Positions 1 to 64,000 of a stretch of DNA of 64,000 nucleotides are shown here, piece after piece; position 1 is the first letter of the stretch; the number at the start of each line of letters is the position of its first letter. Where the stretch lies: contig JACPPR010000030.1 of NCBI GenBank assembly GCA_016190895.1, forward strand, positions 241 through 64,240. The letters are read 5' to 3'. The notes below the pieces were generated by a model. It did no database searches. It was not told where the DNA came from and saw only the letters and a list, made by a program, of their open reading frames with translations. The DNA is from Chloroflexota bacterium. Lineage in GTDB: Bacteria; Chloroflexota; Dehalococcoidia; Dehalococcoidales; UBA2162. The translations under genes were made by a program, and so were the position numbers.

Positions 1-530
1 ACTCCCGGGCTGGCTATCAGGCAGTGAATCACCCGTAGCTCGGTCTCGCCGCACACCTTCAACTTTGAGTCCAGCAGCAGGTCGTACGAGCGGCTGATAC
101 TGCCCTCCAGCGAATTCTCGATAGGCACGATGCCGGTGCTGGCTTCGCCCTGCTCGACAGCCCGGAAAACATCATCCAGGCTTTCACAGGGTTTGACCTG
201 GATGGCGGGGCCGAAATATTGGAAGGCGGCCTCTTCACTGTAGGCGCCGCGTTCCCCCTGGAAAGCGACTATCGTGCCTTCCGCGCTCTTGGCCAGGCTG
301 ATTATTTGCCGGTAGATTTTCTCTACGGCGTCCTGGCTGATGCCTTCTTCCTGAGCGATTTCACGGACGTGTTTCAGGACGGCCTGCTCGCGGGCGCCGT
401 CCTCGATTGGCTTGCCCTGCTTGTGCTTTTCCTCCCCGATTTCCTGGGCGATTTTGACTCGCTCGGCAATTGCCCTGACAATCTCGTGGTCGACATCGTC
501 TATTTTTCCGCGTAGTTCCTCCAGGCTCAT
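1..530 (-). CDS. pheA: Chorismate mutase / prephenate dehydratase (P-protein), N-terminal part; gene continues past window start
   Basis: Not in the ORF track because no stop lies inside the window. Manual minus-strand translation from ATG 530-528 gives [36 protein letters not shown]... (chorismate mutase helix), then ...[23 protein letters not shown] (prephenate dehydratase start). ATGA overlap with the aroC stop. The + ORF 219-515 is its antisense shadow. Confidence 0.8.
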
Positions 531-1618
531 CTTATCACCTCCGGAATCAGTCCTGCCCTCATGGCGAAATCGCACAGGGTGACAGCCATCATCGCTTCCA
601 CCACGGGCACGGCTCGGGGTACGATGCAGGCATCGTGTCTGCCCTTAACTTCGAGGCTGGCGTTTTGCGTGCTTCTCAGGTCAACCGTCTCCTGTTTGCT
701 GGCGATGGAGGGGGTCGGCTTGACGGCAACTCTGAGCGTTAGAGGCATGCCATTGCTGATTCCGCCGAGGATGCCGCCGGAATTATTGGTGGCGGTCACT
801 ATTTTGCCATCCCTGACGGTGAACGGGTCGTTATTTTCTGAGCCTTTCTTGCTCGCGGCTGAGAACCCCGCCCCGAACTCCACCCCTTTAACCGCCGGCA
901 CAGCGAAGAGGGCTTTGGCTAAATCCCCTTCGAGCGTGTCCATTACAGGCTCCCCCAGCCCGGCAGGTATGTTGAGGGCGAAGCCTTCGATAACGCCGCC
1001 GAGGCTATCGCTCGACTCTCTGGCTTGCTCGATTAGCCTTAGCATCTCTTTGGCAGCTTCAGGGTCGGCGCACTTCAGCGGGTCTTTTTCGACATTTTTC
1101 CAGATTTCATCAAGCTCTTTCGACTGTGCCCTGACCCCGCCGATTTCAATGGTGTGGGCAAGAATTTCAACGCCGATGTGTTTGAGAAGTTGTTTGGCCA
1201 CCGCTCCCGCCATCACGAATGTAGCCGTAATTCTGCCGGAGAATCTGCCCCCGCCCCGGAAATCGTTGAAGCCGCCGTACTTGACGAAGGCGGTGTAATC
1301 CGCGTGCCCCGGCCTCGGTATGAAGCGGATGCGCTCGTAGGCGCTGGAATCGGCGTCCCGGTTCCAGGTCAAGAGGCAGACGGGCGCGCCGGTGGTGCGG
1401 CCGTTGAAAATGCCGGAGAGAATTTCCACCTTGTCTTCTTCGGCGCGGGTGGTCGATGCCACGCTGCCTCCCGGTCTACGCTTATCAACCTCTTTCTGGA
1501 TATCTTCGAGCGTGATGGGCAATCCGGCCGGGCAGCCATCGATAACCACGCCGACGCACCGCCCGTGGCTCTCCCCGAAGCTTGTCATCGTGAACAGTTT
1601 TCCTAGGCTATTTGCCAT
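527..1618 (-). CDS. aroC: Chorismate synthase
   Basis: 363-aa ORF with [28 protein letters not shown] and GGGRFSGR motifs; operon context. Confidence 0.95.
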
Positions 1619-2870
1619 CTAACTTCACCTCCCCGCCGATGCTTTTCAGGGTACCCCAGTATTCCGGATAGGTCTTCGAAACACATTCGGCGTCTTGAAT
1701 TACGGTGCCGCCTGTCACCACGCCCAGCAGGCTAAAAGCCATAGCGATGCGGTGGTCGCCGCGCGTGTCAATTTCGGCGCCTTTTACGCGCGAACCTGTT
1801 ATGGTCAATTTGTTTTCTTCTTCTACGACCTTGATGCCCATTTTTGTCAGGCCTTCGGCAAGGGCGGAGGGGCGGTCGGATTCTTTGATGCGTGCCCGGG
1901 CGATGCCGGTGAGTTCGCTCGTTCCTTCCGCCGCCGCGGCCAGGACAGCTACCGTCGGCAGCAGGTCAGTGCAATCGGTCAGGTCGGCTTTGAGCGCCTT
2001 GAGTTTCGACTTATGGACTATGACCGAGTCATTCTTGATTATAATGTCAGCCCCCATATCTCTCAGGAAATCGGCGATTGCCTTGTCTCCCTGCAGACTG
2101 GCGGGGTTCAGGTTGGTTACCTCTATTTCGCCGCCCAGCGCCCCCGCCGCCAGCAGGTAGGAGGCTGAAGACCAATCGCCTTCGACAAGATACTTCGCCG
2201 GCTTGTAGCTTTGTTTCTTAATCTTATATTCGCGGAAATCAGGGGAAGCCTCGACTTTGATGCCGAACTTCTCTAGGCTCTCGATTGTCATCTGGACGTA
2301 AGGCTGTGATTCTAGGTGGGTGGTCAGCCTGATGGTCATACTCTCTTCGGCAAAGGGCGAGATGAGCAGCAACGCGGAGACGTACTGGGAGCTGATGTTG
2401 CCAGGCAATTCTGTAGTGCCCCCCCTCAGCCTCCCGCCCCGGACCACGATGGTCTTATCTGCTTCCTGTTTACAATCGATGCCCAGTTGCTGCATTGCCT
2501 GGATGAGCGGGTCGATGGGCCGGCGGGCGAGGGAGGGGGCGGCGGTGAGGTGACAGCGCCCCGGGATGAGCGCGCAGATGGCGGTCATAAACCTGAGCGT
2601 CACGGCGGATTCGCGGCAGAAGAGGTCACCCGAAGGCGCATTGAAATTGCCCCCGCCCACCCGCCAGCCATCTTCGTCTTCGGTGACGCTGACGCCAATC
2701 TTGCCCAACACATCCCTGGCGGCTTCGGTGTCATCTGAGCCGAGGGGATTAACTATCCGGCTTTCGCCCTTAGCCAGGGCGGCGCAAAGCACCCCGCGAA
2801 GCGTGTAGCTTTTGGAGGGCGGGGCGCTTACCCTGCCTTTTATGTCACTTTTTGAAATCGAAGCTTTCAT
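1608..2870 (-). CDS. aroA: 3-phosphoshikimate 1-carboxyvinyltransferase (EPSP synthase)
   Basis: 420-aa ORF with [32 protein letters not shown] and GDHRIAMAF; 11-nt overlap with aroC. Confidence 0.95.
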
Positions 2871-3402
2871 TCTCTTTCAGCCCGGCTATTATTTCTTCAA
2901 CCACGCCCTCGATGTCCAGTTTCGAGGTGTTAATCATAATATCTGCGGAGCGCTCGTAATATGGTTTCCTGAATTGTAGCATATCTTTGATTGTTTGCAG
3001 CGGGTCTTTCACATCGAGCAGCGGACGCTGCCCCTGCTGAAGCGCCGTCCGCTTCAGGATTGTTTGCGCCGAGGCCGTCAGGCAGACTATCACGCCGCGC
3101 TCTCTGAGGCGGTCGATGTTTATCTTGTTAAGAACAACGCCTCCGCCGCAGGCAATCACGGCGTTCTTTTCCATAGCGATTTGCCTCACGGCTTCTATTT
3201 CAAGCTCCCTGAAGGCTATCTCGCCGTCCTCACGGAAAACTTCAGGTATCTTCTTGCCGGCGAGCTGCTCGATAAGCCAGTCCACCTCGAAGAACCGCAT
3301 ATCCAGTTTCTCAGCCAGCCGCCTGCCGACGGCCGTCTTGCCGGTGCCCATGTAGCCTATGAGGGCGATGTTGGTTTTCAATCTGAAATCCCTCTCATCC
3401 AT
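2845..3402 (-). CDS. aroK: Shikimate kinase
   Basis: The track ORF 2845-3564 is inflated at its N-terminus by read-through of an intergenic repeat. Start placed at ATG 3402 (MDERDFRLKTNIALIGYMGTGKTAVGRRLA, Walker A). Overlaps the aroA start by 26 nt. Confidence 0.88.
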   Translation of the reverse strand: MDERDFRLKTNIALIGYMGTGKTAVGRRLAEKLDMRFFEVDWLIEQLAGKKIPEVFREDGEIAFRELEIEAVRQIAMEKNAVIACGGGVVLNKINIDRLRERGVIVCLTASAQTILKRTALQQGQRPLLDVKDPLQTIKDMLQFRKPYYERSADIMINTSKLDIEGVVEEIIAGLKENESFDFKK

Positions 3403-3410
3403 ATCCAGGG

Positions 3411-3491
3411 AAAATCCCTCTGTATCTCTCTTTACGAAAGGGAGAGGCCGGGGCTCTCCCCCTTTGTCAAAGGGGGATAAAAGGGGGATTT
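3411..3491. mobile_element. MITE-like repeat family 1 (TIR AAATCCCYC / GRGGGATTT, internal CCCTTTnnnAAAGGG hairpins), copy a
   Basis: Fills the aroE-aroK spacer. Hairpins at 3427-47 and 3456-78. Confidence 0.8.
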
Positions 3492-3494
3492 GGT

Positions 3495-4358
3495 TTAGGA
3501 ATCTCCCAGAAGCTTTAATGCCTCCGCCTTCATCAACTCCACCGGCGCTTTCTGTCCGGTCCACTTTTCAAAAGCCAAAGCTCCCTGCCAGACGAGCATA
3601 TCGAGGCCGCTGATGGTCTTGCAGCCGGCGGCTTCTGCTTCCCGCAAGAGCCTGGTCTTGACCGGATTATAGACAATGTCATAGACGACTAGCCCCGGTT
3701 TCAGCAACTCGGCGGGCACCGGCGTTTCATCAGATTTCGGACTCATGCCAACCGGTGTGGCGTTGACCAGAATTTCGGTTTTCGCCAAAGTTTTCGCGAG
3801 GTTCCCCGGCGAAAGCTCTAAAGCGGCTACTGAGCTACCGAAAGTCTGCGAAATCCGGTCGGCTAAGTCCTTCGCCCTGTCTTGCTGGCGGTTAAGGATT
3901 ATCAGATTAGCTCCGCGCTCAGCCAGGATGAACGATATGCCTCTCGACGCCCCACCCGCCCCCACCAGCGCGACATTGTTCCCCTTCGGCTCGATGCCAG
4001 ATTCCAGCAACGGCTGGAGAAAGCCGGTGGCGTCTGTATTGTAGCCGGTCAAGACTCCATCATCATTGACGATGGTGTTGGCCGCGCCGATTTTCTCAGC
4101 CAGTGGGTCGAGCCTGTTCAGCAGCTTCATAACAGCCACCTTGTGCGGGATGGTGACATTCAGCCCCCTCATATTCAAAGCCCGCATTCCGGCAATGGCC
4201 TTATCAAGCTCTGTTCCTTTTACCCTGAAGGAGACGTAGACATAGTCCAGCCCGAGCTTCGCGAAGGCGGCGTTGTGCATCGCCGGGGACATCGTGTGCT
4301 CGACCGGGTCGCCGATGAGGCCACAGACCCTCGTTTTACCTGAGATGTTGGTTGTCAT
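3495..4358 (-). CDS. aroE: Shikimate dehydrogenase
   Basis: 287 aa with GLIGDPVEHTMSPAMHNAAF, GYNTDATGF and VGAGGASRG. Confidence 0.93.
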   Translation of the reverse strand: MTTNISGKTRVCGLIGDPVEHTMSPAMHNAAFAKLGLDYVYVSFRVKGTELDKAIAGMRALNMRGLNVTIPHKVAVMKLLNRLDPLAEKIGAANTIVNDDGVLTGYNTDATGFLQPLLESGIEPKGNNVALVGAGGASRGISFILAERGANLIILNRQQDRAKDLADRISQTFGSSVAALELSPGNLAKTLAKTEILVNATPVGMSPKSDETPVPAELLKPGLVVYDIVYNPVKTRLLREAEAAGCKTISGLDMLVWQGALAFEKWTGQKAPVELMKAEALKLLGDS

Positions 4359-5092
4359 TTTCTAACCTTGTCTATAATCGCGATATATTGGGAATCGTTA
4401 TGGTCAATGTATCTACCGACCTGCCATCCCGTCCCATCGAGAATATTTTCCATTTCCTTTTTTGAGACCATAAGGTAGTCGAACCACGGTCCGATATATT
4501 GCTTGTACCTCACTCTAATTCTTATTTGTCCGGACATCCGGCCTTTCCTCCGGTTCGATTCCTGGTAGGCCAGGTGTTCGGGGTTTTCCGTCCGGTAAAC
4601 GTCACGGCTCGAAGTGATTATTCTCCCGTTCTTGGAGGTTATCTTATCGAGTTTCTTTAGCAGCCGTTTTGCGCCCTCGAAACTACCGAACAGCCCGAAG
4701 TTATTGCCCATCATGAGAACTGTATCAAAAATGCCCATCCTGGAGCTTATCTGACTTATAGGTATTATCCTGGCGTCTTTCACTCCCCTCAGTTTACAGA
4801 CCTCGATTGCCAGAGGGGAATTATCTATCGCTGTAACCTCCAGTCCTTTCTCCTGAAGATAGAGAGAACATCTGCCGGCACCTGAGCCTATGTCCAGGGC
4901 TCTACCCCGAGCATATCTCATCGCTTTTCTCTCAGAAGGCACCCAGCCTTTGTATTCGCTAAAGTATGCTTTGGGCCCGCCCGATGTATCAATGTATCTA
5001 TCATCTTTTTCGATGATTTCCGCAGTATCTATCCGTCCTCTAAAATAATCATATACTCCATGCCCAAAGGCATCCTGTTGGTTTGTTAACAT
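4355..5092 (-). CDS. Class I SAM-dependent methyltransferase (substrate unknown) embedded in the shikimate operon
   Basis: 245 aa; motif I ALDIGSGAGR, post-I EVTAIDNS; 4-nt overlap with the aroE start; visibly AT-richer than flanking genes. Confidence 0.75.
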   Translation of the reverse strand: MLTNQQDAFGHGVYDYFRGRIDTAEIIEKDDRYIDTSGGPKAYFSEYKGWVPSERKAMRYARGRALDIGSGAGRCSLYLQEKGLEVTAIDNSPLAIEVCKLRGVKDARIIPISQISSRMGIFDTVLMMGNNFGLFGSFEGAKRLLKKLDKITSKNGRIITSSRDVYRTENPEHLAYQESNRRKGRMSGQIRIRVRYKQYIGPWFDYLMVSKKEMENILDGTGWQVGRYIDHNDSQYIAIIDKVRK

Positions 5093-5135
5093 CTTTTGTC
5101 TCCAAGTTGAAGTCGTTTTCCGCCATTACTGATAG

Positions 5136-5792
5136 TCACGGCGATATCATCCCGTATATTTCTGTCAGTTCTTTTACCGTTATCTGCCCAGGGGCGGATT
5201 CTTTGCCACGCTCGATGGAGGCGTAGGTGAAGTCGGCGCCGGCGAGCGGGCTGAGCACACGGCTGATTCGCCCCTCCTGCCCCATAGCGAAAGAGACTAT
5301 CTTGTTCTCCCGAAACTCGGAGACCAAACGAAGCACCGCCAGGTTATCTTCGAATGCTCTGGCCGTGGTAACTACTTTACAGATATCGGCACCGGCTTTT
5401 AGCTGCTTCTGGACTATCCCCTTCAGTTCTTCGAAGGGCGGCGTTTTCTCCAGGTCGTGGAAGGAAAGGATGCACTTTGCCCGCTTCTTGACCATCGGGA
5501 CGATATTTTCGAGGTTCTTTGTCCTGAGTTCGATATCCACGAACGCGGCCCCAAGCTCGATAGCCAGCAGCAGCGACTCGATGCGCCGTGCTTCGGTGCC
5601 CTGCCATTTACCCCCCTCATCGGGTGTCCGGTTGGTGGCAATCCAGGGCTTCTTCAGTTGCCTGGCCAGCTCTTGCCAGCCGTCGCCAATCATGTCTATT
5701 CGGACCTCGAAGAGGTCGGCTAGAGGCTCGACCTCCTTGACGGCCTTAAGGTCGGTATTGACTATAGCGGCGCAGATTCTTGGTTTATCCAC
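5136..5792 (-). CDS. aroD: 3-dehydroquinate dehydratase, type I
   Basis: 218 aa with FEVRIDM, ILSFHD and VSFAMG context; 8-nt overlap with the aroB stop. Confidence 0.88.
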   Translation of the reverse strand: MDKPRICAAIVNTDLKAVKEVEPLADLFEVRIDMIGDGWQELARQLKKPWIATNRTPDEGGKWQGTEARRIESLLLAIELGAAFVDIELRTKNLENIVPMVKKRAKCILSFHDLEKTPPFEELKGIVQKQLKAGADICKVVTTARAFEDNLAVLRLVSEFRENKIVSFAMGQEGRISRVLSPLAGADFTYASIERGKESAPGQITVKELTEIYGMISP

Positions 5793-6891
5793 TCGTGGTG
5801 ACCTCAGTGGAACCCTTCCAGTCCCTCAGAACCTCTTCTACCAGAGACGGATTTACTTCGTCAGTAATGAGTACCTCACCTATCTTTTTCGGCAGGACGA
5901 ACTTTATCTTGCCCGCGACAATCTTCTTATCGTGCTGCATTGCCTGCATCAGCGCTTTTGCGGGCAGGGAGGGGATGTGGGTGGGCAGGCCGGCGGCGGC
6001 GATGACTGTTTCTAGTCGGTCTAGCTCTTTTGTGCTTAGCTTGCCCAGCCGGTTCGAGATATCTGCCTCAGCCAGCATACCGATGGCAACCGCCTCACCG
6101 TGCCAAATTTTTAGCCCCGAGACCGATTCAATGGCGTGCCCGACAGTATGGCCGTAGTTCAGGATATTTCTCAGCCCGAGGTCAAGCTCGTCTTTCTCCA
6201 CCACTCCGGCTTTGATTGCCGCCGAGCGGGCGACAACTTTTTCCAGCACAGGCTCATCGAGCGCTCGTATTTTAGCCAGGTTCTTCTCAAGATAGCTGAA
6301 AAACTCGCCATCCAGGATTACCCCATGTTTGATTATCTCGGATAGTCCGTCGCTAAGCTCCCGTTTAGACAGGGTTTTCAGGGTGCTGACATCGGAGATG
6401 GTCAGGCGCGGGTGATAGAAAGCCCCGACCATATTCTTCAGCTTGCCGTGATTCACGGCTGTTTTCCCGCCGATGCTGCTGTCCCCCTGTGAGAGCAGGG
6501 TGGTCGGTATTTGTATCAAGGGCACCCCCCGCATATAGGTAGCGGCGACAAAGCCGGTGAGGTCGCCGATGACCCCGCCCCCCAGCGCGAGAATAGGCGT
6601 GTTCCTTTCGGCAAAGAAGTCGGTCAGCTGGTAGTAGAGCCGGCCCGCCGTCTCCAGTGATTTCTGCTCTTCCCCCGGAGGAACATCGATAAGGAGCGCC
6701 TCGAAGCCGCTATCAGTAAGGCTCTGCTTAAGAGCATCGCCGTAGAGTGTCTTCACTCTGGAATCGGTGATGATAACCGCTTTGCCGGTGAAGCCCAGTT
6801 CTCGCAATCGGGCGCCGGTCTGGGACAGCAAACCCGACCCGATAATGATATCGTAGCTATTACGGCTGAGTTTTACAGAGACTTTTTCCAT
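5785..6891 (-). CDS. aroB: 3-dehydroquinate synthase
   Basis: 368 aa with GGGVIGDLTGFVAATYMRGVPLIQIPTT and NYGHTVGHAIE. Confidence 0.94.
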   Translation of the reverse strand: MEKVSVKLSRNSYDIIIGSGLLSQTGARLRELGFTGKAVIITDSRVKTLYGDALKQSLTDSGFEALLIDVPPGEEQKSLETAGRLYYQLTDFFAERNTPILALGGGVIGDLTGFVAATYMRGVPLIQIPTTLLSQGDSSIGGKTAVNHGKLKNMVGAFYHPRLTISDVSTLKTLSKRELSDGLSEIIKHGVILDGEFFSYLEKNLAKIRALDEPVLEKVVARSAAIKAGVVEKDELDLGLRNILNYGHTVGHAIESVSGLKIWHGEAVAIGMLAEADISNRLGKLSTKELDRLETVIAAAGLPTHIPSLPAKALMQAMQHDKKIVAGKIKFVLPKKIGEVLITDEVNPSLVEEVLRDWKGSTEVTTSG

Positions 6892-6932
6892 CCGATTTTA
6901 CCCTGCGTCCATATTATATACTATTCAGCCCT

Positions 6933-6963
6933 AAACGAAAGAACCCTCCGTCTGGGAGGGTTC
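6933..6963 (-). terminator. Intrinsic terminator (attenuator) between the aro leader peptide and aroB
   Basis: Minus strand: GAACCCTCC-cagac-GGAGGGTTC followed by TTTCGTTT; 41 nt upstream of the aroB ATG. Confidence 0.55.
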
Positions 6964-6992
6964 TTTAACTTTTTCAAATCACTGGCTGTCCT

Positions 6993-7082
6993 TTAGCTCA
7001 AAACCTCCCCCGCGGCACATAGCAGTGCCGTAAACGAGAAATAGGTAGTATACATTTTGGGGGCGGCAATTTGAGCTAACAT
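6993..7082 (-). CDS. Candidate aromatic (Tyr/Phe-rich) leader peptide of the aro operon
   Basis: Below the ORF-track size cutoff; read manually. SD AAGGAA lies 6 nt before the ATG. Product is 29 aa, MLAQIAAPKMYTTYFSFTALLCAAGEVLS, with 2 Tyr + 2 Phe codons within 7 codons. It is embedded in alternative-pairing segments upstream of a terminator. Confidence 0.45.
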   Translation of the reverse strand: MLAQIAAPKMYTTYFSFTALLCAAGEVLS

Positions 7083-7105
7083 GGCATTTCCTTAATGTTA
7101 CGTTT

Positions 7106-7134
7106 AATCTAACATAACGCTCTGGCCTTGTCAA
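7106..7134 (-). promoter_or_regulatory. Sigma70-like promoter for the aro leader/operon
   Basis: Minus strand: TTGACA (7134-7129), 17-nt spacer ending in TGT, then TAGATT (7111-7106). Confidence 0.5.
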
Positions 7135-7349
7135 ACCACGCGGAGGCAACTTCTCCATAGTAATAAATTAGGTAGGTTTACGTATTTTGTTATGGGTTCA
7201 AACGCCATAAGATTGGATTATCTCCCTTTCGGCCAAAGTTTACACTGACCCTGAACTTGGGGAAGGGGAACGTGCTCAGGGCAAGCCCTTTCTTTGCAGC
7301 GTAAGTCCGCTGGTAGGGGGAAATAGTACTGAAGAAGGAGGAAACAAAG

Positions 7350-7796
7350 ATGGCCCCACAAGTTTCAGAAATCAGCATTGTTGTTATGGTGCGAGAGTTT
7401 GTGGCCGCATGGAACAAACATGACCTGGAGGCCTTGGCCGATTTTTACTCGGAAAAAATTGTGCGAGAAGGTCGGCATGCCCGGCTGGAGGGGAAAGACG
7501 CATTGAAAAAGTCCTGGGAGCGGGTGCTGCGCGCCTTTCCCGACCTATCTGTCGATTACAGCCATCAATTCGCGGTCGGTACTCACGGGGTGCTTGAGTG
7601 GGTTATGCGGGGTACACATACTGGCACGTATGAGGCGTATACAGGCAATATTTTGCCAACCGGAAAACGGGTAGAGTGGACAGGAGTATCTATCTGGGAG
7701 ACGGACAAGCACGGACTCATAATCCGGGAGCGAATTTACCCGGATACGGCCGGTCTTCTAGAGCAACTGGGTGTCTTGAAGAAAGCGGGCGCTTAG
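7350..7796 (+). CDS. SnoaL-like / ester cyclase family protein
   Basis: 148 aa with FVAAWNKHDLEALADFYS and PTGKRVEWTGVSIWE; strong SD GAAGGAGG upstream. Confidence 0.7.
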   Translation: MAPQVSEISIVVMVREFVAAWNKHDLEALADFYSEKIVREGRHARLEGKDALKKSWERVLRAFPDLSVDYSHQFAVGTHGVLEWVMRGTHTGTYEAYTGNILPTGKRVEWTGVSIWETDKHGLIIRERIYPDTAGLLEQLGVLKKAGA

Positions 7797-7974
7797 GTTA
7801 CGGGCCGCATCCGAGTCGTGTTGCGAGCAATAGATTCAAGATGCATACTCAGCCCATAACCGGTCTTCCATTACCTGACCTCGTGCCCTAGCGCATTTTC
7901 AGACTTGTTCCAAGCGCCGTAGCGGACCTTAACATGCATTTGTTTCCGCTGGTGTCCATTGGAGGTAAAGAGAT

Positions 7975-9441
7975 ATGGCTATAGTCCGCGCTCTCGAAAA
8001 ACTCGAAAAAATCTCTGATACGATATGGGAATTGCCTGTCACCTATAAAGAGGGCATGAGGGTGCCAGCCCGAATCTTCGGCACCGAGCGGTTGATTCGG
8101 GAAATGGACGAGGCGGTCTACGACCAGGTTTCGAACGTAGCTACTCTGCCAGGCATAATAAAATACGCAATGTGCATGCCGGACGGACACTCCGGTTATG
8201 GGTTTCCCATAGGTGGAGTGGCCGCCATGGACTTGAAGACCGGCGTTATCTCTCCCGGAGGTATCGGCTTCGATATCAATTGCGGTATGCGCCTGGTGAC
8301 TACCAACCTGACCTGGGACGATGTGAAGCCTCATTTGACCCGCCTTGTCGACCGGCTTTACCAGCGGGTGCCGGCCGGAGTCGGCAGCACCGGATTCTTG
8401 AAGCTAGCTCCAGCCGAATTTCGTACCATTCTGGAAGAGGGCGCCGGCTGGTGCGTGCGTAGCGGATATGGTTGGGAGGAGGACCTGGAATTAACCGAGG
8501 AAAATGGATGTATCAAGGGGGCGGATGCTTCAGCTGTAAGTCAACAGGCGATTTCCCGAGGCATAAACCAGATTGGGACACTGGGTTCCGGCAATCACTA
8601 TCTGGAAATACAGGTGGCTAATCCGGAGAACATATTCGATAGAGAAATAGCCAGGGCGTTCGGCATCACCATCCCCAACCAGGTAGTTGTGATGTTTCAC
8701 TGCGGCAGCCGCGGATTCGGCCATCAGGTGGCGTCCGATAATCTGCTGGTGTTCCTCAAAGTGATGGAAAGCAAATACGGCATCAAAATCCTAGACCGGG
8801 AACTGGCCAGCGCCCCCTTTGATTCGCCTGAAGGCAAGAAATACTTTGCGGCTATGAAATGCGCTCTGAATATGTCCTTCGCCAACCGCCAGGTCATATT
8901 GCACCGCATCCGGGAGGCTTTTTCGGAGGTCTTCGGCCGTTCGGCGGAAGATATTGGTATGCATATGGTCTATGACGTAGCCCATAATACCGCCAAGCTG
9001 GAACATCATCTAGTAGACGGTAAAGAACGGGAACTGCTCGTCCACCGTAAAGGGGCGACCCGGGCTTTCGGTCCCGGCCTACCCGGATTGCCGGCACGGT
9101 ATCAGCACATCGGTCAGCCTGTAATAATCGGCGGGAGCATGGAGACCGGCTCATACCTGCTGGTGGGGATACCCAGCGGCGCCCAGAGCTTCTTCAGCAC
9201 CTCCCACGGCAGCGGCAGGACGATGAGCCGGACTAAAGCCCGTAAGCTTTGGTTCGGCCAGACACTGCAGAAAGACATGGAAGCGCGGGGCATCTACGTG
9301 CGGACCGCTTCATGGCCGGGATTGGCCGAAGAGGCAGGCGGGGCTTACAAAAGCATCGATGAAGTCGTGGAAGCCACTGAGTTGGCCGGCCTCAGCCGCC
9401 GGGTGGTGCGATTTACGCCTGTGGGGAATATCAAAGGGTAG
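7975..9441 (+). CDS. rtcB: RNA 3'-phosphate ligase RtcB
   Basis: 488 aa with PDGHSGYGFPIGGV, GSGNHYLE and HCGSRGFGHQ. Confidence 0.95.
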   Translation: MAIVRALEKLEKISDTIWELPVTYKEGMRVPARIFGTERLIREMDEAVYDQVSNVATLPGIIKYAMCMPDGHSGYGFPIGGVAAMDLKTGVISPGGIGFDINCGMRLVTTNLTWDDVKPHLTRLVDRLYQRVPAGVGSTGFLKLAPAEFRTILEEGAGWCVRSGYGWEEDLELTEENGCIKGADASAVSQQAISRGINQIGTLGSGNHYLEIQVANPENIFDREIARAFGITIPNQVVVMFHCGSRGFGHQVASDNLLVFLKVMESKYGIKILDRELASAPFDSPEGKKYFAAMKCALNMSFANRQVILHRIREAFSEVFGRSAEDIGMHMVYDVAHNTAKLEHHLVDGKERELLVHRKGATRAFGPGLPGLPARYQHIGQPVIIGGSMETGSYLLVGIPSGAQSFFSTSHGSGRTMSRTKARKLWFGQTLQKDMEARGIYVRTASWPGLAEEAGGAYKSIDEVVEATELAGLSRRVVRFTPVGNIKG

Positions 9442-9487
9442 CCAAAGCGAGCTGTAGAAAGTGCTCGCCGTTCCTGGAGTGTGCGCC

Positions 9488-9919
9488 ATGACCCACCGCT
9501 TTATTGAAGAAGAAGCCACCGCTGATATCGCTTTTGAAGCAACCGGTAAAGACCTCAGGGAAGTTTTCCGCAGTGCGGGAGACGCCGTCATGAACGTTAT
9601 GATTGATAACCTTGACGCTATCCGGCCTCGCGAAAGCAGGGTAATCGAGGCCGATAGTGAGGCGCTCGACCTTCTGCTACTGGATATGCTGCAAAGCCTG
9701 ATTTACTATAAGGATGCCGAGCAGTTGCTGCTGCGCGTGAGACAGATAGAGATTGACAAACTCAACGGAATCTGGCACCTTCGCGCCCTGGGCGAAGGTG
9801 AACGCCTAGACCGGGAGCGGCATCATCAGCGAGCAGATGTGAAGGCCGTCACGTTGCACGATTTCAGACTCGAACAGGTCGATGGTGGCTGGCTAGCCCA
9901 CGTCATCCTGGATATCTAG
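9488..9919 (+). CDS. Archease (RtcB activator)
   Basis: ATG 9488 chosen (MTHRFIEEEATADIAFEATGKDL...); the track ORF begins at GTG 9461. Adjacent to rtcB. Confidence 0.82.
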   Translation: MTHRFIEEEATADIAFEATGKDLREVFRSAGDAVMNVMIDNLDAIRPRESRVIEADSEALDLLLLDMLQSLIYYKDAEQLLLRVRQIEIDKLNGIWHLRALGEGERLDRERHHQRADVKAVTLHDFRLEQVDGGWLAHVILDI

Positions 9920-9974
9920 GTACTAGTACCTAATTGCGAAAGTTCGCGTAAATTAATGCTGGGAGTTTTTATCT

Positions 9975-10004
9975 GGTGGCACAGGCGTCCTCGCCTGTGC
10001 CACC
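9975..10004. repeat. GCACAGGCG-TCCY-CGCCTGTGC hairpin family
   Basis: GGTGGCACAGGCGtcctCGCCTGTGCCACC, after archease. Confidence 0.8.
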
Positions 10005-10050
10005 TCGGTTGATAATTACGCTGACTTATGCAACTAAGTACTTGCGTGGG

Positions 10051-10137
10051 TTTCTAACACTTCGTTAGCAACCCCAACCATACCGACGCAAGTCGGTATC
10101 CAGAGGTGGGGCTTGATTCCGGCTTTCGCCGGAATGG
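10051..10137. repeat. ATACCGAC-hairpin / GATTCCGG-hairpin repeat family
   Basis: TTCGTTAGC..AACCATACCGACgcaaGTCGGTATCCAGAGG...GATTCCGGCtttcGCCGGAATGG. Confidence 0.75.
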
Positions 10138-10176
10138 AACGCAGCAGGCTCATAACGTTATTTCGGATACACCACA

Positions 10177-11325
10177 CTAGTTCGTGCGTCTTCTGGTAAA
10201 CCAGATGAATGCTATTGTTCCCATCAGGCTTGCCACACCGCCGAAATAAAATACCCAGTTGATGTCCAGTAATTGGGCGATGGCGCCCGAGGCGATCGGG
10301 CCGGAAGCCATCCCAATGCTCATCGCCAGAAATAGCATAGACATCATCGAGCCCATGCCGAACCTTCTGCCCTCCTCCACTGTCAAGGCTGAAGAGGCCG
10401 TCGTACAGATTGCCGAACCCAACCCCTGAAAGAGCAGTATCACCAGTAGGGGCCAGAAGCTGCCCGCCAGAGGAATGGCCACCAGAAAGGCAGTGAGCAA
10501 AAGGCTGCCTATCACTGTGAGCGCTCTCCGGCTGAATCTATCGGCGATGAAGCCGATGGGCGGATTAAATAGGGTCACGGCCAGAATGTTCACTGAGAGC
10601 AGTATTCCTATCAGGCTTGTTTTCATGCCAATGGCGCTGGCGAAGATTGGTAGGAAGGTGCCGATACCGCCGAAACCCAGAGCTTGAGCCATCCTGAAGC
10701 TGAAGAGTCCTTTGACCATATTGCTGTCGCTTATCTGTCTCAAAGATATACGAGGCTTTTCGGTCATTTTTCTGGGGCTGACCTTTGGCAGGAAGAAAAA
10801 GGCGATGATGAAGGCTAAAAGGTTAAGACTGCTCATGCTGATGAAAGAAGCGGTCATGCCGAAATGTTCGGATAGGAGCCCGCCGACGAAGGGTCCGAGA
10901 CCGAACCCGCTGAAAAACGTGGCATTACTGTAGCCCATCCACTTCCCCTCTTCGCCCTCCGGAGACAGGTCGCCGACGTATGCTAGGGCAATGGGCGCAA
11001 TCAGCGCTCCGATAGCGCCGTGTACAAAGCGGATGAGAGCTAAAAGGCTGACATCACGCGCCCAGATGTAACTCAATGAAATAATCGAGGCGGCCAGGAA
11101 GCCGGCAGTCAGAAATGCCTTTCTGCCCTTCCTGTCGGACAGTCCGCCGGCAATCGGAACGGCGATACTGTTAGAAATGAATGTTGCTGCGATGACAATG
11201 CCTAACCAGATTCCGGTGGCGCCCATATCCCTGATATAGAGTGGCAGCAGCGGTGAGACTATCCCGTCTCCTAAAGTGGAAGCAAAGACGCTAATCGACA
11301 GGACGAGGAAAATCTTCTTTATCAT
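10177..11325 (-). CDS. MFS transporter
   Basis: About 12 predicted TM segments; MFS motif GGLSDRKGRK between TM2 and TM3. Start is ambiguous: ATG 11325 (MIKKIFLV...) or TTG 11367. Confidence 0.8.
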   Translation of the reverse strand: MIKKIFLVLSISVFASTLGDGIVSPLLPLYIRDMGATGIWLGIVIAATFISNSIAVPIAGGLSDRKGRKAFLTAGFLAASIISLSYIWARDVSLLALIRFVHGAIGALIAPIALAYVGDLSPEGEEGKWMGYSNATFFSGFGLGPFVGGLLSEHFGMTASFISMSSLNLLAFIIAFFFLPKVSPRKMTEKPRISLRQISDSNMVKGLFSFRMAQALGFGGIGTFLPIFASAIGMKTSLIGILLSVNILAVTLFNPPIGFIADRFSRRALTVIGSLLLTAFLVAIPLAGSFWPLLVILLFQGLGSAICTTASSALTVEEGRRFGMGSMMSMLFLAMSIGMASGPIASGAIAQLLDINWVFYFGGVASLMGTIAFIWFTRRRTN

Positions 11326-11378
11326 CGGGTGGTAACGAATTATAACCCTTTGGGCTGGGATGGGCAAACTCGACGATG

Positions 11379-11491
11379 AAATCCCCCTTTTTCAAAGGGG
11401 GATACCTAAAGCGAAAGTGGCCAACGGCAAGGCATCTCCCTTTGTAAAGAGCCTGCCCCGTACTTGATACGGGGGAGATAGAGAGGGATTT
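11379..11491. mobile_element. Family 1 repeat, copy b
   Basis: Shares GGGGGATACCTAAA and GGCATCTCCCTTTGT blocks with copies d and g, and AAAGAGCCTGYCCCGT with copy c. Confidence 0.8.
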
Positions 11492-11507
11492 TCTAACGTC
11501 CCTCCGA

Positions 11508-11536
11508 TTGCACTGCTCGTCCGTGGCTGGTATAAT
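11508..11536 (+). promoter_or_regulatory. Sigma70-like promoter of thrS
   Basis: TTGCAC (11508-13), 17-nt spacer ending in TGG (extended -10), then TATAAT (11531-36). Confidence 0.6.
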
Positions 11537-11561
11537 TGATGCGGTTTTCATAAAGTCAGGC

Positions 11562-11589
11562 AGGGCTTGCCCTGAGCTAGTCGAAGGGG
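11562..11589 (-). repeat. 28-nt GCTCAGGGCAAGCCC-type repeat unit (reverse orientation) in the thrS leader
   Basis: Its reverse complement is 27/28 identical to 33479-33506. The GAAGGGG end doubles as the thrS SD. Confidence 0.8.
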
Positions 11590-11598
11590 TTTTCAGAT

Positions 11599-13362
11599 AT
11601 GGTTAATAGAACAGTTGAAGATGAAAAGCTGGAGACGATGCGCCATTCGGCGTCTCATATTATGGCCGAGGCGGTGCAATCTATCTTTCCCGGCGCCAAA
11701 TTCGCCATCGGTCCGGCTATCGAGAATGGCTTTTATTACGACTTCGATTTGCCTCGCCCGCTGACTCCCGATGACTTGCCTGTCATCGAGGCTAAGATGG
11801 GCGAGATAATCGCTTCGAATACTCCTTTCATCAGAGAGGAGATAACCAGGGAGGAGGCCAGGCAGCTATTCGCAGCTCAGCCCTATAAGCTGGAACTGAT
11901 TAATGAGCTTCCTGAGAACGAGAAGCTAAGCGTTTACCGTCAAGGCTCTTTTCTCGATCTGTGCCGGGGGCCCCACGTCAAGGCCAGCGGAGAGGTAAAA
12001 GCTTTCAAGCTGATTAATATTGCCGGCGCTTACTGGCGGGGTGATGAACACCAGCCCATGCTTCAGCGGATATACGGCGTCGCTTTTGATACTCGGGAAG
12101 CTCTCGAGGAACATCTCGCCCGGCTGGAAGAGGCCAAGAACCGCGACCACCGAAAACTGGGCAGAGAGTTGGAGATATTCATCTTTGATGATGAGGTTGG
12201 GCCCGGTCTGCCGTTGTGGCTACCCAACGGCGGCGCGATGATTGAAGAAATTGAGCGACTGGCAAAGGATGTGGAGTTCGAGCATGGCTATGTGCGCGTC
12301 AAAACTCCTCACCTGGCGAAGGAAGACCTGTTTAAGCACAGCGGGCACCTGCCGTACTACGCTGAAAGTATGTACCCGCCTATGGAGTTGGAAGGGGTGC
12401 GCTATTATATTAAACCAATGAATTGCCCGCTGCACCACAAGATATTTGCCAGCAAAACACGAAGTTACCGCGACCTGCCCCTGCGTATTGCCGAATATGG
12501 TACCTGCTACCGCTACGAAAAATCCGGTGAGCTTCTCGGCCTGCTGCGGGTACGCTCGATGCAGATGAACGACTCCCATATTTACTGCTCGGAAAAGCAG
12601 TTTGACCAGGAGTTCGTTGGCGTCATTTCCCTTTACCTGGAGTACTTTAAGATATTCGGTATCAAGGAATACTATATGCGCTTGAGCACTCATCATCCGA
12701 ACGGCTTGGGCAAGAAGTATGTGAATAACCCGGAGCTGTGGCTGAAGACAGAGGCTATGGTGCGGCAGGCAATGAACAATCACAACGTGCCTTACTACGA
12801 AGTAGCCGATGAGGCCGCATTCTATGGCCCCAAGATCGATGTGCAGATAAAGAGCGCTATCGGGAAAGAGTTCACCCTGGCAACGAACCAGGTGGACTTT
12901 GCCCAGGCGGAACGCTGTGACTTGAAATTTGTTAATGAAAAGGGAGAGGAAGAACGGCCGCTGATTATCCACCGGGCGCCACTCGGCACGCACGAACGCT
13001 TTGTCGGGTTTCTGCTGGAGCATTACGCCGGCGCCTTCCCGGTCTGGCTGGCCCCGGTGCAGGTGACGATAATTCCGGTGGCGGACCGTCATCTGGAATA
13101 TGCCGGCAGACTGGAGTCCGACCTTAGGAGCAGGGATATCCGGGTAAAGATTGATGCCCGGTCGGAAAGGATGAACCCGAAAATCAGGCAGGCGCAGCTC
13201 GAGAAGGTGCCCTATATGGTGGTGATAGGCGATAAAGAGGTGGAAGCGGGTACTGTGTCGGTTCGTCTGCGCAGCGGCGAGCAGTTGCCTCCTCAATCCA
13301 GCGATGCCTTTATTGAAACTGTCAGCCGGATTATCGCCAGCCGGTCGCAAGACCTGAAATAA
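11599..13362 (+). CDS. thrS: Threonine--tRNA ligase (no N-terminal TGS domain)
   Basis: 587 aa. Begins at the editing domain (HSASHIMA); class II core YRYEKSGELLGLLRVRSMQMNDSHIY; anticodon-binding C-terminus. Confidence 0.94.
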   Translation: MVNRTVEDEKLETMRHSASHIMAEAVQSIFPGAKFAIGPAIENGFYYDFDLPRPLTPDDLPVIEAKMGEIIASNTPFIREEITREEARQLFAAQPYKLELINELPENEKLSVYRQGSFLDLCRGPHVKASGEVKAFKLINIAGAYWRGDEHQPMLQRIYGVAFDTREALEEHLARLEEAKNRDHRKLGRELEIFIFDDEVGPGLPLWLPNGGAMIEEIERLAKDVEFEHGYVRVKTPHLAKEDLFKHSGHLPYYAESMYPPMELEGVRYYIKPMNCPLHHKIFASKTRSYRDLPLRIAEYGTCYRYEKSGELLGLLRVRSMQMNDSHIYCSEKQFDQEFVGVISLYLEYFKIFGIKEYYMRLSTHHPNGLGKKYVNNPELWLKTEAMVRQAMNNHNVPYYEVADEAAFYGPKIDVQIKSAIGKEFTLATNQVDFAQAERCDLKFVNEKGEEERPLIIHRAPLGTHERFVGFLLEHYAGAFPVWLAPVQVTIIPVADRHLEYAGRLESDLRSRDIRVKIDARSERMNPKIRQAQLEKVPYMVVIGDKEVEAGTVSVRLRSGEQLPPQSSDAFIETVSRIIASRSQDLK

Positions 13363-13370
13363 TTCAATCT

Positions 13371-13556
13371 TCATTGCGAGGGCACGTTCTTTTCGCTCAG
13401 TGTAAACTCCGCCTCGTGGCAATCTCAAAATCTTAGAGATTGCTTCGCCTTCCGCCTATGGCGGAATGGTCTCGCAATGACAGTGGTGCGTGATTGCCAC
13501 GCCCCGACTCGTTCCGATGCGTCAGAGTGAATAAATCGAGGCTCGCAATGACAGTG
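13371..13556. repeat. ATTGCGAG/CGAAGCAAT repeat family (composite)
   Basis: Lies in the thrS-infC spacer. Contains the reverse-orientation unit AGATTGCTTCGCC..GGTCTCGCAATGAC. Confidence 0.75.
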
Positions 13557-13647
13557 GAAGTGAATTTGATTACTTTCAGCAGATATGATATAGTTTTTTC
13601 ACGAAACATTACGAAACACACCGGTATTCGGGGAGGTAATTTAAGAG

Positions 13648-14238
13648 ATAGTTAGGAAGCAACGCGTTAACACGGAAATCAGGGCCAGGGAAGTTCGCCT
13701 GGTGGGGGAAAAAGGGGAGCAGCTTGGAGTCATGCCTCTGTATCAGGCTCGGGAGATAGCGAGGGCTCAGGGACTTGACCTGGTTGAGGTGGCAGCTACG
13801 GCGGTGCCGCCGGTGTGCCGTCTGCTTGACTACGGGAAATACAAGTATGAGCAGGCCAAGAAAGAACGCGAGGCCAGAAAAAGCCAGAAAATCATCGAGG
13901 TAAGAGAAGTCAGGATACGCCCCAAAATCGGCGACCATGATTTTGAGGCAAAGGCCAGATTGGGCAAGAAGTTACTCGAGGGCGGAGATAAGCTGAAAGT
14001 AACTGTAATGTTCCGGGGGCGCGAGATTTCCCATCCCGATATTGCCCGTAAACTCCTGCAAAGGATGGCCGAACAGTTGAAAGAGGTTTCTACCATCGAG
14101 AGAAACCCGGTTTTCGAGGGCAACAGAATGCACATCATCCTGGCTCCGGTAGCCGCTCCCAAAGCCGCCACACCGAAAGCGGCAAGTAAGGAAAAGGAAA
14201 GCCCTGAAAAAGAAAAAGAAGAGGTAAAAAAGACTTAG
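13648..14238 (+). CDS. infC: Translation initiation factor IF-3, probable non-AUG start
   Basis: The conserved N-terminus RVNTEIRAREVRLVGEKGEQLG lies upstream of the first ATG/GTG (track start GTG 13702). An in-frame stop at 13642-44 leaves ATA 13648 (SD GGGAGG 13631-36) or ATC 13678 as the start. Confidence 0.85.
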   Translation: MVRKQRVNTEIRAREVRLVGEKGEQLGVMPLYQAREIARAQGLDLVEVAATAVPPVCRLLDYGKYKYEQAKKEREARKSQKIIEVREVRIRPKIGDHDFEAKARLGKKLLEGGDKLKVTVMFRGREISHPDIARKLLQRMAEQLKEVSTIERNPVFEGNRMHIILAPVAAPKAATPKAASKEKESPEKEKEEVKKT

Positions 14239-14439
14239 ATGCCAAAGATTAAAACTCACAAGGGGGCGCAAGCCCGTTTCCATATTACAGGCACCGGCAA
14301 ACTGATGCGGATTAAAGGCCCGAAGAGCCACCTGCGCAGTCATAAAGCCAAGCGGGTTAAGGGTCTTTTCGATAGCAAGATTCCGGTAAGCGCCGTCGAT
14401 AGGGCGCGCCTTAAGAGACTCTTACCCTACGGTGTATAA
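14239..14439 (+). CDS. rpmI: 50S ribosomal protein L35
   Basis: MPKIKTHKGAQARFHITGTGK... Confidence 0.95.
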   Translation: MPKIKTHKGAQARFHITGTGKLMRIKGPKSHLRSHKAKRVKGLFDSKIPVSAVDRARLKRLLPYGV

Positions 14440-14482
14440 TAACGCGGGTTTTATCCCGTGCAGATAGAAAAAGGAGATTACC

Positions 14483-14842
14483 TTGCCAAGAGTAAAAAGG
14501 GGCGTTACAGCCCGTCACCGACATGCGAAGATACTGGAGCTAACCAAGGGCCACCGGGCGACCAAACATAGCCTGTATCGCCGCGCCCATGAATCGATGC
14601 TTAAGTCATTGAGCTATGCCTTCGCTCATCGCCGCGAGCGCAAGGGCGATATGAGGCGTCTCTGGATAACCCGGGTCAATGCCGCCAGCCGGGCTAACGG
14701 ACTTACCTACGGTCAATTCATCGAAGGTCTGAAGAAGTCAGGCATCGAGGTTAACCGCAAGATGTTGGCCGATATGGCCGTCAGGGAACCTGCAGCCTTC
14801 GCCAGCCTGGTTACTACGGCTAAAGCTAAAGTAGAGGCATAA
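14483..14842 (+). CDS. rplT: 50S ribosomal protein L20
   Basis: [18 protein letters not shown]...; TTG start after SD AAGGAG. Confidence 0.95.
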
Positions 14843-14901
14843 TGCTGAATATGAAAGTCTCCCTCCGATTTAAGACGAACTTCATGTTTACGGAGCGCTG
14901 A
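14842..14901 (+). CDS. Candidate pheM-like Phe leader peptide
   Basis: Read manually. The ATG overlaps the rplT stop (TAATG); SD-like AGAGG at 14833-37. Product is 19 aa, [19 protein letters not shown], with 3 Phe in 7 codons. It occupies the same position as E. coli pheM. Confidence 0.45.
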   Translation: MLNMKVSLRFKTNFMFTER

Positions 14902-14972
14902 GGCGCTTGGGGGAGGCTTTGACACGGTAAATTAGCTCTTTAAGACTGAATATCCGAAAAAATAATTGCCAG

Positions 14973-14997
14973 AACCCTCCCAACGGAGGGTTTTTTG
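14973..14997 (+). terminator. Intrinsic terminator 25 nt upstream of the pheS ATG
   Basis: AACCCTCC-caac-GGAGGGTT followed by a T-run. Confidence 0.7.
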
Positions 14998-15021
14998 GTA
15001 ATAGAGGCGAAAGGTAAATAG

Positions 15022-16149
15022 ATGTCAGAACAACCGGAACAACTGAAAATAAAGGCGCTGCAAGAACTCGAGGGCGTTACCAGTGCGGATAAACTGGAAC
15101 AATGGCGGGTGCGCTATCTGGGCAGGAAGGGGGAACTGACCCTGATTCTGCGCAGCCTGGCCGAATTGCCTCCCGATGAGAGGAAAACGCTGGGGGCGCG
15201 CGCCAACCAGACCAAGGTCAGTTTGGAAGAGGCGTTGAAACAGAAAGAGCAGGTTATCAAGGAGGCGCAGCTAGTTGCCGCCAAAAAAGGCGGCATAGAT
15301 ATCACCCTGCCCGGCCGCCCTCTCCCGGCCGGCCGCCTGCACCCGATTACTCAAACCCTGCATGAAATTTGCGATATTTTTTCGGCGATGGGCTTTCAGG
15401 TGGTGGAGGGGCCTGAGGCTGAGTGGGACTATTACAACTTCGAGGCGTTGAACATACCTCCGGAACACCCGGCGCGGGACACGCAATCGACATTCTGGAT
15501 TGCTCACGGTACAGGCAACAGGGAAAAGAGCGCTTCAGTCAACACTGGCACAATCGGGGCTGTCTCTCCTTCGGTCAGGTACGAGATGGAGGGTGGGGAA
15601 AAGCCGATGCTGCTGCGCACCCAGACCACTTCGGTCACCGCCCGCACAATTGCCGAGGTCGGCGAAGGGAAGAGGCAATTGCCCATAATGGTGGTCGAGC
15701 CGGGCAAGGTCTACCGCTATGAAGCTACTGATGCCACTCACGGCTGGATGTTATACCAGATTGACGGATTGGTGGTGGACAAGCATATCACGATGGCCGA
15801 CCTGAAGGGCGCTCTCTATGAGTTCGTCCACCGCTATTTCGGGGCTGATAGGAAGGTGCGCTTCCGCGCTGACTACTTCCCCTTCGTCGAGCCGGGCGTT
15901 GAGGTCGCCATTGAATGCGCTATCTGCCGAGGTGATGGCTGCCGGCTTTGCGGCGATAGCGGCTGGATTGAAATTGCGGGTGCTGGTATGACTCATCCTG
16001 ATGTTCTGAGACGGGGAGGTATTGACCCGGATGTTTACACCAGCTTTGCCTTTGGTATGGGTGCCGACCGTACAGTGATGCTGCGTTATGGCGTCGATGA
16101 CATCCGTTTATTCTACGGCAGCGATTTAAGATTTTTGAGGCAATTCTGA
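15022..16149 (+). CDS. pheS: Phenylalanine--tRNA ligase alpha subunit
   Basis: 375 aa with [25 protein letters not shown] and [16 protein letters not shown]. Confidence 0.95.
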
Positions 16150-16168
16150 GAGGACGCTGAAGGGCGCC

Positions 16169-16299
16169 GGTCTCCCCTTTGAAAAAGAGCCTGTCCCGTG
16201 CTCGACACGGGACTAAGGGGGATTTAAGGTCCCAAAATCCCTCTCTTTCTCCCTTTTCCAAAGGGAGATGCCTTATTAGGGGAAGGGTCAGGAGGGATA
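16169..16299. mobile_element. Family 1 repeat, copy c (two abutting partial units)
   Basis: Lies in the pheS-pheT spacer. Confidence 0.7.
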
Positions 16300-16332
16300 G
16301 GTTACAAGTAATTTTAGTAAGTGGTGGGATAA

Positions 16333-18732
16333 ATGAAAATCTCGTTGAAATGGCTAAAAGAATATGTGGATATCGCTCTGCCGGCTGAAGAGCTGGCTCA
16401 TAAGCTGACTATGGCCGGCTTTGAGGTCGAGGGGATGCGGGTCATCGGCGGCGGCTGGGACAACGTCGTTATCGGCAAAATACTGGCGATAAATCCTCAC
16501 CCCAACGCCGACCGCCTTACCCTGCCCACCATAGATTTAGGCACCGAGCAGGTGACCGTGGTCTGCGGGGCGCCTAACCTGAAGGTGGGTGTTAAGGTTT
16601 CCTATGCCCGAGTCGGCGCCCAACTGATAGATGCCCATACCGGCCAGGTAGCCACGCTGAAGGCGGCCAAGATTCGCGGCATCGCCTCTAACGGCATGCT
16701 CTGCTCAGAAAGGGAGCTGGGAATTTCGGATAGCCACACAGGCATCCTGACTTTGCCGGATGACGCTCCTCTTGGCATGCCTCTGGCTGATTACATGGGG
16801 GATGTCATACTGGATGTCACTATCACGCCCAACCGGCCTGATTGCCCCTCCGTCATCGGTATTGCCAGGGAGGTCGCCGCGCTCACCGGCCAAAGCCTGC
16901 ACATCCCTGAAATTAGCTACCAGGAAGCCGGTCCTTCCATAGAAGGGCAGGTAGGCTTGGCAATTAGAGCGCCCGACCTCTGTCCCAGATACTGCGCGAG
17001 CTTGGTCACCGGAGTCAAGCTCGCTGAATCTCCGGTCTGGATGCAGCATCGCCTGCAGGATTGCGGAATGCGCCCGATAAACAACATCGTTGACATCACC
17101 AACTACGTTATGCTGGAATACGGTCAGCCCTTGCACTCCTTCGATTTTGAAAGAATCCGGGGCAAAAAGATTATTGTCCGCCGGGCAAACCACGGCGAAG
17201 TCCTGATAACGCTGGATGGGGTGGAGCGGAAGCTCTCCCCGGATATGCTGGTCATTGCCGATGAAGACCGCGCCGTGGCGGTGGCGGGAGTGATGGGCGG
17301 GGCTAATACGGAAGTGACCGGGAGCACCACCACTATCCTGCTGGAAGCGGCCAGCTTTAATCCGGCCAGTATCCACTATACCGGACGGACGTTGGGTCTG
17401 CCCAGCGAAGCCTGTACGCGCTTCGAGAGGGGCATCAGCGCCGGCATGACGATGCCCGCCCTGAAACGGGCTACCCAATTGCTTGTCGAGCTGTGTGGTG
17501 GGGTGGCGGCTAGAGGCATCGAAGAAGCCTACCCCGGCAAGACGGAGCGGGCGCCGCTTTCGTTATCGGCCGGGGATGTCAACCGGATTCTCGGCTCTGA
17601 TTTTAGCCTTGAGCAGATAAACAACGCCCTGACCTCGCTTGGATTCGAGTGTAAACGAATAGATTCGTCTCTTCTGGTTGCGACACCATACTGGCGCAGC
17701 GATATCCGCCTGACTGTCGACCTTATCGAGGAGGTCGCCCGTGTTATCGGCTACGACCAAATCCCGATGACCATGCCAGTCCAACCCCTGAACAAGCCCG
17801 CCCCGACTCCCATCATCGGCCTGAAGCGCAATGTGAGCCAGATTCTGACAGGGCTCGGCTTCCAGGAGATAATCACCTACTCTCTGACCAGTCTGGAAAC
17901 GATGAATAATTTGTCAGCCGCTGCTCAGCCTGCTGAGCCGTCGCTGCTGCGCCTGGCTAATCCGATGACCTCCGAGCAGGAGTATCTCCGGCCCAGCCTG
18001 AGAGCTAGTTTGCTGGCTGCTGTCGCCGCCAATCGAAGGCACGAGGATAGCGGCATCTGGCTTTTTGAGTTGGGCAAGGTTTACCTGCCCCGAAACAATA
18101 ATTTGCCCGATGAGAGAGAAACGCTCTGTGCTATTATGAGCGGGCCGGCTGTTGAGAAATCCTGGCACGGCGAGGGCCGGGCCCCTGATTTCTTCGAGGC
18201 GAAGGGGGTAGTGGAGAGCTTACTCTGCCGGTTGGGTATCACCGCAAGTTACGAACCGGCCTCAGATGAGAGCCTCAACTCAGCCGAGCAGGCGGCTATA
18301 GTTATGGATGGCGCCAGGGTCGGCGTTCTGGGCAAGTTGCATCCTGATGTTCTGGAGCGGTTTGAAATTACCGAGTCTGCCTATCTCTTTGAAATCGACC
18401 TGCCCGCTCTGCTCCGGTTCGTCGTCGGAGATAAATTGTACCGGCAGATTCCCCGCTTCCCCGCCGTGGTCAGGGACGTGGCGCTGGTAATCGATGCTGA
18501 TGTAGCCCACCAGAGACTAGTAGATATCATCAAGAGCTTCCCCCTGGTTGAGAAGGTCGTCCTTTTCGATGTCTATTCGGGCGGGCAGGTGCCCCAGGGC
18601 AAGAAGTCCCTCGCCTACCGCATTACCTTCCAGTCGCGTGAGCACACCCTGACCGATAGTGAGGTGAATACTGTCCAGCAGCAAATCCTGGAGAGGCTGG
18701 GTGGGGAGTTAGGGGCGGGGTTGAGGGGCTGA
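16333..18732 (+). CDS. pheT: Phenylalanine--tRNA ligase beta subunit
   Basis: 799 aa. N-terminal MKISLKWLKEYV tRNA-binding domain; B3/4, B5 and C-terminal FDX-ACB-like region. Confidence 0.95.
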   Translation: MKISLKWLKEYVDIALPAEELAHKLTMAGFEVEGMRVIGGGWDNVVIGKILAINPHPNADRLTLPTIDLGTEQVTVVCGAPNLKVGVKVSYARVGAQLIDAHTGQVATLKAAKIRGIASNGMLCSERELGISDSHTGILTLPDDAPLGMPLADYMGDVILDVTITPNRPDCPSVIGIAREVAALTGQSLHIPEISYQEAGPSIEGQVGLAIRAPDLCPRYCASLVTGVKLAESPVWMQHRLQDCGMRPINNIVDITNYVMLEYGQPLHSFDFERIRGKKIIVRRANHGEVLITLDGVERKLSPDMLVIADEDRAVAVAGVMGGANTEVTGSTTTILLEAASFNPASIHYTGRTLGLPSEACTRFERGISAGMTMPALKRATQLLVELCGGVAARGIEEAYPGKTERAPLSLSAGDVNRILGSDFSLEQINNALTSLGFECKRIDSSLLVATPYWRSDIRLTVDLIEEVARVIGYDQIPMTMPVQPLNKPAPTPIIGLKRNVSQILTGLGFQEIITYSLTSLETMNNLSAAAQPAEPSLLRLANPMTSEQEYLRPSLRASLLAAVAANRRHEDSGIWLFELGKVYLPRNNNLPDERETLCAIMSGPAVEKSWHGEGRAPDFFEAKGVVESLLCRLGITASYEPASDESLNSAEQAAIVMDGARVGVLGKLHPDVLERFEITESAYLFEIDLPALLRFVVGDKLYRQIPRFPAVVRDVALVIDADVAHQRLVDIIKSFPLVEKVVLFDVYSGGQVPQGKKSLAYRITFQSREHTLTDSEVNTVQQQILERLGGELGAGLRG

Positions 18733-18740
18733 TAGTAGTG

Positions 18741-18823
18741 AAATCCCCCTAATCCCCCTTTTTCAAAGGGGGAGGTTCGAGTGTAGGCATCTCCCTTTGT
18801 CAAAGGGAGAATGAGAGGGATTT
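18741..18823. mobile_element. Family 1 repeat, copy d
   Basis: Lies between convergent pheT and proS. The right TIR overlaps the proS stop. Confidence 0.8.
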
Positions 18824-20513
18824 AACCCACAAGCTCCCTTAGCTTGCTAACCGCCTCCTCCACCCCTACCAACTCCGCCTGTTTTTCCGAGCGGCGTTTG
18901 ACCTCAATGCTGTTCTTTTCCAGCGAGCGCGGGCTGATGGTCACCCGGAAGGGGATGCCCAGCAGGTCGGCATCATTGAACTTTACCCCCGGCGATTCCT
19001 GGCGGTCATCTAAGAGGACTTCTAATCCGGCTGCGGTAAGGTCGGCATACAGCTTCTCGGTTACTTCCGCAACCTTAGAACCTTCCCGGTAGAGTGGGCA
19101 AAGATGAATCTGATATGGGGCGACCGAAGCCGGCCATATGATGCCCTTGTCATCGTGATGGTGCTCGATGATGGCGGCGAGCAGCCGGCTGGGGCCGATG
19201 CCGTAGCAGCCCATGATAATCGGCTTAGACTGGCCGTCTTTGTCTATGAAGCTCGCGCCGAGCTTCGCTGAATAAAACGTGCCCAGCTTGAAGATGTGCC
19301 CAAGCTCCAGGCTGCAGCTGGAGGCCAGCTTGCCGCCGCACCTCGGGCAGGTATCCCCGGCGCGGGCTTTGGCGATATCGGTAATGATGTCCGCCTTGAA
19401 ATCCCGCGGGTAGTTGACGTTCTTGATGTGCGTGGCGGGCTTGTTGCCGCCAGCGATAAAGTTCGTGCCTGAGCTTACTGAATCGTCGGCGATAATCTGA
19501 ATGTCTTTGATGCCCACGGGTGAAGCCGCCCCGGGTACCAGACCGGCTTCCTTCACCTCGTCCTCCGTGGCCATTCGGAGGTCTGTGCAGTGCAGGGCGT
19601 TTTTCAGCTTGGTCTCGTTCACCTCGAGGTCGCCCCGGATAACGCCGAAGACAAAGTTCTTATCCGCCACGTAGAAGACGGCTTTCAGTGTGCGGGAGTG
19701 GGGAACTTTGAGAAAATCGGCGACTTCTTCGATGGTCGCCTTGCCCGGCGTGGCGACTTCCTCGATGGGCAGCAACTCTTCGCTATGCGCTATGCTCTTG
19801 GCGCTCGCCGCCTTCTCGGTGTTGGCGGCGTAGCCGCAGGAACAGTGGATAATCTCATCCTCGCCAGAATCAGTGACGAGCATGAACTCTTTCGATTCTT
19901 TGCCGCCAATAGCCCCGCTATCCGCCTCTACGAGCACGGTAGGCAGGCCGCAGCGGTCGAAGATGTTCTGGTAAGCTACGCGCATCTTCTCGTAGCTGAT
20001 GTCCAGCCCAGCCTCATCGGCATCGAAGCTATAGAGGTCTTTCATGGCGAACTCGCGCGCCCGCACCAGTCCGGCGCGGGGGCGGGGTTCATCGCGGAAC
20101 TTGGTCTGGATTTGGTACAGGAGTTGGGGCAGGTCGCGGTAGCTCTGCACGTTGTATTTCACAAGCTCGGTGATGACCTCTTCGTGAGTTGGCCCCATGG
20201 CAAGCTGGCGGTCACGGCGGTCCTTGAGGGTGAAAAGGATTTGTCCCAGCGCGCCGTGGCGCCCGGTCTGCTGCCAGAGCTCGAGGGGCTGGAGTACGGG
20301 CATCATCAGCTCCTGCCCGCCGGCCTTGTCCATCTCATCGCGGATGATGTTCTCGATTTTGTTCAACGCCCGCAAGGCCAGCGGCAGGTAGGAATAGACG
20401 CCGGCGGCAATCTGGCGTATCATGCCCGCCCTCAAAAGCAGCTGGTGGCTGGCTGTATCCGCCTCGGCGGGGAGCTCTCTCTGGGTTTTACCGAACAGTT
20501 GCGATATGCGCAT
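18822..20513 (-). CDS. proS: Proline--tRNA ligase (bacterial type with INS editing domain)
   Basis: 563 aa, starting MRISQLFGKTQRELPAEAD...; class II motifs; convergent with pheT. Confidence 0.94.
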   Translation of the reverse strand: MRISQLFGKTQRELPAEADTASHQLLLRAGMIRQIAAGVYSYLPLALRALNKIENIIRDEMDKAGGQELMMPVLQPLELWQQTGRHGALGQILFTLKDRRDRQLAMGPTHEEVITELVKYNVQSYRDLPQLLYQIQTKFRDEPRPRAGLVRAREFAMKDLYSFDADEAGLDISYEKMRVAYQNIFDRCGLPTVLVEADSGAIGGKESKEFMLVTDSGEDEIIHCSCGYAANTEKAASAKSIAHSEELLPIEEVATPGKATIEEVADFLKVPHSRTLKAVFYVADKNFVFGVIRGDLEVNETKLKNALHCTDLRMATEDEVKEAGLVPGAASPVGIKDIQIIADDSVSSGTNFIAGGNKPATHIKNVNYPRDFKADIITDIAKARAGDTCPRCGGKLASSCSLELGHIFKLGTFYSAKLGASFIDKDGQSKPIIMGCYGIGPSRLLAAIIEHHHDDKGIIWPASVAPYQIHLCPLYREGSKVAEVTEKLYADLTAAGLEVLLDDRQESPGVKFNDADLLGIPFRVTISPRSLEKNSIEVKRRSEKQAELVGVEEAVSKLRELVG

Positions 20514-20535
20514 TGCTTACTCCGATTAAGCGAAT

Positions 20536-20583
20536 GGTGGGTTACGTCCTTCCGTTGCGAGATGCGGAAGGACGTAACCCACC
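20536..20583. repeat. Perfect 19-bp stem hairpin in the proS 5' region
   Basis: GGTGGGTTACGTCCTTCCG-N10-CGGAAGGACGTAACCCACC. Confidence 0.85.
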
Positions 20584-20711
20584 CTACGGCTTCCGACAAT
20601 CCTTTAACTTGACACTTAGGCAAACGCAGGGTTAAGCTTATTTTAAATAAGTGTGTCAGCAGGTAGGTTAACATTTTGCAAGGCTACACGTCAATAAGAA
20701 GGCTAAAATGA

Positions 20712-20921
20712 ATGGATTTAGTCTACTCAGACCATGCGCTAAAGAGGATGAAGGAGAGGGCTGTTTCTGAAAGTGACGTAGAAACATGCCTTCGAGACCA
20801 CGACATACTTTCTACGGATAGAAATGGTAACCCCAAATACAGTAGACATATTGGAGAAAGATATATCAAGGTTGTCGTAGCTAAAGATGACCATAACTTC
20901 GTAATCACGGTAGAAGACTGA
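20712..20921 (+). CDS. DUF4258-like small toxin-like protein
   Basis: 69 aa with YSDHALKRMKERAVSESDV; low GC; paired with the next ORF. Confidence 0.55.
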   Translation: MDLVYSDHALKRMKERAVSESDVETCLRDHDILSTDRNGNPKYSRHIGERYIKVVVAKDDHNFVITVED

Positions 20922-20942
20922 AAAAACCAGGGGAATCAGCAG

Positions 20943-21182
20943 ATGAAGATGAAAATAGAGCACGATAAAAAAGCGGACGCAATCTATATATATCTTAGCG
21001 ATGCGCCCTATTCCTATGGCAAGAATTTAGACACCGAAAGACGTGTGGACTATGATGCCAATGGCAATCCCAGAGGAATAGAATTGCTGTGTGTAAGCAC
21101 GGGTGTCAATACCGATGGTTTGCCGAATCGGGCTAAAGTTGAAAAACTTCTGAGTGATAGTGGGATAAAGGTCTTTGCCTAG
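20943..21182 (+). CDS. DUF2283-like small protein (putative antitoxin partner)
   Basis: 79 aa with DKKADAIYIYLSD ... DANGNPRGIELL; low GC. Confidence 0.55.
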   Translation: MKMKIEHDKKADAIYIYLSDAPYSYGKNLDTERRVDYDANGNPRGIELLCVSTGVNTDGLPNRAKVEKLLSDSGIKVFA

Positions 21183-21239
21183 ATTGAGCTACCCGTCATT
21201 TCTCTACATTCCGGCGAAGGTTAATTGACGGTCTAGGAG

Positions 21240-21278
21240 AAAATCCCTCTCAATCTCCCTTTGCGAAAGGGAGAGGCC
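21240..21278. mobile_element. Family 1 repeat, half copy e
   Basis: AAAATCCCTCTCAATCTCCCTTTGCGAAAGGGAGAGGCC. Confidence 0.6.
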
Positions 21279-21826
21279 TACCCCTCGTTCTGCCTAATGT
21301 TAATGGCGGCCTTCAGCAGGGCTAGCTCGCCTGGCTCGATATCCATTGCCAGCGCTTCTGCGATGGGGTGGAACTCTACTCCGTGAACGTATTCATCAGC
21401 GATGGTGGCTTTCGGGAAATGTTTGTCCGCCTGAGCGGTGTAGATAAGCCAGATGAAGTCAGGATAGGGGTAGGCATAGCCGGCGGGTTTGGGACCGAGG
21501 TGGTGAAAGTGCATGAAGCCGAGGGGTCGGTTGTCTTTGAGAGTCCAGCCGGTCTCCTCGAGAAGCTCCCGGCGGAGTGTTTCCTCTATGGACTCGCCTT
21601 TTTCGCATCGTCCTCCGGGGGTTATGTAGAACTCATTCTTCCCATTATCCACGACAAGCACCTTATCACCACGAAAAACGATAGCCCGCACGGAACTGAC
21701 GTATTGCGCCGGCGGCTGTTCAGCGTTTTGATAACAAGCGATTTCGAGGGGCATATCGCCCCACTTGGTGGTGCCTTCGGCGAGTAACTTGCCGGAGGCG
21801 AGAAAGGCGGAGAGGTCTGGGTTCAT
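21278..21826 (-). CDS. Nudix hydrolase
   Basis: Nudix box GGRCEKGESIEETLRRELLEETG. Confidence 0.85.
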   Translation of the reverse strand: MNPDLSAFLASGKLLAEGTTKWGDMPLEIACYQNAEQPPAQYVSSVRAIVFRGDKVLVVDNGKNEFYITPGGRCEKGESIEETLRRELLEETGWTLKDNRPLGFMHFHHLGPKPAGYAYPYPDFIWLIYTAQADKHFPKATIADEYVHGVEFHPIAEALAMDIEPGELALLKAAINIRQNEG

Positions 21827-21865
21827 TTTTCAGTCACGTAGTCTATCATTTTGAGGTAAAGGTGC

Positions 21866-22753
21866 TTATTTAGCGTTGCGCCGATGTTCAATAATTTCAT
21901 TACCGAGCTTTTTCCAATCGTCCAGTGTGCTCCAGAGCGTATCCAGTGCCCACAATGAGGCTCCAATGATGAATATGATGAGCACTGAGCCCATACCCTT
22001 CGGGAGAAACTGGAGCATGAATATCAGCACACCAAGTAAGGTGAATGTCAAACCGGTTGCCTTTGCTATCAGGCGCGTATATCTAAACAGTTGGCGCAAT
22101 TTCTCTCGCATACTCGGCCCTCCAAGTGAGAATTTGTCTTGGTTCAAAATTTCTTTGAATGTTCTTGGGAGAATCTGTTCCCTGTCTAGTTCTTGAAGCA
22201 GGTTAATCCCTTCGTTTTCGACGGACTCTCTGTAAAATATTACAGGCGTGCCGTTTTTCTTGAAAGTGTCTAAAGAAAGTCTAGTGTAGCCTTCAAAGTA
22301 ATTAGCAAAATGACCTCGGCGCTCACGCGCTTTCTTGACATACTTATGTAGCCGATACCAACAACGTAATGACGTAGTTCCAGCATAAGCCTCGACTGCT
22401 AAGCTTCTATCAATATATTTCTTGTATACCAGCAATCCCAATATGTTAAATCGGGAAATCAGGTGTTCTATGATTTGCCTTTCTGTTTGATTCCCCGGTT
22501 CCGCATAATCATTGGGTAAACTATAAATGGCGCTGCGAAGTTGTTGCATTGAATCTTCGTCGCGTAGCTCTCTGAACCAGTCCATGGCAATTTGAACTTG
22601 TGTGTTACGTTTTGATTCCCGTATCTGCAATATGGCGACGACTATTCCCAGTGCCAGAACTAGAGTCGCGAGAGCATATACAGCCGTCCAGAATACCAAC
22701 GGTTCCGTCCAAAATACCAGCGGATTGGCTTGTGCGGTAGCAGTGACGTTCAC
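21866..22753 (-). CDS. Hypothetical membrane protein (1 N-terminal + 2 C-terminal TM helices), low GC
   Basis: 295 aa. The GTG start overlaps the ispG stop (GTGA). N-terminal tandem PLVFWTE/PLVFWTA. No family recognised with confidence. Confidence 0.6.
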   Translation of the reverse strand: MNVTATAQANPLVFWTEPLVFWTAVYALATLVLALGIVVAILQIRESKRNTQVQIAMDWFRELRDEDSMQQLRSAIYSLPNDYAEPGNQTERQIIEHLISRFNILGLLVYKKYIDRSLAVEAYAGTTSLRCWYRLHKYVKKARERRGHFANYFEGYTRLSLDTFKKNGTPVIFYRESVENEGINLLQELDREQILPRTFKEILNQDKFSLGGPSMREKLRQLFRYTRLIAKATGLTFTLLGVLIFMLQFLPKGMGSVLIIFIIGASLWALDTLWSTLDDWKKLGNEIIEHRRNAK

Positions 22754-23886
22754 AGCCTTCCCACCTCCCCCATCAGAACGCGAACGAAATCTGCTTCCTG
22801 AACCACCCCGATTTTTTTGCCTTTTTTGAAGAGGATTGCCATGCCTTTGCCGCAGGCGATGCCGATATCGGCATCCATGGCTTCGCCGGGGCCGTTGACG
22901 GCGCAGCCCATGACGGCGACCTTGATAGGCTTGTCAATCTTTAATAGCTCTTTCTCGACTGCTTCGGCGATGGGGATGAGGTCTACCTCGGTGCGGCCGC
23001 AGGAGGGGCAGCTAACCAGCACCGGTCCGTGCTGGCGCAGGTTCAGGCTTTTCAGGATTTCGTAGCCGGCGATGACCTCTTCCTTCGGCGGGGCGGTGAG
23101 GGAAACGCGGATGGTATCCCCGATGCCCATTGCGAGCAGCGTGCCGATGCCGACGGCGCTGCGGATGATGCCCGTGCGGGGCGTGCCCGCCTCCGTGATG
23201 CCGATGTGGAGGGGGTAGGGGATTTTTTCCGCGATGTCTCTGTAAGCTTCTATTGTGGTAGGCACATCGAAGGCTTTCAGGGAGACCTTGATGAGGTCGA
23301 AATCGAGGCTTTCCAGTAGCCGTACCTGCTCCAGGGCGGCCTCGACCATATTGCGAGCGATAGACGATATTGTCATTCCCTGCGAAGGCAGGGAATCCAG
23401 AGGAGGAACGGGAGGGTTGGATTCTCCGGTCAAGCCGGAGAATGACAATTCTGAACTGCCGAGGCTGGCTTTTTTAGGCAAACTACCCGCATTCACCCCG
23501 ATGCGGATGGGGACGCTCCGCTCTTTGGCCGCTTTGACCACTGCTTTGACTCTTTCCGGGTCGCTGATATTGCCGGGGTTAAGGCGCAGGCCGTCCACGC
23601 CCGCCTTGAGCGCGGCCAGAGCCAGGCGGTAATCGAAATGGATATCGGCAATCAGTGGAATTCTGATGCCTTTCTTGATGCCCGCGAGCGCCTCGGCGGC
23701 CTGCATATCCGGCACGGCGACGCGGATTATCTCGCAATCGGCCTCCTCAAGCTCCTTAATCTGGGCGATTGTTGACATAACATCATGGGTATCGGTGTTG
23801 GTCATCGATTGGACGGAGATGGGGGCTGTGCCCCCCACACTAACATCACCAATCTGTATCTGTTTTGAAAGCCTGCGGGAAATCAT
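22750..23886 (-). CDS. ispG: HMBPP synthase (GcpE/IspG) carrying an in-frame 81-nt repeat insert
   Basis: IQIGDVSVGG, VQSMTNTDT, CPSCGRTEVD and MGCAVNGPGEA. Start moved to ATG 23886 (SD GGGGAGGGG). Confidence 0.92.
   Translation of the reverse strand: MISRRLSKQIQIGDVSVGGTAPISVQSMTNTDTHDVMSTIAQIKELEEADCEIIRVAVPDMQAAEALAGIKKGIRIPLIADIHFDYRLALAALKAGVDGLRLNPGNISDPERVKAVVKAAKERSVPIRIGVNAGSLPKKASLGSSELSFSGLTGESNPPVPPLDSLPSQGMTISSIARNMVEAALEQVRLLESLDFDLIKVSLKAFDVPTTIEAYRDIAEKIPYPLHIGITEAGTPRTGIIRSAVGIGTLLAMGIGDTIRVSLTAPPKEEVIAGYEILKSLNLRQHGPVLVSCPSCGRTEVDLIPIAEAVEKELLKIDKPIKVAVMGCAVNGPGEAMDADIGIACGKGMAILFKKGKKIGVVQEADFVRVLMGEVGRL
23369..23449. mobile_element. 81-nt palindromic repeat inserted in frame in ispG
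   Basis: 9-bp perfect TIR ATTGTCATT / AATGACAAT. Internal hairpins ATTCCCTGC-gaa-GGCAGGGAAT and TTCTCCGG-tcaa-GCCGGAGAA. Confidence 0.8.
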
Positions 23887-23896
23887 AGTTCCCCTC

Positions 23897-23950
23897 CCCG
23901 AAAAATCCAAATGTCAAAATCCAAATGCCAAGTAAAGCTCAAAGCTCTAC
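23897..23950. repeat. AT-rich CAAAT/ATTTG word repeat
   Basis: AAATCCAAATGTCAAAATCCAAATGCCAAGTAAAGCTCAAAGC. Confidence 0.6.
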
Positions 23951-23952
23951 CT

Positions 23953-24051
23953 AAATCCCTCCCAGCCTCCCTTTACGAAAGGGAGGTGCCAGATGCTGCC
24001 ATCCTCGTCTCAGGCATCCCTCTTTCGTAAAGAGGGACAGGAGGGAGATTT
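23953..24051. mobile_element. Family 1 repeat, copy f
   Basis: Lies in the ispG-rseP spacer. Confidence 0.8.
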
Positions 24052-24057
24052 GTGACC

Positions 24058-25107
24058 TTACCCGCTAATAATTCTCATAATATCATTGAAAGTGACTGCC
24101 AGGAGAAAGGCCATCAGCAGGAGAAAGCCGATGAGGTGCACCCGGCCTTCGGCTTTGGGCGAAATGCGCTTGCCCCGGCGCAGCCACTCCAGCAGGACGA
24201 AGGCAACTCGGCCGCCATCCAGGGCGGGCAGGGGAAAGATATTGATGATGCCCAGGTTGATGCTGAGGAAGGCGGCAAACTCGAGCAGCGGGCTGAAGCC
24301 GGCCTGAGCTACTTCTCCGGTCAACTGGGCGATGCCCACCGGCCCGGTGACTTCGGCAGGCGCCGTGCCGATAAACATACCGATGATGCCGTTCTTAAAT
24401 AAGGTAAATGTTTCGATAGAGGCGCCGATTCCCATCGGTATCGCCCTCCAGAAAGGCTCGCTGCGGCGGACAATCTTTGCCTCTGAAGTCCTGAGCAGAA
24501 CACCCACCGCTCCCTGCCCTTCCGGGGGTTTCCAGCGAGGTATCACTGCGATGGTTTCTCTGGTAGCATCACTGTGCTGGACGAGCAGGGTAATCTGCTT
24601 GCCCAGATTGAGGTCGATAGCGCGGCTTAAATCGATGTTGCTCTCCAACGGCTTGTTATTAATGCTGAGGATAGTATCTCCCGGTCTGATACCGGCGTTC
24701 AGGGCGGGCGAGTTCGGGGCTACGTCCTCGACTGTCACCTTCCCGCTTACCGTATCGTGGGGTACCATAAAAGCGATGGAGAAGAGGAGCAGGGGCAGCA
24801 ATAAATTCATTATCGAACCGGCGCTGAGCACGAGCAGGCGGGTGGCGATGCTCTTACCGGCCAGGCTGCCCGGCACTTTGGGGTCTTCTTCCCCGGCCAT
24901 TTTGACGAAGCCGCCCAGAGGGATTGCGTTCAGCGAATAGATTGTCCCGCCTCGTTTAATAGAAAGAAGTCTCGGCGGGAAAAAGAGACCGAACTCCTGC
25001 ACCGTCACTCCCCTGGCTTTAGCCGTGGCAAAGTGTCCCAGCTCGTGTGCCAGAACAAGCACTACGATAACTATTATGAAGGCGACCATAGAAATCAATG
25101 CTGTCAT
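24058..25107 (-). CDS. rseP: RIP zinc metalloprotease RseP
   Basis: HELGHF, PDZ domain, NIFPLPALDGG. Confidence 0.9.
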   Translation of the reverse strand: MTALISMVAFIIVIVVLVLAHELGHFATAKARGVTVQEFGLFFPPRLLSIKRGGTIYSLNAIPLGGFVKMAGEEDPKVPGSLAGKSIATRLLVLSAGSIMNLLLPLLLFSIAFMVPHDTVSGKVTVEDVAPNSPALNAGIRPGDTILSINNKPLESNIDLSRAIDLNLGKQITLLVQHSDATRETIAVIPRWKPPEGQGAVGVLLRTSEAKIVRRSEPFWRAIPMGIGASIETFTLFKNGIIGMFIGTAPAEVTGPVGIAQLTGEVAQAGFSPLLEFAAFLSINLGIINIFPLPALDGGRVAFVLLEWLRRGKRISPKAEGRVHLIGFLLLMAFLLAVTFNDIMRIISG

Positions 25108-25160
25108 TTGTTTGTCCTTCGTAATACTACAAATACTACCAATGTCAAATACTACAAATA
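25108..25160. repeat. AT-rich word repeat (TACTACAAATA type)
   Basis: Reverse-complement similarity to 54365-54398. Confidence 0.6.
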
Positions 25161-26285
25161 GTTCAATACCTGCTGTCTCGCCCAGGCGTCAGCTTCGATA
25201 ATCTGTTCCAGATTTGGGCGCGATATGGATTGATGCCCGGACAATGTTTGCTCGACGAGCCGGGCGATATCAGTGAACTTGATTTTCTGAGCGAGGAAAA
25301 GCTCGACGGCTGCCTCGTCGGCGCCACAGAGCACGGCCGGGCAGGTGCCGCCCTGCTTGCCCGCCTCGATAGCCAGCTTGAGACAAGGGAAGCTGTCACA
25401 ATCCGGCGGCTCGAAGGTCAGGCTGGCTGCCTTATCCCAGTCGAGTTTGGGCAGTTGCGGGTTAGCCAGGCGCTCAGGATATGAAAGAGCGAACTGGATA
25501 GGCAGGCGCATATCGGGGTAGCTTAGCTGCGCCTTAATCGAACCGTCGGCAAACTCAACCATCGAGTGTATTATACTCTGAGGGTGGACGAGGACACTAA
25601 TTCTTTCAAATGGCATCTCGAATAGCCAGTGAGCTTCAATTACTTCAAGCCCCTTATTCATCAGGGTGGCCGAGTCAATGGTAATCTTTCTGCCCATTCT
25701 CCAGGATGGGTGTTTGAGAGCCTGCTCGGCGGTGACTTTCTCAAGCTGGGCCAGGGAATAATTGCGGAAGGGCCCGCCGGAGGCAGTCAGGATAAGACGG
25801 GCGGCCGGGGTTGTCTCTCCATTCAGACATTGCCAGATGGCGCTGTGTTCGCTATCGATGGGCAGAATCCGGGCTGAATGCTGCTTTGCCTCGGCGGTGA
25901 CAATCTCCCCGGCCATTACCAGGGCTTCTTTGTTTGCCAGGGCGACAGTCTTGCCGGCCCTGACTGCGGCGAGCGCCGGGAGTAGCCCGGCTTTCCCCGA
26001 GGTGGCGATGACCACGGTATCTACCAGAGGGAGATTCGCCATCGCTTCCGGCGGCAGGATTTCATACCCGGCGCCGGCAATAGAGTGTAGTTTCTGTTCG
26101 TCCTGAAGATAAACGAAGCGTGGTTTGAACTCCTCGATTTGCCGCTTGAGCAGGTCAGAATTGTTGCCGGCGGCGAGGGCGATGACGCGGAAGCGGTGAG
26201 AGAAGGCACGCAGCACCTCAAGCGTTTGCTGCCCGATGGAACCTGTCGAACCCAGGACGGCGAGGTGCTTTACGGAATCAGCCAT
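25152..26285 (-). CDS. dxr: 1-deoxy-D-xylulose 5-phosphate reductoisomerase
   Basis: 377 aa with LGSTGSIGQQTL and typical Dxr core. Confidence 0.94.
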   Translation of the reverse strand: MADSVKHLAVLGSTGSIGQQTLEVLRAFSHRFRVIALAAGNNSDLLKRQIEEFKPRFVYLQDEQKLHSIAGAGYEILPPEAMANLPLVDTVVIATSGKAGLLPALAAVRAGKTVALANKEALVMAGEIVTAEAKQHSARILPIDSEHSAIWQCLNGETTPAARLILTASGGPFRNYSLAQLEKVTAEQALKHPSWRMGRKITIDSATLMNKGLEVIEAHWLFEMPFERISVLVHPQSIIHSMVEFADGSIKAQLSYPDMRLPIQFALSYPERLANPQLPKLDWDKAASLTFEPPDCDSFPCLKLAIEAGKQGGTCPAVLCGADEAAVELFLAQKIKFTDIARLVEQTLSGHQSISRPNLEQIIEADAWARQQVLNYL

Positions 26286-27094
26286 ACAGCATAATAGTAT
26301 ACCACGACTCCAGCAAAGACAAGACTATCCAGGCGGTCGAGCAGTCCGCCGTGTCCCGGCAAGAAGGTGCCTGAATCTTTCACCCCCATATTGCGTTTGA
26401 AGAGGGATTCGGCAAGGTCGCCGAACTGGCCGAAAACGCTGACCAGTAAACCCAGCGCGATTGCCTGTCCCCAGTTCAGGGGCAGGCTCAGGGGTGTCGG
26501 TAATATGAAGAAAAGGCTGACGAGCATGGCGCCGATAGCTCCGGCCACGGCGCCTTCCCGAGTCTTGCCCGGGCTAATATCCGGGGCAAGTTTGTGCCTG
26601 CCCAGAGCCTTGCCGGCGAAGAAAGCCGCCGTGTCGGAAGCGAAGGTGACGAACAGAGTCAGGTAAACCCAGTTTCGGCCGTCGCTCAGGCCTCTCAGCG
26701 CCACCATATACCCCAGCAGCCAGCCGATGTAAAGAATGCCGGCGACCGTCCAGACCCAGCCGGCTATGGCGCCGTCCTTTTGCCTTCGCAGCAATAGCCA
26801 GATAAGCGGCAGCACCACCATGACAGTCAGCAGCAGCCTGATGTCGAGGTAAGATTGGATGACAAGCGGTAATCCCGAATCACGGCTGAGAATAAAGAGG
26901 GCTGTCAAGATCAGCCCGAAGTAGGTGAGAGGCGGCACTTTAGACGCAGCTACAGCTTTATAGAACTCGCGTACGGCCAGGACTCCCCAGGCGGTAATCA
27001 GGATGGTGAACCAGGGCAGAGGCCGGTCGAACCAGACAGCAAGGCTCAGGAGAGGGATGCCCCACAGTGAAGTGATGAGCCTTTTTCTAAGCAT
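26270..27094 (-). CDS. cdsA: Phosphatidate cytidylyltransferase
   Basis: Signature SLFKRNMGVKDSGTFLPGHGGLLDRLDS; multi-TM. Confidence 0.92.
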   Translation of the reverse strand: MLRKRLITSLWGIPLLSLAVWFDRPLPWFTILITAWGVLAVREFYKAVAASKVPPLTYFGLILTALFILSRDSGLPLVIQSYLDIRLLLTVMVVLPLIWLLLRRQKDGAIAGWVWTVAGILYIGWLLGYMVALRGLSDGRNWVYLTLFVTFASDTAAFFAGKALGRHKLAPDISPGKTREGAVAGAIGAMLVSLFFILPTPLSLPLNWGQAIALGLLVSVFGQFGDLAESLFKRNMGVKDSGTFLPGHGGLLDRLDSLVFAGVVVYYYAVWLIP

Positions 27095-27190
27095 TTTGCC
27101 TATTATACCATCTTAAATTCTAAGCACGAAATCCGAAACTCTAAACAAGTTCAAATTTCAAAGCTCAAATGTCAAAAAAATGATATGTCC
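27095..27190. repeat. AT-rich word repeat, left arm
   Basis: CTAAGCACGAAATCCGAAACTCTAAACAAGTTCAAA matches the reverse complement of 56873-56910. CAAAGCTCAAATG is inverted at 27331-43. Confidence 0.65.
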
Positions 27191-27290
27191 AAAATCCTCC
27201 TTCAGTCCCCCTTTACAAAAGGCGATACCTAAAACTGAAGAGGGTCGCAGTAGGCATCTCCCTTTATTAAAAGGAGAAGGAGAGGGATTT
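27191..27290. mobile_element. Family 1 repeat, copy g
   Basis: Lies in the cdsA-uppS spacer, nested between inverted AT-rich arms. Confidence 0.8.
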
Positions 27291-27350
27291 AGCTTTAAGC
27301 ATTTGGATTTCATTTGTAATTTGGATTTTGGCATTTGAGCTTTCGGTGAA
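27291..27350. repeat. AT-rich word repeat, right arm
   Basis: CATTTGGATTTCATTTGTAATTTGGATTTTGGCATTTGAGCTTTC. Confidence 0.65.
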
Positions 27351-28076
27351 TCATAGTCCGCCGAAGCGTCTGTGCCTGCGGCCGTAGGATAATAGCGCTT
27401 TATCGATATCCTTTTCACCAAAATCGGGCCAGAGGACTTCGGTAAAATGGTACTCGCTGTAGGTCGTTTGCCAGAGTAGGAAATTGCTGAGGCGGAATTC
27501 GCAGCCCGTGCGGATGAGCAGGTCGACATCGGGCAGGCCGGCTGTGTAAAGGTAGTTGCCGAACGTCTCTTCGTTGATTTTTTCGGGGGGGACGCCTTCG
27601 GCGATGAGGCGGCGTACCGCGTCCAGTATCTCGGTGCGCGCTCCGTAGTTGAAGGCGACGCTCAGGGTCATCCCGGAATTATTTTTGGTAAGCTCGATGG
27701 CATCGGTGATGGCTAGTTGCAGACTTTTGGGCAGCTCATTAAGCCGGCCGAGGTGGCGGAGCTTGATGCCCGCCCGATGAATTTCCGGGGCAGTTCTCCC
27801 TATAAAGGCCTCGAGTAACTTGAAGAGACCGGTAACTTCGGCTTTAGGGCGGTTCCAGTTTTCCGTAGAGAAGCCGTACAAGGTGACATACTTTATGGGG
27901 TATTCATTAAGGTATTTGACGATGTGGCGCATGTTGTCAGTGCCGGACTGATGGCCGCTAAGTCTGGGCAAGCCACGCTGCTCTGCCCATCTGCCGTTGC
28001 CGTCCGGAACAATAGCGATGTGCTCAGGGAGCCGACTGAATTTCTGAGTCTTTGGTGCGTCAGCCATCATCCTCAC
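27351..28076 (-). CDS. uppS: Undecaprenyl diphosphate synthase
   Basis: IAIVPDGNGRWA and RLSNFLLWQ; GTG start. Confidence 0.93.
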   Translation of the reverse strand: MRMMADAPKTQKFSRLPEHIAIVPDGNGRWAEQRGLPRLSGHQSGTDNMRHIVKYLNEYPIKYVTLYGFSTENWNRPKAEVTGLFKLLEAFIGRTAPEIHRAGIKLRHLGRLNELPKSLQLAITDAIELTKNNSGMTLSVAFNYGARTEILDAVRRLIAEGVPPEKINEETFGNYLYTAGLPDVDLLIRTGCEFRLSNFLLWQTTYSEYHFTEVLWPDFGEKDIDKALLSYGRRHRRFGGL

Positions 28077-28190
28077 GAAACAAGTTCAAATATCAAAATC
28101 CAAAGTTCAAATAAAATCCAAATGTCCTAATGTCAAAATTTCTTGCCAGTATCGTTTGGCCTTTGAGCTTTGGCATTTGGATTTTGTTTA
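28077..28190. repeat. AT-rich word repeat, imperfect palindrome
   Basis: AAAATCCAAAG..AAATCCAAATG / TTTGAGCTTTGGCATTTGGATTTTG. Confidence 0.65.
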
Positions 28191-28748
28191 CTAGACCTGT
28201 CTCAGCTCGGCTTCTTTGTCCAGTCCCACCTTATCGGCGGTGGCTATAAAAGCATCCGTAATTTTCTGTAGCTGGCTCAGGGCGCGCTTATGCTCGTCCT
28301 GTGTTATTTCCTTGCTCTTTTCAGATTCCTTCAGCGTCTCCGTAACCTCACGCCTCAGGTTACGCACTACCACTTTTCGTTCCTCGACACGGCGTCTCAC
28401 CAGCTTGATGAGTTCCTGACGCCGCTCTTCGGAAAGGGGCGGCAAGCTTATCCGGATTATTTTGCCATCGCTGACAGGATTCAACCCCAGGTCGGATGTC
28501 TGGATAGCTTTTTCGATACCGCGGATGGCGCCTGGGTCCCAGGGCTGAATGAGGAGAAGTTTTGCCTCCGGCACGGAAATGCCGGCAACCTGGTTTAATG
28601 GCAGCATAGCGCCGGCGTATTCCACCTTGAGATGCTCTACCAGGGCGGGGCTGGCTCGCCCGCTGCGGATGGTCGCTAAATCCTGCTTCAGGCCATCGAT
28701 AGTCTTCTGCATTTTGTCTTCGATATTTCTTAACGTTTCGCTAGTCAT
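28191..28748 (-). CDS. frr: Ribosome recycling factor
   Basis: Start set at ATG 28748 (MTSETLRNIEDKMQKTIDGLKQDL...). The track ORF extends to 28934 through a repeat. Confidence 0.92.
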   Translation of the reverse strand: MTSETLRNIEDKMQKTIDGLKQDLATIRSGRASPALVEHLKVEYAGAMLPLNQVAGISVPEAKLLLIQPWDPGAIRGIEKAIQTSDLGLNPVSDGKIIRISLPPLSEERRQELIKLVRRRVEERKVVVRNLRREVTETLKESEKSKEITQDEHKRALSQLQKITDAFIATADKVGLDKEAELRQV

Positions 28749-28831
28749 TTTCCCCTCGACTCTGCTCGGGATAAACCCCTCGACTCCCGCTCCTTCGACT
28801 TCGCTCAGGACAAGTCGGGATAAACCCCTCG
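28749..28831. repeat. Repeat-filled frr-pyrH spacer
   Basis: Direct repeat GGGATAAACCCCTCG x2, plus a CTTCGACTTCGCTCAGGACAAG variant of the GCTCAGGGCAAG unit. Confidence 0.6.
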
Positions 28832-30070
<1,239 letters not shown>

Positions 30071-30074
<4 letters not shown>

Positions 30075-30883
30075 GCTGCGGCCTCCTTGTTCGCTTGAGG
30101 TACGGATGCCGGGGGTGTAACCGGATTGACGGCGACGCCGGCCGGGGCAGCCGCCTGCGGAGTCTTGGCTTCTACCTCGGCGGTCACAGGCAAGGCCTGT
30201 CCGGCAATGCCTTCGAGAATGGCATCGGCGACCTTATTACAGATTAGCTTGATAGCTCTAATCGCATCGTCATTGGCCGGTATCGGGTAATCCAACTCCT
30301 CCGGGTTGCAGCTCGTATCGGCTATCGCCACGACAGGAATGCCCATCCGCTTGGCTTCGGCCAGGGCGATTTTCTCCTTCGGCGGGTCGACGATGAAGAG
30401 GACGTCCGGCAGGCTGGTCATCTCTTTGATGCCGCCCAGTTGCTTGTTGAGGCGGGCAATTTCCTTTTCCAGCAGCAGTGCCTCAGTTTTGGGCAAACGG
30501 GCAAATTCGCCCTTGGCTTGCTGGTCTTCCAGACGCACCAGATAATCGATACGGGCCTGGATATTGACAAAATTAGTCAATATGCCGCCAATCCAGCGTT
30601 GAGTGACATAATACATACCGCAGCGCTTGGCGGCTTCTTCGACAGATTCCTGCGCCTGTTTCTTGGTGCCGACGAAAAGGATTTTGCCGCCATCGGCGGC
30701 TACCTGCTTGAGATACTGGCAGGCTTTATCCAGCATGACAGCGGTTTTTTCAAGGTCGATGATGTGGATGCCATCGCGCTTGGTGAAGATATACTTCTTC
30801 ATGGCTGGATGCCAGCGGCTGGTCTGATGACCGAAGTGTGCGCCGGACTCCAAAAGTTGTTTTACAGATACGGTAACTGGCAA
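30071..30883 (-). CDS. rpsB: 30S ribosomal protein S2
   Basis: [17 protein letters not shown]. Start set at TTG 30883, preceded by SD GGGAGAG; the track ORF starts 54 nt further upstream. Confidence 0.93.
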
Positions 30884-30974
30884 ATTTCTACTCTCCCTTT
30901 TATTAGTCAGTTTAGAGTATAGCATACCAGCTAACAAGCGGGCAACAACCTATCACTGAGGGTGTTTAGCAACA

Positions 30975-31010
30975 CGCCGTCATTGCGAGCGTAGCGAAGC
31001 AATGACGGCG
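30975..31010. repeat. ATTGCGAG/CGAAGCAAT family, minimal palindrome
   Basis: CGCCGTCATTGC-N12-GCAATGACGGCG. Confidence 0.75.
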
Positions 31011-31056
31011 TGAGCAGATTGGCGTGGCAGTTATTAAACATCCTCAGGGAGCCAGT

Positions 31057-31085
31057 TTGACAAGCCTCGGTTGAAATACTATTAT
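31057..31085 (+). promoter_or_regulatory. Sigma70-like promoter of ORF 31115
   Basis: TTGACA (31057-62), 17-nt spacer, TATTAT (31080-85). Confidence 0.5.
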
Positions 31086-31114
31086 TGAGCTTACGAAAAG
31101 CTGAGGGTGGTCAG

Positions 31115-31501
31115 ATGCAGATTAAGAAGACGTACCGAGAGGTAAATCCCGAACTGCTCTATAATGAGGTAAAGGATTTCACTGTGAAGCAGGGAGCGGT
31201 CATCGTTGATGCTAAATTGGAAACCTACTCCCTGCCCGATGACTCCTCCTCATTTGTGACGCGCGGCACGCTGACTTTCAAAATGCCTGATGCCTCCGCT
31301 TCTTCCGGTGCCGGAAAGACTGACAAAGAATGCATCAGCGCCCACATTGTCGGCTCGGCCAGAGGCGAAACCAAGCTGCTGCTCGATATCGATGAAAAAC
31401 TCTTCCCCCAGCAGAAGGTGTCCGCCCTGCAGGCTGACCTCGATTTCATACTCGGCTCCTACGAGGTCAAGCCGGGGCAGGAGCCCGCCAGGAACCAGTA
31501 A
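31115..31501 (+). CDS. Hypothetical protein
   Basis: ATG 31115 after SD GAGGGTGG. The track TTG 31085 lies inside the predicted -10. No recognisable family. Confidence 0.55.
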   Translation: MQIKKTYREVNPELLYNEVKDFTVKQGAVIVDAKLETYSLPDDSSSFVTRGTLTFKMPDASASSGAGKTDKECISAHIVGSARGETKLLLDIDEKLFPQQKVSALQADLDFILGSYEVKPGQEPARNQ

Positions 31502-31582
31502 AATTGGTTTTCTCTCCTTTCTCTATGCAAAGTATGGTCTCTTTTTGTGCGGGGTGCTGAGGTGGTGAAAGATTCTACCCAG

Positions 31583-31608
31583 TAGGGGCACGGCATGCCG
31601 TGCCCCTA
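31583..31608. repeat. GC-rich perfect palindrome family TAGGGGCRCRGCATGCYGYGCCCCTA
   Basis: TAGGGGCACGGCATGCCGTGCCCCTA. Confidence 0.85.
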
Positions 31609-31727
31609 TGCCAACGTTTGTCGGCTGGGGTGAATATGGGGTATAATTAATTAAGGTGTTTTACCTGGAATGCGGCAAATTGAACCTTCAAATTGTCCGC
31701 TTGTCTGCCGGGTCGGGACGTAAGTTA

Positions 31728-31756
31728 TTGACATATTAGCTACAATATGTTAGCTT
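31728..31756 (+). promoter_or_regulatory. Promoter-like element of the glutamate synthase/hisHF cluster
   Basis: TTGACA (31728-33), 17-nt spacer ending in TGT, TAGCTT (31751-56). The spacer holds the inverted repeat CATATT-N6-AATATG (31732-49). Confidence 0.4.
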
Positions 31757-31812
31757 AAGAGACGGAAACTCATTACCGCTAACGGGCTGTGCAGAGAGGG
31801 GTTTTGTTCAAT

Positions 31813-32256
31813 ATGAAGCGAGTTTTTATCAAGGAAAAAGTCTGTATGGGCTGTCACCTGTGCGAGGTGTATTGCCAGCAGCAGCACTCCAAATCGAAGG
31901 ACCTGATTAAAGCCTTTAAGACGGAAACCCCTCGTCCGTTACCGAGAGTCAGGATGGAGGCGAAAGGCTCCGTATCCTTCTCCGTGCGCTGCCAGCATTG
32001 CGCCGATGCTCCCTGTACTCAAGCCTGTCTTACCGGCGCTCTCAGCAAAGACCCCGTTACGGGAGTGGTTCTAGTGGATACCGAGAAGTGCGTCGGCTGC
32101 TGGACCTGTATCCTGGTTTGTCCCTTCGGAGCCATCAGGCGGGATGAAGAGCAGGGTAAAGCTGTCAAGTGCGACCTCTGTCGTGGGAGACCAACGCCGG
32201 CCTGCGTGGATAATTGTCCTAATGAGGCGCTGATATTTGCCGAAGCCGAAAGCTGA
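31813..32256 (+). CDS. 4Fe-4S dicluster ferredoxin-type subunit (electron-input module of split glutamate synthase)
   Basis: Cys motifs CMGCHLCEVYC, CQHCADAPC, CVGCWTCILVCP and CDLCRGRPTPACVDNCP. Start at ATG 31813. Confidence 0.8.
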   Translation: MKRVFIKEKVCMGCHLCEVYCQQQHSKSKDLIKAFKTETPRPLPRVRMEAKGSVSFSVRCQHCADAPCTQACLTGALSKDPVTGVVLVDTEKCVGCWTCILVCPFGAIRRDEEQGKAVKCDLCRGRPTPACVDNCPNEALIFAEAES

Positions 32257-32271
32257 TGTGAGAGAGAAGAA

Positions 32272-32898
32272 GTGATTGCGGTAATCGATTACGGCGCCGG
32301 CAATCTGCGCAATGTGGCTAATGCCATCAGCAGGTTGGGCTATGAGCCTAAGATAACCGGTGACCCGGCCGAAGTTTTTAATGCCCAGGCGGTTGTCTTG
32401 CCCGGGGTGGGCGCGGCGGCCGATGCCATGTCTAATCTGGCGAAGCTGAAGCTGGTGCGCCTGATTCGCCGGATTATCGATGAAGATAAGCCTTTTCTGG
32501 GTGTCTGCCTTGGTCTACAGGTGCTCTTTACGGGTACTGAAGAGGGCGGCTGGCACGAGTGTCTCGGCATTATACCGGGAAGCGTGCGGAAACTGCCGGC
32601 CGGGCTGAAGATACCTCATATGGGCTGGAACCAGGTCAGGCAAAAGATGACGCACCCGATTTTTGAGGGTGTGCCGGATGAGGCTAATTTTTACTTCGTG
32701 CATAGCTATTATGCCGAGCCGGAGGACAAATCGTTGGTCGCCGGTGAAACCGATTACGGCATTCCGTTCTGCAGCGTCATCGCCCGGGGAAACCTGGTAG
32801 CAACCCAGTTCCATCCGGAGAAGAGCGGCGAGCTGGGGCTGAAGATTTATGATAATTTCATCAAGCTTGCTCTTGGAGCGAAGGCAGGCCGTAACTAA
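32272..32898 (+). CDS. hisH: Imidazole glycerol phosphate synthase, glutamine amidotransferase subunit
   Basis: IAVIDYGAGNLRNV, GVCLGLQ, QFHPEKS; GTG start. Confidence 0.9.
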   Translation: MIAVIDYGAGNLRNVANAISRLGYEPKITGDPAEVFNAQAVVLPGVGAAADAMSNLAKLKLVRLIRRIIDEDKPFLGVCLGLQVLFTGTEEGGWHECLGIIPGSVRKLPAGLKIPHMGWNQVRQKMTHPIFEGVPDEANFYFVHSYYAEPEDKSLVAGETDYGIPFCSVIARGNLVATQFHPEKSGELGLKIYDNFIKLALGAKAGRN

Positions 32899-32927
32899 TG
32901 CGAGTTTGGAAGTGACGTAAGCAATTT

Positions 32928-33015
32928 CCTCTCCCTTGAGGGGAGAGGTTAGGTGAGGGTGATATGATTCTGTGACCCCTCACCCTTATTCCCTCTCCCG
33001 CAAGGGGAGAGGGAG
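32928..33015. repeat. GGGAGAGG-hairpin repeat family, symmetric double copy
   Basis: CCTCTCCCttgaGGGGAGAGG ... CCCTCTCCCgcaaGGGGAGAGGG, with inner inverted repeat GGTGAGGGTG/CCCCTCACCC. Confidence 0.75.
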
Positions 33016-33034
33016 ATTGGATGGCTGAGAGAAA

Positions 33035-34405
33035 ATGGCTACTAAAAAGATAGAGAAAGTAAAATACCTGATTATCGGGAACTCGGCGGGAGGCATCGGG
33101 GCGGTGGAGGCTATCCGTGAGAAAGACAAGACGGGGACGATTGCCATCATCTCGGACGAGCCTTACCCGGCTTACTCACGGCCGCTCATCTCACCCTATC
33201 TGGCTCACGAGCGCACTCTGGAGAGTATGCTCTACCGCCCGGCTGATTTCTATGAAAAGAATAGCGTCCAGGCTTTTCTGGGCGTCAAAGTGGAGCGGCT
33301 CGACCTGGAGAACCATGCCATCGACCTGGCGGACAAAGGCAGAATCGAGTGGCAGAAGCTCTTGCTGGCTACAGGCGGGGTGCCGATTTTCCCCAAGACC
33401 GAAGGCAGCGACCTGAAAGGCGTCTTTACCTTTACCACCCTGGATGATGCTAAAGTTATCGACAAGTTCCTGGGTAAGCCCCTTCGACAAGCTCAGGGCA
33501 AGCCCTCAAAGAAAAAGGTGAAAGCGGTGGTTATCGGCGGCGGCCTTATCGGGGTCAGCGTCACCGAAGCCCTGGTCAAACGCGGGGTTGCTGTAACCAT
33601 CGTCGAGCTGAGGGAGCGGGTGCTGAATGTCATTCTCGATGAAGTCGCCTCGGCTTTGGCTGATGAAGCCCTGAAGAAGGTCGGCGTTAAGATTGTCACC
33701 GGTCACACGGTAAGTAAAATAACGGGCGATTCGGCGGGCAATGTGGCCGGCGCTATTTTCGATGATGGCAAAGAACTGCCCTGCGATATGGTGATTGTCG
33801 CCATCGGCGTCCAGCCCCGCCTGGAACTGGTGAAAGATACAGGGATAAAGGTGAACCGCGGTATTGTAGTCGACCGTCATATGACTACTTCTAATCCGGA
33901 TGTTTACGCCTGCGGGGATGTCGCCGAGGCTTATGATTTTGTTCTCGGGATAAACCGGCTCACCCCCATATGGCCCAATGCCTATGTCGGGGGCAGAGTC
34001 GCCGGCTTGAATATGGCGGGCGTCCCGACCGATTACCCGGGCGGCACGGCGATGAACTCTTCGCACTACTTCGGCGTTAGCGTTGTCTCGGCAGGGGTAG
34101 TCACTCCCACGGGCGATGGTTATGAGGAACTCAGCGCCCGCAGCGACCATTCTTACAAGAAGGTCCTTGTGAAAGACGGGCTGGTGGTGGGCATGGTCTT
34201 CAGCGGCGACATCGAGAAAGCGGGCATAATTTACAATTTGATAAAAGACAAAGTGAAGGTAGAGGCTTTCAAGCAAACTCTTGTCGCCAGTGATTTCGGT
34301 TTGCTCTCTTTGCCTGAAGAGAGGTGGCGGCCGAAACTGGAATTGCCGGCCAAGGCAGCCCCTTCAGCAGCCTCTGGCAAGAGTGGTTCTCCCACAGGGC
34401 ACTAA
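33035..34405 (+). CDS. FAD-dependent NAD(P)H oxidoreductase (NirB/rubredoxin-reductase/Nox-like)
   Basis: Two Rossmann motifs (IIGNSAGGIGA, VIGGGLIGVSV) and YSRPLIS. Contains a repeat-derived segment at 33479-33506. Confidence 0.82.
   Translation: MATKKIEKVKYLIIGNSAGGIGAVEAIREKDKTGTIAIISDEPYPAYSRPLISPYLAHERTLESMLYRPADFYEKNSVQAFLGVKVERLDLENHAIDLADKGRIEWQKLLLATGGVPIFPKTEGSDLKGVFTFTTLDDAKVIDKFLGKPLRQAQGKPSKKKVKAVVIGGGLIGVSVTEALVKRGVAVTIVELRERVLNVILDEVASALADEALKKVGVKIVTGHTVSKITGDSAGNVAGAIFDDGKELPCDMVIVAIGVQPRLELVKDTGIKVNRGIVVDRHMTTSNPDVYACGDVAEAYDFVLGINRLTPIWPNAYVGGRVAGLNMAGVPTDYPGGTAMNSSHYFGVSVVSAGVVTPTGDGYEELSARSDHSYKKVLVKDGLVVGMVFSGDIEKAGIIYNLIKDKVKVEAFKQTLVASDFGLLSLPEERWRPKLELPAKAAPSAASGKSGSPTGH
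33479..33506 (+). repeat. Same 28-nt repeat unit inside the FAD oxidoreductase CDS
   Basis: CCCCTTCGACAAGCTCAGGGCAAGCCCT, encoding PLRQAQGKP. Confidence 0.8.
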
Positions 34406-34430
34406 TACTGATTAGGCAGGGATGTAGCTA

Positions 34431-35570
34431 ATGGAAGATTTACAAAAGATTAACAATCCTTACGGTGCCGATAAGGTAATCGATTCCTGTTCCATCTTCG
34501 GAATGATGGATACCTCGGGGCGCCGGTTCTCCGGCGAGGACATCACCAAGGCGATTGCCAATATGCACTTCAGGGGCAACGGTCTGGGGGGCGGGCTGGC
34601 TGTCTACGGTATTTATCCCGATTATGCCGACCATTACGCCTTTCATATTATGTACCTGAGCCCGCAGGGACAGCAGCAAACGGAGGCTTTCCTGAAGGAC
34701 AAATTCTACATGGTCAAAGCTGAGGAAGTGCCGATGCGGCCGATTCCGGCGATTGTCAATCCGCCGGCAGTCTGGCGCTACTTCCTCGATGTCAAGCAGG
34801 ACAGGCGCGGCGCTGAATCTGCCGACGACTATGTAGTCGAGCGGGTGATGGATATCAATACCAAGCTGAAAGACAGCTTTGTTTTCTCCAGCGGCAAGAA
34901 TATGGGCGTGTTCAAGGGAGTCGGGTATCCGGAGGAGATATCCGAATACTTCCGTCTGGAAGAATATGAAGGTTATCTCTGGACTGCCCACGGCCGTTTC
35001 CCGACCAACACGCCGGGCTGGTGGGGGGGCGCTCACCCGTTCAGTATTCTCGATTGGACGGTGGTTCACAACGGAGAGATTTCCTCTTACGGCATCAACC
35101 GCCGCTACCTGGAGCAGTTCGGCTATCAGTGCACGATGCAGACCGATACCGAGGTGGTCGCTTACGCTATCGACCTTCTCATTCGCAGGCATAACCTGCC
35201 CATCGAAATAGCGGCCGAGGTGCTGGCGGCGCCCTTCTGGAGCGATATCGAGCGGATGCCGCCGAAGGAGCAGAAGCTGGCCCGCACTCTGCGACAGGTC
35301 TATCCCGGTCTGCTACTGAACGGGCCGTTCACGATAATTATTGCCCACAATGGCGAAATGATCGGCCTTACCGACCGAATCAGGCTGAGACCCCTGACCG
35401 TAGGTGTCAACGGTAACATGATATATCTCTCCTCGGAGGAGGCCGCCATCCGTCTTATCAGTCCCGAGCTTGACGCCGCCTGGATTCCGAGCGGTGGCGA
35501 GCCGATTATCGGCCGGCTGGGAGTCCAGCTAAAACCGGAACCGTCCGTTGTTAGTGGAGCCAGGTTATAA
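34431..35570 (+). CDS. Class II glutamine amidotransferase, GltB domain-1-like subunit
   Basis: [34 protein letters not shown]. Confidence 0.82.
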
Positions 35571-35571
35571 G

Positions 35572-36354
35572 ATGCTGACCAAGAGGATTATCCCCTGTCT
35601 CGATGTGAAAAATGGCCGGGTGGTCAAGGGAGTCAAGTTCCGCGACCACCGTGATGCCGGTGACCCTGTCGAATTGGCTGCCTTCTATAACGAGCAGGGG
35701 GCTGACGAGCTTGTTTTTTATGATATTACCGCCTCCAGTGATGGGCGGGAAATTATGAGAGAGGTAGTAGAGCGCACCGCCGGTCAGGTATTTATTCCGC
35801 TGACTGTGGGTGGCGGGCTGCGCACTGTGGAGGATATCCGGCAGATGTTAGCAGCCGGCGCCGATAAAGTTTCTATCAATACGGCGGCAGTGCTAGACCC
35901 AGATTTTATTACCCGGGGCGCCGAGCGGTTCGGCAACCAGTGTATCGTTCTGGGGATGGATGCCCGGCGTGTTCCGGGGTCGAACCCGACTCGCTGGGAG
36001 GTGTTCACGCATACCGGGGCAGATGGCGGCCGAACTTCCGGCAGGGATGCTGTGGAGTGGGCTATCGAGGCCGTCAAAAAAGGCGCTGGCGAGATAGTTG
36101 TTAATAGCATCGATGCCGATGGCACTCAGGCCGGCTACGACCTGGAGTTGCTCCGGTCCATTTCCGAGGCAGTCAGCGTGCCCGTAGTGGCTAGCGGCGG
36201 CGCCGGACAGCCTGAAGATTTGTATCAAGCCCTGGTCTCCGGTAAAGCCGATGCTGTGCTGGCAGCCACCATCTTTCATTACGGGACTTATTCGATTAAC
36301 GATGTTAAAGAGTACCTGAGGAAAAAACAAATAGCGGTGCGCGCAAGAGGCTAA
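35572..36354 (+). CDS. hisF: Imidazole glycerol phosphate synthase, cyclase subunit
   Basis: [23 protein letters not shown] ... [21 protein letters not shown] 35572 lies 1 nt after the upstream stop. Confidence 0.92.
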
Positions 36355-36359
36355 ATTAA

Positions 36360-36408
36360 GGTAGCGCAGGCGTCCTCGCCTGTGCTTGCAGGCGGGATGC
36401 CTGTAATA
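36360..36408. repeat. Same hairpin family
   Basis: GCGCAGGCGtcctCGCCTGTGC plus a second hairpin, after hisF. Confidence 0.75.
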
Positions 36409-36460
36409 CCGAGAGGTGAAGAAGTAAAAGACCGATTGAGGTTGGGGTGGAGTAGGAATA

Positions 36461-37966
36461 ATGAAAACGTTTTTACCTGCTAAATTCAAAGTAGACAGGA
36501 GCTCAGACCGGTGCATTCAGTGTCAGGTCTGTGTTAACCAGTGCAGCTTCGATGTCCATTATTATGACGCCGAAGACAACGAAGTGCGCAGCCGCGAAGA
36601 GAATTGCGTCGGTTGCCACCGTTGCGCCATCTTCTGCCCGGCCCGCGCCCTGACCATCAGCCGGAACCCGATGGACTATCGGGATAATTTGAACTGGCGT
36701 GGCGAAACTATCGAGGATATCTTCAAACAGGCGGAAACCGGCGGTATGCTTCTGACCGGTATGGGTGACGACAAAGGGCAGCGCATCTACTGGGACCATT
36801 TGGTCTTGAATGCTAGCCAGGTTACCAATCCATCTATCGACCCGCTGCGGGAACCGATGGAGTTGGTCACCTATATCGGGCGCAAACCCGACCGGGTGAC
36901 CATCGACCCGGTGACTCGTGAACTGAAGACGGATTTAGCTCCGCAAATCAAACTGGAAATACCGGTGATGTTTTCGGCGATGTCTTACGGCGCCGTCAGC
37001 CTTAATGTGCAGGAGTCTCTTGCCAGGGCGGCCACCGAGTTCGGCACCCTGTGGAACACGGGCGAGGGCGGGCTTCAATCTAGCCTGTTCAAGTATGGCA
37101 AGAACACCATCGTCCAGGTGGCATCGGGACGTTTCGGAGTGCACTCCGATTACCTAAATGCCGGACAGGTGGTTGAGATAAAGATTGGTCAGGGCGCCAA
37201 GCCCGGTATCGGCGGCCACCTGCCGGGGGAGAAGGTGAGCCTGGATGTTTCACTCACCAGGATGATACCCCAGGGCACCGATGCTCTGTCACCGGCGCCA
37301 CAGCACGATATCTACTCCATCGAGGACCTGGCGCAGTTGGTCTATGCCCTGAAAGAAGCCACCAATTACACCAAACCCATCTCGGTGAAGATTGCTGCCG
37401 TCCACAATGCGGCGGCTATTGCCAGCGGTATGGTCAGAGCTGGCGCCGATATCATTTGTCTTGACGGCCTGAGGGGAGCTACCGGAGCCGCTCCCAAGGT
37501 GATTCGTGACAATGTCGGCATTCCCATCGAGATGGCGCTGGCGGCGGTGGATTCCCGCCTGAGACAGGAAGGTATCCGTAACCAGGCTTCGGTAGTCATT
37601 GCCGGCGGTATTAGAAGCGCCGGTGACGTGGCTAAGGCGATTGCCCTGGGGGCGGACGCTGTTTACATCGGGACGGCGGCTCTGATTGCACTGGGCTGCC
37701 ATGTCTGCCAGCAGTGTCACACAGGCAAATGCGCCTGGGGTATCTGCACCTCCGACCTGGGTCTGACCAAGAGAATCAATCCTGACATCGGCGCCCAGAG
37801 ACTGGTCAATTTGTTGCGCGCCTGGAGTCTGGAGCTGAAAGATATTCTCGGCGGCCTGGGCGTCAATGCCCTGGAAAGCCTGAGGGGCAACCGCTTGCAC
37901 TTGCGGGGCATCGGACTGACTGATACCGAACTGGATATCCTCGGCGTAAAGATGGTAGGAGCTTAG
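36461..37966 (+). CDS. Glutamate synthase FMN-binding (GltB domain 2) subunit with N-terminal 2x[4Fe-4S]
   Basis: CIQCQVCVNQC, CVGCHRCAIFCP, KIGQGAKPGIGGHLPG, LRGATGAAP. Confidence 0.88.
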   Translation: MKTFLPAKFKVDRSSDRCIQCQVCVNQCSFDVHYYDAEDNEVRSREENCVGCHRCAIFCPARALTISRNPMDYRDNLNWRGETIEDIFKQAETGGMLLTGMGDDKGQRIYWDHLVLNASQVTNPSIDPLREPMELVTYIGRKPDRVTIDPVTRELKTDLAPQIKLEIPVMFSAMSYGAVSLNVQESLARAATEFGTLWNTGEGGLQSSLFKYGKNTIVQVASGRFGVHSDYLNAGQVVEIKIGQGAKPGIGGHLPGEKVSLDVSLTRMIPQGTDALSPAPQHDIYSIEDLAQLVYALKEATNYTKPISVKIAAVHNAAAIASGMVRAGADIICLDGLRGATGAAPKVIRDNVGIPIEMALAAVDSRLRQEGIRNQASVVIAGGIRSAGDVAKAIALGADAVYIGTAALIALGCHVCQQCHTGKCAWGICTSDLGLTKRINPDIGAQRLVNLLRAWSLELKDILGGLGVNALESLRGNRLHLRGIGLTDTELDILGVKMVGA

Positions 37967-37967
37967 A

Positions 37968-38729
37968 ATGACAAAAACAGCCGGCAATTCGGTAGTAAAA
38001 ATAGATACCACGGGCATTTTATATAAAGAGCTTAATGCTCGACTGAGGGAGATAGCTTCGGATAGTGTCGAGAAGGTCGAGCTTTACAATGTCTGCGGGC
38101 AGAGATACATCGGCACGGACCTGAACAGGCCGATTCAGATTGATATCTACGGCACGCCTGGCAACGACCTGGGCGCTTTTATGAACGGGCCGAAGATTGT
38201 CGTACACGGCAATGCCCAGGACGGCTGCGGCAACACTATGAATGAGGGCGAAATAATCGTTCACGGACACGCCGGAGATGTCCTCGGCCTATCGGCGCGC
38301 GGTGGCAAAATCTTCGTCCGTGATTACGTCGGTTATCGAGCCGGCATTCATATGAAAGAGTATAAGGAAAAGAAACCGACGCTGGTTATCGGCGGTACTG
38401 CTCAGGATTTTGCCGGTGAGTATATGGCCGGAGGCGTGCTGGTTCTACTAGGTCTGAATCTCGCTGAAGGGGAGAAACACAAGGCAAAATACATCGGCAC
38501 CGGTATGCACGGCGGTGTTATTTACCTTAGGGGCGAGGTCGAGAAGTACCAGTTAGGCCCTGAAGTTGGCGTCGCCGAACTGGATGAGAAGGACAATCAA
38601 GTTCTACGGACGCTGGTCGGTGAGTTCGCCGGCCACTTCGGGTATCCGGCTGACAAGATACTGAACCATAAGTTTATGAAACTGTATCCTCGCTTTCTTC
38701 GCCCTTACGGAAGGCTTTACGCTTATTAA
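37968..38729 (+). CDS. Glutamate synthase GXGXG (GltB C-terminal beta-helix) subunit
   Basis: VHGNAQDGCGNTMNEGEIIVHGHAGDVLG repeats. Confidence 0.85.
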   Translation: MTKTAGNSVVKIDTTGILYKELNARLREIASDSVEKVELYNVCGQRYIGTDLNRPIQIDIYGTPGNDLGAFMNGPKIVVHGNAQDGCGNTMNEGEIIVHGHAGDVLGLSARGGKIFVRDYVGYRAGIHMKEYKEKKPTLVIGGTAQDFAGEYMAGGVLVLLGLNLAEGEKHKAKYIGTGMHGGVIYLRGEVEKYQLGPEVGVAELDEKDNQVLRTLVGEFAGHFGYPADKILNHKFMKLYPRFLRPYGRLYAY

Positions 38730-38762
38730 TCTGAAGGTGCCGGTCATTTGTGGGGGTAGGTT

Positions 38763-39437
38763 ATGCTGCGCCTGCTGATTATAGCCCCGGAAAGTAAGGC
38801 ACTGGCGGAGCTGGCCACCGCCCTGAACCAAAAAGATATTGCCTGTGCAACGGCATCTCCTGACGGTGAAATGACGGAGTTAATCGCCCGTCAATCTCCG
38901 GATTTGGTTATGGTTGAGGTGGGCGGGCGTTTTCCAGATTCAGCCACGTGGGAGCTTATTCACGGAATAAAGCGCGAGCGTTCTCTACCGGTTATCGCTC
39001 TGGTAGCCGGCGAAGTGTCCGAAGAAATCAACGGCTATTTTGAAGTAGATGATTTTCTTGTTCGCCCCTACGATCTCAGCGAACTGCTAATCAGAGCCAA
39101 GCGGCTGCTGCAGAACTGCAAGGCTGTCAGCGGCAGCGAGCTGATTAAGTGTGACGGCCTGGTGATAGACGTGACGAATTGCGATGTGACGGTGGGCGGG
39201 AAAGTCGTCGAGCTTACCTTCAAGGAGTACGAGTTATTGAAGCTGCTGGCGGCGAACCGGGGCCGGGTTTACACCCGTCAGGACTTGCTCAACAAAATCT
39301 GGGGCTATGACTACTACGGCGGTGACAGGACTGTCGATGTCCACGTCAGGCGCCTCAGAAGCAAGATAGAAGGACCCGGTGAGGTCTTCATCGAGACAGT
39401 CAGAAACGTCGGCTACCGGTTTAAGAAAGACGCCTGA
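38763..39437 (+). CDS. OmpR/PhoB-family winged-helix regulator with degenerate (pseudo-)receiver domain
   Basis: The C-terminus is typical (LTFKEYELLKLLAANRGRVYTRQDLL...TVDVHVRRLRSKIE...VRNVGYRF). The receiver lacks the canonical residues: LLIIAPES replaces the DD pocket, PDLVMVEV replaces the phospho-Asp, ALVAG replaces Thr, and VRPY replaces Lys-Pro. Confidence 0.85.
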   Translation: MLRLLIIAPESKALAELATALNQKDIACATASPDGEMTELIARQSPDLVMVEVGGRFPDSATWELIHGIKRERSLPVIALVAGEVSEEINGYFEVDDFLVRPYDLSELLIRAKRLLQNCKAVSGSELIKCDGLVIDVTNCDVTVGGKVVELTFKEYELLKLLAANRGRVYTRQDLLNKIWGYDYYGGDRTVDVHVRRLRSKIEGPGEVFIETVRNVGYRFKKDA

Positions 39438-39483
39438 CATCATCGAAATTCAGGCTCAAAATTCAAAACCTAAAATCCTTCGT

Positions 39484-39540
39484 GTCACTGCGAGGCGAAG
39501 CCCCCGTAATCTACGCGAATCTTAGAGATTAGGATTCGTA
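39484..39540. repeat. ATTGCGAG/CGAAGCAAT family fragment
   Basis: GTCACTGCGAGGCGAAGCC...AATCTTAGAGATT. Confidence 0.55.
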
Positions 39541-39709
39541 TAGATTGCACTACTGCTCTGCTATCATGCCCAATGTGCGGCTATGATGCTCTAAGGAACC
39601 CGGTCCAACCAGCAGGCAGGATTGCCACCGGTCGAATCTAGCTGTGTATTATTAGCAAGTCACCAATCGGTTAGTGGCTCGCCTCAGTACGATAAGGGTG
39701 GAACGATTA

Positions 39710-41014
39710 ATGACTGACGTCAATATTCTAGTCAATGTGATATTAGTATTAGGCGCTGCTGTGGTCGGCGGCGCTTTGGCTCTCCGCCTGAAACAACCTG
39801 TTATCCTTGGATATCTCGTTGCTGGTCTTATCGTAGGACCATTCACTCCTGGTCCGCAAGCCGACTTCGACCAGTTTCGCTTCCTGACGGAGGTCGGTCT
39901 GGGTTTGCTTCTATTTGTGCTTGGGGCCGGCTTGCCTCCTTCGCGATTTCGGGGACTGGGAACTGTCATCGTATTAGGGGGAGCCATCCAAATTACGCTT
40001 GTTAGTGCGCTGGGGTTTCTCTTTATGCTCTGGTTTAGCCTGAGCCTGGCACAGGCGTTCTTGTTGGGTGCCATTCTGGCTCAGTCGAGTAGCGCGGTGA
40101 TAGCAAAGGTTCTCGATGACCGCAACGAGACTGAATCGGTTCACGGACGGATTGCCGTCGGTATGAGTGTCGTTCAGGACCTTTCTTCTCTCCCTCTGCT
40201 ACTCTTGTTGTTGGTCTTCCTCGGGCAAAACGATGTGACGCTTTCATCCTTCATTGTTACCATTGGCGAGGTATTTGGCATCGCCATCTTTATGTATGTC
40301 ATAGGCAAGGTCATCTGGCCCCGGTTTCTGGAGTGGATTGGATACATGGGTTCCGATGAATTGACTATTTTGGTGGCGTTGCTTCTCGCGTTGGGTGGCG
40401 GACTCCTGTTGCAACAGATTGGACTTTCCTTCACACTTGGGGCTTTTCTTGCAGGCCTAGTAATTGCGGAATCTCCTCAACGCCAGGAAGCGGTTTCCAG
40501 GATGTTACCGCTAAGGGATGTCTTCGCCGCCATGTTTTTCGTTTCTATCGGAGCTTTGTTTAATCCGTCTGTACTCTGGCAATTACCCATCCCGCTAATT
40601 GGACTTCTGAGTACTCTGGTCATAGGCAAGGCGCTAATCACGGGCGTCGTGGTCAGGACATTCGGGCAAAGCGCTTCCACTGCCATTCTCACGGGACTGC
40701 TTCTCGCTCAGATTGGCGAGTTCGCGTTTATTTTAGCCAATATCGGGCTGGAACACGGTGCTATCACACAAGAATTATTCTCTCTAATAATAGCTGCAGC
40801 TGTTATCAGCATTTTCATAAATTCGTTGATTTTGGATTCGGCGCCTCCGGTACTTGTAGCATTGGCCAGGATTATGCGATTCAACGCGCTTTTGAAGCAA
40901 CCTCCTGGGTCTGTCACATCGACCTTTAGAAGAGGCCGTTCGATGGCTGACGGGTCAAGGGTTCAAAGCTCATCCTTCCAATCACGGAAGGACAAAACTC
41001 AAAACCATAGCTAA
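39710..41014 (+). CDS. Cation:proton antiporter (CPA2/Kef-type membrane domain only)
   Basis: Multi-TM. ATG 39710 after SD AAGGGTGGA. No TrkA/KTN domain. Confidence 0.8.
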   Translation: MTDVNILVNVILVLGAAVVGGALALRLKQPVILGYLVAGLIVGPFTPGPQADFDQFRFLTEVGLGLLLFVLGAGLPPSRFRGLGTVIVLGGAIQITLVSALGFLFMLWFSLSLAQAFLLGAILAQSSSAVIAKVLDDRNETESVHGRIAVGMSVVQDLSSLPLLLLLLVFLGQNDVTLSSFIVTIGEVFGIAIFMYVIGKVIWPRFLEWIGYMGSDELTILVALLLALGGGLLLQQIGLSFTLGAFLAGLVIAESPQRQEAVSRMLPLRDVFAAMFFVSIGALFNPSVLWQLPIPLIGLLSTLVIGKALITGVVVRTFGQSASTAILTGLLLAQIGEFAFILANIGLEHGAITQELFSLIIAAAVISIFINSLILDSAPPVLVALARIMRFNALLKQPPGSVTSTFRRGRSMADGSRVQSSSFQSRKDKTQNHS

Positions 41015-41118
41015 GAACTCAAAACTCCTTTTTGCAGTTTTGGTATACTGATTTTTCTTTACCTAGTTACTTTTGAGTTGTGGTTTTAACCTTTAAGCTT
41101 TCACTTTTTACCTCTCCT

Positions 41119-41178
41119 GTAACACAGATTTAATCTGTCCGTAACTTACATTTAACCTCTTTGTAATTCCACCGAAAC
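41119..41178 (+). promoter_or_regulatory. Six 11-bp phased pentamer boxes (candidate activator site) upstream of sORF-amt1
   Basis: GTAAC 41119, TTAAT 41130, GTAAC 41141, TTAAC 41152, GTAAT 41163, GAAAC 41174. Confidence 0.6.
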
Positions 41179-41220
41179 AATCGGGCGTTAAGCTAGATAT
41201 AAAACGCAAGGAGGTTACCG

Positions 41221-41343
41221 ATGTCGATTGAAGCAATCCTGGCCGCAGTATCTTTCATTGGGCTTTTCACCGCCTGGGTGATTCTGCCCAGCCGCCTGCA
41301 CAAGCGCCACGCCGCTAGAGAACAGAACGAATCCCTCGAATAG
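41221..41343 (+). CDS. Candidate 40-aa single-TM small protein upstream of amt1
   Basis: Read manually. Strong SD AAGGAGG lies 6 nt before the ATG. Product MSIEAILAAVSFIGLFTAWVILPSRLHKRHAAREQNESLE. Confidence 0.4.
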   Translation: MSIEAILAAVSFIGLFTAWVILPSRLHKRHAAREQNESLE

Positions 41344-41355
41344 CAAAACCTTCAT

Positions 41356-41452
41356 CCTCACCCCGTTCGGCTACGCTCAGGGCAGGCTCTAACCCTCTCC
41401 GACCTCACCCCTGTCCCCTCTCCGCTTGCGGAGAGGGGGAGAAAGAGGAGAG
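41356..41452. repeat. GGGAGAGG-hairpin repeat family
   Basis: Contains CCCCTCTCCGCTTGCGGAGAGGGG, identical to the core at 56192-56215. Confidence 0.75.
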
Positions 41453-41503
41453 GTTGTTTGGGGACGGACACAAGGAATGTTTGGGTTTTGAAAGGAGGAT
41501 TTT

Positions 41504-43009
41504 TTGTTTATGAAAGACCGCTTATCGGACACGATGGAATCAGTGAAATCTACCTTGTCTCCGTTAGCGCCGCTGGTCAAGCGGCGCTGGTTCAAAGGAC
41601 TGGTAATGGCGTTCATTCTGTTCGGGGCTTTCTGGGGATTGCCGGCTATCGCCCGCGCCGCCGACCCGACCGGCACGGATACTTTTAACGCTAATCCCAA
41701 CAGCGCCGTCAATATGGCCTGGACGCTCATCACCGGTTTCCTGGTCTGGTTTATGCAGCTCGGTTTCGCCTTCCTGGGCGCCGGTCTGATTCGCTCCAAG
41801 AATCAGACTAACTACTGGACGAAGAGCTTTATGGATTTTTGTATCGCCTCGCTGGGCTTCTGGGCATTTGGGTTCGCCCTGATGTTCGGAGGCTCGAAGT
41901 TATTTCCCGGCCTAGATGACGGTAATGCGTGGATAGGTTTTTCCGGGTTTTTCCTGAGCGGCGGCGCCTATGATGTCTCGACGATTATGATGTGGTTCTT
42001 CCAGATGGTCTTTGCCGCTACCGCCACGACTATCGTTGCCGGCGCCGTGGCCGAAAGGATGAAGATTTCTGCCTACCTGGCTTACGCCTTTATTATCGGC
42101 GCTCTTATTTATCCTCTCTATGGTAAGTGGATATGGGGTGGCGGGTGGCTGGGCAGCTTAAGTATTGCTGGCGCTGCGGGCGCCAGAGACTTTGCTGGCT
42201 CCAGCGTCGTTCACATGGTCGGCGGATTGGCTGCCCTGATTGGTGCGGCTATGGTCGGACCGAGAATCGGCAGATTCAATAAGGATGGGACGCCCAATAA
42301 CATCAAAGGTCATAACCTGCCTTTTGTCGTTATCGGTACCTTCATCCTTTTCTTCGGCTGGTTCGGTTTTAATCCCGGCAGCACCCTGGCGGCTACCGAC
42401 CTGCGTATCTCGGTCATCGCTGTCAATACTTTCCTGGCCGGCGTTACCGGCGCGGTAGTAGCGCTCTACTGGGTTTTTGCCAAGACCGGCAAGATGGATA
42501 TCATCATGGGCTGCAACGGTAGTCTGGTCGGGCTGGTCGCCGTTACTGCGCCGGCGGCCTATATCGCTCCGTGGGCGGCAGTGCTCATCGGAGCGATAGC
42601 GGTTCCATTCATGTTTGCCACGAATCATGTTGTTGAGCGTGTGCTCAAGGTAGACGATGCCGTAGGCGCCGTCCCGGTGCACCTGGGTGGAGGGATGTGG
42701 GGCATGCTGGCAGTGGGTATTTTCGCCGATGGAACCTATCTAGGGGTCAAGGGACTCATTGCCGGTGAGATAGGCCAGCTAATCCTGCAACTAGTCGCCA
42801 TCGGGACTGTGTTTGTCTGGGTGGGCGTAACGGCCTTCCTTACCTTCTGGGCTATCAGAAAGAGCATCGGTCTGCGGGCTAGCCGTGAAGAAGAGCTGCA
42901 GGGGCTGGATATACCAGAGCACGGCATAGAAGCCTATCCGGCTGATTCCAGTATCACTTTAGGCGGAAGTACTCCTGTTGTTCCAAAGGCGCTCCCGGTT
43001 ACTCGTTAA
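41504..43009 (+). CDS. amt: Ammonium transporter (long form with signal-peptide-like N-terminus)
   Basis: AGSSVVHMVGG and FGWFGFNPGS. Start is TTG 41504 or ATG 41510, after AGGAGG. Confidence 0.92.
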   Translation: MFMKDRLSDTMESVKSTLSPLAPLVKRRWFKGLVMAFILFGAFWGLPAIARAADPTGTDTFNANPNSAVNMAWTLITGFLVWFMQLGFAFLGAGLIRSKNQTNYWTKSFMDFCIASLGFWAFGFALMFGGSKLFPGLDDGNAWIGFSGFFLSGGAYDVSTIMMWFFQMVFAATATTIVAGAVAERMKISAYLAYAFIIGALIYPLYGKWIWGGGWLGSLSIAGAAGARDFAGSSVVHMVGGLAALIGAAMVGPRIGRFNKDGTPNNIKGHNLPFVVIGTFILFFGWFGFNPGSTLAATDLRISVIAVNTFLAGVTGAVVALYWVFAKTGKMDIIMGCNGSLVGLVAVTAPAAYIAPWAAVLIGAIAVPFMFATNHVVERVLKVDDAVGAVPVHLGGGMWGMLAVGIFADGTYLGVKGLIAGEIGQLILQLVAIGTVFVWVGVTAFLTFWAIRKSIGLRASREEELQGLDIPEHGIEAYPADSSITLGGSTPVVPKALPVTR

Positions 43010-43022
43010 CATCAAGAAAGTC

Positions 43023-43055
43023 GGGTACCGCCCCGACATTATCGGGGCGGTACCC
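43023..43055 (+). repeat. Perfect 14-bp stem hairpin after amt1
   Basis: GGGTACCGCCCCGA-catta-TCGGGGCGGTACCC with no T-run. Confidence 0.6.
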
Positions 43056-43200
43056 ACGACCATTAAGCCGGATTCTCCTATCTCAAAGGAAAACAAATGC
43101 TTGAGTTAAGCCAGATTGCAGCAGTTGTTATTTTCGTGGCAATCCTCCATGCCCCGATTGCATCGGGGCACCACGAAGTATGAAAATCGGTCACGAGGAT

Positions 43201-43322
43201 GTCGTCATTCTGGCACGTTCACTTCGTTCAGTGTAAACTCCGGCCAGAATCCACTTCATCACACTCCACTGGATTCCAGCCGGAGTTTACCCCGTACTGC
43301 GATACGGGGCTGGAATGACGGA
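43201..43322. repeat. Composite repeat in the amt1-amt2 spacer
   Basis: Shares CACGTTC..TTCAGTGTAAACTCC with 13383-13410, plus GGATTCC...GGAATGAC ends. Confidence 0.6.
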
Positions 43323-43393
43323 CGGTGGCAGGCTTTTCGTGAGAATGTTTATTGCTATCGTCTACCTTTGGGTTCTGAGTTTTCAGTTTTCTT

Positions 43394-43431
43394 GTAACAT
43401 GTTTTTAACATATCCGTAATATGCTGGAAAC
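43394..43431 (+). promoter_or_regulatory. Four 11-bp phased boxes upstream of amt2
   Basis: GTAAC 43394, TTAAC 43405, GTAAT 43416, GAAAC 43427. Same order as the last four boxes of the amt1 site. Confidence 0.6.
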
Positions 43432-43471
43432 ACTAATGGCATAAGCTGGATGTAAAAGCAAGGAGGAACTT

Positions 43472-44704
43472 ATGCCCATTAATTCCGGTGATACTGCCTG
43501 GATACTGGTTTCGGCAGCCCTGGTGATGCTGATGACGCCGGGGCTGGCTCTTTTCTATGGGGGGATGGTGAGACGGAAGAACGTGCTCTCCACCATGATG
43601 ATGAGCTTCGCCATGCTCGGTCTGGTCGGCATTCTCTGGGTGCTCTATGGGTACAGTTTGAGCTTCGCTCCTGATATAGGTGGCATCATCGGCGGTTTTG
43701 ACTTCTTAGGACTCAAGAATGTCGGGCAGGACCCGTCATCGGTCTATGCCACCACCGTTCCTCACCTGGCCTTTATGATATATCAGGCGATGTTTGCCAT
43801 AATTACCGTCGCCTTATTTACGGGAGCCGTTGTCGACAGGATAAAATTCAGCGCATTGCTTGTCTTTTCGGCTCTGTGGTTGACCCTCATTTACGTTCCG
43901 GTGGCGCACTGGGTGTGGGGCGGCGGGTGGCTGGCGAAGCTGGGCGCCCTCGATTTTGCCGGCGGCACCGTGGTTCATATCAATGCCGGTGTCTCGGCGC
44001 TGGCTTTAGCCCTGCTCCTGGGACCCCGTAAGGGTTTTAAGGACAAGGAGCCTATGGAGGCCCACAATATTCCCTGGGTAATGCTGGGCGCGGGCTTGCT
44101 CTGGTTCGGTTGGTTCGGCTTTAACGCCGGCAGCGCTCTCACGGCTGGCGGGTTGGCTTCCAGCGCATTCGTTGCTACCAATACTGCTGCCGCCAGCGCC
44201 GCTTTCACCTGGATGCTGCTGAGCTGGATTTACCGACGTCCGACGGCTTTGGGAACGGTCACCGGCGCCGTTATCGGACTGGTGGCCATTACTCCTGCGG
44301 CCGGCTTTGTTGCACCGATAATGGGCATTCCCATAGGTATGGGGGCAGCCCTGGTCGGCTATTATGCCATGCTTGTCCGGGCAAAAACGCGGGTGGACGA
44401 TTCTCTGGATGTCCTGGCCTGCCATGGGATGGGGGGTATCTGGGGAGCTTTAGCGACCGGTATTTTTGCCAGCGTCGCTGTCAATTCAGCCGGAGCCGAC
44501 GGCCTGATTTTTGGTAATGCTATGCTGGTCGTCAAACAATTGGTTGCTATCGTCGCCGTTGGAGTCTTTGCCTTCGTCGGCACCTGGATTTTGGGCAAGC
44601 TCGTCGATATCACTATCGGGCTTCGAGTTAGTCCTACTGAAGAAAATCTGGGTCTTGATATATCCCAGCACGGTGAAAGAGCTTATGGAGGGCTTGCACG
44701 ATAA
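43472..44704 (+). CDS. amt: Ammonium transporter
   Basis: 410 aa with DFAGGTVVHINAG and FGWFGFNAGS. Confidence 0.94.
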   Translation: MPINSGDTAWILVSAALVMLMTPGLALFYGGMVRRKNVLSTMMMSFAMLGLVGILWVLYGYSLSFAPDIGGIIGGFDFLGLKNVGQDPSSVYATTVPHLAFMIYQAMFAIITVALFTGAVVDRIKFSALLVFSALWLTLIYVPVAHWVWGGGWLAKLGALDFAGGTVVHINAGVSALALALLLGPRKGFKDKEPMEAHNIPWVMLGAGLLWFGWFGFNAGSALTAGGLASSAFVATNTAAASAAFTWMLLSWIYRRPTALGTVTGAVIGLVAITPAAGFVAPIMGIPIGMGAALVGYYAMLVRAKTRVDDSLDVLACHGMGGIWGALATGIFASVAVNSAGADGLIFGNAMLVVKQLVAIVAVGVFAFVGTWILGKLVDITIGLRVSPTEENLGLDISQHGERAYGGLAR

Positions 44705-44736
44705 TCACCTGAATAACAAACAAAAATATGATTGGT

Positions 44737-44764
44737 GTAGGGGCGCAGCATGCTGCGCCCCTAC
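44737..44764. repeat. Same palindrome family
   Basis: GTAGGGGCGCAGCATGCTGCGCCCCTAC, between amt2 and amt3. Confidence 0.85.
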
Positions 44765-44805
44765 GGAACGGCGGCATGTCTGAAGGTCAAATATTTTATC
44801 TCTTT

Positions 44806-44821
44806 GTAACATGTTCGTAAC
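44806..44821 (+). promoter_or_regulatory. Two GTAAC(AT) direct repeats 11 bp apart upstream of amt3
   Basis: GTAAC at 44806 and 44817. Confidence 0.45.
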
Positions 44822-44871
44822 ATTAGTGGGCTAAACTGCATTTGTAGAATATACAAAGGGAAGGGGAAGTT

Positions 44872-46104
44872 ATGCCCATTAATTCCGGTGATACTGCCTG
44901 GATATTGGTCTCGGCAGCCCTGGTTATGCTCATGACTCCAGGGCTGGCTCTTTTCTACGGGGGGATGGTGCGGCGGAAGAACGTGCTTTCGACTATGATG
45001 ATGAGCTTTGCCATGCTGGGTTTGGTCGGCCTTCTCTGGGTGCTTTATGGCTATAGCCTGAGCTTCGCTCCTGATATGAGTGGCATCATCGGCGGTTTTG
45101 ACTTTATGGGTTTGCGGAACGTTGGACAGGAACCGTCCTCGGTTTATGCCACCACTGTTCCTCACCTGGCCTTTATGATATATCAGGCGATGTTCGCTAT
45201 CATCACTGTCGCCCTCTTCACCGGAGCCGTTGTGGACAGGATAAAGTTCGGCGCTCTGCTGGCGTTCTCAGCCTTGTGGCTGACATTCATCTATACGCCA
45301 GTGGCGCACTGGGTGTGGGGTGGTGGCTGGCTGGCAAAGCTGGGCGTTCTGGACTTCGCCGGCGGCGTGGTAGTTCACATCAATGCCGGTATGTCGGCTT
45401 TGGCTCTGGCTTTGCTGCTGGGTCCCCGCAAGGGTTTTGTTGAAAAGGAACCGATGGAAGCGCACGATATTCCTATGGTGATGCTGGGGGCAGGGTTGCT
45501 CTGGTTCGGCTGGTTCGGCTTCAATGCCGGCAGCGCCTTCACTGCCGGCGGGCTGGCCTCCAGCGCCTTTGTGGCTACGAATACGGCCGGGGCCGCCGCT
45601 GCCTTTACCTGGATGCTGCTTAGCTGGATATACCGCAGACCGACGGCTCTTGGGACAGTCACCGGGGCTGTTATCGGGCTGGCTGCGGTCACTCCGGCCG
45701 CCGGTTTTATCTCGCCGATAATGGGAATACCCATCGGCATCGGGGCGGCGCTGGTTGGGTACTATGCTATGCTTTTCCGGTCGAAATCACGTGTCGATGA
45801 TTCCCTGGATGTTATGGCTGCTCACGGTATGGGTGGTATCTGGGGAGTGCTGGCGACAGGCATATTTGCCAGTGTGGCTGTCAATGCGGCGGGAGCCGAT
45901 GGGCTTATCTTCGGAAACGGAGCGCAGTTACTGAAGCAGATGGCTGGCGTTGTTGCCGTCGGCGGCTTTTCTTTTATCGGGACGCTGATTTTGGGCAAGC
46001 TCGTCGATGCTACTATCGGTCTTAGAGTTACCCGCACTGAAGAGAATTTGGGCCTTGATATATCTCAGCATGGTGAAAGAGCTTATGGAGGGTTGGGAAG
46101 ATGA
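44872..46104 (+). CDS. amt: Ammonium transporter (tandem paralogue of the previous gene)
   Basis: 410 aa; by eye roughly 85-90 percent identical to amt2. Confidence 0.94.
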   Translation: MPINSGDTAWILVSAALVMLMTPGLALFYGGMVRRKNVLSTMMMSFAMLGLVGLLWVLYGYSLSFAPDMSGIIGGFDFMGLRNVGQEPSSVYATTVPHLAFMIYQAMFAIITVALFTGAVVDRIKFGALLAFSALWLTFIYTPVAHWVWGGGWLAKLGVLDFAGGVVVHINAGMSALALALLLGPRKGFVEKEPMEAHDIPMVMLGAGLLWFGWFGFNAGSAFTAGGLASSAFVATNTAGAAAAFTWMLLSWIYRRPTALGTVTGAVIGLAAVTPAAGFISPIMGIPIGIGAALVGYYAMLFRSKSRVDDSLDVMAAHGMGGIWGVLATGIFASVAVNAAGADGLIFGNGAQLLKQMAGVVAVGGFSFIGTLILGKLVDATIGLRVTRTEENLGLDISQHGERAYGGLGR

Positions 46105-46478
46105 AAAAAATAGAAGCTATCATTCGGGAAGAAAGGTTGGAACCTGTCAAACAGGCTCTGGAGGCCGGGGGTTACTTCGCTATGACTGTCACCGAGGTGA
46201 GCGGGCGTGGCGAGCAAAGGGGGCTTACCCTACCCTGGCGAGTCGGAGAGTATCGGGTCGATTTACTGCCTAAACTCAAACTTGAGATTGTCGTTCAGGA
46301 TAAAGAGGTCGATACGATAGTCAAAGCGATTATTGACAATGCCCGGACTGGTGAGATTGGCGATGGTAAGATATTTATCATACCAGTAGAAAACGCAATC
46401 CGCGTCCGCACCAACGAGGATGGCGACAAAGCAATCAATAAAGTAACAAACAATAAGGAGGAAGCAAAGACAAAATGA
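46101..46478 (+). CDS. glnK: PII nitrogen regulatory protein (GlnK-type, amt-linked)
   Basis: TVTEVSGRGEQRG T-loop with conserved Tyr (VGEY) and GDGKIFI. ATGA overlaps on both sides. Confidence 0.92.
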   Translation: MKKIEAIIREERLEPVKQALEAGGYFAMTVTEVSGRGEQRGLTLPWRVGEYRVDLLPKLKLEIVVQDKEVDTIVKAIIDNARTGEIGDGKIFIIPVENAIRVRTNEDGDKAINKVTNNKEEAKTK

Positions 46479-47890
46479 ATTCAACGGAAGTCATAAAGTT
46501 TGCTAAAGAGAAGGGCTGTCAGTTTGTCGACCTCAAGTTCATCGACCTGCCCGGCACCTGGCAGCATTATACTCTGCCTATCAGCGAGCTAAATCAGGAC
46601 CTCTTCGAGGAGGGTAACGGTTTTGACGGTTCTTCGATAAGGGGCTTTCGGCATATCAACGAAAGCGATATGTTGCTGATTCCCGACCCGGCGACGGCTA
46701 TCTGCGACCCGGTACTGGAAGTGCCGACATTGAGCCTGATTTGCGACGTGCGTGACCCGCTCACGGGCAAGGACTACGAGCGTGACCCGCGTAATATCGC
46801 CAAGAAGGCTGAAGCTTATCTGAAGACGACGGGCATTGCCGAGGGTAGTTACTGGGGTCCCGAACTGGAATTTTTCATATTCAACAGCATACGTTTCGAG
46901 CAAAACAGCCATGTCGGCTTCTATGCCATCGATTCCCAGGAGGGCATCTGGAACTCAGGTAATGGCGAGCACAGTAATCTGGGCTACCGCCCCCGTCACA
47001 AGGAAGGCTACTTCCCGGTGCCGCCTACCGACCAGACACACGATATCCGTACTAAAATCGCCCTCAAAATGATGGAGGGTGGTTTGAAGATTGAAAAGCA
47101 TCATCATGAGGTTGCCACTGCCGGACAGGCTGAGTTCGGTATCCGCTTCGATACCCTGACCAGGCAGGCGGATAATGTTATGCTCTACAAGTACATTGCT
47201 AAGAACGTGGCTGTGCAGAATGGCTTTACGGTGACATTCATGCCCAAGCCGCTTTTCCAGGACAATGGTTCAGGAATGCACGTACATCAGAGTCTCTTCA
47301 AGGGCGACAAGAACGTTTTCTACGATGCGAAGGGCTATGCCCTGCTTTCCCAGACGGCTAAACATTATATAGGCGGGCTGCTGGCACATTCACCGGCTTT
47401 GCTGGCGCTCTGCGCTCCGACCACCAACTCTTACCGCCGGCTCGTCCCCGGTTACGAGGCTCCCATCAATCTGGTTTACTCGGCAAGTAACCGCAGCGCC
47501 AGCATTCGTATTCCTCAGTACTCGACCAGTCCGAAGACCAAGAGAATCGAGTACCGCTGCCCGGATTCGAGCAGCAATCCGTATCTGGCCTTCGCCGCCA
47601 TGCTGCTGGCTGGCCTGGATGGCATCAAGAATAAGATTGACCCCGGCGAGCCTATCGACAAGGATATTTATGAGCTTGCGCCGGAAGAAAAGGCCAATAT
47701 CAAGTCAACGCCCGGCTCACTGCTCGAGGTACTGGATGCCCTCCGCGAAGACCATGATTTCCTTCTGAAGGGTGATGTCTTTACCGAGGACCTCATCGAG
47801 ACCTGGATAAACTACAAGAGAAAGAATGAGTATGACCAGGTCGCCCTGCGACCCCATCCCTACGAGTTCCATCTGTACTACGATATTTAG
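46475..47890 (+). CDS. glnA: Glutamine synthetase type I (471 aa)
   Basis: FDGSSIRGF, GSGMHVHQSLF, NSYRRLVPGYEAP. Confidence 0.95.
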   Translation: MNSTEVIKFAKEKGCQFVDLKFIDLPGTWQHYTLPISELNQDLFEEGNGFDGSSIRGFRHINESDMLLIPDPATAICDPVLEVPTLSLICDVRDPLTGKDYERDPRNIAKKAEAYLKTTGIAEGSYWGPELEFFIFNSIRFEQNSHVGFYAIDSQEGIWNSGNGEHSNLGYRPRHKEGYFPVPPTDQTHDIRTKIALKMMEGGLKIEKHHHEVATAGQAEFGIRFDTLTRQADNVMLYKYIAKNVAVQNGFTVTFMPKPLFQDNGSGMHVHQSLFKGDKNVFYDAKGYALLSQTAKHYIGGLLAHSPALLALCAPTTNSYRRLVPGYEAPINLVYSASNRSASIRIPQYSTSPKTKRIEYRCPDSSSNPYLAFAAMLLAGLDGIKNKIDPGEPIDKDIYELAPEEKANIKSTPGSLLEVLDALREDHDFLLKGDVFTEDLIETWINYKRKNEYDQVALRPHPYEFHLYYDI

Positions 47891-47917
47891 ATACGTCGGT
47901 TGACCTGCGTGGTCTGT

Positions 47918-47958
47918 GTATGGGCGACCCGATTCTATCGGGTCGCCCATACGTTTTT
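47918..47958 (+). terminator. Intrinsic terminator after glnA
   Basis: GTATGGGCGACCCGA-ttcta-TCGGGTCGCCCATAC followed by GTTTTT. Confidence 0.75.
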
Positions 47959-48244
47959 CGGCGAGGTGCGGGAGTTAATGATGGTGGGCTTGAGCTGCAG
48001 CGAAGCCTACCCTACTCGGCTGTGTTGACAGCGTCATAGTCCTTGTATGGCTATAATAAAGCATAATCCAGATACTCGCAAGCGGTGCTCGGGTAACACC
48101 ATAGTTAAATTGTGGGCCAACAATCGGGCAGAACGTTGAACGAGTGATTCAATCAACAGCATTAGTCTCCAGCGTGGCCGTTGCCACGGTCGCTCACTGT
48201 TGACAATAAACTCAGTTCCATAATATCATTCTTCAGTAGCGAAG

Positions 48245-48364
48245 ATGACAAACACCGTACAGATCTTAATTGACTATGAGAGAATAGCGTATTCGCTAAA
48301 CAGCGCCGACCTCGTTGTCGTTGTTAGCTGGGGCTTGCGTGCCTCAAACTCAACGACAAGCTAA
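48245..48364 (+). CDS. Candidate Val-run leader peptide of valS
   Basis: Read manually. 39 codons, MTNTVQILIDYERIAYSLNSADLVVVVSWGLRASNSTTS, with GTT GTC GTT GTT at 48314-25. Weak SD. Confidence 0.4.
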   Translation: MTNTVQILIDYERIAYSLNSADLVVVVSWGLRASNSTTS

Positions 48365-48392
48365 ACAAAGACAGAGAGTAAGAGACACGAAG

Positions 48393-48430
48393 CCCGGGAG
48401 AAAGGAAAGACTCCCGGGTTTTTGTTTTTG
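48393..48430 (+). terminator. Strong intrinsic terminator abutting the valS SD
   Basis: CCCGGGAG-N10-CTCCCGGG followed by TTTTTGTTTTTG; ends 38 nt before valS GTG 48469. Confidence 0.8.
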
Positions 48431-48468
48431 CAGAGATGCAAATGAGGCGAGAAGAAGAGGAGGCCAAA

Positions 48469-50913
48469 GTGGGCAACCTATCGAAGCGATACATACCGAT
48501 TGAGAGCGAGCGCACGTGGCGGAAGAATTGGGAGGAAAAGCAGGTTTACCGATTCCAGTCGGCAAGTCGGAGCCCTGTCTATTCTATTGATACTCCTCCG
48601 CCGACTGTGTCAGGCGACCTGCACATGGGGCACTGCTATTCGTACTGCCAGGCCGATTTTTACGCTCGCTTCCATCGAATGAAAGGCTGCAACGTTTTCT
48701 ATCCGATGGGCTGGGATGATAACGGACTTCCGACCGAACGCTTGGTAGAAAAGCGGTTGGGAATCAGGCCGGAGAACGTCGGCCCTGAGGTATTCATCCT
48801 TGAAATCCTCAAAACCAGCCAGGAGCTTGAACACAAGTACAAGAATCTTTGGCAGCGGCTGGGCCTGAGCGTCGACTGGAACCATACGTACAGCACTATA
48901 AGCCCCGAATCGCGCAAAATAGCACAATACTCTTTCATCGACCTCTTCCGGAAAGGGCTAGTTTACCAGGCTTCCTCACCCACCATCTGGTGTCCGGTCT
49001 GCAGGACGGCTATCGCTCAGGCCGAGGTGTCGGACATGCAGCGTAGCTCGCAGTTTGTGACAGTTACTTTCAAACTGGACGATGGTCAACCATTACTTAT
49101 CGCCACCACTCGTCCGGAACTCTTGCCCGCCTGCGTGGCGATATTCGTGAATCCTTTAGACGAGCGCCATCGGCACCTGATAGGGCACAAAGCAATTACC
49201 CCAGTTTTTGGCAAGGAGGTGCCGATATTGGCTGACAAGAAGGCCGACCCCGAAAAAGGCACCGGTATTGTCATGTGCTGCACTTTCGGCGATGCCACCG
49301 ATGTCAAATGGCAACGCGAGCGCCATCTTCCGATAGTCGCCGCAATTGACACCGATGGCAGGCTTGGCAATCAGGCGGGTGCGCTCGTCGGACTAAACGT
49401 CAGTGAAGCACGTCAAGAGGTCATCAAGCTGCTTGCGGACAAAGGTCTCATTACGGACATCAGCCCAACCATTCAAACTGTGAGCGTACATGAAAGATGC
49501 GATACTCCTATCGAATACATTACCACCGAGCAATGGTTCGTAAGGGTATTGGACCAGAAGCAAAGACTCCTGGATGCCGGTAGAGCCATCAACTGGTATC
49601 CGAGCTACATGCTTGCCAGGTACGAGGATTGGGTACAGAATCTGGAGTGGGATTGGTGTATTTCCCGGCAGCGGTATCATGGCGTCCCATTCCCTCTCTG
49701 GTATTGTGCGAGTTGCGGGAGTGTAACACTAGCAGATTCTGGCGATCTTCCGGTCGACCCTCGCATCCAGCCGCCGCCCGCACCCTGCAAATGCGGTCGC
49801 CGGAAGTGGATTCCGGAGGAAAGCGTGATGGATACGTGGGCGACTTCGTCTCTCACTCCACAAATAGCAGGCCGATGGCTTGAACCGGACGGACTCTTCA
49901 ACCAGGTATTCCCGATGTCTCTACGTCCCCAGGCGCATGACATCATTCGGACTTGGACATTCTACACGATCGTCAAGTCGATTTATCATCTGGATACCGT
50001 GCCGTGGAAGGACGTCGCCGTCTCTGGGCACGGACTTTCTCCGGAAGGTAATAAGGTAAGTAAGTCCAAGGATAATAGCGTCGTGGATCCCTTAAGAGTG
50101 CTGGACAAGTACTCTGCCGACGCCGTACGGTATTGGGCGGCCAGCGCCAAACTGGGCGAGAACGCCCTCATCAGCGAAGAAAGGATTGCTGCCGGTCAGA
50201 AGCTGGTGAACAAGCTTTGGAGCGTTTCTGTATTCTCCTACCAGTTCCTGAACGGCTATCGGATTCCGGCGTCTTCGCCAGAGCTCGTGCCAACTGACAA
50301 GTGGGTGCTTTCCCAGCTTCAACGCCTCATCGTAGAGACAACGCAGTCTTTTGCCGACTATGACCACGCCGCAGCCAAAACCAAGGTGGAAGCGTTCTTC
50401 TGGGATATTCTCGCCGACAACTATTTGGAGATGGTCAAGGCCCGATTATACGATGAAGCACAGGGGCTATCCGGAAAACAATCGGCACAATATGCCCTCT
50501 ATAAGGTTTTGTCAGCCCTGAACAAGATGTTCGCGCCATTCCTTCCTTACATCACCGAGGAGATATTCCAATCCCTATTCACCGGTGCCGCCTCTCGTGC
50601 TTCGATTCATACGGAGGCGTGGCCAACCGAAAATAAGGAACTGATTGATGAATCCGCCGAACGTCTGGGTGAGGCTATGGTGGAAATTGCTGTCAACGTT
50701 CGGCGGTACAAATCTCAACAACACCTGGCAATGGGTGCCAGGCTAGACAGGGTCACCATATCCACGGAGGAAGCCGACCTGATAGAACAGCTGAAAAGCT
50801 GCCTCGCTGATATCAGAAGTGTTACCAGAGCAGAAACAGTCGAATTACGACTCGATACTGCGCGGTGCTCGGAAAGCCATGGTAAAGTCGACGTGGCTGT
50901 CGGCTTGCACTAA
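48469..50913 (+). CDS. valS: Valine--tRNA ligase (archaeal-like type, no C-terminal coiled coil)
   Basis: TPPPTVSGDLHMGHCYSY, GWDDNGLPTE, DWCISRQRY, KVSKSKDN. Start set at GTG 48469 after SD GAGGAGG; the track starts at ATG 48436. Confidence 0.88.
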   Translation: MGNLSKRYIPIESERTWRKNWEEKQVYRFQSASRSPVYSIDTPPPTVSGDLHMGHCYSYCQADFYARFHRMKGCNVFYPMGWDDNGLPTERLVEKRLGIRPENVGPEVFILEILKTSQELEHKYKNLWQRLGLSVDWNHTYSTISPESRKIAQYSFIDLFRKGLVYQASSPTIWCPVCRTAIAQAEVSDMQRSSQFVTVTFKLDDGQPLLIATTRPELLPACVAIFVNPLDERHRHLIGHKAITPVFGKEVPILADKKADPEKGTGIVMCCTFGDATDVKWQRERHLPIVAAIDTDGRLGNQAGALVGLNVSEARQEVIKLLADKGLITDISPTIQTVSVHERCDTPIEYITTEQWFVRVLDQKQRLLDAGRAINWYPSYMLARYEDWVQNLEWDWCISRQRYHGVPFPLWYCASCGSVTLADSGDLPVDPRIQPPPAPCKCGRRKWIPEESVMDTWATSSLTPQIAGRWLEPDGLFNQVFPMSLRPQAHDIIRTWTFYTIVKSIYHLDTVPWKDVAVSGHGLSPEGNKVSKSKDNSVVDPLRVLDKYSADAVRYWAASAKLGENALISEERIAAGQKLVNKLWSVSVFSYQFLNGYRIPASSPELVPTDKWVLSQLQRLIVETTQSFADYDHAAAKTKVEAFFWDILADNYLEMVKARLYDEAQGLSGKQSAQYALYKVLSALNKMFAPFLPYITEEIFQSLFTGAASRASIHTEAWPTENKELIDESAERLGEAMVEIAVNVRRYKSQQHLAMGARLDRVTISTEEADLIEQLKSCLADIRSVTRAETVELRLDTARCSESHGKVDVAVGLH

Positions 50914-50980
50914 GAGACTCGATGTCGGTAGGGGGGACAGCACAACCTTACTGCAAACATGTCTGCCGAGAGAACAGTAG

Positions 50981-51050
50981 GCTGACACTGGCTCTAACTT
51001 GTGGTATGATAACGTTGAATCATCCATGGGTTAGGAGGGCCAGTGTCAGC
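50981..51050 (+). promoter_or_regulatory. 12-bp perfect stem enclosing the SD and covering the start codon of glnA2
   Basis: GCTGACACTGGC (50981-92) is the exact reverse complement of GCCAGTGTCAGC (51039-50). GTG start at 51043; SD AGGAGG at 51033-38. Confidence 0.5.
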
Positions 51051-52386
51051 TAAAGATAGGGCTGAATCCTGCGGTTATGTCCTGAAAATGGCCAAGGAGC
51101 ATGATGTCAAGTTCATCAGGCTCTGGTTCACCGATATCCTTGGGGTCCTGAAAAGCTTTGCCATTACTGTAGAAGAGCTTGAAGAGGCTCTGGCCGAGGG
51201 GAAGGGGTTCGATGGCTCTTCTATCGAGGGCTTCGCCCGCATCGATGAAAGCGATATGGTGGCCCTGCCCGACCCGGATACCTTCCGTCTGATTCCCTGG
51301 CGGCCACGGGAACACCACGCCGTCGCCCGTATGTTCTGCGACGTCCTTAAACCGGGCGGGCAGATTTTCGAGGGCGACCCGAGATATGTCCTCAAGAGAA
51401 ATCTGAAACGGGCTGCCGAATTGGGCTATACCTACTACGTCGGCCCCGAGTTGGAGTTTTTCTATTTCAAGAGCGCCAATGCCACTGAGACTCTGGATGC
51501 CGGCGGCTATTTCGACCTGATGCCGTTGGATGTCGCCACCGACCTGAGGCGAGATACGGTTCTCACCCTCGAAGAGATGGGCATCGGCGTCGAGTATTCC
51601 CATCACGAAGTGGCGCCCAGCCAGCATGAAATAGATATGAGGTATACCGATGCCCTGACTATGGCTGATAATGTCATGACCTACCGCCTGGTCGTGAAGC
51701 AAATCGCTCTGCAGCACGGCGTCTACGCCACCTTTATGCCCAAGCCGGTTTTCGGTATCAATGGCAGCGGTATGCACGTTCACCAGTCTCTCTTTAAGGG
51801 TGGCAAGAATGCCTTCTTCGATAGGAAAGACAAATATTACCTGTCTAAATTAGCCAAGGGCTACATTGCTGGCTTGCTGAAACATGCCCCCGAAATCACC
51901 TCTGTTACCAGTCAGTGGGTCAATTCTTACAAGCGGCTGGTGCCTGGCTATGAGGCGCCGGTCTATCTCTCCTGGGCGCGGCGCAACCGTTCTGATTTGA
52001 TTCGAGTTCCCGAGTATAGGCCGGGCCGGGAAAACGCCACGCGCATCGAGTACCGCTCGCCGGACCCGGCTTGCAACCCCTACCTCACCTTCAGTGTTAT
52101 GCTGGCTGCCGGGCTGGATGGGATTGAAAAGGGATTGGAACCGCCTGAGCCGGTCGAAGAAAACGTCTACGAGATGTCCGAAGAGGAAAGAAAAGCGAGA
52201 GGAATAGTGACTTTACCCTCTAGCCTTGCTGAGGCTATCGAGCTGACCGAGAAAAGTGAGTTGGTGAGAAAAGCCCTCGGCGACCATGTTTTCAATGCTT
52301 TTATTGCCAATAAAAAGATAGAGTGGGATAACTACCGCACTCAGGTGACCGAATACGAAATTAAGAGGTACCTGCCTATATTGTAA
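51043..52386 (+). CDS. glnA: Glutamine synthetase type I (447 aa, alpha-like)
   Basis: FDGSSIEGF, GSGMHVHQSLF, NSYKRLVPGYEAP; GTG start. Confidence 0.93.
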   Translation: MSAKDRAESCGYVLKMAKEHDVKFIRLWFTDILGVLKSFAITVEELEEALAEGKGFDGSSIEGFARIDESDMVALPDPDTFRLIPWRPREHHAVARMFCDVLKPGGQIFEGDPRYVLKRNLKRAAELGYTYYVGPELEFFYFKSANATETLDAGGYFDLMPLDVATDLRRDTVLTLEEMGIGVEYSHHEVAPSQHEIDMRYTDALTMADNVMTYRLVVKQIALQHGVYATFMPKPVFGINGSGMHVHQSLFKGGKNAFFDRKDKYYLSKLAKGYIAGLLKHAPEITSVTSQWVNSYKRLVPGYEAPVYLSWARRNRSDLIRVPEYRPGRENATRIEYRSPDPACNPYLTFSVMLAAGLDGIEKGLEPPEPVEENVYEMSEEERKARGIVTLPSSLAEAIELTEKSELVRKALGDHVFNAFIANKKIEWDNYRTQVTEYEIKRYLPIL

Positions 52387-52560
52387 ATCCGAAATTCTAG
52401 TATCGAAATCCGAAACAAATCCAAATTACAAAATCCAAATGCCAAATAAAGCCTAAATGCTTGAATGCCAAGTTCACAAAGGGCGTGGTCATTTTAGCTT
52501 TGATATTTGGCATTTATTTGAACTTTGAGCTTTGGATTTTGAGTTTCGCCGGAGGTCATT
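52387..52560. repeat. AT-rich word repeat, long imperfect palindrome
   Basis: CAAAATCCAAATGCCAAATA ... TATTTGGCATTT ... TTTGGATTTTG. Confidence 0.7.
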
Positions 52561-52563
52561 AAT

Positions 52564-54300
52564 ATGCACCGTCTACGGGTTGGTATGGCTCAGATGAACG
52601 CTACCGTGGGCGATTTTGCCGGTAACACACGGAAGATTCTGGACATTATCTCTCAAGCCAGGGCTTTAGAGGTGGACATGCTCACTTTTCCTGAGCTTGC
52701 CATCTGCGGCTACCCGCCGGAAGACCTGCTTTTCAAGCCCAAGTTTATCGAGGAAAACCTGCGTTTCCTGAACAAAGTCATAGAAGCTTCGGCCGGAATT
52801 ACTCTTGTCGTCGGCTTCGTCGATGCCAAAGAGGATATCTACAACGCAGCGGCAATCGTCCATGATGGCAAGCTGGTCAGCGCTTATCACAAGATTTACC
52901 TGCCTAACTACGGCGTCTTCGATGAAGACCGTTACTTCCGGGCCGGCGCCAGCAGCGAATGCCCGGTGTACACGATCGCCGGAGTGGGCATCGGCATTAA
53001 TATTTGTGAAGATATATGGTACGAAGCAGGGCCGACCTCTATCCAGGCCTATGCCGGGGCCGAGGTAATCGTTAATATCAGCGCCTCGCCGTTTCATTAC
53101 GGCAAAGGAAACGCCCGGGAGAGAATGCTAGCCACCCGCGCCTCGGACAATGTGTCGGTCGTTGTTTTCAACAACCTGGTTGGCGGCCAGGACGAGCTGG
53201 TTTTCGATGGCAACAGCCTTATCCTGGACGAGAAAGGGCAGGTCATTGCCCGCGGCAAGCAGTTCGAGGAAGACCTGATTATAGCCGACCTTGAGATTGA
53301 GTCCGTCTTCAGGACTCGTTTGCATGACCCGCGGTGGCGGAAAGAGAAGCTGCTCGCGGAGCAGAGAGGCGGCGGCATCAGGGTGATGGTATCGGAAGCG
53401 CCCGTCTCGCTCACCAAACCGCCGCTACCAGCGAGACAGGTTATAACCAAACCTCTTCTCGGCGAGGTCTATGACGCCCTCGTGCTCGGCACCCGCGATT
53501 ACGTCCGCAAGAACGGCTTTAAGAAGGTGCTGATGGGACTCTCCGGGGGCATAGATTCCAGTCTGGTGGCAACCATCGCCACCGATGCCCTGGGCAAGGA
53601 CAATGTGGTCGGCATCTCGATGCCTTCCCGGTATTCCTCGGAGGGCAGCGTTACCGATGCCGAGCTTCTGAGCAAGAACCTGGGTATCAAGCTGAAGACC
53701 ATACCCATCGAGGAAATCTTCCAGGCTTACCTGAATACGCTGATGCCTCAATTCGAGGGGAAAGAACCGGACGTTACCGAGGAGAATATCCAGGCCCGTA
53801 TCCGGGGCAATATCCTGATGGCGCTGTCCAACAAGTTCGGCTGGCTGGTGCTGGCTACGGGGAACAAAAGCGAGATGGCTACCGGCTTCACCACCCTTTA
53901 TGGCGATATGGCAGGCGGTTTTTCCGTCATCAAGGATGTCCCAAAAACAATGGGCTACGAGCTTGCCAAGTACCGAAACTCGGTGGCTGGTTATGAGCTG
54001 ATACCCTCGGCTATTATCGGCAAAGCTCCTTCTCCGGAGTTGAAGCCCGAGCAGAAGACTACCGATACTTTGCCGCCTTACCCCCGGCTCGACCCCATCC
54101 TGATGGCATATGTGGAAGAAGACAAGAGCGTCGAGCAGATAATCGCCGCCGGGCATGATGAAGCAACTGTTAGACGCGCGGCGCAGTTGGTTGACAGGAG
54201 CGAGTACAAGCGTCGCCAGGCGCCCCCCGGTGTTAAGATAACCCCCCGGGCCTTCGGCCGGGATAGAAGACTGCCGATTACCAACCGGTTTAAGGGATAA
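52564..54300 (+). CDS. nadE: Glutamine-dependent NAD+ synthetase
   Basis: N-terminal CN-hydrolase (FPELAICGYPPEDL, INICEDIW) plus PP-loop GLSGGIDSS. Confidence 0.93.
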   Translation: MHRLRVGMAQMNATVGDFAGNTRKILDIISQARALEVDMLTFPELAICGYPPEDLLFKPKFIEENLRFLNKVIEASAGITLVVGFVDAKEDIYNAAAIVHDGKLVSAYHKIYLPNYGVFDEDRYFRAGASSECPVYTIAGVGIGINICEDIWYEAGPTSIQAYAGAEVIVNISASPFHYGKGNARERMLATRASDNVSVVVFNNLVGGQDELVFDGNSLILDEKGQVIARGKQFEEDLIIADLEIESVFRTRLHDPRWRKEKLLAEQRGGGIRVMVSEAPVSLTKPPLPARQVITKPLLGEVYDALVLGTRDYVRKNGFKKVLMGLSGGIDSSLVATIATDALGKDNVVGISMPSRYSSEGSVTDAELLSKNLGIKLKTIPIEEIFQAYLNTLMPQFEGKEPDVTEENIQARIRGNILMALSNKFGWLVLATGNKSEMATGFTTLYGDMAGGFSVIKDVPKTMGYELAKYRNSVAGYELIPSAIIGKAPSPELKPEQKTTDTLPPYPRLDPILMAYVEEDKSVEQIIAAGHDEATVRRAAQLVDRSEYKRRQAPPGVKITPRAFGRDRRLPITNRFKG

Positions 54301-54400
54301 ATCAAATAATACCAATACTACCAATAAGTACCAATATTTGAGTAATTCAATATTTGTTGAATTATTTGTAGTATTTGACATTTGTAGTATTGGTAGTATT
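54301..54400. repeat. AT-rich word repeat / palindrome upstream of nrpR
   Basis: AATACCAATACTACC ... ATTCAAtatttgTTGAAT ... GTAGTATTGGTAGTATT. Contains TTGACA at 54375-80. Confidence 0.65.
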
Positions 54401-54405
54401 TTTCT

Positions 54406-55401
54406 ATGGTGCAAAAAATCAGTTCTGACGGGGAAAGGAAGCTCCTGGCGATTCTGAAGGTGCTTAGTGAATCTTCAGAACCGCTCGGTTCGGCCACCAT
54501 CGCCCGCGAGCTTGAGCGCTACGGCATTTACCTGAGCGAGCGCGGGGTCAGGTATAACCTGAAGCTAGCCGATGAGCGCGGCTATACCCAGCCGATGGGC
54601 CGTGACGGGCGGATGATTACCACTCAGGGCTTGCAAGAACTGACGGCGGCGCTGGCTCCCGAGCGGGTTGGTTTCGTCCTCGAAAAACTGGAACTGCTTG
54701 CCTTTCAGACCACTTTCGACCCGGCAAAACGCACCGGCCGGGTGCCGATAAATACCTCGCTCATCGATAAGAGCCAGTTCAAGAAAGCGCTCGCGGTAAT
54801 GGGCGCCGCTTTCAAGGCCGGAATCTGCGTCAGCGACCTGGTGGCTACCGCCTCAGAGGGTGAAAAGCTCGGCTCGGTAGTCGTGCCCCCTGGTAAAATC
54901 GGCCTGGCGACAGTCTGCAGCGCCACCATTAACGGCGTGCTGCTAAAAGCTGGCGTGCCCGTCGAGTCGAAGTTCGGCGGCGTGCTTGAAGTCAGGAAAT
55001 CTCAGCCCAGCCGTTTTGTGGCTATCATCAACTATTCCGGCACCTCGCTCGACCCTTCCGAGCAGTATATCCGCGCCCGGATGACCAGCGTCGGCAAGGT
55101 CATCACTACCGGGAGTGGGCGGCTGCTGGCCAATTTCAGGGAGATGCCGGCCCTATCGAGGGCGCTGGCTGAGGAGAAAATCGCCCAACTCAAGGCGGCG
55201 GGGATTGGTGGGGTCTACGCCCTTGGCAATACCAGCGAGCCGCTCTGCCAGATTCCGGTCGGTCTCAACCGCGTGGGGATGGTGCTGCTGGGCGGCTTGA
55301 ATCCGATAACTCTCGCCGTCGAGGCAGGCATCGAGATTGACAACATCGCCGAAAGCGGGCTGGTTGATTTCGAGCGACTGGTTAGCTTTTGGAAAATTTA
55401 G
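54406..55401 (+). CDS. nrpR: NrpR-like nitrogen regulatory protein (wHTH + one NrpR/DUF128-type domain)
   Basis: 331 aa with LAILKVLSESSEPLGSATIARELERYGIYLSERGVRYNLKLADERGYT..GRDGRMITTQGLQEL and GLATVCSATINGVLLKAG. Family assignment is from memory of COG1693-type proteins. Confidence 0.7.
   Translation: MVQKISSDGERKLLAILKVLSESSEPLGSATIARELERYGIYLSERGVRYNLKLADERGYTQPMGRDGRMITTQGLQELTAALAPERVGFVLEKLELLAFQTTFDPAKRTGRVPINTSLIDKSQFKKALAVMGAAFKAGICVSDLVATASEGEKLGSVVVPPGKIGLATVCSATINGVLLKAGVPVESKFGGVLEVRKSQPSRFVAIINYSGTSLDPSEQYIRARMTSVGKVITTGSGRLLANFREMPALSRALAEEKIAQLKAAGIGGVYALGNTSEPLCQIPVGLNRVGMVLLGGLNPITLAVEAGIEIDNIAESGLVDFERLVSFWKI
55318..55401 (+). repeat. Direct repeat copy 1 (functional 3' end of nrpR)
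   Basis: 77/84 nt identical to 55985-56068, in register including the TAG stop. Confidence 0.9.
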
Positions 55402-55477
55402 GTGGGAAGTGTCATTCTGGAGTCCGACAAGTCGGGACGAAGAATCTCAGGGCGGGGGAGGCATTTCTATTTCAGTT

Positions 55478-55506
55478 TTAGCCTCGTTCTGAAGTTATGT
55501 TATAAT
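55478..55506 (+). promoter_or_regulatory. Promoter-like element of hicBA
   Basis: TTAGCC (55478-83), 17-nt spacer including TGT, TATAAT (55501-06). Confidence 0.5.
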
Positions 55507-55529
55507 CTTATTTGAAGAAGGTGACAGAA

Positions 55530-55736
55530 ATGAAATTCCGTATTGTCCTTGAGTATGACCCGGAGACCAAAAGTTATGCTGCCTACTGCCCGGAATTGCC
55601 GGGGTGTTGCAGCGCTGGCGATACAGAGGAAGAAGCGCTCGAAAACATCAAGGAGGCTATTTCTCTATATCTTGAACCCTCTCCCGTAAAACTGAACCCG
55701 GATGAGAAGGTTTTTGAGGTGGAAGTACCTGTCTGA
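55530..55736 (+). CDS. hicB: HicB-like antitoxin (UPF0150)
   Basis: MKFRIVLEYDPETKSYAAYCPELPGCCSAGDTEEEALENIKEAISLYLE. ATG 55530 lies downstream of the predicted -10. Confidence 0.8.
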   Translation: MKFRIVLEYDPETKSYAAYCPELPGCCSAGDTEEEALENIKEAISLYLEPSPVKLNPDEKVFEVEVPV

Positions 55737-55960
55737 TGCCTCAGAAGCTACCAAGGTTAAGAGCTAGTGAGGTAATCCGAGTCCTTCAACGGCATGATTT
55801 CATTCTTGTTTCACAGCGTGGCAGCCATCAGAAGTGGCGTCATCCGGATACAGGGAATCAGGTTATTGTCCCTTACCACAAAGGGAAACAACTCCCGCTA
55901 GGTACCATCAGAAGCATCATTGAAGGGAGTCACATTCCAGAAAAAGAATTTCGCCCGTAG
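55736..55960 (+). CDS. hicA: HicA-like mRNA interferase toxin
   Basis: LPRLRASEVIRVLQRHDFILVSQRGSHQKWRHPDTGNQVIVPYHKGKQLPLGTIRSII. Its ATG overlaps the hicB stop. Confidence 0.82.
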   Translation: MPQKLPRLRASEVIRVLQRHDFILVSQRGSHQKWRHPDTGNQVIVPYHKGKQLPLGTIRSIIEGSHIPEKEFRP

Positions 55961-55984
55961 CTTCCCCGTGGTTTGGCTTCGGTC

Positions 55985-56068
55985 GTCGAGGCAGGCATCG
56001 AGATTGACAACATCGCCGAAAGCGGGTTGGTTGATTTTGAGCGACTGGTGAGCTTCTGGAGACTGTAG
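55985..56068 (+). pseudogene. Orphan duplicate of the last 27 codons of nrpR
   Basis: Encodes VEAGIEIDNIAESGLVDFERLVSFWRL*, versus ...FWKI* in nrpR. No upstream coding continuity. Confidence 0.85.
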
Positions 56069-56089
56069 AGGGGGGCTTGTTGTCATTCT

Positions 56090-56117
56090 GTAGGGGCACA
56101 GCATGCTGTGCCCCTAC
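56090..56117. repeat. Same palindrome family
   Basis: GTAGGGGCACAGCATGCTGTGCCCCTAC, right after the orphan nrpR fragment. Confidence 0.85.
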
Positions 56118-56149
56118 AGCGCCCGTTCGAGCTTCCCCACGAGTCACGG

Positions 56150-56240
56150 GAGAGTTTGAGAGGGCTTCGCCCTCTCAAGAGAAATCTCTTTCCCCTCTCC
56201 GCTTGCGGAGAGGGGAACACAAGGGGTGAGGTGATCCCCC
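56150..56240. repeat. GGGAGAGG-hairpin repeat family
   Basis: GAGAGGGCttcGCCCTCTC plus CCCCTCTCCGCTTGCGGAGAGGGG. Confidence 0.75.
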
Positions 56241-56242
56241 CC

Positions 56243-56272
56243 TTGACAACCCCTCTGAGCCTATTGTATAGT
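56243..56272 (+). promoter_or_regulatory. Promoter-like element upstream of the Rrf2 gene
   Basis: TTGACA (56243-48), 18-nt spacer, TATAGT (56267-72). A second TATAAT lies at 56294-99. Confidence 0.4.
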
Positions 56273-56316
56273 AAAGTCACTACTTCAGTCACCTATAATA
56301 CTTATTTAAGATATTT

Positions 56317-56760
56317 ATGAAACTTTCTACTCGCGGACAATACGGCGCCAGGCTTCTGCTGGATTTAGCCCTCCATAAGGCGGAGGGGCCGGTCTTATTA
56401 AAAGACATCGCCAGGAGACAGGAGATTCCGCTTGCTTATCTGAAGCATCTGGTGGCTCCGTTAGTGGGCGCGGGAATACTGCGCAGCGCCCGGGGCGCCA
56501 AGGGCGGCCTATTGCTGGCCAAGCCTCCCGAGCAGGTAAAGCTGAGAGAGGTAATCCAGCTCCTCGAAGGCCCAATCAACCCCGTCGAGTGCGTTAATGA
56601 CCCCGCCGTCTGCGGGCGCTCGTCTTCCTGCGCCACCCGAGATGTCTGGGTCGACCTGCAGAAGGCGATGGAGGGGGTCTTAGAGGCGACTACTGTTGCG
56701 AACCTGGTGGAGCGGCACCGTGAGAAAGAACAGCCGGTCGGGGCGATGTACAATATATAA
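56317..56760 (+). CDS. Rrf2-family transcriptional regulator with three-Cys cluster motif
   Basis: MKLSTRGQYGARLLLDLA...; Cys motif CVNDPAVCGRSSSC. Confidence 0.88.
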   Translation: MKLSTRGQYGARLLLDLALHKAEGPVLLKDIARRQEIPLAYLKHLVAPLVGAGILRSARGAKGGLLLAKPPEQVKLREVIQLLEGPINPVECVNDPAVCGRSSSCATRDVWVDLQKAMEGVLEATTVANLVERHREKEQPVGAMYNI

Positions 56761-56935
56761 ATCCTAAATACTAATATCGAAGCACTAAACAAATCCAAAT
56801 TACCAAAGCGCCCAAATGCCAATCAAATGACAAATGACGGAGTTCAGGTGACGAAATATTTTGAGTTTTCGATTTTGAACTTGTTTAGAATTTAGGATTT
56901 CGTGCTTAGAGTTTGGAAATAGCAGAATAAAGTTA
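56761..56935. repeat. AT-rich word repeat, long imperfect palindrome
   Basis: ATCCTAAAT..CGAAGCACTAAACAA is inverted as TTGTTTAGAATTTAGGATTTCGTGCTTAG. Confidence 0.7.
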
Positions 56936-56958
56936 CATAATGATTAAGAGGAGGGAAA

Positions 56959-57924
56959 ATGCAACATAGTCTGAAGAGGGAAGCTAAGCGCCTGGACATG
57001 GATTTCGATGTCCTGAAGAGTGGGGGATTTATCAAGCAGACGCAGGAGGACCTTTTCACGGTCAGGCTGCGCTGCCCCGGGGGGCGGGTGACTTCGCAAC
57101 AGCTGCGTATGGCCGCCGAGATAGCGGACAAATACGGGCAGGGGGAGATTCACAACTCATTCCGCCAATCGATAGAAGTTCCTTATGTGCACCATAAATA
57201 CTTCGACGCCGTCGATGCCGACCTGAAATCGATTAACTGGTCGGTGGCTTCCTGCGGTCCCCGTATCCGGGTGCCGACCGCCTGCGCCGGCTGCACCTAT
57301 AATCCTAACGGCCTGATGGATACTCAGAATATGTGCTTCGAGGTGGACAAAAAATACTTCGGCACGGCGACCACCCATCATAAATTCAAGATTTCCTTTT
57401 CCGGTTGTCCCATCGATTGCGCCCGCACCCGGGAGATGGACTTAGGCTTTCAGGGGATTGTCGAGCCGGAGTTGGATGATGACAAATGCACTAGTTGCGG
57501 ACTGTGCGTGGCAGCCTGCGAAGAGCAATCACTTACTATGGTGAAGGACGGCAAGCCGGTGAGAGACCTGAGCAAGTGCAATTACTGCGGTGACTGCATC
57601 AAAGTCTGCCCGGTGGATGCGATGATTGCCAAGAGGAAGGGCTGGCTCATCCGGGCCGGAGGCAAGCACGGCAAACATCCCATCTACGCTTACGAAGTGG
57701 CTCAGTTTGCCACCAACGAGCAGGGTTATGCCCTGATTGAAAAGACGATGGAATGGTATAAAGCCAATAGTAAAGGTCGAGAACGAATCGGCGCTACCAT
57801 GGGACGGCTGAACCTTGATAGATACCTCACCGAGGTCGTTAAACCGCTTGGACTGGAGGTGATAGAGACCCCTGAGCAGAGACAAAAGTTCTGGGCATCG
57901 GGGAACATGTATCAGAACAAATAG
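56959..57924 (+). CDS. Small sulfite/nitrite-reductase-like hemoprotein with inserted ferredoxin domain
   Basis: PTACAGCTYNPNG and FSGCPIDCA (siroheme/4Fe-4S type), plus CTSCGLCVAACE and CNYCGDCIKVCP. Confidence 0.75.
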   Translation: MQHSLKREAKRLDMDFDVLKSGGFIKQTQEDLFTVRLRCPGGRVTSQQLRMAAEIADKYGQGEIHNSFRQSIEVPYVHHKYFDAVDADLKSINWSVASCGPRIRVPTACAGCTYNPNGLMDTQNMCFEVDKKYFGTATTHHKFKISFSGCPIDCARTREMDLGFQGIVEPELDDDKCTSCGLCVAACEEQSLTMVKDGKPVRDLSKCNYCGDCIKVCPVDAMIAKRKGWLIRAGGKHGKHPIYAYEVAQFATNEQGYALIEKTMEWYKANSKGRERIGATMGRLNLDRYLTEVVKPLGLEVIETPEQRQKFWASGNMYQNK

Positions 57925-57979
57925 TTTAGATTACTAGTGCGTTAACAAATATTAAGAATAATTAATACAGGAGTTAAAG

Positions 57980-58720
57980 GTGGAAGATAAAGTTTTTCAT
58001 GCCAAGGAACTGATTGCCAATGCGATAAAGGAGTACCCGAGAATAGCGGTTGCCTGCTCTTTCGGGAAGGACAGCATGGTCGTCTCTCATATCGCCAGAG
58101 AGGTCGACCCGAATATCAAGATTTTTGCCGTGATGACGCAGTTTAAGCCTCCGGAGACCTTTGAATATCTCAAGAGAATGAACAAAAAGATGGGGCTCGA
58201 TATTACCGTCTATATGGTGGCCGATAGCGTCCCCACGATTCTTCAGGACAAGTCCATCAAAGTTATTCTGTTGCCCAGTAAGGAATTCGAGGGTAAAGCG
58301 GCTGCGACCAGGCAAGCAACCGGAAAAGAAATCTATAAAGTAGACCCCGATGAATGCTGCCGGATACTTAAAGTAGACCCGACCAAAGTGGCTGTCAGCG
58401 GCCTGGATGCATGGATAACCGGTTTGAGAAATACGGAAGGGAGAACCAGGGTGGACTACCAGGAAGTCGAGGAGAAGGGCGGGCTTATCAAGATAAATCC
58501 CATCCTTACCTTCACCGAGACCGATATCTGGAAATATATGGCTACCCGCGGTATCGAGGCTCATCCCTGGTACCGGCTGGACTATCGTTCTCTCGGCTGC
58601 GCCCCCTGCTCCAATCCCGGCGGTGAGAATGAGCGTGACGGCAGGTGGCAGGAGACCAGCAAGTGCGGCGGCGAGTGCGGTATCCACACTCGAATACTGA
58701 AAGAGAAAGTAGCCAGTTAG
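57980..58720 (+). CDS. cysH: APS/PAPS reductase (CysH family, Fe-S type motifs)
   Basis: PP-loop ACSFGKDSMV; ECCRILK and GCAPCS; C-terminal ECGIH; GTG start. Confidence 0.85.
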   Translation: MEDKVFHAKELIANAIKEYPRIAVACSFGKDSMVVSHIAREVDPNIKIFAVMTQFKPPETFEYLKRMNKKMGLDITVYMVADSVPTILQDKSIKVILLPSKEFEGKAAATRQATGKEIYKVDPDECCRILKVDPTKVAVSGLDAWITGLRNTEGRTRVDYQEVEEKGGLIKINPILTFTETDIWKYMATRGIEAHPWYRLDYRSLGCAPCSNPGGENERDGRWQETSKCGGECGIHTRILKEKVAS

Positions 58721-58850
58721 TCTTTTCGGACAATGGCACAGCCGCAGATAATAAGGTGGAAACCAACCCGGATAGCAATTAACGGCAAGTGGTTGCTATC
58801 CGGGTTGGTTATCTCCCCTGAGAACTGAGATAGCTTGAAGGTGGACTGGT

Positions 58851-59093
58851 ATGGCAAATTTTCCGGTCGATACTCCTAGGCGTTCCTGGGTAAAATCCAT
58901 TACCTGGCGCATTATGGGCATCTTTATTCTGGGTGGTATCACCTGGCTCTTTACTCATAGCTGGGAGAAGACGACCTGGATAACGGTTACCTTTCACTCT
59001 ATCAGGCTGGTGCTTTACTATTACCACGAGAGGGTCTGGGAGCGAATAAGCTGGGGCAGGCGGAAACCGGTTCCGGAGGATTACACGATATAG
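58851..59093 (+). CDS. DUF2061 membrane protein
   Basis: SWVKSITWRIMG...LVLYYYHERVWERISWG. Confidence 0.75.
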   Translation: MANFPVDTPRRSWVKSITWRIMGIFILGGITWLFTHSWEKTTWITVTFHSIRLVLYYYHERVWERISWGRRKPVPEDYTI

Positions 59094-59173
59094 AGTGTTC
59101 GGAAAGTGCCGGCAGGTGACACTCCGTGTCATCTGTAGTAATATGTGGTATTAATCGCGATAAGGGTAGTTGT

Positions 59174-60163
59174 ATGGAAAATCGTAAACAAAAAGCCGAC
59201 CATCAGAGAAGGGTTTATTCGGACATAACTCAGCTCATTGCCAACCCGGAGAACCCGACACCACTGGTGAGGCTGAACCGGCTCAATACGGCTAAGAACT
59301 TTCAGATTTATCTCAAGCTGGAAAGGTACAACCCGTTCGGCTCGGTGAAGGACCGAATCGCCTATGCCATGCTGAAGGCGCTGGATACCAAAGGCAAGAC
59401 TCTTGTCGAGCCTTCCTCGGGCAATACCGGCATTGCTCTCGCTGCCGTAGCTAACGCGATGGGCATACCTGTCGAGATAGCCGTCCCGGAGAGAATTCCG
59501 GAAGAAAAAAAGGTGATTTTGAAATTCCTCGGTGCTACGTTGATGGAGGCTGATGACTCTTTGTGTCCCTTGTTTCCGACTGAAGGCGCCCGGGGGTTGG
59601 TCAACGCCTTAATCAAAAGCCCGGCGACTAAAGATACCTACGTCAGTCCCAATCAGTATGAGAATGAGCTTAATGTCGAGGCGCATTACCGGGGCACCGG
59701 CCCAGAGATATGGCAGCAGACCGCAGGCAAGGTGGATTATTTCTTCGCCGGCTTCGGCACTTGCGGCACCATAACGGGCGTAGGCAGATACCTGAAAGAG
59801 CAAAATCCCAAGATAAAGATAATCGGGGTGGAGCCGGCTTCACCGAACCATAAGCTGCCGGGCATGAAGAGAATTACCGGTCTGGCCGAGGAGTATATCC
59901 CCAAAATTCTGGACCGTTCGGTTATCGATGATACCGTGGCGGTAGCCGATGCAGATGCCTATCAGGCGGCGATAAACCTGGCGCGGAAAGACGGCATCAT
60001 GGTCGGGCCGACTACGGGGGCAATACTCCATGTCGCTCTGGAATTTGCCAGGAAAAACCGTGGCTTAGGGGTAGTTATCTCCCCTGACGATGCCTTTAAG
60101 TATACCAGCTTTTACCAGGAAATTCTGAATGCGGGAACTCTGAAAGAAGGGGAAGGAATTTAA
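59174..60163 (+). CDS. Cysteine synthase-like PLP enzyme (CysK/CysM family)
   Basis: FGSVKDR (PLP Lys) and EPSSGNTGIALA. ATG 59174 chosen over track start 59126. Confidence 0.82.
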   Translation: MENRKQKADHQRRVYSDITQLIANPENPTPLVRLNRLNTAKNFQIYLKLERYNPFGSVKDRIAYAMLKALDTKGKTLVEPSSGNTGIALAAVANAMGIPVEIAVPERIPEEKKVILKFLGATLMEADDSLCPLFPTEGARGLVNALIKSPATKDTYVSPNQYENELNVEAHYRGTGPEIWQQTAGKVDYFFAGFGTCGTITGVGRYLKEQNPKIKIIGVEPASPNHKLPGMKRITGLAEEYIPKILDRSVIDDTVAVADADAYQAAINLARKDGIMVGPTTGAILHVALEFARKNRGLGVVISPDDAFKYTSFYQEILNAGTLKEGEGI

Positions 60164-60166
60164 GAT

Positions 60167-60382
60167 ATGGCAGAAACCTTTGATTTGTCGGGCTTCGTTT
60201 GCCCTTTGTCCAAGATAAAAGCTACTCAGGTGCTCAACAATCTGGCTGAGGGTAAAACGGCGACCATCATACTGGGAGATTCCGACTCCTTTAAGAGTGT
60301 CGCTCAGGAACTGAAAGCCAGGGGTATCAAGCCGTCTTTGAAGCAAGATGGCGGTAAGTATCTCCTGACGGTTAACAAATAG
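60167..60382 (+). CDS. TusA/SirA-like sulfur carrier protein
   Basis: 71 aa with FDLSGFVCPLSKIKATQVL (Cys-Pro motif). Confidence 0.78.
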   Translation: MAETFDLSGFVCPLSKIKATQVLNNLAEGKTATIILGDSDSFKSVAQELKARGIKPSLKQDGGKYLLTVNK

Positions 60383-60390
60383 AATGTTAT

Positions 60391-60495
60391 TTTACTATTC
60401 GTTAGGCCGTTTGGCAAACCATACCGACGAAAGTCGGTATCCAGAATGTTAATATCAAAACGGCGCTTCCTGGATTCCGTGTCAGCACGGAATGG
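60391..60495. repeat. Same family as 10051-10137
   Basis: TTCGTTAGG..AACCATACCGACgaaaGTCGGTATCCAGA...GGATTCCGTgtcagCACGGAATGG. Abuts the disrupted tauE 5' end. Confidence 0.75.
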
Positions 60496-60590
60496 AAAGA
60501 GAATCGTAAGCTACGTTAGAGAAATATTTAAGATATCTTTTCGTCTTAGCCTTTGCTTTCATAGCACAACTGATTGATGGTGGGATAGGT

Positions 60591-61301
60591 ATGGGGTTCG
60601 GGGTGAGCCTTACTACCTTACTGCTCTCAATCGGCACCGGGACCGCTCAGGCAAGCGCCGCCGTCCACATAGTGAAGATATTTGCCGGCTTTTTCTCGGG
60701 GGTCTCACATTTCAGGTTGGGCAATTTTGACAAGAGAATCTTTATCTACCTGACTGGCTCCGGAGTCATCGGGGGAGCTATCGGCGCTTATGCTGCGGTA
60801 AAGTTTCAAGAAGTTTCTCTAATCACAACTTTCGTGTCAGGCATCCTATTATTAATGGGGTTGCTGATTATCATCAAATACGCTAGGAAGAAAGAGGGAG
60901 CTCTGGAGCACGAATATGAGACGCCCCACCGAAGACATCTTATTCCTCTTGGCTTGGTCGCTTCTTTCGTCGACGCCATCGGGGGTGGGGGATGGGGTCC
61001 TATCTCTACACCGATTCTAGTGGTCAATAACACGCATCCTGCCAAAGCCATCGGTTCTGTCAACGCTGCCGAGTTCTTTGTCACTCTTTCAATCTCTGCA
61101 ACCTTTCTGTTGACCTTGACCAAATTCGAGTGGACGTTTATCCTTCCGATGATTATCGGCAGTATTATTGCCGCACCGCTGGCGGCGATGATCACAAGAA
61201 AATTACCCCACCGAGCCTTAGGGATTGTCGTTGGCTGTGTGATAATATTCCTGAGTTTGAGGACTATCTTGAAGCTGGCGGGTGTGGGATTCTTATTTTA
61301 G
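60591..61301 (+). CDS. TauE/SafE-family sulfite/anion exporter, 5' end apparently disrupted
   Basis: Multi-TM. The conserved first-TM motif (...LFVLAFAFIAQLIDGGIGMGFGV) continues upstream of the first ATG in frame, with no canonical start back to the TAA at 60507. Confidence 0.7.
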   Translation: MGFGVSLTTLLLSIGTGTAQASAAVHIVKIFAGFFSGVSHFRLGNFDKRIFIYLTGSGVIGGAIGAYAAVKFQEVSLITTFVSGILLLMGLLIIIKYARKKEGALEHEYETPHRRHLIPLGLVASFVDAIGGGGWGPISTPILVVNNTHPAKAIGSVNAAEFFVTLSISATFLLTLTKFEWTFILPMIIGSIIAAPLAAMITRKLPHRALGIVVGCVIIFLSLRTILKLAGVGFLF

Positions 61302-61370
61302 GTTGGGAAGTGATATCCGGTTTATCCTGACCGATTTCCAGGCTGTCCGACCTTCGTTCCGGCCGGCCTT

Positions 61371-61403
61371 GGTAGCACAGGCGTCCCCGCCTGTGCTCGT
61401 ACC
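61371..61403. repeat. Same hairpin family
   Basis: GCACAGGCGtcccCGCCTGTGC, after tauE. Confidence 0.8.
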
Positions 61404-61454
61404 GTAGCCTCTTCGGCCCTAAAGAGGGCTGAGGGGGTGAGGTCAGCAAGTCAG

Positions 61455-62165
61455 CTAATCGGCTGCAATTTTCTTGAACCCGTGAATCAGGGGCACCCGG
61501 TAGAAGCCGAAGACCTCCCGGCTGCGCAGGAAACCCAGGAAAATGATGATGATGCCCAGCAGTTCGAAGACATAGAAGAGCTGGAGGTTGCCGATGGCTC
61601 TCATTATTCCCCCGCCGATAGCCGGCAACAACACACCGAGAGCAATCAGAAGGTTGGATGAGACGCGGTGGGGCAGTATTTTCTTGCGCATGAATACCCA
61701 GGAACTGTATATTGCCCCGCCCACCAGCACCAGCGTGGCAGTATAGCTCAGGTAGCGGGATAAAGCCCGGACGCTTTCTGGTAAGACCCTGCCGGAAAGG
61801 TGCTCCAGACTGCTCAGGTCGATAGGGGTGGTATAGACACGGGCGGCAGCGTAAATCGATACCGCCAGCAATACCGCCATAATGACGTGAGCCAGCCGCC
61901 TCGGGGTAAGCAAGTAAATCGTGCCCATCCCAAGGTAAGCCGCTACCAGAATTGCCCCAAAAAGGTACCACAAGCGGTAAGCGGCCAAACTTATGCCGTT
62001 CGCCTCTGCCCAGAACTCCGCCCCCGTGCTGATAGCGTACATAAGTAAGCCTATCGCCCAGACAAGCTGATAGGGTTTTCTGCGGGCAAAGAACTGGTCC
62101 AGAACAGTTACGGCGAAAATAAGACTGACAATGGCGGATATCAGCGGTATGACGGCAGTACTCAT
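61455..62165 (-). CDS. Hypothetical integral membrane protein (about 7 TM)
   Basis: 236 aa, hydrophobic periodicity, good start context. Preferred over the overlapping 342-aa R/P/G-rich ORF 61264-62292. Confidence 0.65.
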   Translation of the reverse strand: MSTAVIPLISAIVSLIFAVTVLDQFFARRKPYQLVWAIGLLMYAISTGAEFWAEANGISLAAYRLWYLFGAILVAAYLGMGTIYLLTPRRLAHVIMAVLLAVSIYAAARVYTTPIDLSSLEHLSGRVLPESVRALSRYLSYTATLVLVGGAIYSSWVFMRKKILPHRVSSNLLIALGVLLPAIGGGIMRAIGNLQLFYVFELLGIIIIFLGFLRSREVFGFYRVPLIHGFKKIAAD

Positions 62166-62286
62166 ATATTCTCCTTGTTATGCTGGATTTACGGCGGTTT
62201 TTAATAACATAATATAGCACAATATTTTCGGTAAGGAAATACGGCCCGACTTCCCGCAATCCGTGGATTCTCGGAAACGGTTGGCC

Positions 62287-62430
62287 CGTCATTGCGAGAC
62301 CATCCCGACTTTGTCGGGAGGCGAAGCAATCCGTGTGGGGCGAAACCTTCCACCCAGATTGCCACGTCGCTTCACTCCTCGCAATGACACCTCGGTGAGA
62401 TTCTTGGATTCAGACTCACGGATTAGAGAG
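62287..62430 (+). repeat. ~140-nt ATTGCGAG-family element, left copy flanking the UPF0261 gene
   Basis: Alignable end to end with 63808-63962 in the same orientation. Confidence 0.85.
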
Positions 62431-62470
62431 TTCCTGGAGAGCAGCAGCATGGCTTGCCTACCGCATAGGC

Positions 62471-63688
62471 TCACTGTTCGATGATATCAAGGAATTCATT
62501 TGCCACCGCCTGGGCAAATTCATCATCATTGATGTGGGCGTCGATTTCCTTCACTGTAATGGCTCTGTTCAACGAACTTTTTAGAGAATCGATGAACGCC
62601 TCATCGGCTGCGGGGTCGTAAAAAATGTTTCCCACGCGGTCGAGTGAAGAGAAACCGCGCAGAGGAATCAGCACTCTCACCGGCCCGCTAGCCCGGTTCA
62701 GTTTCCTGGCTACTTCCTTGCCAATTACTCTTAGTTCCTCGGCATTTACTCTCGGCAGGGTTGCCTGCGGGTTATGATAAGCGATGGTACTGTTTTTATA
62801 TCGTTCAGGCAGCGTCTCCGGAGCCAGGAAGTTTAAGATATCGATGCAGCCGGGAGTGACAATTTGTGGGATTCCCTTCTCACCGGCGGCTTCAAGGCGG
62901 TGTGGGCCGGCCGAGGCAAGTCCGCCAAAAAGCTCGTTCCCGATTTCGTTTAATCCTAGCTCTATGACACCCTTTACCGAATTGGTTTTAATCAATTCTT
63001 CGAAGGTCTGCCCGCCGACGCCGATAGCGTGAAATATGGCTACCTCGAAGCCCCTGTCTTCAAGAGATGCTTTAACTCTCAGCCCGCAGCCAGTGGACAG
63101 ACCGGTCATGGTCATGAACACCAGCGGTTTCCCAGATTCCTCGGCTTCGGCTGCTCCCACCATACCGATGATGGCGCCGACTGCTGTGCTTAAGGCGCCT
63201 CTGGTCAGCCTGTTCAATCCGGCTATGTCGGCCACCGATGGCATGACGACGATATCCTTGGTTCCTACATAGTTGCGGATGCCCGCCTGAACAATCTTTT
63301 GGGAAGAGAGCATAAACTTGGGCACGCCTATGGGAAGCCCCTTCATCACTGCCGAGGCTACCGCGGAACCCATGCCGCCTCCTATGGAAATGACCCCCCG
63401 AAATTTGCCTGCCCGGTACAAATCTGTGGCGATTTTTATGGCTCCGGCTGTCATAATTTTCGCAGCCGGGCCGGATTCCGGAAGCGCCCTGACTGCCTCG
63501 ATTGTGCTGCCGGCTGCCCTGGCGACTTCATCGGCGGTGATATCGGCAGCGAAGGCAGCTTTCTCCTGGCTGCTGATGTCCATAACCAGAGCGCGGAAGC
63601 CCCTCTTCCGGTCTATCAGTTGTTTTACGTAATCAAGCTCGGGGCCTTTGGTATCCAGTGTCCCGATGCACAGAATAGTCTTTTTCAA
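62471..63688 (-). CDS. UPF0261 / Tm-1-like ATP-binding domain protein
   Basis: 405 aa, starting MKKTILCIGTLDTKGPELDYVKQLI... Confidence 0.75.
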   Translation of the reverse strand: MKKTILCIGTLDTKGPELDYVKQLIDRKRGFRALVMDISSQEKAAFAADITADEVARAAGSTIEAVRALPESGPAAKIMTAGAIKIATDLYRAGKFRGVISIGGGMGSAVASAVMKGLPIGVPKFMLSSQKIVQAGIRNYVGTKDIVVMPSVADIAGLNRLTRGALSTAVGAIIGMVGAAEAEESGKPLVFMTMTGLSTGCGLRVKASLEDRGFEVAIFHAIGVGGQTFEELIKTNSVKGVIELGLNEIGNELFGGLASAGPHRLEAAGEKGIPQIVTPGCIDILNFLAPETLPERYKNSTIAYHNPQATLPRVNAEELRVIGKEVARKLNRASGPVRVLIPLRGFSSLDRVGNIFYDPAADEAFIDSLKSSLNRAITVKEIDAHINDDEFAQAVANEFLDIIEQ

Positions 63689-63807
63689 AACGGCACCTCC
63701 GTCAAGTTTGGAAGGTTTTTCGTGTTTCTATTCTACCCCCAATGACAAGGTGTATCAATACAAATATGATGACTCGCGATCCATCGATTTTCATAACCAG
63801 TCTACCT

Positions 63808-63962
63808 CGTCATTGCGAGACCATTCCGCTGCAGCGGAAGGCGAAGCAATCCGTGAGGGGAGGGGGTTTTACCCCTCCCAGATTGCCACGTCGCTTCGCT
63901 CCTCGCAATGACACCTCGGCGGTGAGATTCCTGAATTCGGACTTACGGATTAAGGATTAAGG
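63808..63962 (+). repeat. ~150-nt ATTGCGAG-family element, right copy
   Basis: CGTCATTGCGAGACCAT.CCG...GGCGAAGCAATCCGTG...CAGATTGCCACGTCGCTTC.CTCCTCGCAATGACACCTCGG. Confidence 0.85.
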
Positions 63963-64000
63963 ATGACTCACTAGGTTGACGAGTATTGGCAGAGATGTTA

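Follow-up and report, generated by a model that had tools for sequence, protein, structure and literature searches.

The minus strand of a 64,000-nucleotide stretch of DNA from a Chloroflexota bacterium, hereafter called the window, carries directly upstream of the shikimate gene aroB a leader which, as read from its sequence, is very probably a ribosome-mediated (leader-peptide) transcription attenuator sensing charged tRNA-Tyr and tRNA-Phe. Most likely, attenuation by an aromatic short ORF (sORF) combined with a terminator lets the bacterium, a member of Dehalococcoidales, induce its shikimate operon when tyrosine or phenylalanine runs low. It is also probable, at a lower level of confidence, that this leader belongs to an undescribed Dehalococcoidia family of paralogous attenuators, in which one scaffold stands before at least nine kinds of genes, its specificity being reset through the exchange of Tyr, Phe and Trp codons. 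The family scaffold is composed of a first segment CCUCCC, an inner hairpin, a second segment GGGAGGYUU and a terminator AACCCUCC/GGAGGGUU.

In the window leader, the putative promoter at 7134–7106 (minus strand) is composed of a −35 box TTGACA (7134–7129), a 17-nt spacer carrying TGT at 7114–7112, and a −10 box TAGATT (7111–7106); it is the top sigma-70-like match within the first 9 kb, matching at 10 of 12 positions in addition to the TG. The Shine-Dalgarno sequence AAGGAA (7093–7088) lies 5 nt 5′ of the ATG (7082) of the leader sORF, which occupies 7082–6993 on the same strand with 29 codons and a TAA stop (6995–6993) and reads as the peptide MLAQIAAPKMYTTYFSFTALLCAAGEVLS. Its regulatory codon cluster at 7052–7032 (TAT ACT ACC TAT TTC TCG TTT, read as Y T T Y F S F) holds Tyr codons starting at 7052 and 7043 and Phe codons starting at 7040 and 7034. 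All of these elements, from the promoter to the positions of the aromatic codons, agree base for base with what the first-pass annotation had described on the minus strand. Leaders such as pheL and hisL carry more regulatory codons than the window leader, which has just four. A random 29-codon ORF would show 4 aromatic codons among 7 with a probability of roughly 0.03, by an approximate estimate that is only weakly significant alone; the question is settled by comparative data.

Four complementary segments follow the layout that had been proposed for the minus strand, in coordinates (7076–7059 for segment 1 and 7011–6996 for segment 2) as well as in sequence; the limits given below for these two take in the flanking paired bases or the stop. 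Segment 1 (7079–7059; UUAGCUCAAA-uu-GCC-g-CCCCC) forms the 5′ strand of helix P1 in the minimum free energy (MFE) fold. The inner hairpin P2 (7030–7013; CGGCAC-ugcuau-GUGCCG) sits between the codon cluster and segment 2 (7011–6993; GGGGG-a-GGU-UUUGAGCUAA), whose last codon is the sORF stop TAA. Segment 2 is complementary to segment 1 or, via GGGAGG, to segment 3. An A-rich spacer of 29 nt (6992–6964) separates segments 2 and 3; across the seven leaders used as seeds for the model described below, the gap between GGGAGGYU and AACCCUC spans 39–67 nt. Segment 3 (GAACCCTCC, 6963–6955) is followed by the loop CAGAC, then by segment 4 (GGAGGGTTC, 6949–6941) and by TTTCGTTT at 6940–6933. Together they make up the intrinsic terminator at 6966–6933 (AAAGAACCCUCC-cagac-GGAGGGUUCUUU, then CGUUU), a G+C-rich hairpin of 9–12 bp and −18.7 kcal/mol with a tail, UUUCGUUU, in which the U-tract is interrupted. 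A simple terminator scan called no minus-strand terminator at 6966–6933 and called the site on the opposite strand only. That the hairpin ends the transcript of some preceding gene is excluded, since it lies in a divergent intergenic region (6892–7349) with a plus-strand gene starting at 7350, and no upstream gene ends there.

Folding of the 167 nt between 6933 and 7099 gave −60.9 kcal/mol (z = −4.86), and none of 200 shuffled sequences was as stable. The minimum-energy structure consists of helix 1:2 (10 + 3 + 5 bp) enclosing a small hairpin, plus the terminator. Two of the pairings claimed at first, 1:2 and 3:4, were therefore recovered in the MFE fold, the former at −29.1 kcal/mol with a core that covaries in relatives and the latter at the energy given above with its interrupted U-tract. 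The third, the antiterminator 2:3 (GGGAGG/CCUCCC plus flanking pairs), stood as far as complementarity is concerned, at −16.0 kcal/mol, which is weaker than both helix 1:2 and the terminator, yet it was borne out neither by covariation nor by constrained MFE folds. In fact, when a 27-nt footprint was forced to be unpaired in 6933–7099, helix 1:2, by its lower stem, and the terminator appeared and 2:3 did not. In the energy model, helix 1:2 is allowed to enclose the footprint, and the bulk of a ribosome cannot be represented, so the outcome of the constrained folds weighs neither for nor against the mechanism. On balance, we lean towards this specific 2:3 pairing as the antiterminator.

The following sequence of events is proposed. 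Transcription would start at about 7099 from the TTGACA/TGT-TAGATT promoter, and the 29-codon sORF would be translated while RNA polymerase proceeds, presumably with pausing; coupling of transcription and translation in Dehalococcoidia is assumed here. With Tyr and Phe plentiful, the ribosome would reach the TAA at the 3′ end of segment 2 and cover this segment, and after its release segments 1 and 2 would pair again. With segment 2 either covered or re-paired, segment 3 would be free for segment 4, and the terminator at 6966–6933 would halt transcription. If charged tRNA-Tyr or tRNA-Phe is scarce, the ribosome would stall at codons 11–17, in the stretch that separates segment 1 from segment 2. 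Held at the Tyr codons, it would hide the GCCGCCCCC half of segment 1; held at the Phe codons, it would sit inside the 1:2 loop and may block helix 1:2 sterically. During the stall, the GGGAGG of segment 2 would be free to pair with the CCUCCC of the emerging segment 3; this 2:3 pairing would pre-empt the terminator hairpin, and the polymerase would read through into aroB.

The geometry of stalling modifies one element of the original proposal, in which a ribosome held anywhere at codons 11–17 was said to cover segment 1. With Tyr-11 in the A site and a footprint reaching 12–15 nt upstream of the P site, the positions from 7059 to 7067–7070 would be covered, which is the G+C-rich half of segment 1, so the claim would hold at the Tyr codons for the 3′ half of the segment. 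It would not hold at the Phe codons: once the A site has moved on to Phe-15 or Phe-17, the ribosome would lie within the 47-nt loop and leave segment 1 uncovered.

Comparative data came from two sources, the first of which was a genome set anchored on AroB and collected via the protein without any RNA pattern. The closest AroB proteins belong to metagenome-assembled genomes of Dehalococcoidales (Chloroflexota), at no more than 75% identity. At five Dehalococcoidales loci (L002, L004, L005, L007 and L017), the promoter, the sORF, segment 2 and the terminator lie directly upstream of aroB. A promoter of the form TTGACA-N12-TTATG(T/C)TA(G/A)AnT is common to all five of these orthologous leaders, and so are a GGGAGGYTT segment (GGGGGGTTTT in L005) and an AACCCTCY...RGAGGGTT terminator, while their Tyr/Phe clusters read KYTCFIF, EYYSCFKF, CYNFYFAF, SYYFTFSY and FYSYYKF. 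The five genome leaders and the two copies found in the window (seven seeds) were combined in the full-length alignment A1, from which the covariance model R1 was built; a trimmed MAFFT alignment, A2, was not used for the model, as segment 1 was out of register between its sequences. R1 matched upstream of a DAHP synthase gene preceding aroB at six further loci (L003, L008, L009, L010, L012 and L013), strongly at L003 and L008 (86.8 and 59.6 bits) and weakly at the four of Dehalococcoidaceae type (23.5–34.5 bits; the weakest with E = 0.014). At the latter, the leader peptide is unmistakable, e.g. MISQKFNAYYYFYYYFFWRSSAGEGFV, and an antiterminator of 9–10 bp (GGGGAGGGCU with AGCCCUCCCC) is found within the MFE fold in three of the four. 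Other Dehalococcoidaceae loci (L011, L014–L016 and L026) have a promoter alone next to aroB.

The second source was a metagenome scan with the pattern GGGAGGYT-N38-68-AACCCTCY-N3-9-AGGGTT, which does not require an sORF. At least 120 loci matched. Among the matches listed, 76 are family members by R1, and an aromatic sORF is present in every complete family member. A second leader is present at four of the 76 loci, and of the four additional leaders three lie outside the scan pattern. As for versions with non-aromatic codons, the remaining listed pattern matches were judged to be chance, except for L136, which is one more aromatic member.

A second copy of the leader lies within the window itself, on the plus strand before pheS-pheT (14842–14996), and matches R1 with 140.4 bits, compared with 126 bits for the aroB leader. 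Its sORF (14842–14901) holds three Phe codons and no Tyr codon, and its ATG overlaps the rplT stop (TAATG). Segment 1 (14854–14865), the hairpin, segment 2 (14909–14920) and the terminator (14972–14996; GAACCCTCC-caac-GGAGGGTTTTTT) are arranged in the same layout as in the aroB leader. The gene order at this place is thrS-infC-rplT-leader-pheS-pheT, an order that matches the one in E. coli. Two occurrences of the terminator motif were counted in the window, where chance would give 0.02, and R1 detected no further leaders in the window beyond the two copies, also with its filters off.

Translation of the sORF is indicated by several features across the family. An ORF in the frame of a conserved TTT was found in 79 of 84 distinct family sequences; of the five others, four have an ORF by a separate scan and the fifth is cut at a contig end. 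The distance from the ATG to this TTT takes six values between 42 and 57 nt, all multiples of three as the frame requires. In-frame stops are absent, while the other two frames contain them in 54/79 and 33/79 sequences. Family-wide, aromatic codons make up 52% of the central codons in frame versus 10% and 18.5% in the two remaining frames. TAT, TAC, TTT and TTC replace one another at the aromatic positions, and there is free variation in the codons between them. The position of the stop is also constrained: counted from GGGAGG, most members have it either at +17 or between −8 and −10. It falls 17 nt beyond the GGGAGG start in 8 of 11 aroB-type and 19 of 32 DAHP-synthase-type leaders; with this placement, which most long-type leaders share, the window leader included, segment 2 would be covered by a terminating ribosome. 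Leaders of the pheS type have their stop 8–10 nt before GGGAGG, in the inner hairpin's loop. The conserved ends of the peptide, IASQ at the N-terminus and CAWEVL at the C-terminus, are segments 1 and 2 read as codons.

The identity of the codons follows the downstream gene. Pfam and NCBIfam served to identify the genes behind the leaders, and codons were counted in the cluster region as the mean per leader. Leaders of pheS (n = 13) carry 3.0 Phe, no Tyr and 0.2 Trp codons, those of aroB (n = 11) 2.3 Phe, 1.8 Tyr and 0.1 Trp, and those of DAHP synthase with a ferredoxin-like domain (n = 32) 2.0 Phe, 3.4 Tyr and 0.6 Trp; before the PF04392 ABC substrate-binding protein (n = 5), the means are 2.2 Phe, 2.0 Tyr and 1.4 Trp. 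In two types of contig, two family III CoA-transferase genes each have a leader of their own, one Tyr-rich (YYYAYYF or YYYYYYF) and the other lacking Tyr in the cluster but holding three or four Phe codons there. Such a choice of codons is expected under ribosome stalling, whereas an RNA that binds a ligand would hardly account for it. The classical trp/pheA attenuator logic that the first-pass annotation had ascribed to a single sequence is strongly supported by comparison with relatives, in which the promoter, the Shine-Dalgarno sequence, the in-frame sORF, the aromatic codons, helix 1:2 and the terminator are conserved; alignment of related leaders, which had been suggested as a check, revealed both the conserved aromatic codons and compensatory changes in helix 1:2.

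The structural statistics were obtained with alignment A3, which was fitted to the model and thus leans towards the structure. In A3, 83.6% of cells are paired, against 41–60% when the partners are slid, and 21 of 30 pairs change on both sides; none of 500 shuffles reached the observed values. As the sequences are related, both the shuffle and the Fisher statistics overstate significance. The core of P1 is 85–96% paired across the 84 sequences, and one P1 pair, whose segment 2 base had been left free in the search pattern, is G-C in 41, A-U in 16, G-U in 16 and A-C in 5 (Fisher p = 2e-4, uncorrected for phylogeny). In the inner hairpin, all six modelled pairs change on both sides within the family. 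The terminator is invariant by construction except for its top pair, which was left free and is CG in 66, UA in 7 and UG in 4. No covariation was found in 2:3, of which 96.6% of cells are compatible and both strands invariant, an invariance owed partly to the strands having been fixed by the search pattern. The inner hairpin drifts freely and segments 1–4 are nearly fixed, even in the genome set that is independent of the pattern; this is expected if each segment pairs with two partners, which is an indirect argument for 2:3.

The reach of the attenuator within the operon may depend on the region between the terminator and aroB. The first operon gene, aroB, occupies 6891–5785 (minus strand; TIGR01357, 383.7 bits), and the remaining operon (5792–1) comprises aroD, a SAM-methyltransferase-like gene, aroE, aroK, aroA, aroC and the start of a putative pheA, which reads in translation as chorismate mutase/prephenate dehydratase and runs off the window. 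No DAHP synthase gene was found within the window. The eight genes downstream of the leader overlap or are at most 43 nt apart, and from this overlap and tight spacing we infer that the attenuator controls the whole aroB–pheA operon. The earlier claim of whole-operon control is favoured by the gene spacing but has to be qualified, for a possible second promoter may bypass the attenuator. A box AATAGTATATAAT lies at 6925–6913 (minus strand), and its TATAAT-like part (6918–6913) may be the −10 element of such a promoter, although no recognisable −35 and no TG motif accompany it, unlike the upstream promoter. In the form (T)AATRGTATATAAT, the box is present in 10 of 11 aroB-type leaders at a variable distance from the ATG. 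If it is a second promoter, the attenuator may modulate only part of the operon's transcription.

The same box is the starting point of a different explanation, namely that the sORF and the hairpin form an independent unit, a micropeptide gene or a small RNA, and that aroB is transcribed from the 6918–6913 box with no regulatory link between the two. The retention of the box in nearly all aroB-type leaders, at a distance that varies as it would for a promoter element, speaks for this explanation. Yet most pheS, DAHP synthase and other leaders do without the box and end 30–150 nt before the gene, and even at aroB the box lacks a partner at −35 and a TG. An independent unit would also leave unexplained that codon identity follows the function of the downstream gene, and that the conservation of the non-aromatic part of the peptide tracks the RNA helices, with IASQ corresponding to segment 1 and CAWEVL to segment 2. 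We therefore regard it as very unlikely.

The conservation with covariation of helix 1:2, the inner hairpin and the terminator would also be compatible with direct sensing by a structured RNA, be it of a ligand (as in a riboswitch), of a protein or of uncharged tRNA (as in a T-box-like element), in which case the reading frame would be incidental. T-boxes do occur in Chloroflexi. Furthermore, many riboswitch classes have been reported in this phylum (PMC3766115). However, Rfam gave no match in the window at gathering thresholds, and the T-box covariance model gave none in 6700–7500 at E values up to 10. The region between the helices is conserved by codon and not by nucleotide: the frame is kept across indels, in-frame stops are absent, synonymous and Tyr/Phe swaps occur between the helices, and the positions of the ATG and the stop are conserved. 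Direct sensing by the RNA is accordingly considered highly improbable. Just as improbable is an action of the leader ORF on downstream translation, by reinitiation or coupling, or on mRNA stability instead of on termination: an enhancing effect of leader ORFs on the translation of the next gene has been proposed (PMC4833913), and the overlap of the pheS leader ATG with the rplT stop suggests translational coupling there, but in the aroB leader a distance of about 100 nt, occupied by a strong hairpin and a U-tract, lies between the sORF stop and aroB, and G+C-rich hairpins with a U-rich tail are a recurrent feature of the family leaders.

Ribosome-mediated attenuation, the reading preferred here, is well represented in E. 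coli. The pheL-pheA leader follows the same four-segment logic and governs chorismate mutase/prephenate dehydratase, apparently the product of the last gene of the present operon. In pheL, a run of Phe codons lies within segment 1. The window leader differs in that its four Tyr/Phe codons lie between segments 1 and 2 and that eight genes follow it. In trpL, the same 1:2, 2:3 and 3:4 alternatives are found, with a stop placed so that the terminating ribosome covers segment 2; the Trp codons lie within segment 1, and segment 3 follows segment 2 at a short distance. In the window leader, the codons lie instead in the 47-nt loop of 1:2, segment 2 has an additional hairpin before it, and 29 nt of spacer stand between it and segment 3. 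The Rfam model Phe_leader (RF01859) gave 24.7 bits (E = 0.11) against a threshold of 55 and was rejected as terminator-driven, since the opposite strand scored about equally (23.1 bits). The T-box leaders of Firmicutes, found at aromatic genes and pheS, play the same role, i.e. induction of genes for aromatic biosynthesis, transport and tRNA synthetases at low charged tRNA, and there too a codon change reprograms the scaffold, yet T-boxes bind uncharged tRNA directly, without translation.

For the Phe-only copy between rplT and pheS, and not for the aroB locus, the appropriate comparison is E. coli pheM-pheST; control of pheST by attenuation is cited in PMC11802643 and PMC1262725. The likeness drawn here is one of gene order and Phe codons, and the sORF start of the window's pheS leader overlaps the rplT stop, unlike that of pheM. 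The closest tested functional analogue of the aroB leader is aroR-aroF of C. glutamicum, a DAHP synthase operon in which a Phe-Tyr-Phe leader peptide and ribosome stalling control genes of the common aromatic pathway (PMC11802643, citing Neshat et al. 2014). It belongs to Actinomycetota, is a single locus and not a scaffold shared by several operons, and is likened to the window leader by function alone; aroR was reported to respond to Phe and not to Tyr.

A 2013 survey of regulons under cis-regulatory RNAs, Chloroflexi among them, covered only the Rfam families for His, Leu, Thr and Trp as far as attenuators are concerned, and suggested gamma-proteobacteria as a possible origin of the amino-acid attenuator motifs that Rfam contained at the time (PMC3766115). 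In the openly accessible full-text literature, no account of attenuation by leader peptides was found for Chloroflexi or Dehalococcoidia; to this extent, the novelty initially claimed for the organism group was upheld by the absence of an earlier report. The mechanism itself is known, and since it belongs to the textbook the conceptual gain is modest; what appears to be new is its occurrence in Dehalococcoidia, in a family that is apparently undescribed.

Judging from this locus and those related to it, attenuation is used by an entire aromatic regulon in Dehalococcoidia, which are largely uncultured. If this is true, the family would define an aromatic amino-acid regulon that includes enzymes not known in such metabolism. 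The regulon would take in family III CoA-transferases, occurring in pairs with Tyr-rich and Phe-only leaders, as well as octopine-dehydrogenase-like, metallo-beta-lactamase-fold and HMGL-like proteins and the PF04392 ABC substrate-binding protein. The alignment of the leaders could seed a new RNA family model. Moreover, the codon content of each leader would act as a label for the amino acid that is served, so that the role of unannotated enzymes and transporters could be predicted, in a testable way, for organisms beyond the reach of culture.

The window carries a second leader built on the same scaffold as the predicted Tyr/Phe attenuator of the aroB operon; it lies at 14842–14996 on the plus strand, between rplT and pheS-pheT. 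Its sORF contains three Phe codons and no Tyr codon, and the sORF ATG overlaps the rplT stop codon in the sequence TAATG. The resulting order, thrS-infC-rplT-leader-pheS-pheT, matches that around E. coli pheM.

Within the leader upstream of aroB, two further reading frames were considered, both on the minus strand. A second aromatic frame, NVYYLFLVY (7020–7057), differs from the frame conserved in relatives, and no ATG, GTG or TTG was found between the predicted start site and its aromatic codons. A three-codon mini-ORF, ATG CCA TGT TAG (7076–7087), immediately follows the SD and runs across the start of the sORF in a different frame; its SD spacing is too short for efficient use.

Between the attenuator terminator and aroB lies a conserved box, (T)AATRGTATATAAT, at 6913–6925 of the window (minus strand), which was also found in five genome loci with a family leader directly upstream of aroB (L002, L004, L005, L007 and L017) and in L057, L068, L118 and L144. 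Its distance to the aroB ATG varies among loci, and it has neither a -35 element nor a TG motif. The box could serve as a second promoter or as a site of protein binding. Some DAHP synthase genes have a similar box, RGTATAKAAT, immediately 5′ of their SD. At five other loci (L011, L014, L015, L016 and L026), the aroB upstream region has no leader and shares a conserved promoter-like element, TTGCAT...GGTAAAAT. Only about 8 nt separate the end of this element from the aroB ATG, suggesting that the aroB mRNA of these loci is leaderless or nearly so.

Further along the shikimate operon of the window, a SAM-dependent methyltransferase-like gene (4355–5092, minus strand) with only weak, TehB-like matches is found between aroD and aroE. 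The longest aroK ORF (2845–3564, minus strand) shares 70 nt with aroE, and the shikimate kinase domain that it encodes starts at about residue 63; the true aroK start is probably further downstream.

Leaders of the Dehalococcoidaceae type, with DAHP synthase downstream (L009 1715–1890, L010 34–208, L012 751–917 and L013 1221–1396), contain 11–12 aromatic codons and a distinct terminator, AGCCCT-CCCCAGA-AGGGCT, followed by a T-run. The minimum-energy fold had a strong antiterminator in three of the four. Since no obvious segment 1, the 5′ strand of helix 1:2, was found in these four leaders, they may represent a simpler three-segment attenuator. DAHP-synthase-type leaders (L094, L090, L076, L053, L031 and L003) have a conserved CUAAAAUGG a few bases 3′ of the terminator U-tract, CCAUUUUAG; the two can pair, giving an extra candidate hairpin just beyond the terminator.

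Family leaders were also found ahead of octopine-dehydrogenase-like, metallo-beta-lactamase, HMGL-like and PF04392 substrate-binding genes. Moreover, L050 (leaders at 619–793 and 2095–2271), L083 (leaders at 3454–3632 and 2029–2204) and L126 carry a pair of family III CoA-transferase genes, with a separate leader before each gene. One leader of the pair is Tyr-rich (YYYAYYF or YYYYYYF), whereas the other carries three or four Phe codons in a cluster without Tyr (SLFTSFTF, SLFFADFVF). Judged from these leader codons, this difference suggests that the paired CoA-transferases would differ in specificity, with Tyr-related substrates for one and Phe-related substrates for the other.

What the first reader, a model, noticed from the sequence alone, without database searches (positions are those of the whole stretch)
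14842..14997. pheM-like Phe leader peptide and four-segment attenuator between rplT and pheS
The gene order thrS-infC-rpmI-rplT-(leader)-pheS-pheT is the same as in E. coli, where the pheM leader peptide attenuates pheST.
- Leader peptide: a 19-codon sORF at 14842-14901. Its ATG overlaps the rplT stop as TAATG, with SD-like AGAGG at 14833-37. It encodes [19 protein letters not shown], with Phe codons at 14869, 14881 and 14887.
- seg1 AAAGTCTCCCTC (14854-65) pairs with seg2 GGGGGAGGCTTT (14909-20), giving 12 bp including 2 G-U pairs.
- Alternatively, GGGAGG of seg2 (14911-16) pairs with CCTCCC (14976-81) of the terminator 5' arm.
- The terminator AACCCTCC/GGAGGGTT plus a T-run ends 25 nt before the pheS ATG. 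pheS therefore has no room for its own promoter and must be read through.
Caveat: only stalling at the first Phe codon clearly masks seg1.
Basis: partly seen in the sequence, partly recalled or inferred. Interest (0 to 1): 0.7.

Follow-up and report, generated by a model that had tools for sequence, protein, structure and literature searches.

The report
Phenylalanine-sensing leader-peptide attenuator before pheST
A short upstream reading frame with three conserved phenylalanine codons, followed by a switchable terminator hairpin, sits between rplT and pheS in this Dehalococcoidia (Chloroflexota) genome and most likely raises phenylalanyl-tRNA synthetase expression when charged tRNA-Phe runs short; it is a classical mechanism in a phylum for which I found no published example.

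Summary
Alone, the window's 19-codon sORF is weak evidence (about 3% chance of three or more Phe codons).

Comparative evidence:
- Thirteen distinct homologous leaders upstream of pheS in related Dehalococcoidia keep the reading frame. Indels come in threes, and the other two frames contain stops.
- They keep the start codon and the F-x2/3-F-x-F codons.
- Ten of the twelve aligned leaders keep a stop (TGA, TAA or TAG) in the loop of a small hairpin.
- They keep the terminator and an 8-11 bp antiterminator.
- Several relatives have their own promoter upstream of the sORF, so the terminator must be conditional there.

Second copy: a paralogous leader lies in the same window upstream of the aroB-aroC shikimate operon. 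Its sORF carries Tyr and Phe codons (YTTYFSF), and relatives conserve this as YYTYFSF and YYFYFSF. The regulatory codons therefore track operon function.

Comparison with known elements:
- Rfam has no matching family, and no T-box is present.
- A covariance model built from these leaders hit only the pheM and pheL attenuators in 224 kb of E. coli. It missed thrL, trpL, hisL and ilvL.

Verdict: a new member of a known kind (ribosome-mediated attenuation). Interest is moderate, and there is no experimental proof.

The parts
14483..14842 (+). rplT (ribosomal protein L20, TTG start). Its stop codon TAA (14840-42) overlaps the sORF start as TAATG.
   Evidence: NCBIfam TIGR01032, E = 2e-43; sequence. 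The same TAATG overlap occurs in L097 and L176.
14833..14837 (+). Shine-Dalgarno-like AGAGG, 4 nt before the sORF ATG.
   Evidence: Sequence. Purine-rich stretches precede the sORF start in most homologues.
14842..14901 (+). Leader sORF of 19 codons plus stop: [19 protein letters not shown].
   Evidence: Conserved as an ORF in 12-13 homologues: the distance from start codon to hairpin P2 is 51, 54 or 57 nt; this frame has no stop, while the other two frames have stops in 10 and 9 of 12 sequences.
14869..14889 (+). Regulatory region with Phe codons TTT 14869-71, TTC 14881-83 and TTT 14887-89.
   Evidence: Phe2 and Phe3 are kept in 12 of 12 homologues. Phe1 is kept in 11 of 12, as TTT or TTC. 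The codons between them vary freely.
14854..14865 (+). Segment 1 (AAAGUCUCCCUC), the 5' arm of helix P1. It pairs with segment 2.
   Evidence: 87% of alignment cells paired for this helix.
14893..14908 (+). Hairpin P2: GAGCGC, loop UGAG, GCGCUU. The sORF stop codon UGA (14899-901) lies in the loop. The 3' arm also contributes to the antiterminator.
   Evidence: 97% paired. TGA, TAA or TAG occupies the same loop position in 10 of 12 homologues.
14907..14920 (+). Segment 2 (UU + GGGGGAGGCUUU). It pairs either with segment 1 (P1) or with segment 3 plus the terminator loop (antiterminator).
14926..14970 (+). Variable linker. A possible bridging helix P3 (GGUAA 14926-30 with UUGCC 14966-70) would bring segments 2 and 3 together.
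   Evidence: GGUAA/UUACC is conserved only in the closest subgroup. It is not in the window's minimum-energy fold. Weak evidence.
14973..14996 (+). Intrinsic terminator: segment 3 AACCCUCC (14973-80), loop CAAC, segment 4 GGAGGGUU (14985-92), with the U-run ending at 14996.
   Evidence: 96% paired. The pattern CCCTCC-N3-8-GGAGGGTT occurs at only two places in the window, against 0 expected.
15022..18732 (+). Regulated genes pheS (15022-16149) and pheT (16333-18732). A GAAAGG Shine-Dalgarno lies at 15009-14.
   Evidence: NCBIfam TIGR00468 and TIGR00472. No promoter-like site lies in 14700-15100.
7106..7134 (-). Promoter of the paralogous aro leader: TTGACA, 17 nt, TAGATT, with TG before the -10.
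   Evidence: 10 of 12 matches. The same TG-N-TAGA(C/T)T -10 precedes many pheS-type leaders.
6993..7082 (-). aro leader sORF MLAQIAAPKMYTTYFSFTALLCAAGEVLS*. The Tyr and Phe codons lie at 7052-7032.
   Evidence: Relatives: L169 ..TTYYTYFSFT.. and L170 ..KIYYFYFSFT.., with synonymous TAT/TAC and TTT/TTC changes.
6938..6966 (-). aro leader terminator AAAGAACCCUCC-CAGAC-GGAGGGUUCUUU.
   Evidence: The whole leader matches the pheS-leader profile: nhmmer E = 7e-11; covariance model 59.8 bits, E = 4e-12.
527..6891 (-). Shikimate operon downstream of the second leader: aroB, aroD, an unknown ORF, aroE, aroK, aroA, aroC.
   Evidence: NCBIfam.

Best explanation
The element is a ribosome-mediated (leader-peptide) transcription attenuator that senses charged tRNA-Phe and controls read-through into pheST.

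Where transcription and translation come from (inferred). In this genome, transcription arrives from the infC-rpmI-rplT unit. A ribosome finishing rplT at TAA can restart at the overlapping ATG, or initiate from the AGAGG Shine-Dalgarno, and translate the 19-codon sORF.

Phe plentiful (inferred). The ribosome runs to the stop codon in the loop of hairpin P2.
- While it sits there it covers GCGCUU and the start of segment 2.
- After release, P1 (segment 1 with segment 2) and P2 re-form.
- Either way segment 3 stays free, the terminator (segments 3 and 4 plus the U-run) forms, and RNA polymerase stops 25 nt before pheS.

Phe-tRNA scarce (inferred). The ribosome stalls at codon 10, 14 or 16.
- At codon 10 it physically covers segment 1.
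- At codons 14 and 16 its leading edge melts P2 and it sterically hinders P1.
- GCGCUU plus the GGGAGG of segment 2 is then free to pair with CCUCCC plus the terminator loop. This 8-11 bp antiterminator (9 bp with a bulge in the window) blocks the terminator, so pheST is transcribed.

Shown versus inferred. The conserved ORF, the conserved cognate codons and the mutually exclusive helices in all homologues are shown in silico. The ribosome geometry, the coupling to RNA polymerase and the response to Phe are inferred.

Second copy. A paralogous leader with its own promoter and Tyr/Phe codons would work the same way on the aro (shikimate) operon.
For: 1. The sORF behaves as a real reading frame across 12-13 homologues whose pheS proteins are 57-84% identical.
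- The start is ATG or GTG.
- Indels come only in multiples of three.
- This frame is open, while the other two frames carry stops in 10 and 9 of 12 sequences.
- The stop codon changes among TGA, TAA and TAG at the same loop position.

2. The Phe codons are the conserved part of the peptide, while neighbouring codons vary. TTT/TTC exchange occurs at Phe1.

3. The codons match the operon's function in two paralogues. pheST leaders have Phe only. aro-operon leaders have YTTYFSF, YYTYFSF and YYFYFSF, with synonymous TAT/TAC and TTT/TTC changes.

4. The alternative structures are present in all homologues.
- The terminator state is 93.4% paired across the alignment, against 41-64% for slid controls.
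- The antiterminator state is 90.9% paired, against 39-63%.
- With segment 1 and the 5' arm of P2 masked and segment 4 not yet transcribed, the minimum-energy fold pairs segment 2 with segment 3 in all 12 homologues.
- Antiterminator duplex energies are -13 to -22 kcal/mol.
- The terminator-loop letters vary (AGGC, GAGC, AAGC, AAC) yet keep pairing with GCUU or UU. One pair shows four pair types.

5. Several relatives have a strong promoter upstream of the sORF: L163 TTGACA-17-TATACT (11 of 12), L167 TTGACA-18-TAGACT, and the window's aro leader. There the terminator lies between a promoter and the gene it serves, pheS or aroB. It must therefore be conditional.

6. No promoter-like site lies between the terminator and pheS in the window.

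7. A covariance model of the family picks out only the two experimentally established Phe attenuators, pheM (29.4 bits) and pheL (23.6 bits), in 224.5 kb of E. coli. That stretch also holds thrL, trpL, hisL and ilvL.
Against: - There are no expression data of any kind.
- The sORF has only three non-consecutive Phe codons. In the single window sequence that is weak (P about 0.03).
- The window's antiterminator is the weakest in the family: -15.7 kcal/mol, and 98 of 1000 shuffled partners do as well.
- True compensatory changes are few, because the four segments are almost invariant. The structural support is therefore mostly conservation.
- Exceptions exist. L165 has Leu (TTG) at Phe1. L168 and L077 have lost the stop in the P2 loop and stop later, inside segment 2.
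- The U-runs of the aro-type terminators are poor.
- Whether transcription and translation are coupled in Dehalococcoidia is unknown.
- The simple terminator scanner does not call the window's hairpin.
Confidence: 0.78

Rival explanations
1. It is a constitutive leaky terminator. The hairpin simply ends most rplT-operon transcripts and lets a fixed fraction through, setting the ratio of ribosomal protein to synthetase. The sORF is incidental.
For: Many other Dehalococcoidales have a plain GC-rich hairpin plus T-run in the rplT-pheS spacer, 10-30 nt before pheS, with no sORF and no promoter. The window's full-length minimum-energy fold is the terminator state.
Against: It does not explain the conserved reading frame, the Phe codons or the stop position. 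It does not explain the conserved antiterminator. It does not explain the relatives, or the aro paralogue, in which the same terminator sits directly downstream of a dedicated promoter.
Confidence: 0.08
2. It is a structured leader RNA that binds a factor, such as uncharged tRNA in a T-box-like way, PheRS itself, ribosomal protein L20, or another RNA-binding protein. That factor, not a translating ribosome, chooses between terminator and antiterminator.
For: The four segments and the UUYA motifs are conserved at the nucleotide level, as in protein- or ligand-binding leaders. Covariation is too sparse to exclude extra tertiary structure.
Against: No T-box or other Rfam family reaches threshold here or upstream of pheS in 20 related loci. 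The ORF signatures are not expected for a non-translated leader: indels in threes, frame-specific absence of stops, three stop-codon types at one position, and synonymous Phe and Tyr changes. The leader occurs without rplT in many relatives, which argues against L20 feedback. The codon identity changes with the operon, Phe versus Tyr plus Phe.
Confidence: 0.07
3. The sORF encodes a functional small peptide, or serves only to pass ribosomes on towards pheS by translational coupling or reinitiation. The hairpins are unrelated stabilising structures.
For: The TAATG overlap with rplT suggests coupling. Leader ORFs have been proposed to increase translation of downstream genes (PMC4833913).
Against: The sORF stop lies 120 nt before the pheS ATG, with a terminator in between. 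Apart from the Phe codons and the residues encoded by stem nucleotides, the peptide sequence is not conserved. No NCBIfam match was found for the four family peptides long enough to test, the window's 29-aa aro peptide and three from relatives. The window's own 19-aa pheS-leader peptide is below the tool's 20-residue minimum and was not tested.
Confidence: 0.03

Closest known systems
E. coli pheM leader peptide and pheST attenuator
   Same: - The position is the same, between rplT and pheS in the order thrS-infC-rpmI-rplT-leader-pheS-pheT.
- Both have a short ORF with Phe codons, a purine-rich segment 2 (GGAGGCU), and a CCUCC...GGAGG terminator followed by a U-run.
- The covariance model built only from the Dehalococcoidia leaders gives pheM as its best hit in 224.5 kb of E. 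coli: 29.4 bits, rough E = 1.6e-4, full model length.
   Different: - The peptides are not alignable: [14 protein letters not shown] has 5 Phe in 14 residues and a run of them; the window has 3 spaced Phe in 19.
- The sequence-only search matches only the 32-nt terminator, at 11.5 bits.
- E. coli has a 122-nt gap after rplT and 283 nt between pheM and pheS. From textbook knowledge, not tested here, E. coli also has an rplT terminator and a dedicated pheST promoter in that gap. In the window the sORF overlaps the rplT stop and the terminator ends 25 nt before pheS.
- Here the Phe codons lie downstream of segment 1 rather than inside it, and an extra hairpin (P2) carries the stop codon.
E. coli pheL-pheA attenuator (Rfam RF01859, Phe_leader)
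   Same: It uses the same logic and a similar CCUCC/GGAGG terminator. It is the second-best hit of the family model in the E. coli sample, at 23.6 bits. It is also the top sub-threshold Rfam hit for the window's aro leader, at 24.7 bits.
   Different: The matches fall far below Rfam's gathering score of 55 bits: 17.3 bits for the pheS leader (terminator only) and 24.7 bits for the aro leader. It regulates a biosynthetic gene rather than a synthetase. pheL has a run of 7 Phe codons.
Leader-peptide attenuators of aminoacyl-tRNA synthetase genes outside Proteobacteria (Streptomyces trpS and leuS; Bacillus hisS paralogues)
   Same: These are classical attenuation of a synthetase gene by cognate codons in a phylum where it was not expected (PMC1262725; PMC2965389).
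   Different: The phylum, the amino acid and the sequence family all differ. None of them is described for Chloroflexota in the papers I could search.
T-box leaders of pheS in Firmicutes and other phyla
   Same: They have the same regulatory target and the same output, a choice between terminator and antiterminator.
   Different: T-boxes sense uncharged tRNA directly, are about 200-300 nt long and need no ORF. No T-box match was found in the window or in 20 related loci.

Membership tests
Ribosome-mediated (leader-peptide) transcription attenuators (trpL/pheL/hisL class) | A short ORF with a start codon and ribosome-binding site in the leader, maintained as an ORF. | tested here: met
   The start is ATG or GTG, with purine-rich sequence upstream, in all homologues. 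The distance from start codon to P2 is 51, 54 or 57 nt. The frame is open in 11 of 12 (the L077 exception is a start-alignment artefact), against stops in 10 and 9 of 12 for the other two frames.
Ribosome-mediated (leader-peptide) transcription attenuators (trpL/pheL/hisL class) | [quoted passage not shown] | tested here: met
   Three Phe codons are conserved before pheST (12/12, 12/12 and 11/12). Tyr plus Phe codons are conserved before the aro operon in three genomes.
Ribosome-mediated (leader-peptide) transcription attenuators (trpL/pheL/hisL class) | An intrinsic terminator (GC-rich hairpin plus U-run) between the sORF and the first structural gene. | tested here: met
   Window hairpin at 14973-92 with the U-run ending at 14996. 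It is conserved and 96% paired. The scanner calls the homologous hairpins in L163 and L167 but not the window copy.
Ribosome-mediated (leader-peptide) transcription attenuators (trpL/pheL/hisL class) | An antiterminator that shares a strand with the terminator, plus an upstream helix (1:2) that competes with it. | tested here: met
   The 2:3 pairing is the minimum-energy structure in 12 of 12 homologues once segment 1 is masked and segment 4 is absent. It is 90.9% paired in the alignment. P1 is 87% paired. This is in silico only, and covariation is sparse.
Ribosome-mediated (leader-peptide) transcription attenuators (trpL/pheL/hisL class) | Regulatory codons positioned so that a stalled ribosome prevents the 1:2 pairing, and a stop codon positioned so that a finishing ribosome prevents the 2:3 pairing. 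| tested here: inconclusive
   Phe1 lies 4 nt after segment 1, so a ribosome with Phe1 in its A site would cover segment 1. Phe3 lies 4 nt before the 5' arm of P2. The stop lies 4 nt before GCGCUU and 8-10 nt before segment 2. This fits if standard ribosome footprint sizes are assumed, but that assumption is an inference.
Ribosome-mediated (leader-peptide) transcription attenuators (trpL/pheL/hisL class) | Read-through rises on starvation for the cognate amino acid and depends on translation of the leader. | not testable with these tools
   The sequence comes from an uncultured metagenome-assembled genome. No transcript data are available.
E. coli pheM leader (as a homologous family) | Detectable sequence or structure homology to the pheM leader RNA or peptide. 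| tested here: inconclusive
   The covariance model gives 29.4 bits with a rough E of 1.6e-4, and pheM and pheL are the only hits in 224.5 kb of E. coli. nhmmer matches only the terminator, at 11.5 bits, and the peptides are dissimilar. This is a resemblance; common descent is not shown.
Rfam RF01859 Phe_leader | A score at or above the curated gathering threshold of 55 bits. | tested here: not met
   17.3 bits (E = 2.3, terminator only) for the pheS leader. 24.7 bits (E = 0.06) for the aro leader.
T-box riboswitch | A match to the T-box covariance model (Stem I specifier loop plus the T-box antiterminator bulge). | tested here: not met
   No hit at gathering score in the window or in 20 related loci. 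No T-box appears among the E <= 10 hits in 14700-15100.

The most novel reading that the evidence does not exclude
The Dehalococcoidia pheST and aro attenuators and the proteobacterial pheM and pheL attenuators may be one evolutionarily related Phe-attenuator module, related by descent or by horizontal transfer. On this reading the module has been moved between operons and re-targeted by swapping codons. Three arrangements are seen here: Phe codons only before pheST; Tyr plus Phe codons before the shikimate operon; and either a dedicated promoter or fusion onto the rplT stop codon. The window's two copies would then be a snapshot of how attenuators duplicate and change specificity.
Probability: 0.2. 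Interest if true: 0.7.

Novelty: new member of a known kind. Interest (0 to 1): 0.5.

Why it matters
- Classical leader-peptide attenuation is textbook biology for Proteobacteria and has been predicted in Actinobacteria and a few Firmicutes. I found no report of it for Chloroflexota, and Rfam has no model that recognises this element.
- It gives a regulatory annotation for pheST and for the shikimate operon in an uncultured Dehalococcoidia lineage.
- It implies that these organisms couple translation to transcription closely enough for attenuation to work.
- It provides a clean natural pair of paralogous attenuators whose regulatory codons differ with operon function. That pair is useful for studying how such switches evolve and for building a new covariance-model family.
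- It does not change our understanding of the mechanism itself.

Tried and rejected
- Rfam at gathering thresholds found nothing in the whole window. At E <= 10 it gave only chance-level hits, such as the sroH and Phe_leader terminator portions.
- T-box or other known leaders upstream of pheS in 20 related loci: none. The only hit was a stray partial 16S rRNA match in L037.
- Genome and metagenome collection scans with PheS returned 160 loci, but none was more than 69% identical. Most lack the leader; they carry plain terminators and/or promoters next to pheS. The informative relatives came from the protein database plus contig look-ups.
- L20 autoregulation was rejected, because the leader occurs without rplT and with its own promoter in many relatives.
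- An internal promoter using the conserved TTGAC after segment 2 (perfect TTGACA at 14919-24 in the window). The -10 is poor in the window, is not conserved, and is not called by the scanner. Only L163 reaches 9 of 12. Kept as a minor possibility.
- A promoter overlapping the terminator tail (TGGTAATAG at 14996-15004). It lacks the conserved final T of a -10 and is not called by the scanner.
- A bridging helix P3 (GGUAA/UUACC) is conserved only in the closest subgroup, so it is not a family feature.
- MAFFT misaligns L097 and L165 by one column around segment 2. This slightly lowers the pairing counts.
- The sORF peptides of 20 aa or more have no NCBIfam match.
- Literature searches for Chloroflexi or Dehalococcoidia attenuators and leader peptides found nothing relevant.
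Full report
**Observation.** The window carries thrS, infC, rpmI, rplT, pheS and pheT on the + strand. All were confirmed by NCBIfam equivalog models. The rplT stop TAA (14840-42) overlaps an ATG (14842-44), and AGAGG lies 4 nt upstream. The ORF 14842-14901 reads [19 protein letters not shown], with Phe codons at 14869, 14881 and 14887.

ViennaRNA folds 14842-14999 into three elements:
- a small hairpin enclosed by it, at 14893-14908 (P2), whose loop holds the sORF stop codon;
- a hairpin AACCCUCC-CAAC-GGAGGGUU running into U6, which ends 25 nt before the pheS ATG.

The energy is -50.9 kcal/mol and z = -3.4. Taken alone it is only suggestive. Three or more Phe codons in 18 has P of about 0.03, and 6.6% of comparable sORFs in the window have that many. 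The simple terminator scanner does not list the hairpin.

**Source organism and first comparison.** PheS-based scans of the genome and metagenome collections returned 160 loci, almost all labelled Dehalococcoidales, Dehalococcoidia or Chloroflexota, at 55-69% PheS identity. In these the rplT-pheS spacer ranges from overlap to 1.8 kb. Typically it holds a plain GC-rich hairpin plus T-run. That hairpin is followed either directly by pheS or by a strong TTGACC-17-TATAAT promoter next to the pheS start. No leader ORF is evident in the ones I read, so the leader is not a general feature of the order.

**Closer relatives carry the same leader.** The protein database held PheS sequences 70-84% identical to the window's. 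Their contigs, plus a profile search of all fetched loci, gave 13 distinct homologous leaders. Their peptides are:

| Locus | Leader peptide |
|---|---|
| window | [19 protein letters not shown] |
| L097 | MLNLIVSLQFKNFTFTER |
| L176 | MLNPIASTQFKNFTFTER |
| L161 | MLNQRASQFNTFTFMQR |
| L163 | (GTG start) QNIAASRQFKNFTFTER |
| L165 | MQYTASHELKSFIFTGR |
| L168 | MLNTTASHQFKTEFTFTERCRRFGGL |
| L167 | MSTYSASLRFNINFMFTKR |
| L081 | MRHYIVSYQFNTNFMFTRR |
| L009 | MSVYRASLWFNTNFIFTKR |
| L002 | MSLCEVSRHFKVNFIFKER |
| L001 | MIYNTSCKFNLNFIFNGR |
| L077 | MMNEIENLNRQFAAEFTFPVRHWRVGG |

**Evidence that the sORF is translated.**
- The distance from the start codon to P2 is 51, 54 or 57 nt, so indels come in threes.
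- The sORF frame has no stop in 11 of 12 aligned sequences. The exception, L077, is an artefact of where its start codon was aligned. The other two frames have stops in 10 and 9 of 12.
- The stop sits in the P2 loop in 10 of 12 and appears as TGA, TAA or TAG. In the two sequences that lost it, the frame ends a few codons later, inside segment 2.
- Phe2 (TTC) and Phe3 (TTT) are invariant. Phe1 is TTT or TTC in 11 of 12 and Leu (TTG) in L165. The codons between them vary at all three positions.

**The terminator must be conditional.** L163 has TTGACA-17-TATACT (11 of 12 matches) about 20 nt upstream of its sORF. L167 has TTGACA-18-TAGACT. L009, L002, L001 and L077 show the same TG-N-TAGACT -10. 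In several of these, rplT is not the upstream neighbour. In those genomes the terminator lies between a dedicated promoter and pheS. A terminator there cannot be a mere operon end. In the window, and in L097, L161, L165, L168 and L176, the leader is instead joined directly to rplT. Three of these share the TAATG overlap. No promoter-like site lies between the terminator and pheS.

**Alternative structures.**
- On the 12-sequence alignment, P1, P2 and the terminator are 93.4% paired, against 41-64% when partners are slid by 1-3 columns.
- The antiterminator pairs CGCUU-GGGAGG (the P2 3' arm plus segment 2) with CCUCCC plus the terminator loop. It is 90.9% paired, against 39-63% for the slid controls.
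- I masked everything up to 13 nt past Phe3, to mimic a stalled ribosome, and truncated before segment 4, to mimic a polymerase that has not yet made it. The minimum-energy structure then contains the segment 2:3 helix in all 12 homologues. In L009, L002 and L001 that helix remains the minimum-energy structure even with segment 4 present.
- Antiterminator duplex energies are -13 to -22 kcal/mol. The window's is the weakest, at -15.7, and 98 of 1000 shuffled partners do as well.
- Compensatory changes are rare because all four segments are nearly invariant. That is expected when each strand must fit two partners, but it means the structural case rests mainly on conservation.
- One informative detail: the terminator-loop letters vary (AGGC, GAGC, AAGC, AAC) yet always pair with GCUU or UU. 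One pair shows four pair types. A simple loop would have no reason to behave this way.

**A second copy in the same window.** The leader profile also hit 7082-6935 on the minus strand: nhmmer E = 7e-11 and covariance model 59.8 bits, E = 4e-12.
- The copy has a promoter, TTGACA-17-TAGATT.
- Its sORF is MLAQIAAPKMYTTYFSFTALLCAAGEVLS*.
- It has the same P1, P2, antiterminator and terminator layout and the same CCCUCC...GGAGGGUU terminator. That pattern occurs only at these two places in 64 kb, against 0 expected.
- Downstream lie aroB, aroD, an unknown ORF, aroE, aroK, aroA and aroC.

AroB relatives carry homologous leaders. L169 encodes ..RTTYYTYFSFT.. and L170 encodes ..RKIYYFYFSFT.., with synonymous TAT/TAC and TTT/TTC changes. 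L169 and the pheS leader L176 come from the same genome, RBG_16_51_9. The regulatory codons therefore follow operon function: Phe for the Phe-tRNA synthetase, and Tyr plus Phe for the common aromatic pathway. I regard this as the strongest single argument for a ribosome-sensing mechanism over a protein- or ligand-binding RNA.

**Proposed mechanism.** This is inferred from the anatomy.
- With ample Phe-tRNA, the ribosome reaches the stop in the P2 loop. There it shields GCGCUU and the start of segment 2. After release, P1 and P2 re-form. Either way the terminator forms.
- With scarce Phe-tRNA, a ribosome paused at codon 10 covers segment 1.
- A ribosome paused at codon 14 or 16 melts P2 and hinders P1.
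- In both paused cases GCGCUU-GGGAGG is released to pair with CCUCCC plus the loop, so the terminator cannot form.

**Comparison with known systems.**
- Rfam has no family at threshold. Phe_leader scores 17.3 bits for the pheS leader and 24.7 bits for the aro leader, against a gathering score of 55. No T-box is present.
- E. coli K-12 has the same gene order, with pheM ([14 protein letters not shown]) 122 nt after rplT and 283 nt before pheS.
- I built a covariance model from the 12 Dehalococcoidia leaders and ran it over 224.5 kb of E. coli containing thrL, trpL, hisL, ilvL, pheL and pheM. It hit only the pheM attenuator (29.4 bits, rough E = 1.6e-4) and the pheL attenuator (23.6 bits). The next best score was 13 bits.
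- The sequence-only profile finds only the pheM terminator, at 11.5 bits.
- The element therefore works like, and looks like, the proteobacterial Phe attenuators. Common ancestry is neither shown nor excluded.
- The papers I could search describe classical attenuation of synthetase genes in gamma-proteobacteria (pheST) and Streptomyces (trpS, leuS), and leader peptides in a few Firmicutes (PMC1262725, PMC2965389). I found nothing for Chloroflexota.

**Verdict.** It is a new sequence family and a phylum-level extension of a well-known mechanism, with a paralogue on the aro operon. Interest is moderate. All functional statements remain predictions until transcript 3' ends and codon-swap reporters are tested.

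Noticed in passing
window 6935-7134 (minus strand), upstream of aroB 6891-5785: A paralogous leader-peptide attenuator with its own promoter. Its sORF is rich in Tyr and Phe codons (YTTYFSF), and it precedes the shikimate operon aroB-aroD-?-aroE-aroK-aroA-aroC. It is conserved in L169 and L170, and its terminator is present in L174.
   Followed up: yes
E. coli loci L175 5151-5267 (-) and L179 7588-7725 (+): The covariance model built only from the Dehalococcoidia leaders picks out the E. coli pheM and pheL attenuators. It does not hit thrL, trpL, hisL or ilvL in 224.5 kb. Phe attenuators in two phyla share CCUCC/GGAGG terminator arms. Whether this is homology or convergence is unresolved.
   Followed up: partly
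L005, L007, L008, L010, L015, L024, L027, L030, L031, L037, L049, L059 (rplT-pheS spacers): Many other Dehalococcoidales have a terminator after rplT and then a near-consensus TTGACC-17-TATAAT promoter. In several of them the promoter ends only about 7-12 nt before the inferred pheS start, which would give a leaderless or nearly leaderless pheS mRNA.
   Followed up: partly
L034, L039, L041, L048, L053, L055, L072 (rplT-pheS spacers): These relatives have a plain hairpin, UCCCCUUCCC...GGAAGGGGA, plus a T-run 10-30 nt before pheS. They show no sORF, no visible antiterminator and no promoter. How pheST gets transcribed there is unexplained; a leaky terminator is one possibility.
   Followed up: no
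window 16150-16332: The spacer between pheS and pheT is unusually long (183 nt) and contains several perfect hairpins, for example GTCCCGTGCTCGACACGGGAC at 16193-16213. In L161 pheT starts 2 nt after pheS.
   Followed up: no
L169 959-973: In the RBG_16_51_9 aro leader the sORF ATG starts only 6 nt after the -10 hexamer TAGATT. This leader peptide may be translated from a leaderless transcript.
   Followed up: no
window 14411-14440: A promoter-like site, TTAAGA-18-TATAAT (10 of 12 matches), overlaps the end of rpmI just upstream of rplT, which starts with TTG. It could be an internal promoter feeding rplT and the leader.
   Followed up: no
window 4355-5092 (minus strand): A 245-aa ORF inside the aro operon, between aroD and aroE, has no NCBIfam match. 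At the equivalent position L169 has a weakly methyltransferase-like gene.
   Followed up: no
L037 100-471: A partial match to bacterial 16S rRNA (101 bits, model positions 53-355 only) lies about 2 kb upstream of rplT in a MAG chromosome (CP070842). It may be an rRNA fragment or an assembly artefact.
   Followed up: no
window 14919-14924; L163 1905-1933: The conserved TTGAC just after segment 2 is a perfect -35 hexamer in the window. In L163 it forms a 9-of-12 promoter-like site with CAAAAT. The -10 is not conserved, so this is probably just the base of helix P1.
   Followed up: partly

Follow-up and report, generated by a model that had tools for sequence, protein, structure and literature searches.

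An 81-nt palindrome lying in frame within ispG of a Chloroflexota bacterium is a head-to-head dimer of CGTC-type REPs

What kind of sequence is the 81-nt palindrome that lies inside the ispG gene of an uncultured Chloroflexota bacterium, and how could it have come there with the reading frame left open? In the window, by which we mean the whole 64-kb stretch of DNA analysed, the ORF concerned is a 100% match to P0001 (MBI2850188.1, a protein of a Chloroflexota MAG with the annotation IspG); Pfam recognises GcpE and GcpE_C in its product, and PDB entry 3NOY is matched with E=5e-97. The original prediction was of an 81-nt palindromic element in frame within ispG, placed between the GVNAGSL and MVEAALEQV blocks, with two hairpins and perfect 9-bp terminal inverted repeats. 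The sequence and the open frame bear out each of these points except the length of the terminal repeat, which is perfect but one base pair longer, 10 bp (ATTGTCATTC / GAATGACAAT). The features of the gene and of the element are as follows.

22750..23886, minus strand: ispG (gcpE) coding sequence, 378 aa, MBI2850188.1; the mechanical ORF reaches 23910
23369..23449, no strand assigned: 81-nt palindromic insert, made up of two CGTC-type REP units placed head to head, with terminal inverted repeats that are perfect over 10 bp
23371..23399, plus strand: REP unit A, with tag TGTC at 23371-23374 and tail CCA at 23397-23399
23375-23396, plus strand: stem-loop of unit A, with stem ATTCCCTGC at 23375-23383, loop GAAG at 23384-23387 and stem GCAGGGAAT at 23388-23396
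23400..23417, no strand assigned: spacer of 18 nt between the two CCA tails, encoding NPPVPPL
23418..23447, minus strand: REP unit B, TGTC ATTCTCCGG CTTGA CCGGAGAAT CCA

The plus strand at 23369-23449 reads ATTGTCATTCCCTGCGAAGGCAGGGAATCCAGAGGAGGAACGGGAGGGTTGGATTCTCCGGTCAAGCCGGAGAATGACAAT. Its first hairpin (ATTCCCTGC-GAAG-GCAGGGAAT, 23375-23396) has a perfect 9-bp stem and a loop of 4 nt, and the second (ATTCTCCGG-TCAAG-CCGGAGAAT, 23421-23443) an equally perfect 9-bp stem and a loop of 5 nt. The units face each other, with the CCA tails turned inward across the 18-nt spacer, whose mRNA strand (ACCCTCCCGTTCCTCCTC) is rich in C and T, and the TGTC tags outermost; as the stems of A and B differ, the element is a heterodimer. 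The 81-mer folds with a z-score of -5.15 when treated as DNA; for the mRNA strand the z-score is -5.76 and the energy -33.7 kcal/mol. None of 200 shuffled sequences folds as well. A tRNA relic, suggested by the cloverleaf-like four-helix fold, was rejected on the ARAGORN result, which gives neither tRNA nor tmRNA. Searching the whole window against Rfam at the gathering threshold returned 0 matches, and this, together with the size of 27 codons and the open frame, excludes an intein, an intron or a ribosomal bypass.

The element begins at the third base of E146 and finishes at the second base of I173. The ispG frame, on the minus strand, reads it as ELSFSGLTGESNPPVPPLDSLPSQGMTI, flanked by GVNAGSLPKKASLGSS and SSIARNMVEAALEQV, that is (E)LSFSGLTGESNPPVPPLDSLPSQGMT(I) for residues 146-173. 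Since the net 81 nt are a multiple of three and no stop occurs in frame, the insert would be translated as part of IspG. Four of the six frames of the 81-mer lack stop codons. The 81-mer has no further copy besides itself by blastn-short in the 64-kb window and 87 ispG loci, and neither the exact dimer, the unit A hairpin nor the spacer occurs a second time in the window, the 87 loci and the metagenomic loci that we fetched. A literature search with the sequence string GTCATTGCGAG brought up unrelated primers only.

To assign the element to a class, we compared it with the CGTC-tagged REPs (Di Nocera, De Gregorio & Rocco 2013, PMC3733652), whose stems of 8-9 bp start with A,T and enclose loops of 4-5 nt, with an unpaired tag, CGTC or its TGTC/CCTC variants, and an unpaired tail fitting CCA (PMC3733652). 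They are found mostly as head-to-head (HH) dimers with the tags outside, and are predominantly intergenic (PMC3733652). The 9-bp stems ATTCCCTGC and ATTCTCCGG of the ispG element both begin with AT, its loops GAAG and CTTGA are of 4 and 5 nt, and both units carry TGTC and CCA. No transposase domain was detected in the ten ORFs neighbouring the element and no insertion sequence (IS) in the 64-kb window; for the CGTC REP class as a whole, no dedicated transposase is known (PMC3733652). The element had been called a tolerated MITE insertion. A mobile palindromic repeat tolerated as a loop is indeed the reading that the evidence supports; as to its class, the element is more precisely described as a REPIN-like dimer of CGTC-type REPs in head-to-head order than as a classical MITE.

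Relatives of the gene show what the insert added. Almost all of the 120 best homologues are 348 aa long. The segment from GVNAGS to MVEAAL counts 44 residues in the window protein, versus 14 in its nearest Dehalococcoidia relatives and 13-19 in nearly all of the 87 ispG loci, which are both genomic and metagenomic. The difference of about 28 residues given for E. coli IspG at this position holds for loops of the proteobacterial type (16 residues, versus 44) and for Aquifex IspG, where the 3NOY alignment falls into two blocks, with query residues 139-176 opposite chain residues 148-157 (a loop of 10 residues, versus 38). Neither in the alignments nor in the 87 loci does any relative have an equivalent loop. 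The insert is thus absent from relatives, as anticipated, but the difference is not the exact 27 residues that had been foreseen: the loop exceeds those of relatives by 30, because its flanks have diverged too. Once the 81 nt are removed, LPKKASLGSSESSIARN remains, which exceeds the usual LPKxxNPxxTxAQN by 3 residues and differs from it in sequence. The closest relatives that lack the insert are ~90% identical and also differ in the loop flanks; outside the loop, identity to P0002, P0003, P0004 and P0010 is 90-91.5%. A metagenome scan with the lineage-specific left flank gave 0 matches to an empty site or an identical allele, and the best ispG locus in a scan of genome contigs is 75% identical to that of the window.

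We then modelled the window IspG with AlphaFold2 from a 79-sequence alignment (mean pLDDT 79). Residues 138-170 have a pLDDT below 50 and no secondary structure in this model, and the inserted residues are probably disordered. The modelled loop sits between a strand (127-132) and a helix (173-193), which by strand order makes it the beta5-alpha5 loop of the N-terminal TIM-barrel domain. IspG structures are the top Foldseek matches, and outside the loop the model superposes on IspG, with a TM of 0.92 to 4MWA for the barrel and E=1e-40 to 3NOY. From what is generally known of TIM barrels and of GcpE-MEcPP complexes, we take this loop to lie on the catalytic face, onto which the partner subunit's Fe-S domain closes. 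An added surface loop had been proposed: the model agrees as to an extra loop, which it shows as disordered and which would thus lie on the catalytic face and not on just any surface. The loop may be a harmless one, and a 30-residue addition on the catalytic face might also be less than innocuous.

Related sequences occur elsewhere. Hairpin modules with ATT[CG] stems number 6 in the window versus 0.22 in shuffled sequence, a 27-fold excess, and three more dimers with the tags outside are present, all of them intergenic.

43203..43320, no strand assigned: intergenic head-to-head dimer with CGTC tags, stems ATTCTGGC / ATTCCAGCC and CCA tails
10076..10139, no strand assigned: intergenic head-to-head dimer with stems ATACCGAC and ATTCCGGC and 4-nt loops
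60417..60497, no strand assigned: intergenic head-to-head dimer with stems ATACCGAC and ATTCCGTG, 4-nt loops and CCA tails

The first of these, which has long loops (26-28 nt) containing GTAAACTCC, is the best intergenic relative of the ispG element within the window. The other two lack the CGTC/TGTC tag and have degenerate tags instead, AACC/TTCC in both; the tails of the dimer at 10076-10139 are CCA/CAA. Two intergenic copies, at 10051-10137 and 60391-60495, had originally been assigned to the same family as the ispG element, with CCAGAGG as its typical motif. The motif does not survive scrutiny, since ATCCAGAGG has 12 matches in the window at one mismatch or fewer versus 17.8 expected, and we rejected it as a family marker. 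An alignment of the element with the two copies by MAFFT is poor, with a mean column identity of 63% and few anchored columns. The architecture is nonetheless common to all three.

The family is also abundant in metagenomes. A pattern for one half of the dimer, TGTCATTCTCNNNCTTGNNNNGAGAATCCA, was derived from unit B and a similar unit at locus L018 (described below), and it matched at least 120 metagenomic contigs; we estimate that its 23 fixed bases would give less than one match by chance. Among the 124 matches listed, all 3 unconstrained stem pairs are complementary in 112, the variants being GGG/CCC (41), TGG/CCA (32), CCG/CGG (28) and others. We took the evidence of covariation from these three pairs, in the unit matched by TGTCATTCTCNNNCTTGNNNNGAGAATCCA; the 100% pairing of the partner hairpin arises partly by construction, as perfect stems of at least 7 bp were selected, and was not relied on. 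Just over half of the listed matches (63/124) have a head-to-head partner with its tag outside, this being TGTC in 43, CGTC in 16 and AGTC in 3, with 1 running off the end of its fragment. The spacers of these dimers are often C/T-rich, as in ispG, and the exact 30-mer of unit B occurs 25 times in the fetched metagenomic loci. With about 3 of the 124 listed matches in real genes, the family agrees with the CGTC class, too, in being multi-copy, dispersed, mainly intergenic and often arranged as HH dimers.

The covariance model, R1, was built from the spacer-plus-partner part of 37 metagenomic dimers, with none from the window and none including the TGTCATTCTCNNNCTTGNNNNGAGAATCCA part. In an unfiltered scan of the window, R1 ranks the two halves of the ispG element highest: unit A with the spacer (23371-23415, minus strand, 36 bits, E=7e-7) comes first and unit B (23418-23447, plus strand, 26.8 bits, E=1e-4) second. 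They are followed by 43264-43320 (E=0.002; a second match in the same dimer has E=0.36), 10116-10136 (E=0.017), 10078-10118 (E=0.031) and 60419-60459 (E=0.084). For the family as a whole, the refuting condition first set, a lack of similarity to intergenic copies in a formal alignment, thus does not hold, while the link to the two intergenic copies first named is only marginal (E 0.017-0.084). Applied to the surroundings of ispG in 87 other genomes (1.28 Mb), the same model gave only four matches. The ispG segment is a member of a large and dispersed family of repeats, which is patchy and comparatively dense in the genome of the window.

Some copies are found within reading frames. Five of the 124 listed metagenomic matches fall inside ORFs that continue for 70 codons or more to either side, and 3 of those are in real genes: at L113 a dimer is read as ...SSSDLIRGSRNNKLDSRVKHENDN... 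in a LepA-like translational GTPase, and at L154 and L178 a single unit is read as MDSLVKPENDN in a ManC-like nucleotidyl transferase. A single unit of the same subfamily, TGTC|ATTCTCGGA|CTTGT|TCCGAGAAT|CCA, also occurs in the same loop of IspG at L018 (a Dehalococcoidales MAG, JAFGHZ010000086.1), where it is read as MDSRNKSEND in a loop of 21 residues. Since the L018 protein is ~71% identical to the window IspG while closer relatives are empty, these two insertions are most simply independent. A 42-aa query gave no candidates for a peptide from the same dimer, and an exhaustive phmmer search of 1.84 billion representatives returned only P0125, a spurious tandem-repeat protein.

The same loop has also received other sequences. 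P0010 (locus L001) has 38 extra residues there, encoded by a composite repeat with a 29-nt match to an intergenic site at L085; its cluster has both NCBI and ENA members, including a full-length one from a separate ENA assembly. P0002 (locus L002) has 12 extra residues of low complexity in a GCAGAGA/GCAAAGA-rich stretch, and P0019, P0023, P0066 and P0090 have 9, PAKAWQAGL, encoded by a GC-rich hairpin. Because P0003 and P0005, which have no insert, are closer to P0010 (93%) than the window protein is, the insert of P0010 and that of the window are separate events. At least four unrelated inserts are therefore found in this loop among proteins that are 88-93% identical outside it. That the strand-5/helix-5 loop is an insertional hot spot in this Dehalococcoidia clade, and not merely permissive, we consider unlikely; if insertion were targeted, for example by local DNA structure or sequence, the locus would be a natural assay of CGTC REP movement.

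Taken together, we consider it very probable that a non-autonomous REP dimer was inserted in frame into ispG and is tolerated as an extra loop. A REPIN-like CGTC/TGTC-tagged dimer would have landed in the gene after the split from its ~90%-identical relatives, arriving by a transposition-like insertion, and the net 81 nt would have lengthened the loop that joins strand 5 to helix 5 by some 27 residues (LSFSGLTGES-NPPVPPL-DSLPSQGMT). The insertion would survive because this loop tolerates extra length. Perfect stems and terminal repeats, and absence from relatives as close as these, suggest that it is fairly recent. The dimers listed from metagenomes fall into length classes modulo 3 of 15, 22 and 26 of 63, with no bias towards multiples of three; since lengths are unbiased and four of the six frames are open, the open in-frame state would mark a survivor of selection and would not be inherent in the element. 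The intergenic position of the other copies in the window and the rarity of the listed matches in real genes also accord with insertion at random and subsequent selection.

Could the insert have been kept for a function? Its hairpins might tune translation or decay of the mRNA, or the loop might alter how the partner binds or how the domains close. In favour of this, a role of REPs as RNA elements has been proposed (PMC3733652), the element has kept perfect 9-bp stems and a perfect 10-bp terminal repeat, and several related lineages have insertions in this loop as well. We nevertheless consider a selected function improbable: the inserts of these lineages are unrelated in sequence and in length (9, 12, 7, 27 and 38 residues), which points to permissiveness, most close relatives have no insert at all, a recent insertion explains the perfect stems equally well, and the peptide is predicted to be disordered. 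Most likely the insert is neutral or slightly deleterious, not functional.

Formation of the palindrome in situ, by template switching, hairpin-primed repair or gene conversion from a nearby repeat, appears very improbable in view of unit B, which is identical over 30 nt to the 25 copies on unrelated metagenomic contigs, and of the layout of tag, stem, loop, tail, spacer and partner, which recurs in dozens of dimers and would be unexpected from a local accident. It would accord with the 3 extra residues by which the loop flanks differ from those of relatives and with the element having no target-site duplication or transposase shown for it; de novo formation of REPs was left open by Di Nocera et al. 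(PMC3733652).

We give very little credence to an assembly artefact, in which a repeat-induced chimera would have put an intergenic REP dimer into ispG. The source is a MAG, repeats do confuse assemblers, and the window protein is carried by one contig only in the collection searched; yet ispG is collinear on both flanks with its frame kept, the gene order around it agrees with that of relatives, and analogous inserts in the loop come from independent assemblies (L018, and the P0010 cluster with its NCBI and ENA members). Finally, although the activity of the window IspG is predicted and the analysis covers 64 kb of the genome, an inactivated pseudogene with a frame open by chance is hardly believable for a gene that is without stops or frameshifts, is placed in a conserved dxr-rseP-ispG cluster, encodes a protein 90-91.5% identical to relatives outside the loop and keeps every column invariant across 79 homologues, including the cluster ligands C293, C296, C328 and E335. 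Under the reading that we prefer, insertion of a REP dimer, we infer that the enzyme remains active despite the insert.

In-frame insertion of such dimers into housekeeping genes has already been described (PMC3733652; reviewed in PMC2229807 and PMC10969869). New are the phylum of the host, the gene affected, the very wide spread of the subfamily in the environment and the repeated use of one loop of IspG. CGTC repeats were reported in Proteobacteria, Chlorobi, Bacteroidetes, Spirochaetes and Thermotogae, not in Chloroflexi, and ispG is absent from the list of interrupted genes (PMC3733652). With our results, protein-coding palindromes lying in frame, of which those of Rickettsia are the best known, extend to uncultured Chloroflexota and to an iron-sulfur enzyme that belongs to the MEP pathway and serves as a drug target in pathogens; the results also show the CGTC-type REP class to be very common in environmental metagenomes. 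As one loop of IspG repeatedly takes up foreign sequence, it is a candidate permissive site for protein engineering and useful for studying the spread of orphan repeats. For annotation, the locus is a caution that odd low-confidence loops in conserved enzymes from MAGs can be repeat insertions and not errors.

Several known systems share parts of this picture. MITEs such as ERIC, the 107-bp form of Correia and YPAL (Delihas 2008, PMC2229807) are, like the ispG element, small, with terminal inverted repeats and a stable stem-loop transcript, and their open frames allow fusion to host ORFs, as in ispG (PMC2229807). MITEs are usually accompanied by a duplicated target site, often TA, and their ends are those of the IS from which they derive; the ispG element ends in AT...AT, which could be a 2-bp duplication or part of the terminal inverted repeat. 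REPINs (Bertels & Rainey 2011, PMC3116915) resemble it in joining two inverted REP hairpins and a short spacer into one foldable unit. REPINs, however, are tagged GTAG and depend on a RAYT gene that has these REPs on its flanks, whereas the ispG element is a heterodimer with the tag TGTC instead of GTAG, which sets it apart from the REPIN/RAYT system; no RAYT gene (an IS200/IS605-like Y1 transposase) was present among the scanned ORFs, which make up part of those in the window.

The Rickettsia palindromic elements, or RPEs (Ogata et al. 2000, reviewed in PMC2229807 and PMC10969869), are palindromes that lie in frame in housekeeping genes and are translated and tolerated. The ispG insert likewise is in frame in a conserved gene, is absent from its orthologues and has a position that fits the fold. 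RPE-1 differs from it in being 105-150 bp long and Rickettsia-specific, with a conserved peptide of its own, the ispG element being of 81 nt and from a Chloroflexota MAG of free-living type. The link to RPEs rests on the equation of R. conorii RPE-6 with CGTC-1 and of RPE-4 with CGTC-4 repeats (PMC3733652).

It is with CGTC-1 that the comparison can be carried to the level of single units. Intragenic CGTC dimers lie in frame and encode 20-30 amino acids (PMC3733652), and CGTC-1 (PMC3733652) is like the ispG element in its tag variant, AT-stem, loop, CCA tail and arrangement as a dimer with the tags outside. The peptides encoded by CGTC-1 (SFPRKRES, VIPAKAGI, DSRFRGND and IPAFAGMT; Additional file 3 of PMC3733652) correspond in frame to those of the ispG insert, with SFSGLTGES matching SFPRKRES, and DSLPSQGMT matching DSRFRGND / IPAFAGMT. 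The stems are of 8 bp in CGTC-1 and of 9 bp in the ispG element, and from the core that we infer for CGTC-1 by back-translation of the peptide table (GTCATTCCCGCGAAAGCGGGAATCC), unit A would differ mainly by one extra base pair.

We found copies of the REP subfamily of the ispG element in frame in other genes as well, at the following loci from other genomes and metagenomes (L numbers):

L113, 2779-2850 region: REP dimer of the same subfamily, in frame in a LepA-like GTPase
L154, 1171-1200, and L178, 7261-7290: single REP unit of the same subfamily, in frame in a ManC-like nucleotidyl transferase

The G2 region and the DTPGH motif of the LepA-like GTPase lie on either side of the dimer. The IspG loop itself, between strand 5 and helix 5, holds four further inserts in related Dehalococcoidia, besides the ispG element:

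L001, 2241-2381: 38-residue composite repeat
L002, 5412-5471: 12-residue low-complexity insert
L087, 2617-2655: 9-residue GC hairpin (PAKAWQAGL)
L018 (a Dehalococcoidales MAG), 10406-10451: single CGTC-type REP

Among these relatives, insert-free proteins are phylogenetically interleaved with the four carriers.

REP units also occur in other arrangements. At locus L103 (33-461) the unit is found three times, at a spacing of about 200 nt, and the flanks of the copies are near-identical. These copies form a tandem array, the repeated unit of which is longer and includes the REP. In the window, the REP dimer at 43203-43320 carries a 26-28-nt insert, ending in GTAAACTCC, in each hairpin loop. Since this long-loop variant adjoins standard units in metagenomic contigs (L092, L094, L098), our results suggest that it represents a nested or extended subfamily. 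The dimer is located between the first and second of three consecutive ammonium-transporter genes, after which come a P-II-like ORF and a glutamine-synthetase-like ORF (region 41504-47890). The last two transporter genes (43472-44704 and 44872-46104) have identical N-termini and are recent duplicates.

A probable sister family of the ispG element brackets the UPF0261 gene, in the form of two long CGTC/TGTC-tagged palindromes of about 101-104 nt:

Window 62287-62389: palindrome with arms ATTGCGAG...CTCGCAAT
Window 63808-63913: palindrome with the same arms

This type is also present in L017, L024 and L081 (Dehalococcoidia, Chloroflexota and Gastranaerophilales).

Two further abundant intergenic repeat families, distinct from the ispG element, were detected in the window, one a heptad-like AAATCCAAATGYCAA run and the other AAATCCCTC...CTCCCTTTnnnAAAGGGAG hairpins, and together they occupy many spacers of its housekeeping region. 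Their sites are 23903-24037 (the ispG-rseP spacer), 27114-27342, 28076-28184, 52384-52546 and 56758-56914, with additional hairpins at 3410-3491, 11380-11402, 16233-16286, 18745-18824 and 21239-21281.

Finally, the NrpR-like gene (54406-55401) has a duplicated 3' end, seen as a 90-nt direct repeat:

Window 55317-55406 and 55984-56073: repeat copies, 90% identical
Window 55512-55736: HicB-like antitoxin, between the copies
Window 55736-55960: HicA toxin, between the copies

The whole segment (55317-56073) appears to be a toxin-antitoxin cassette that was inserted at the end of the gene, with duplication of the target.
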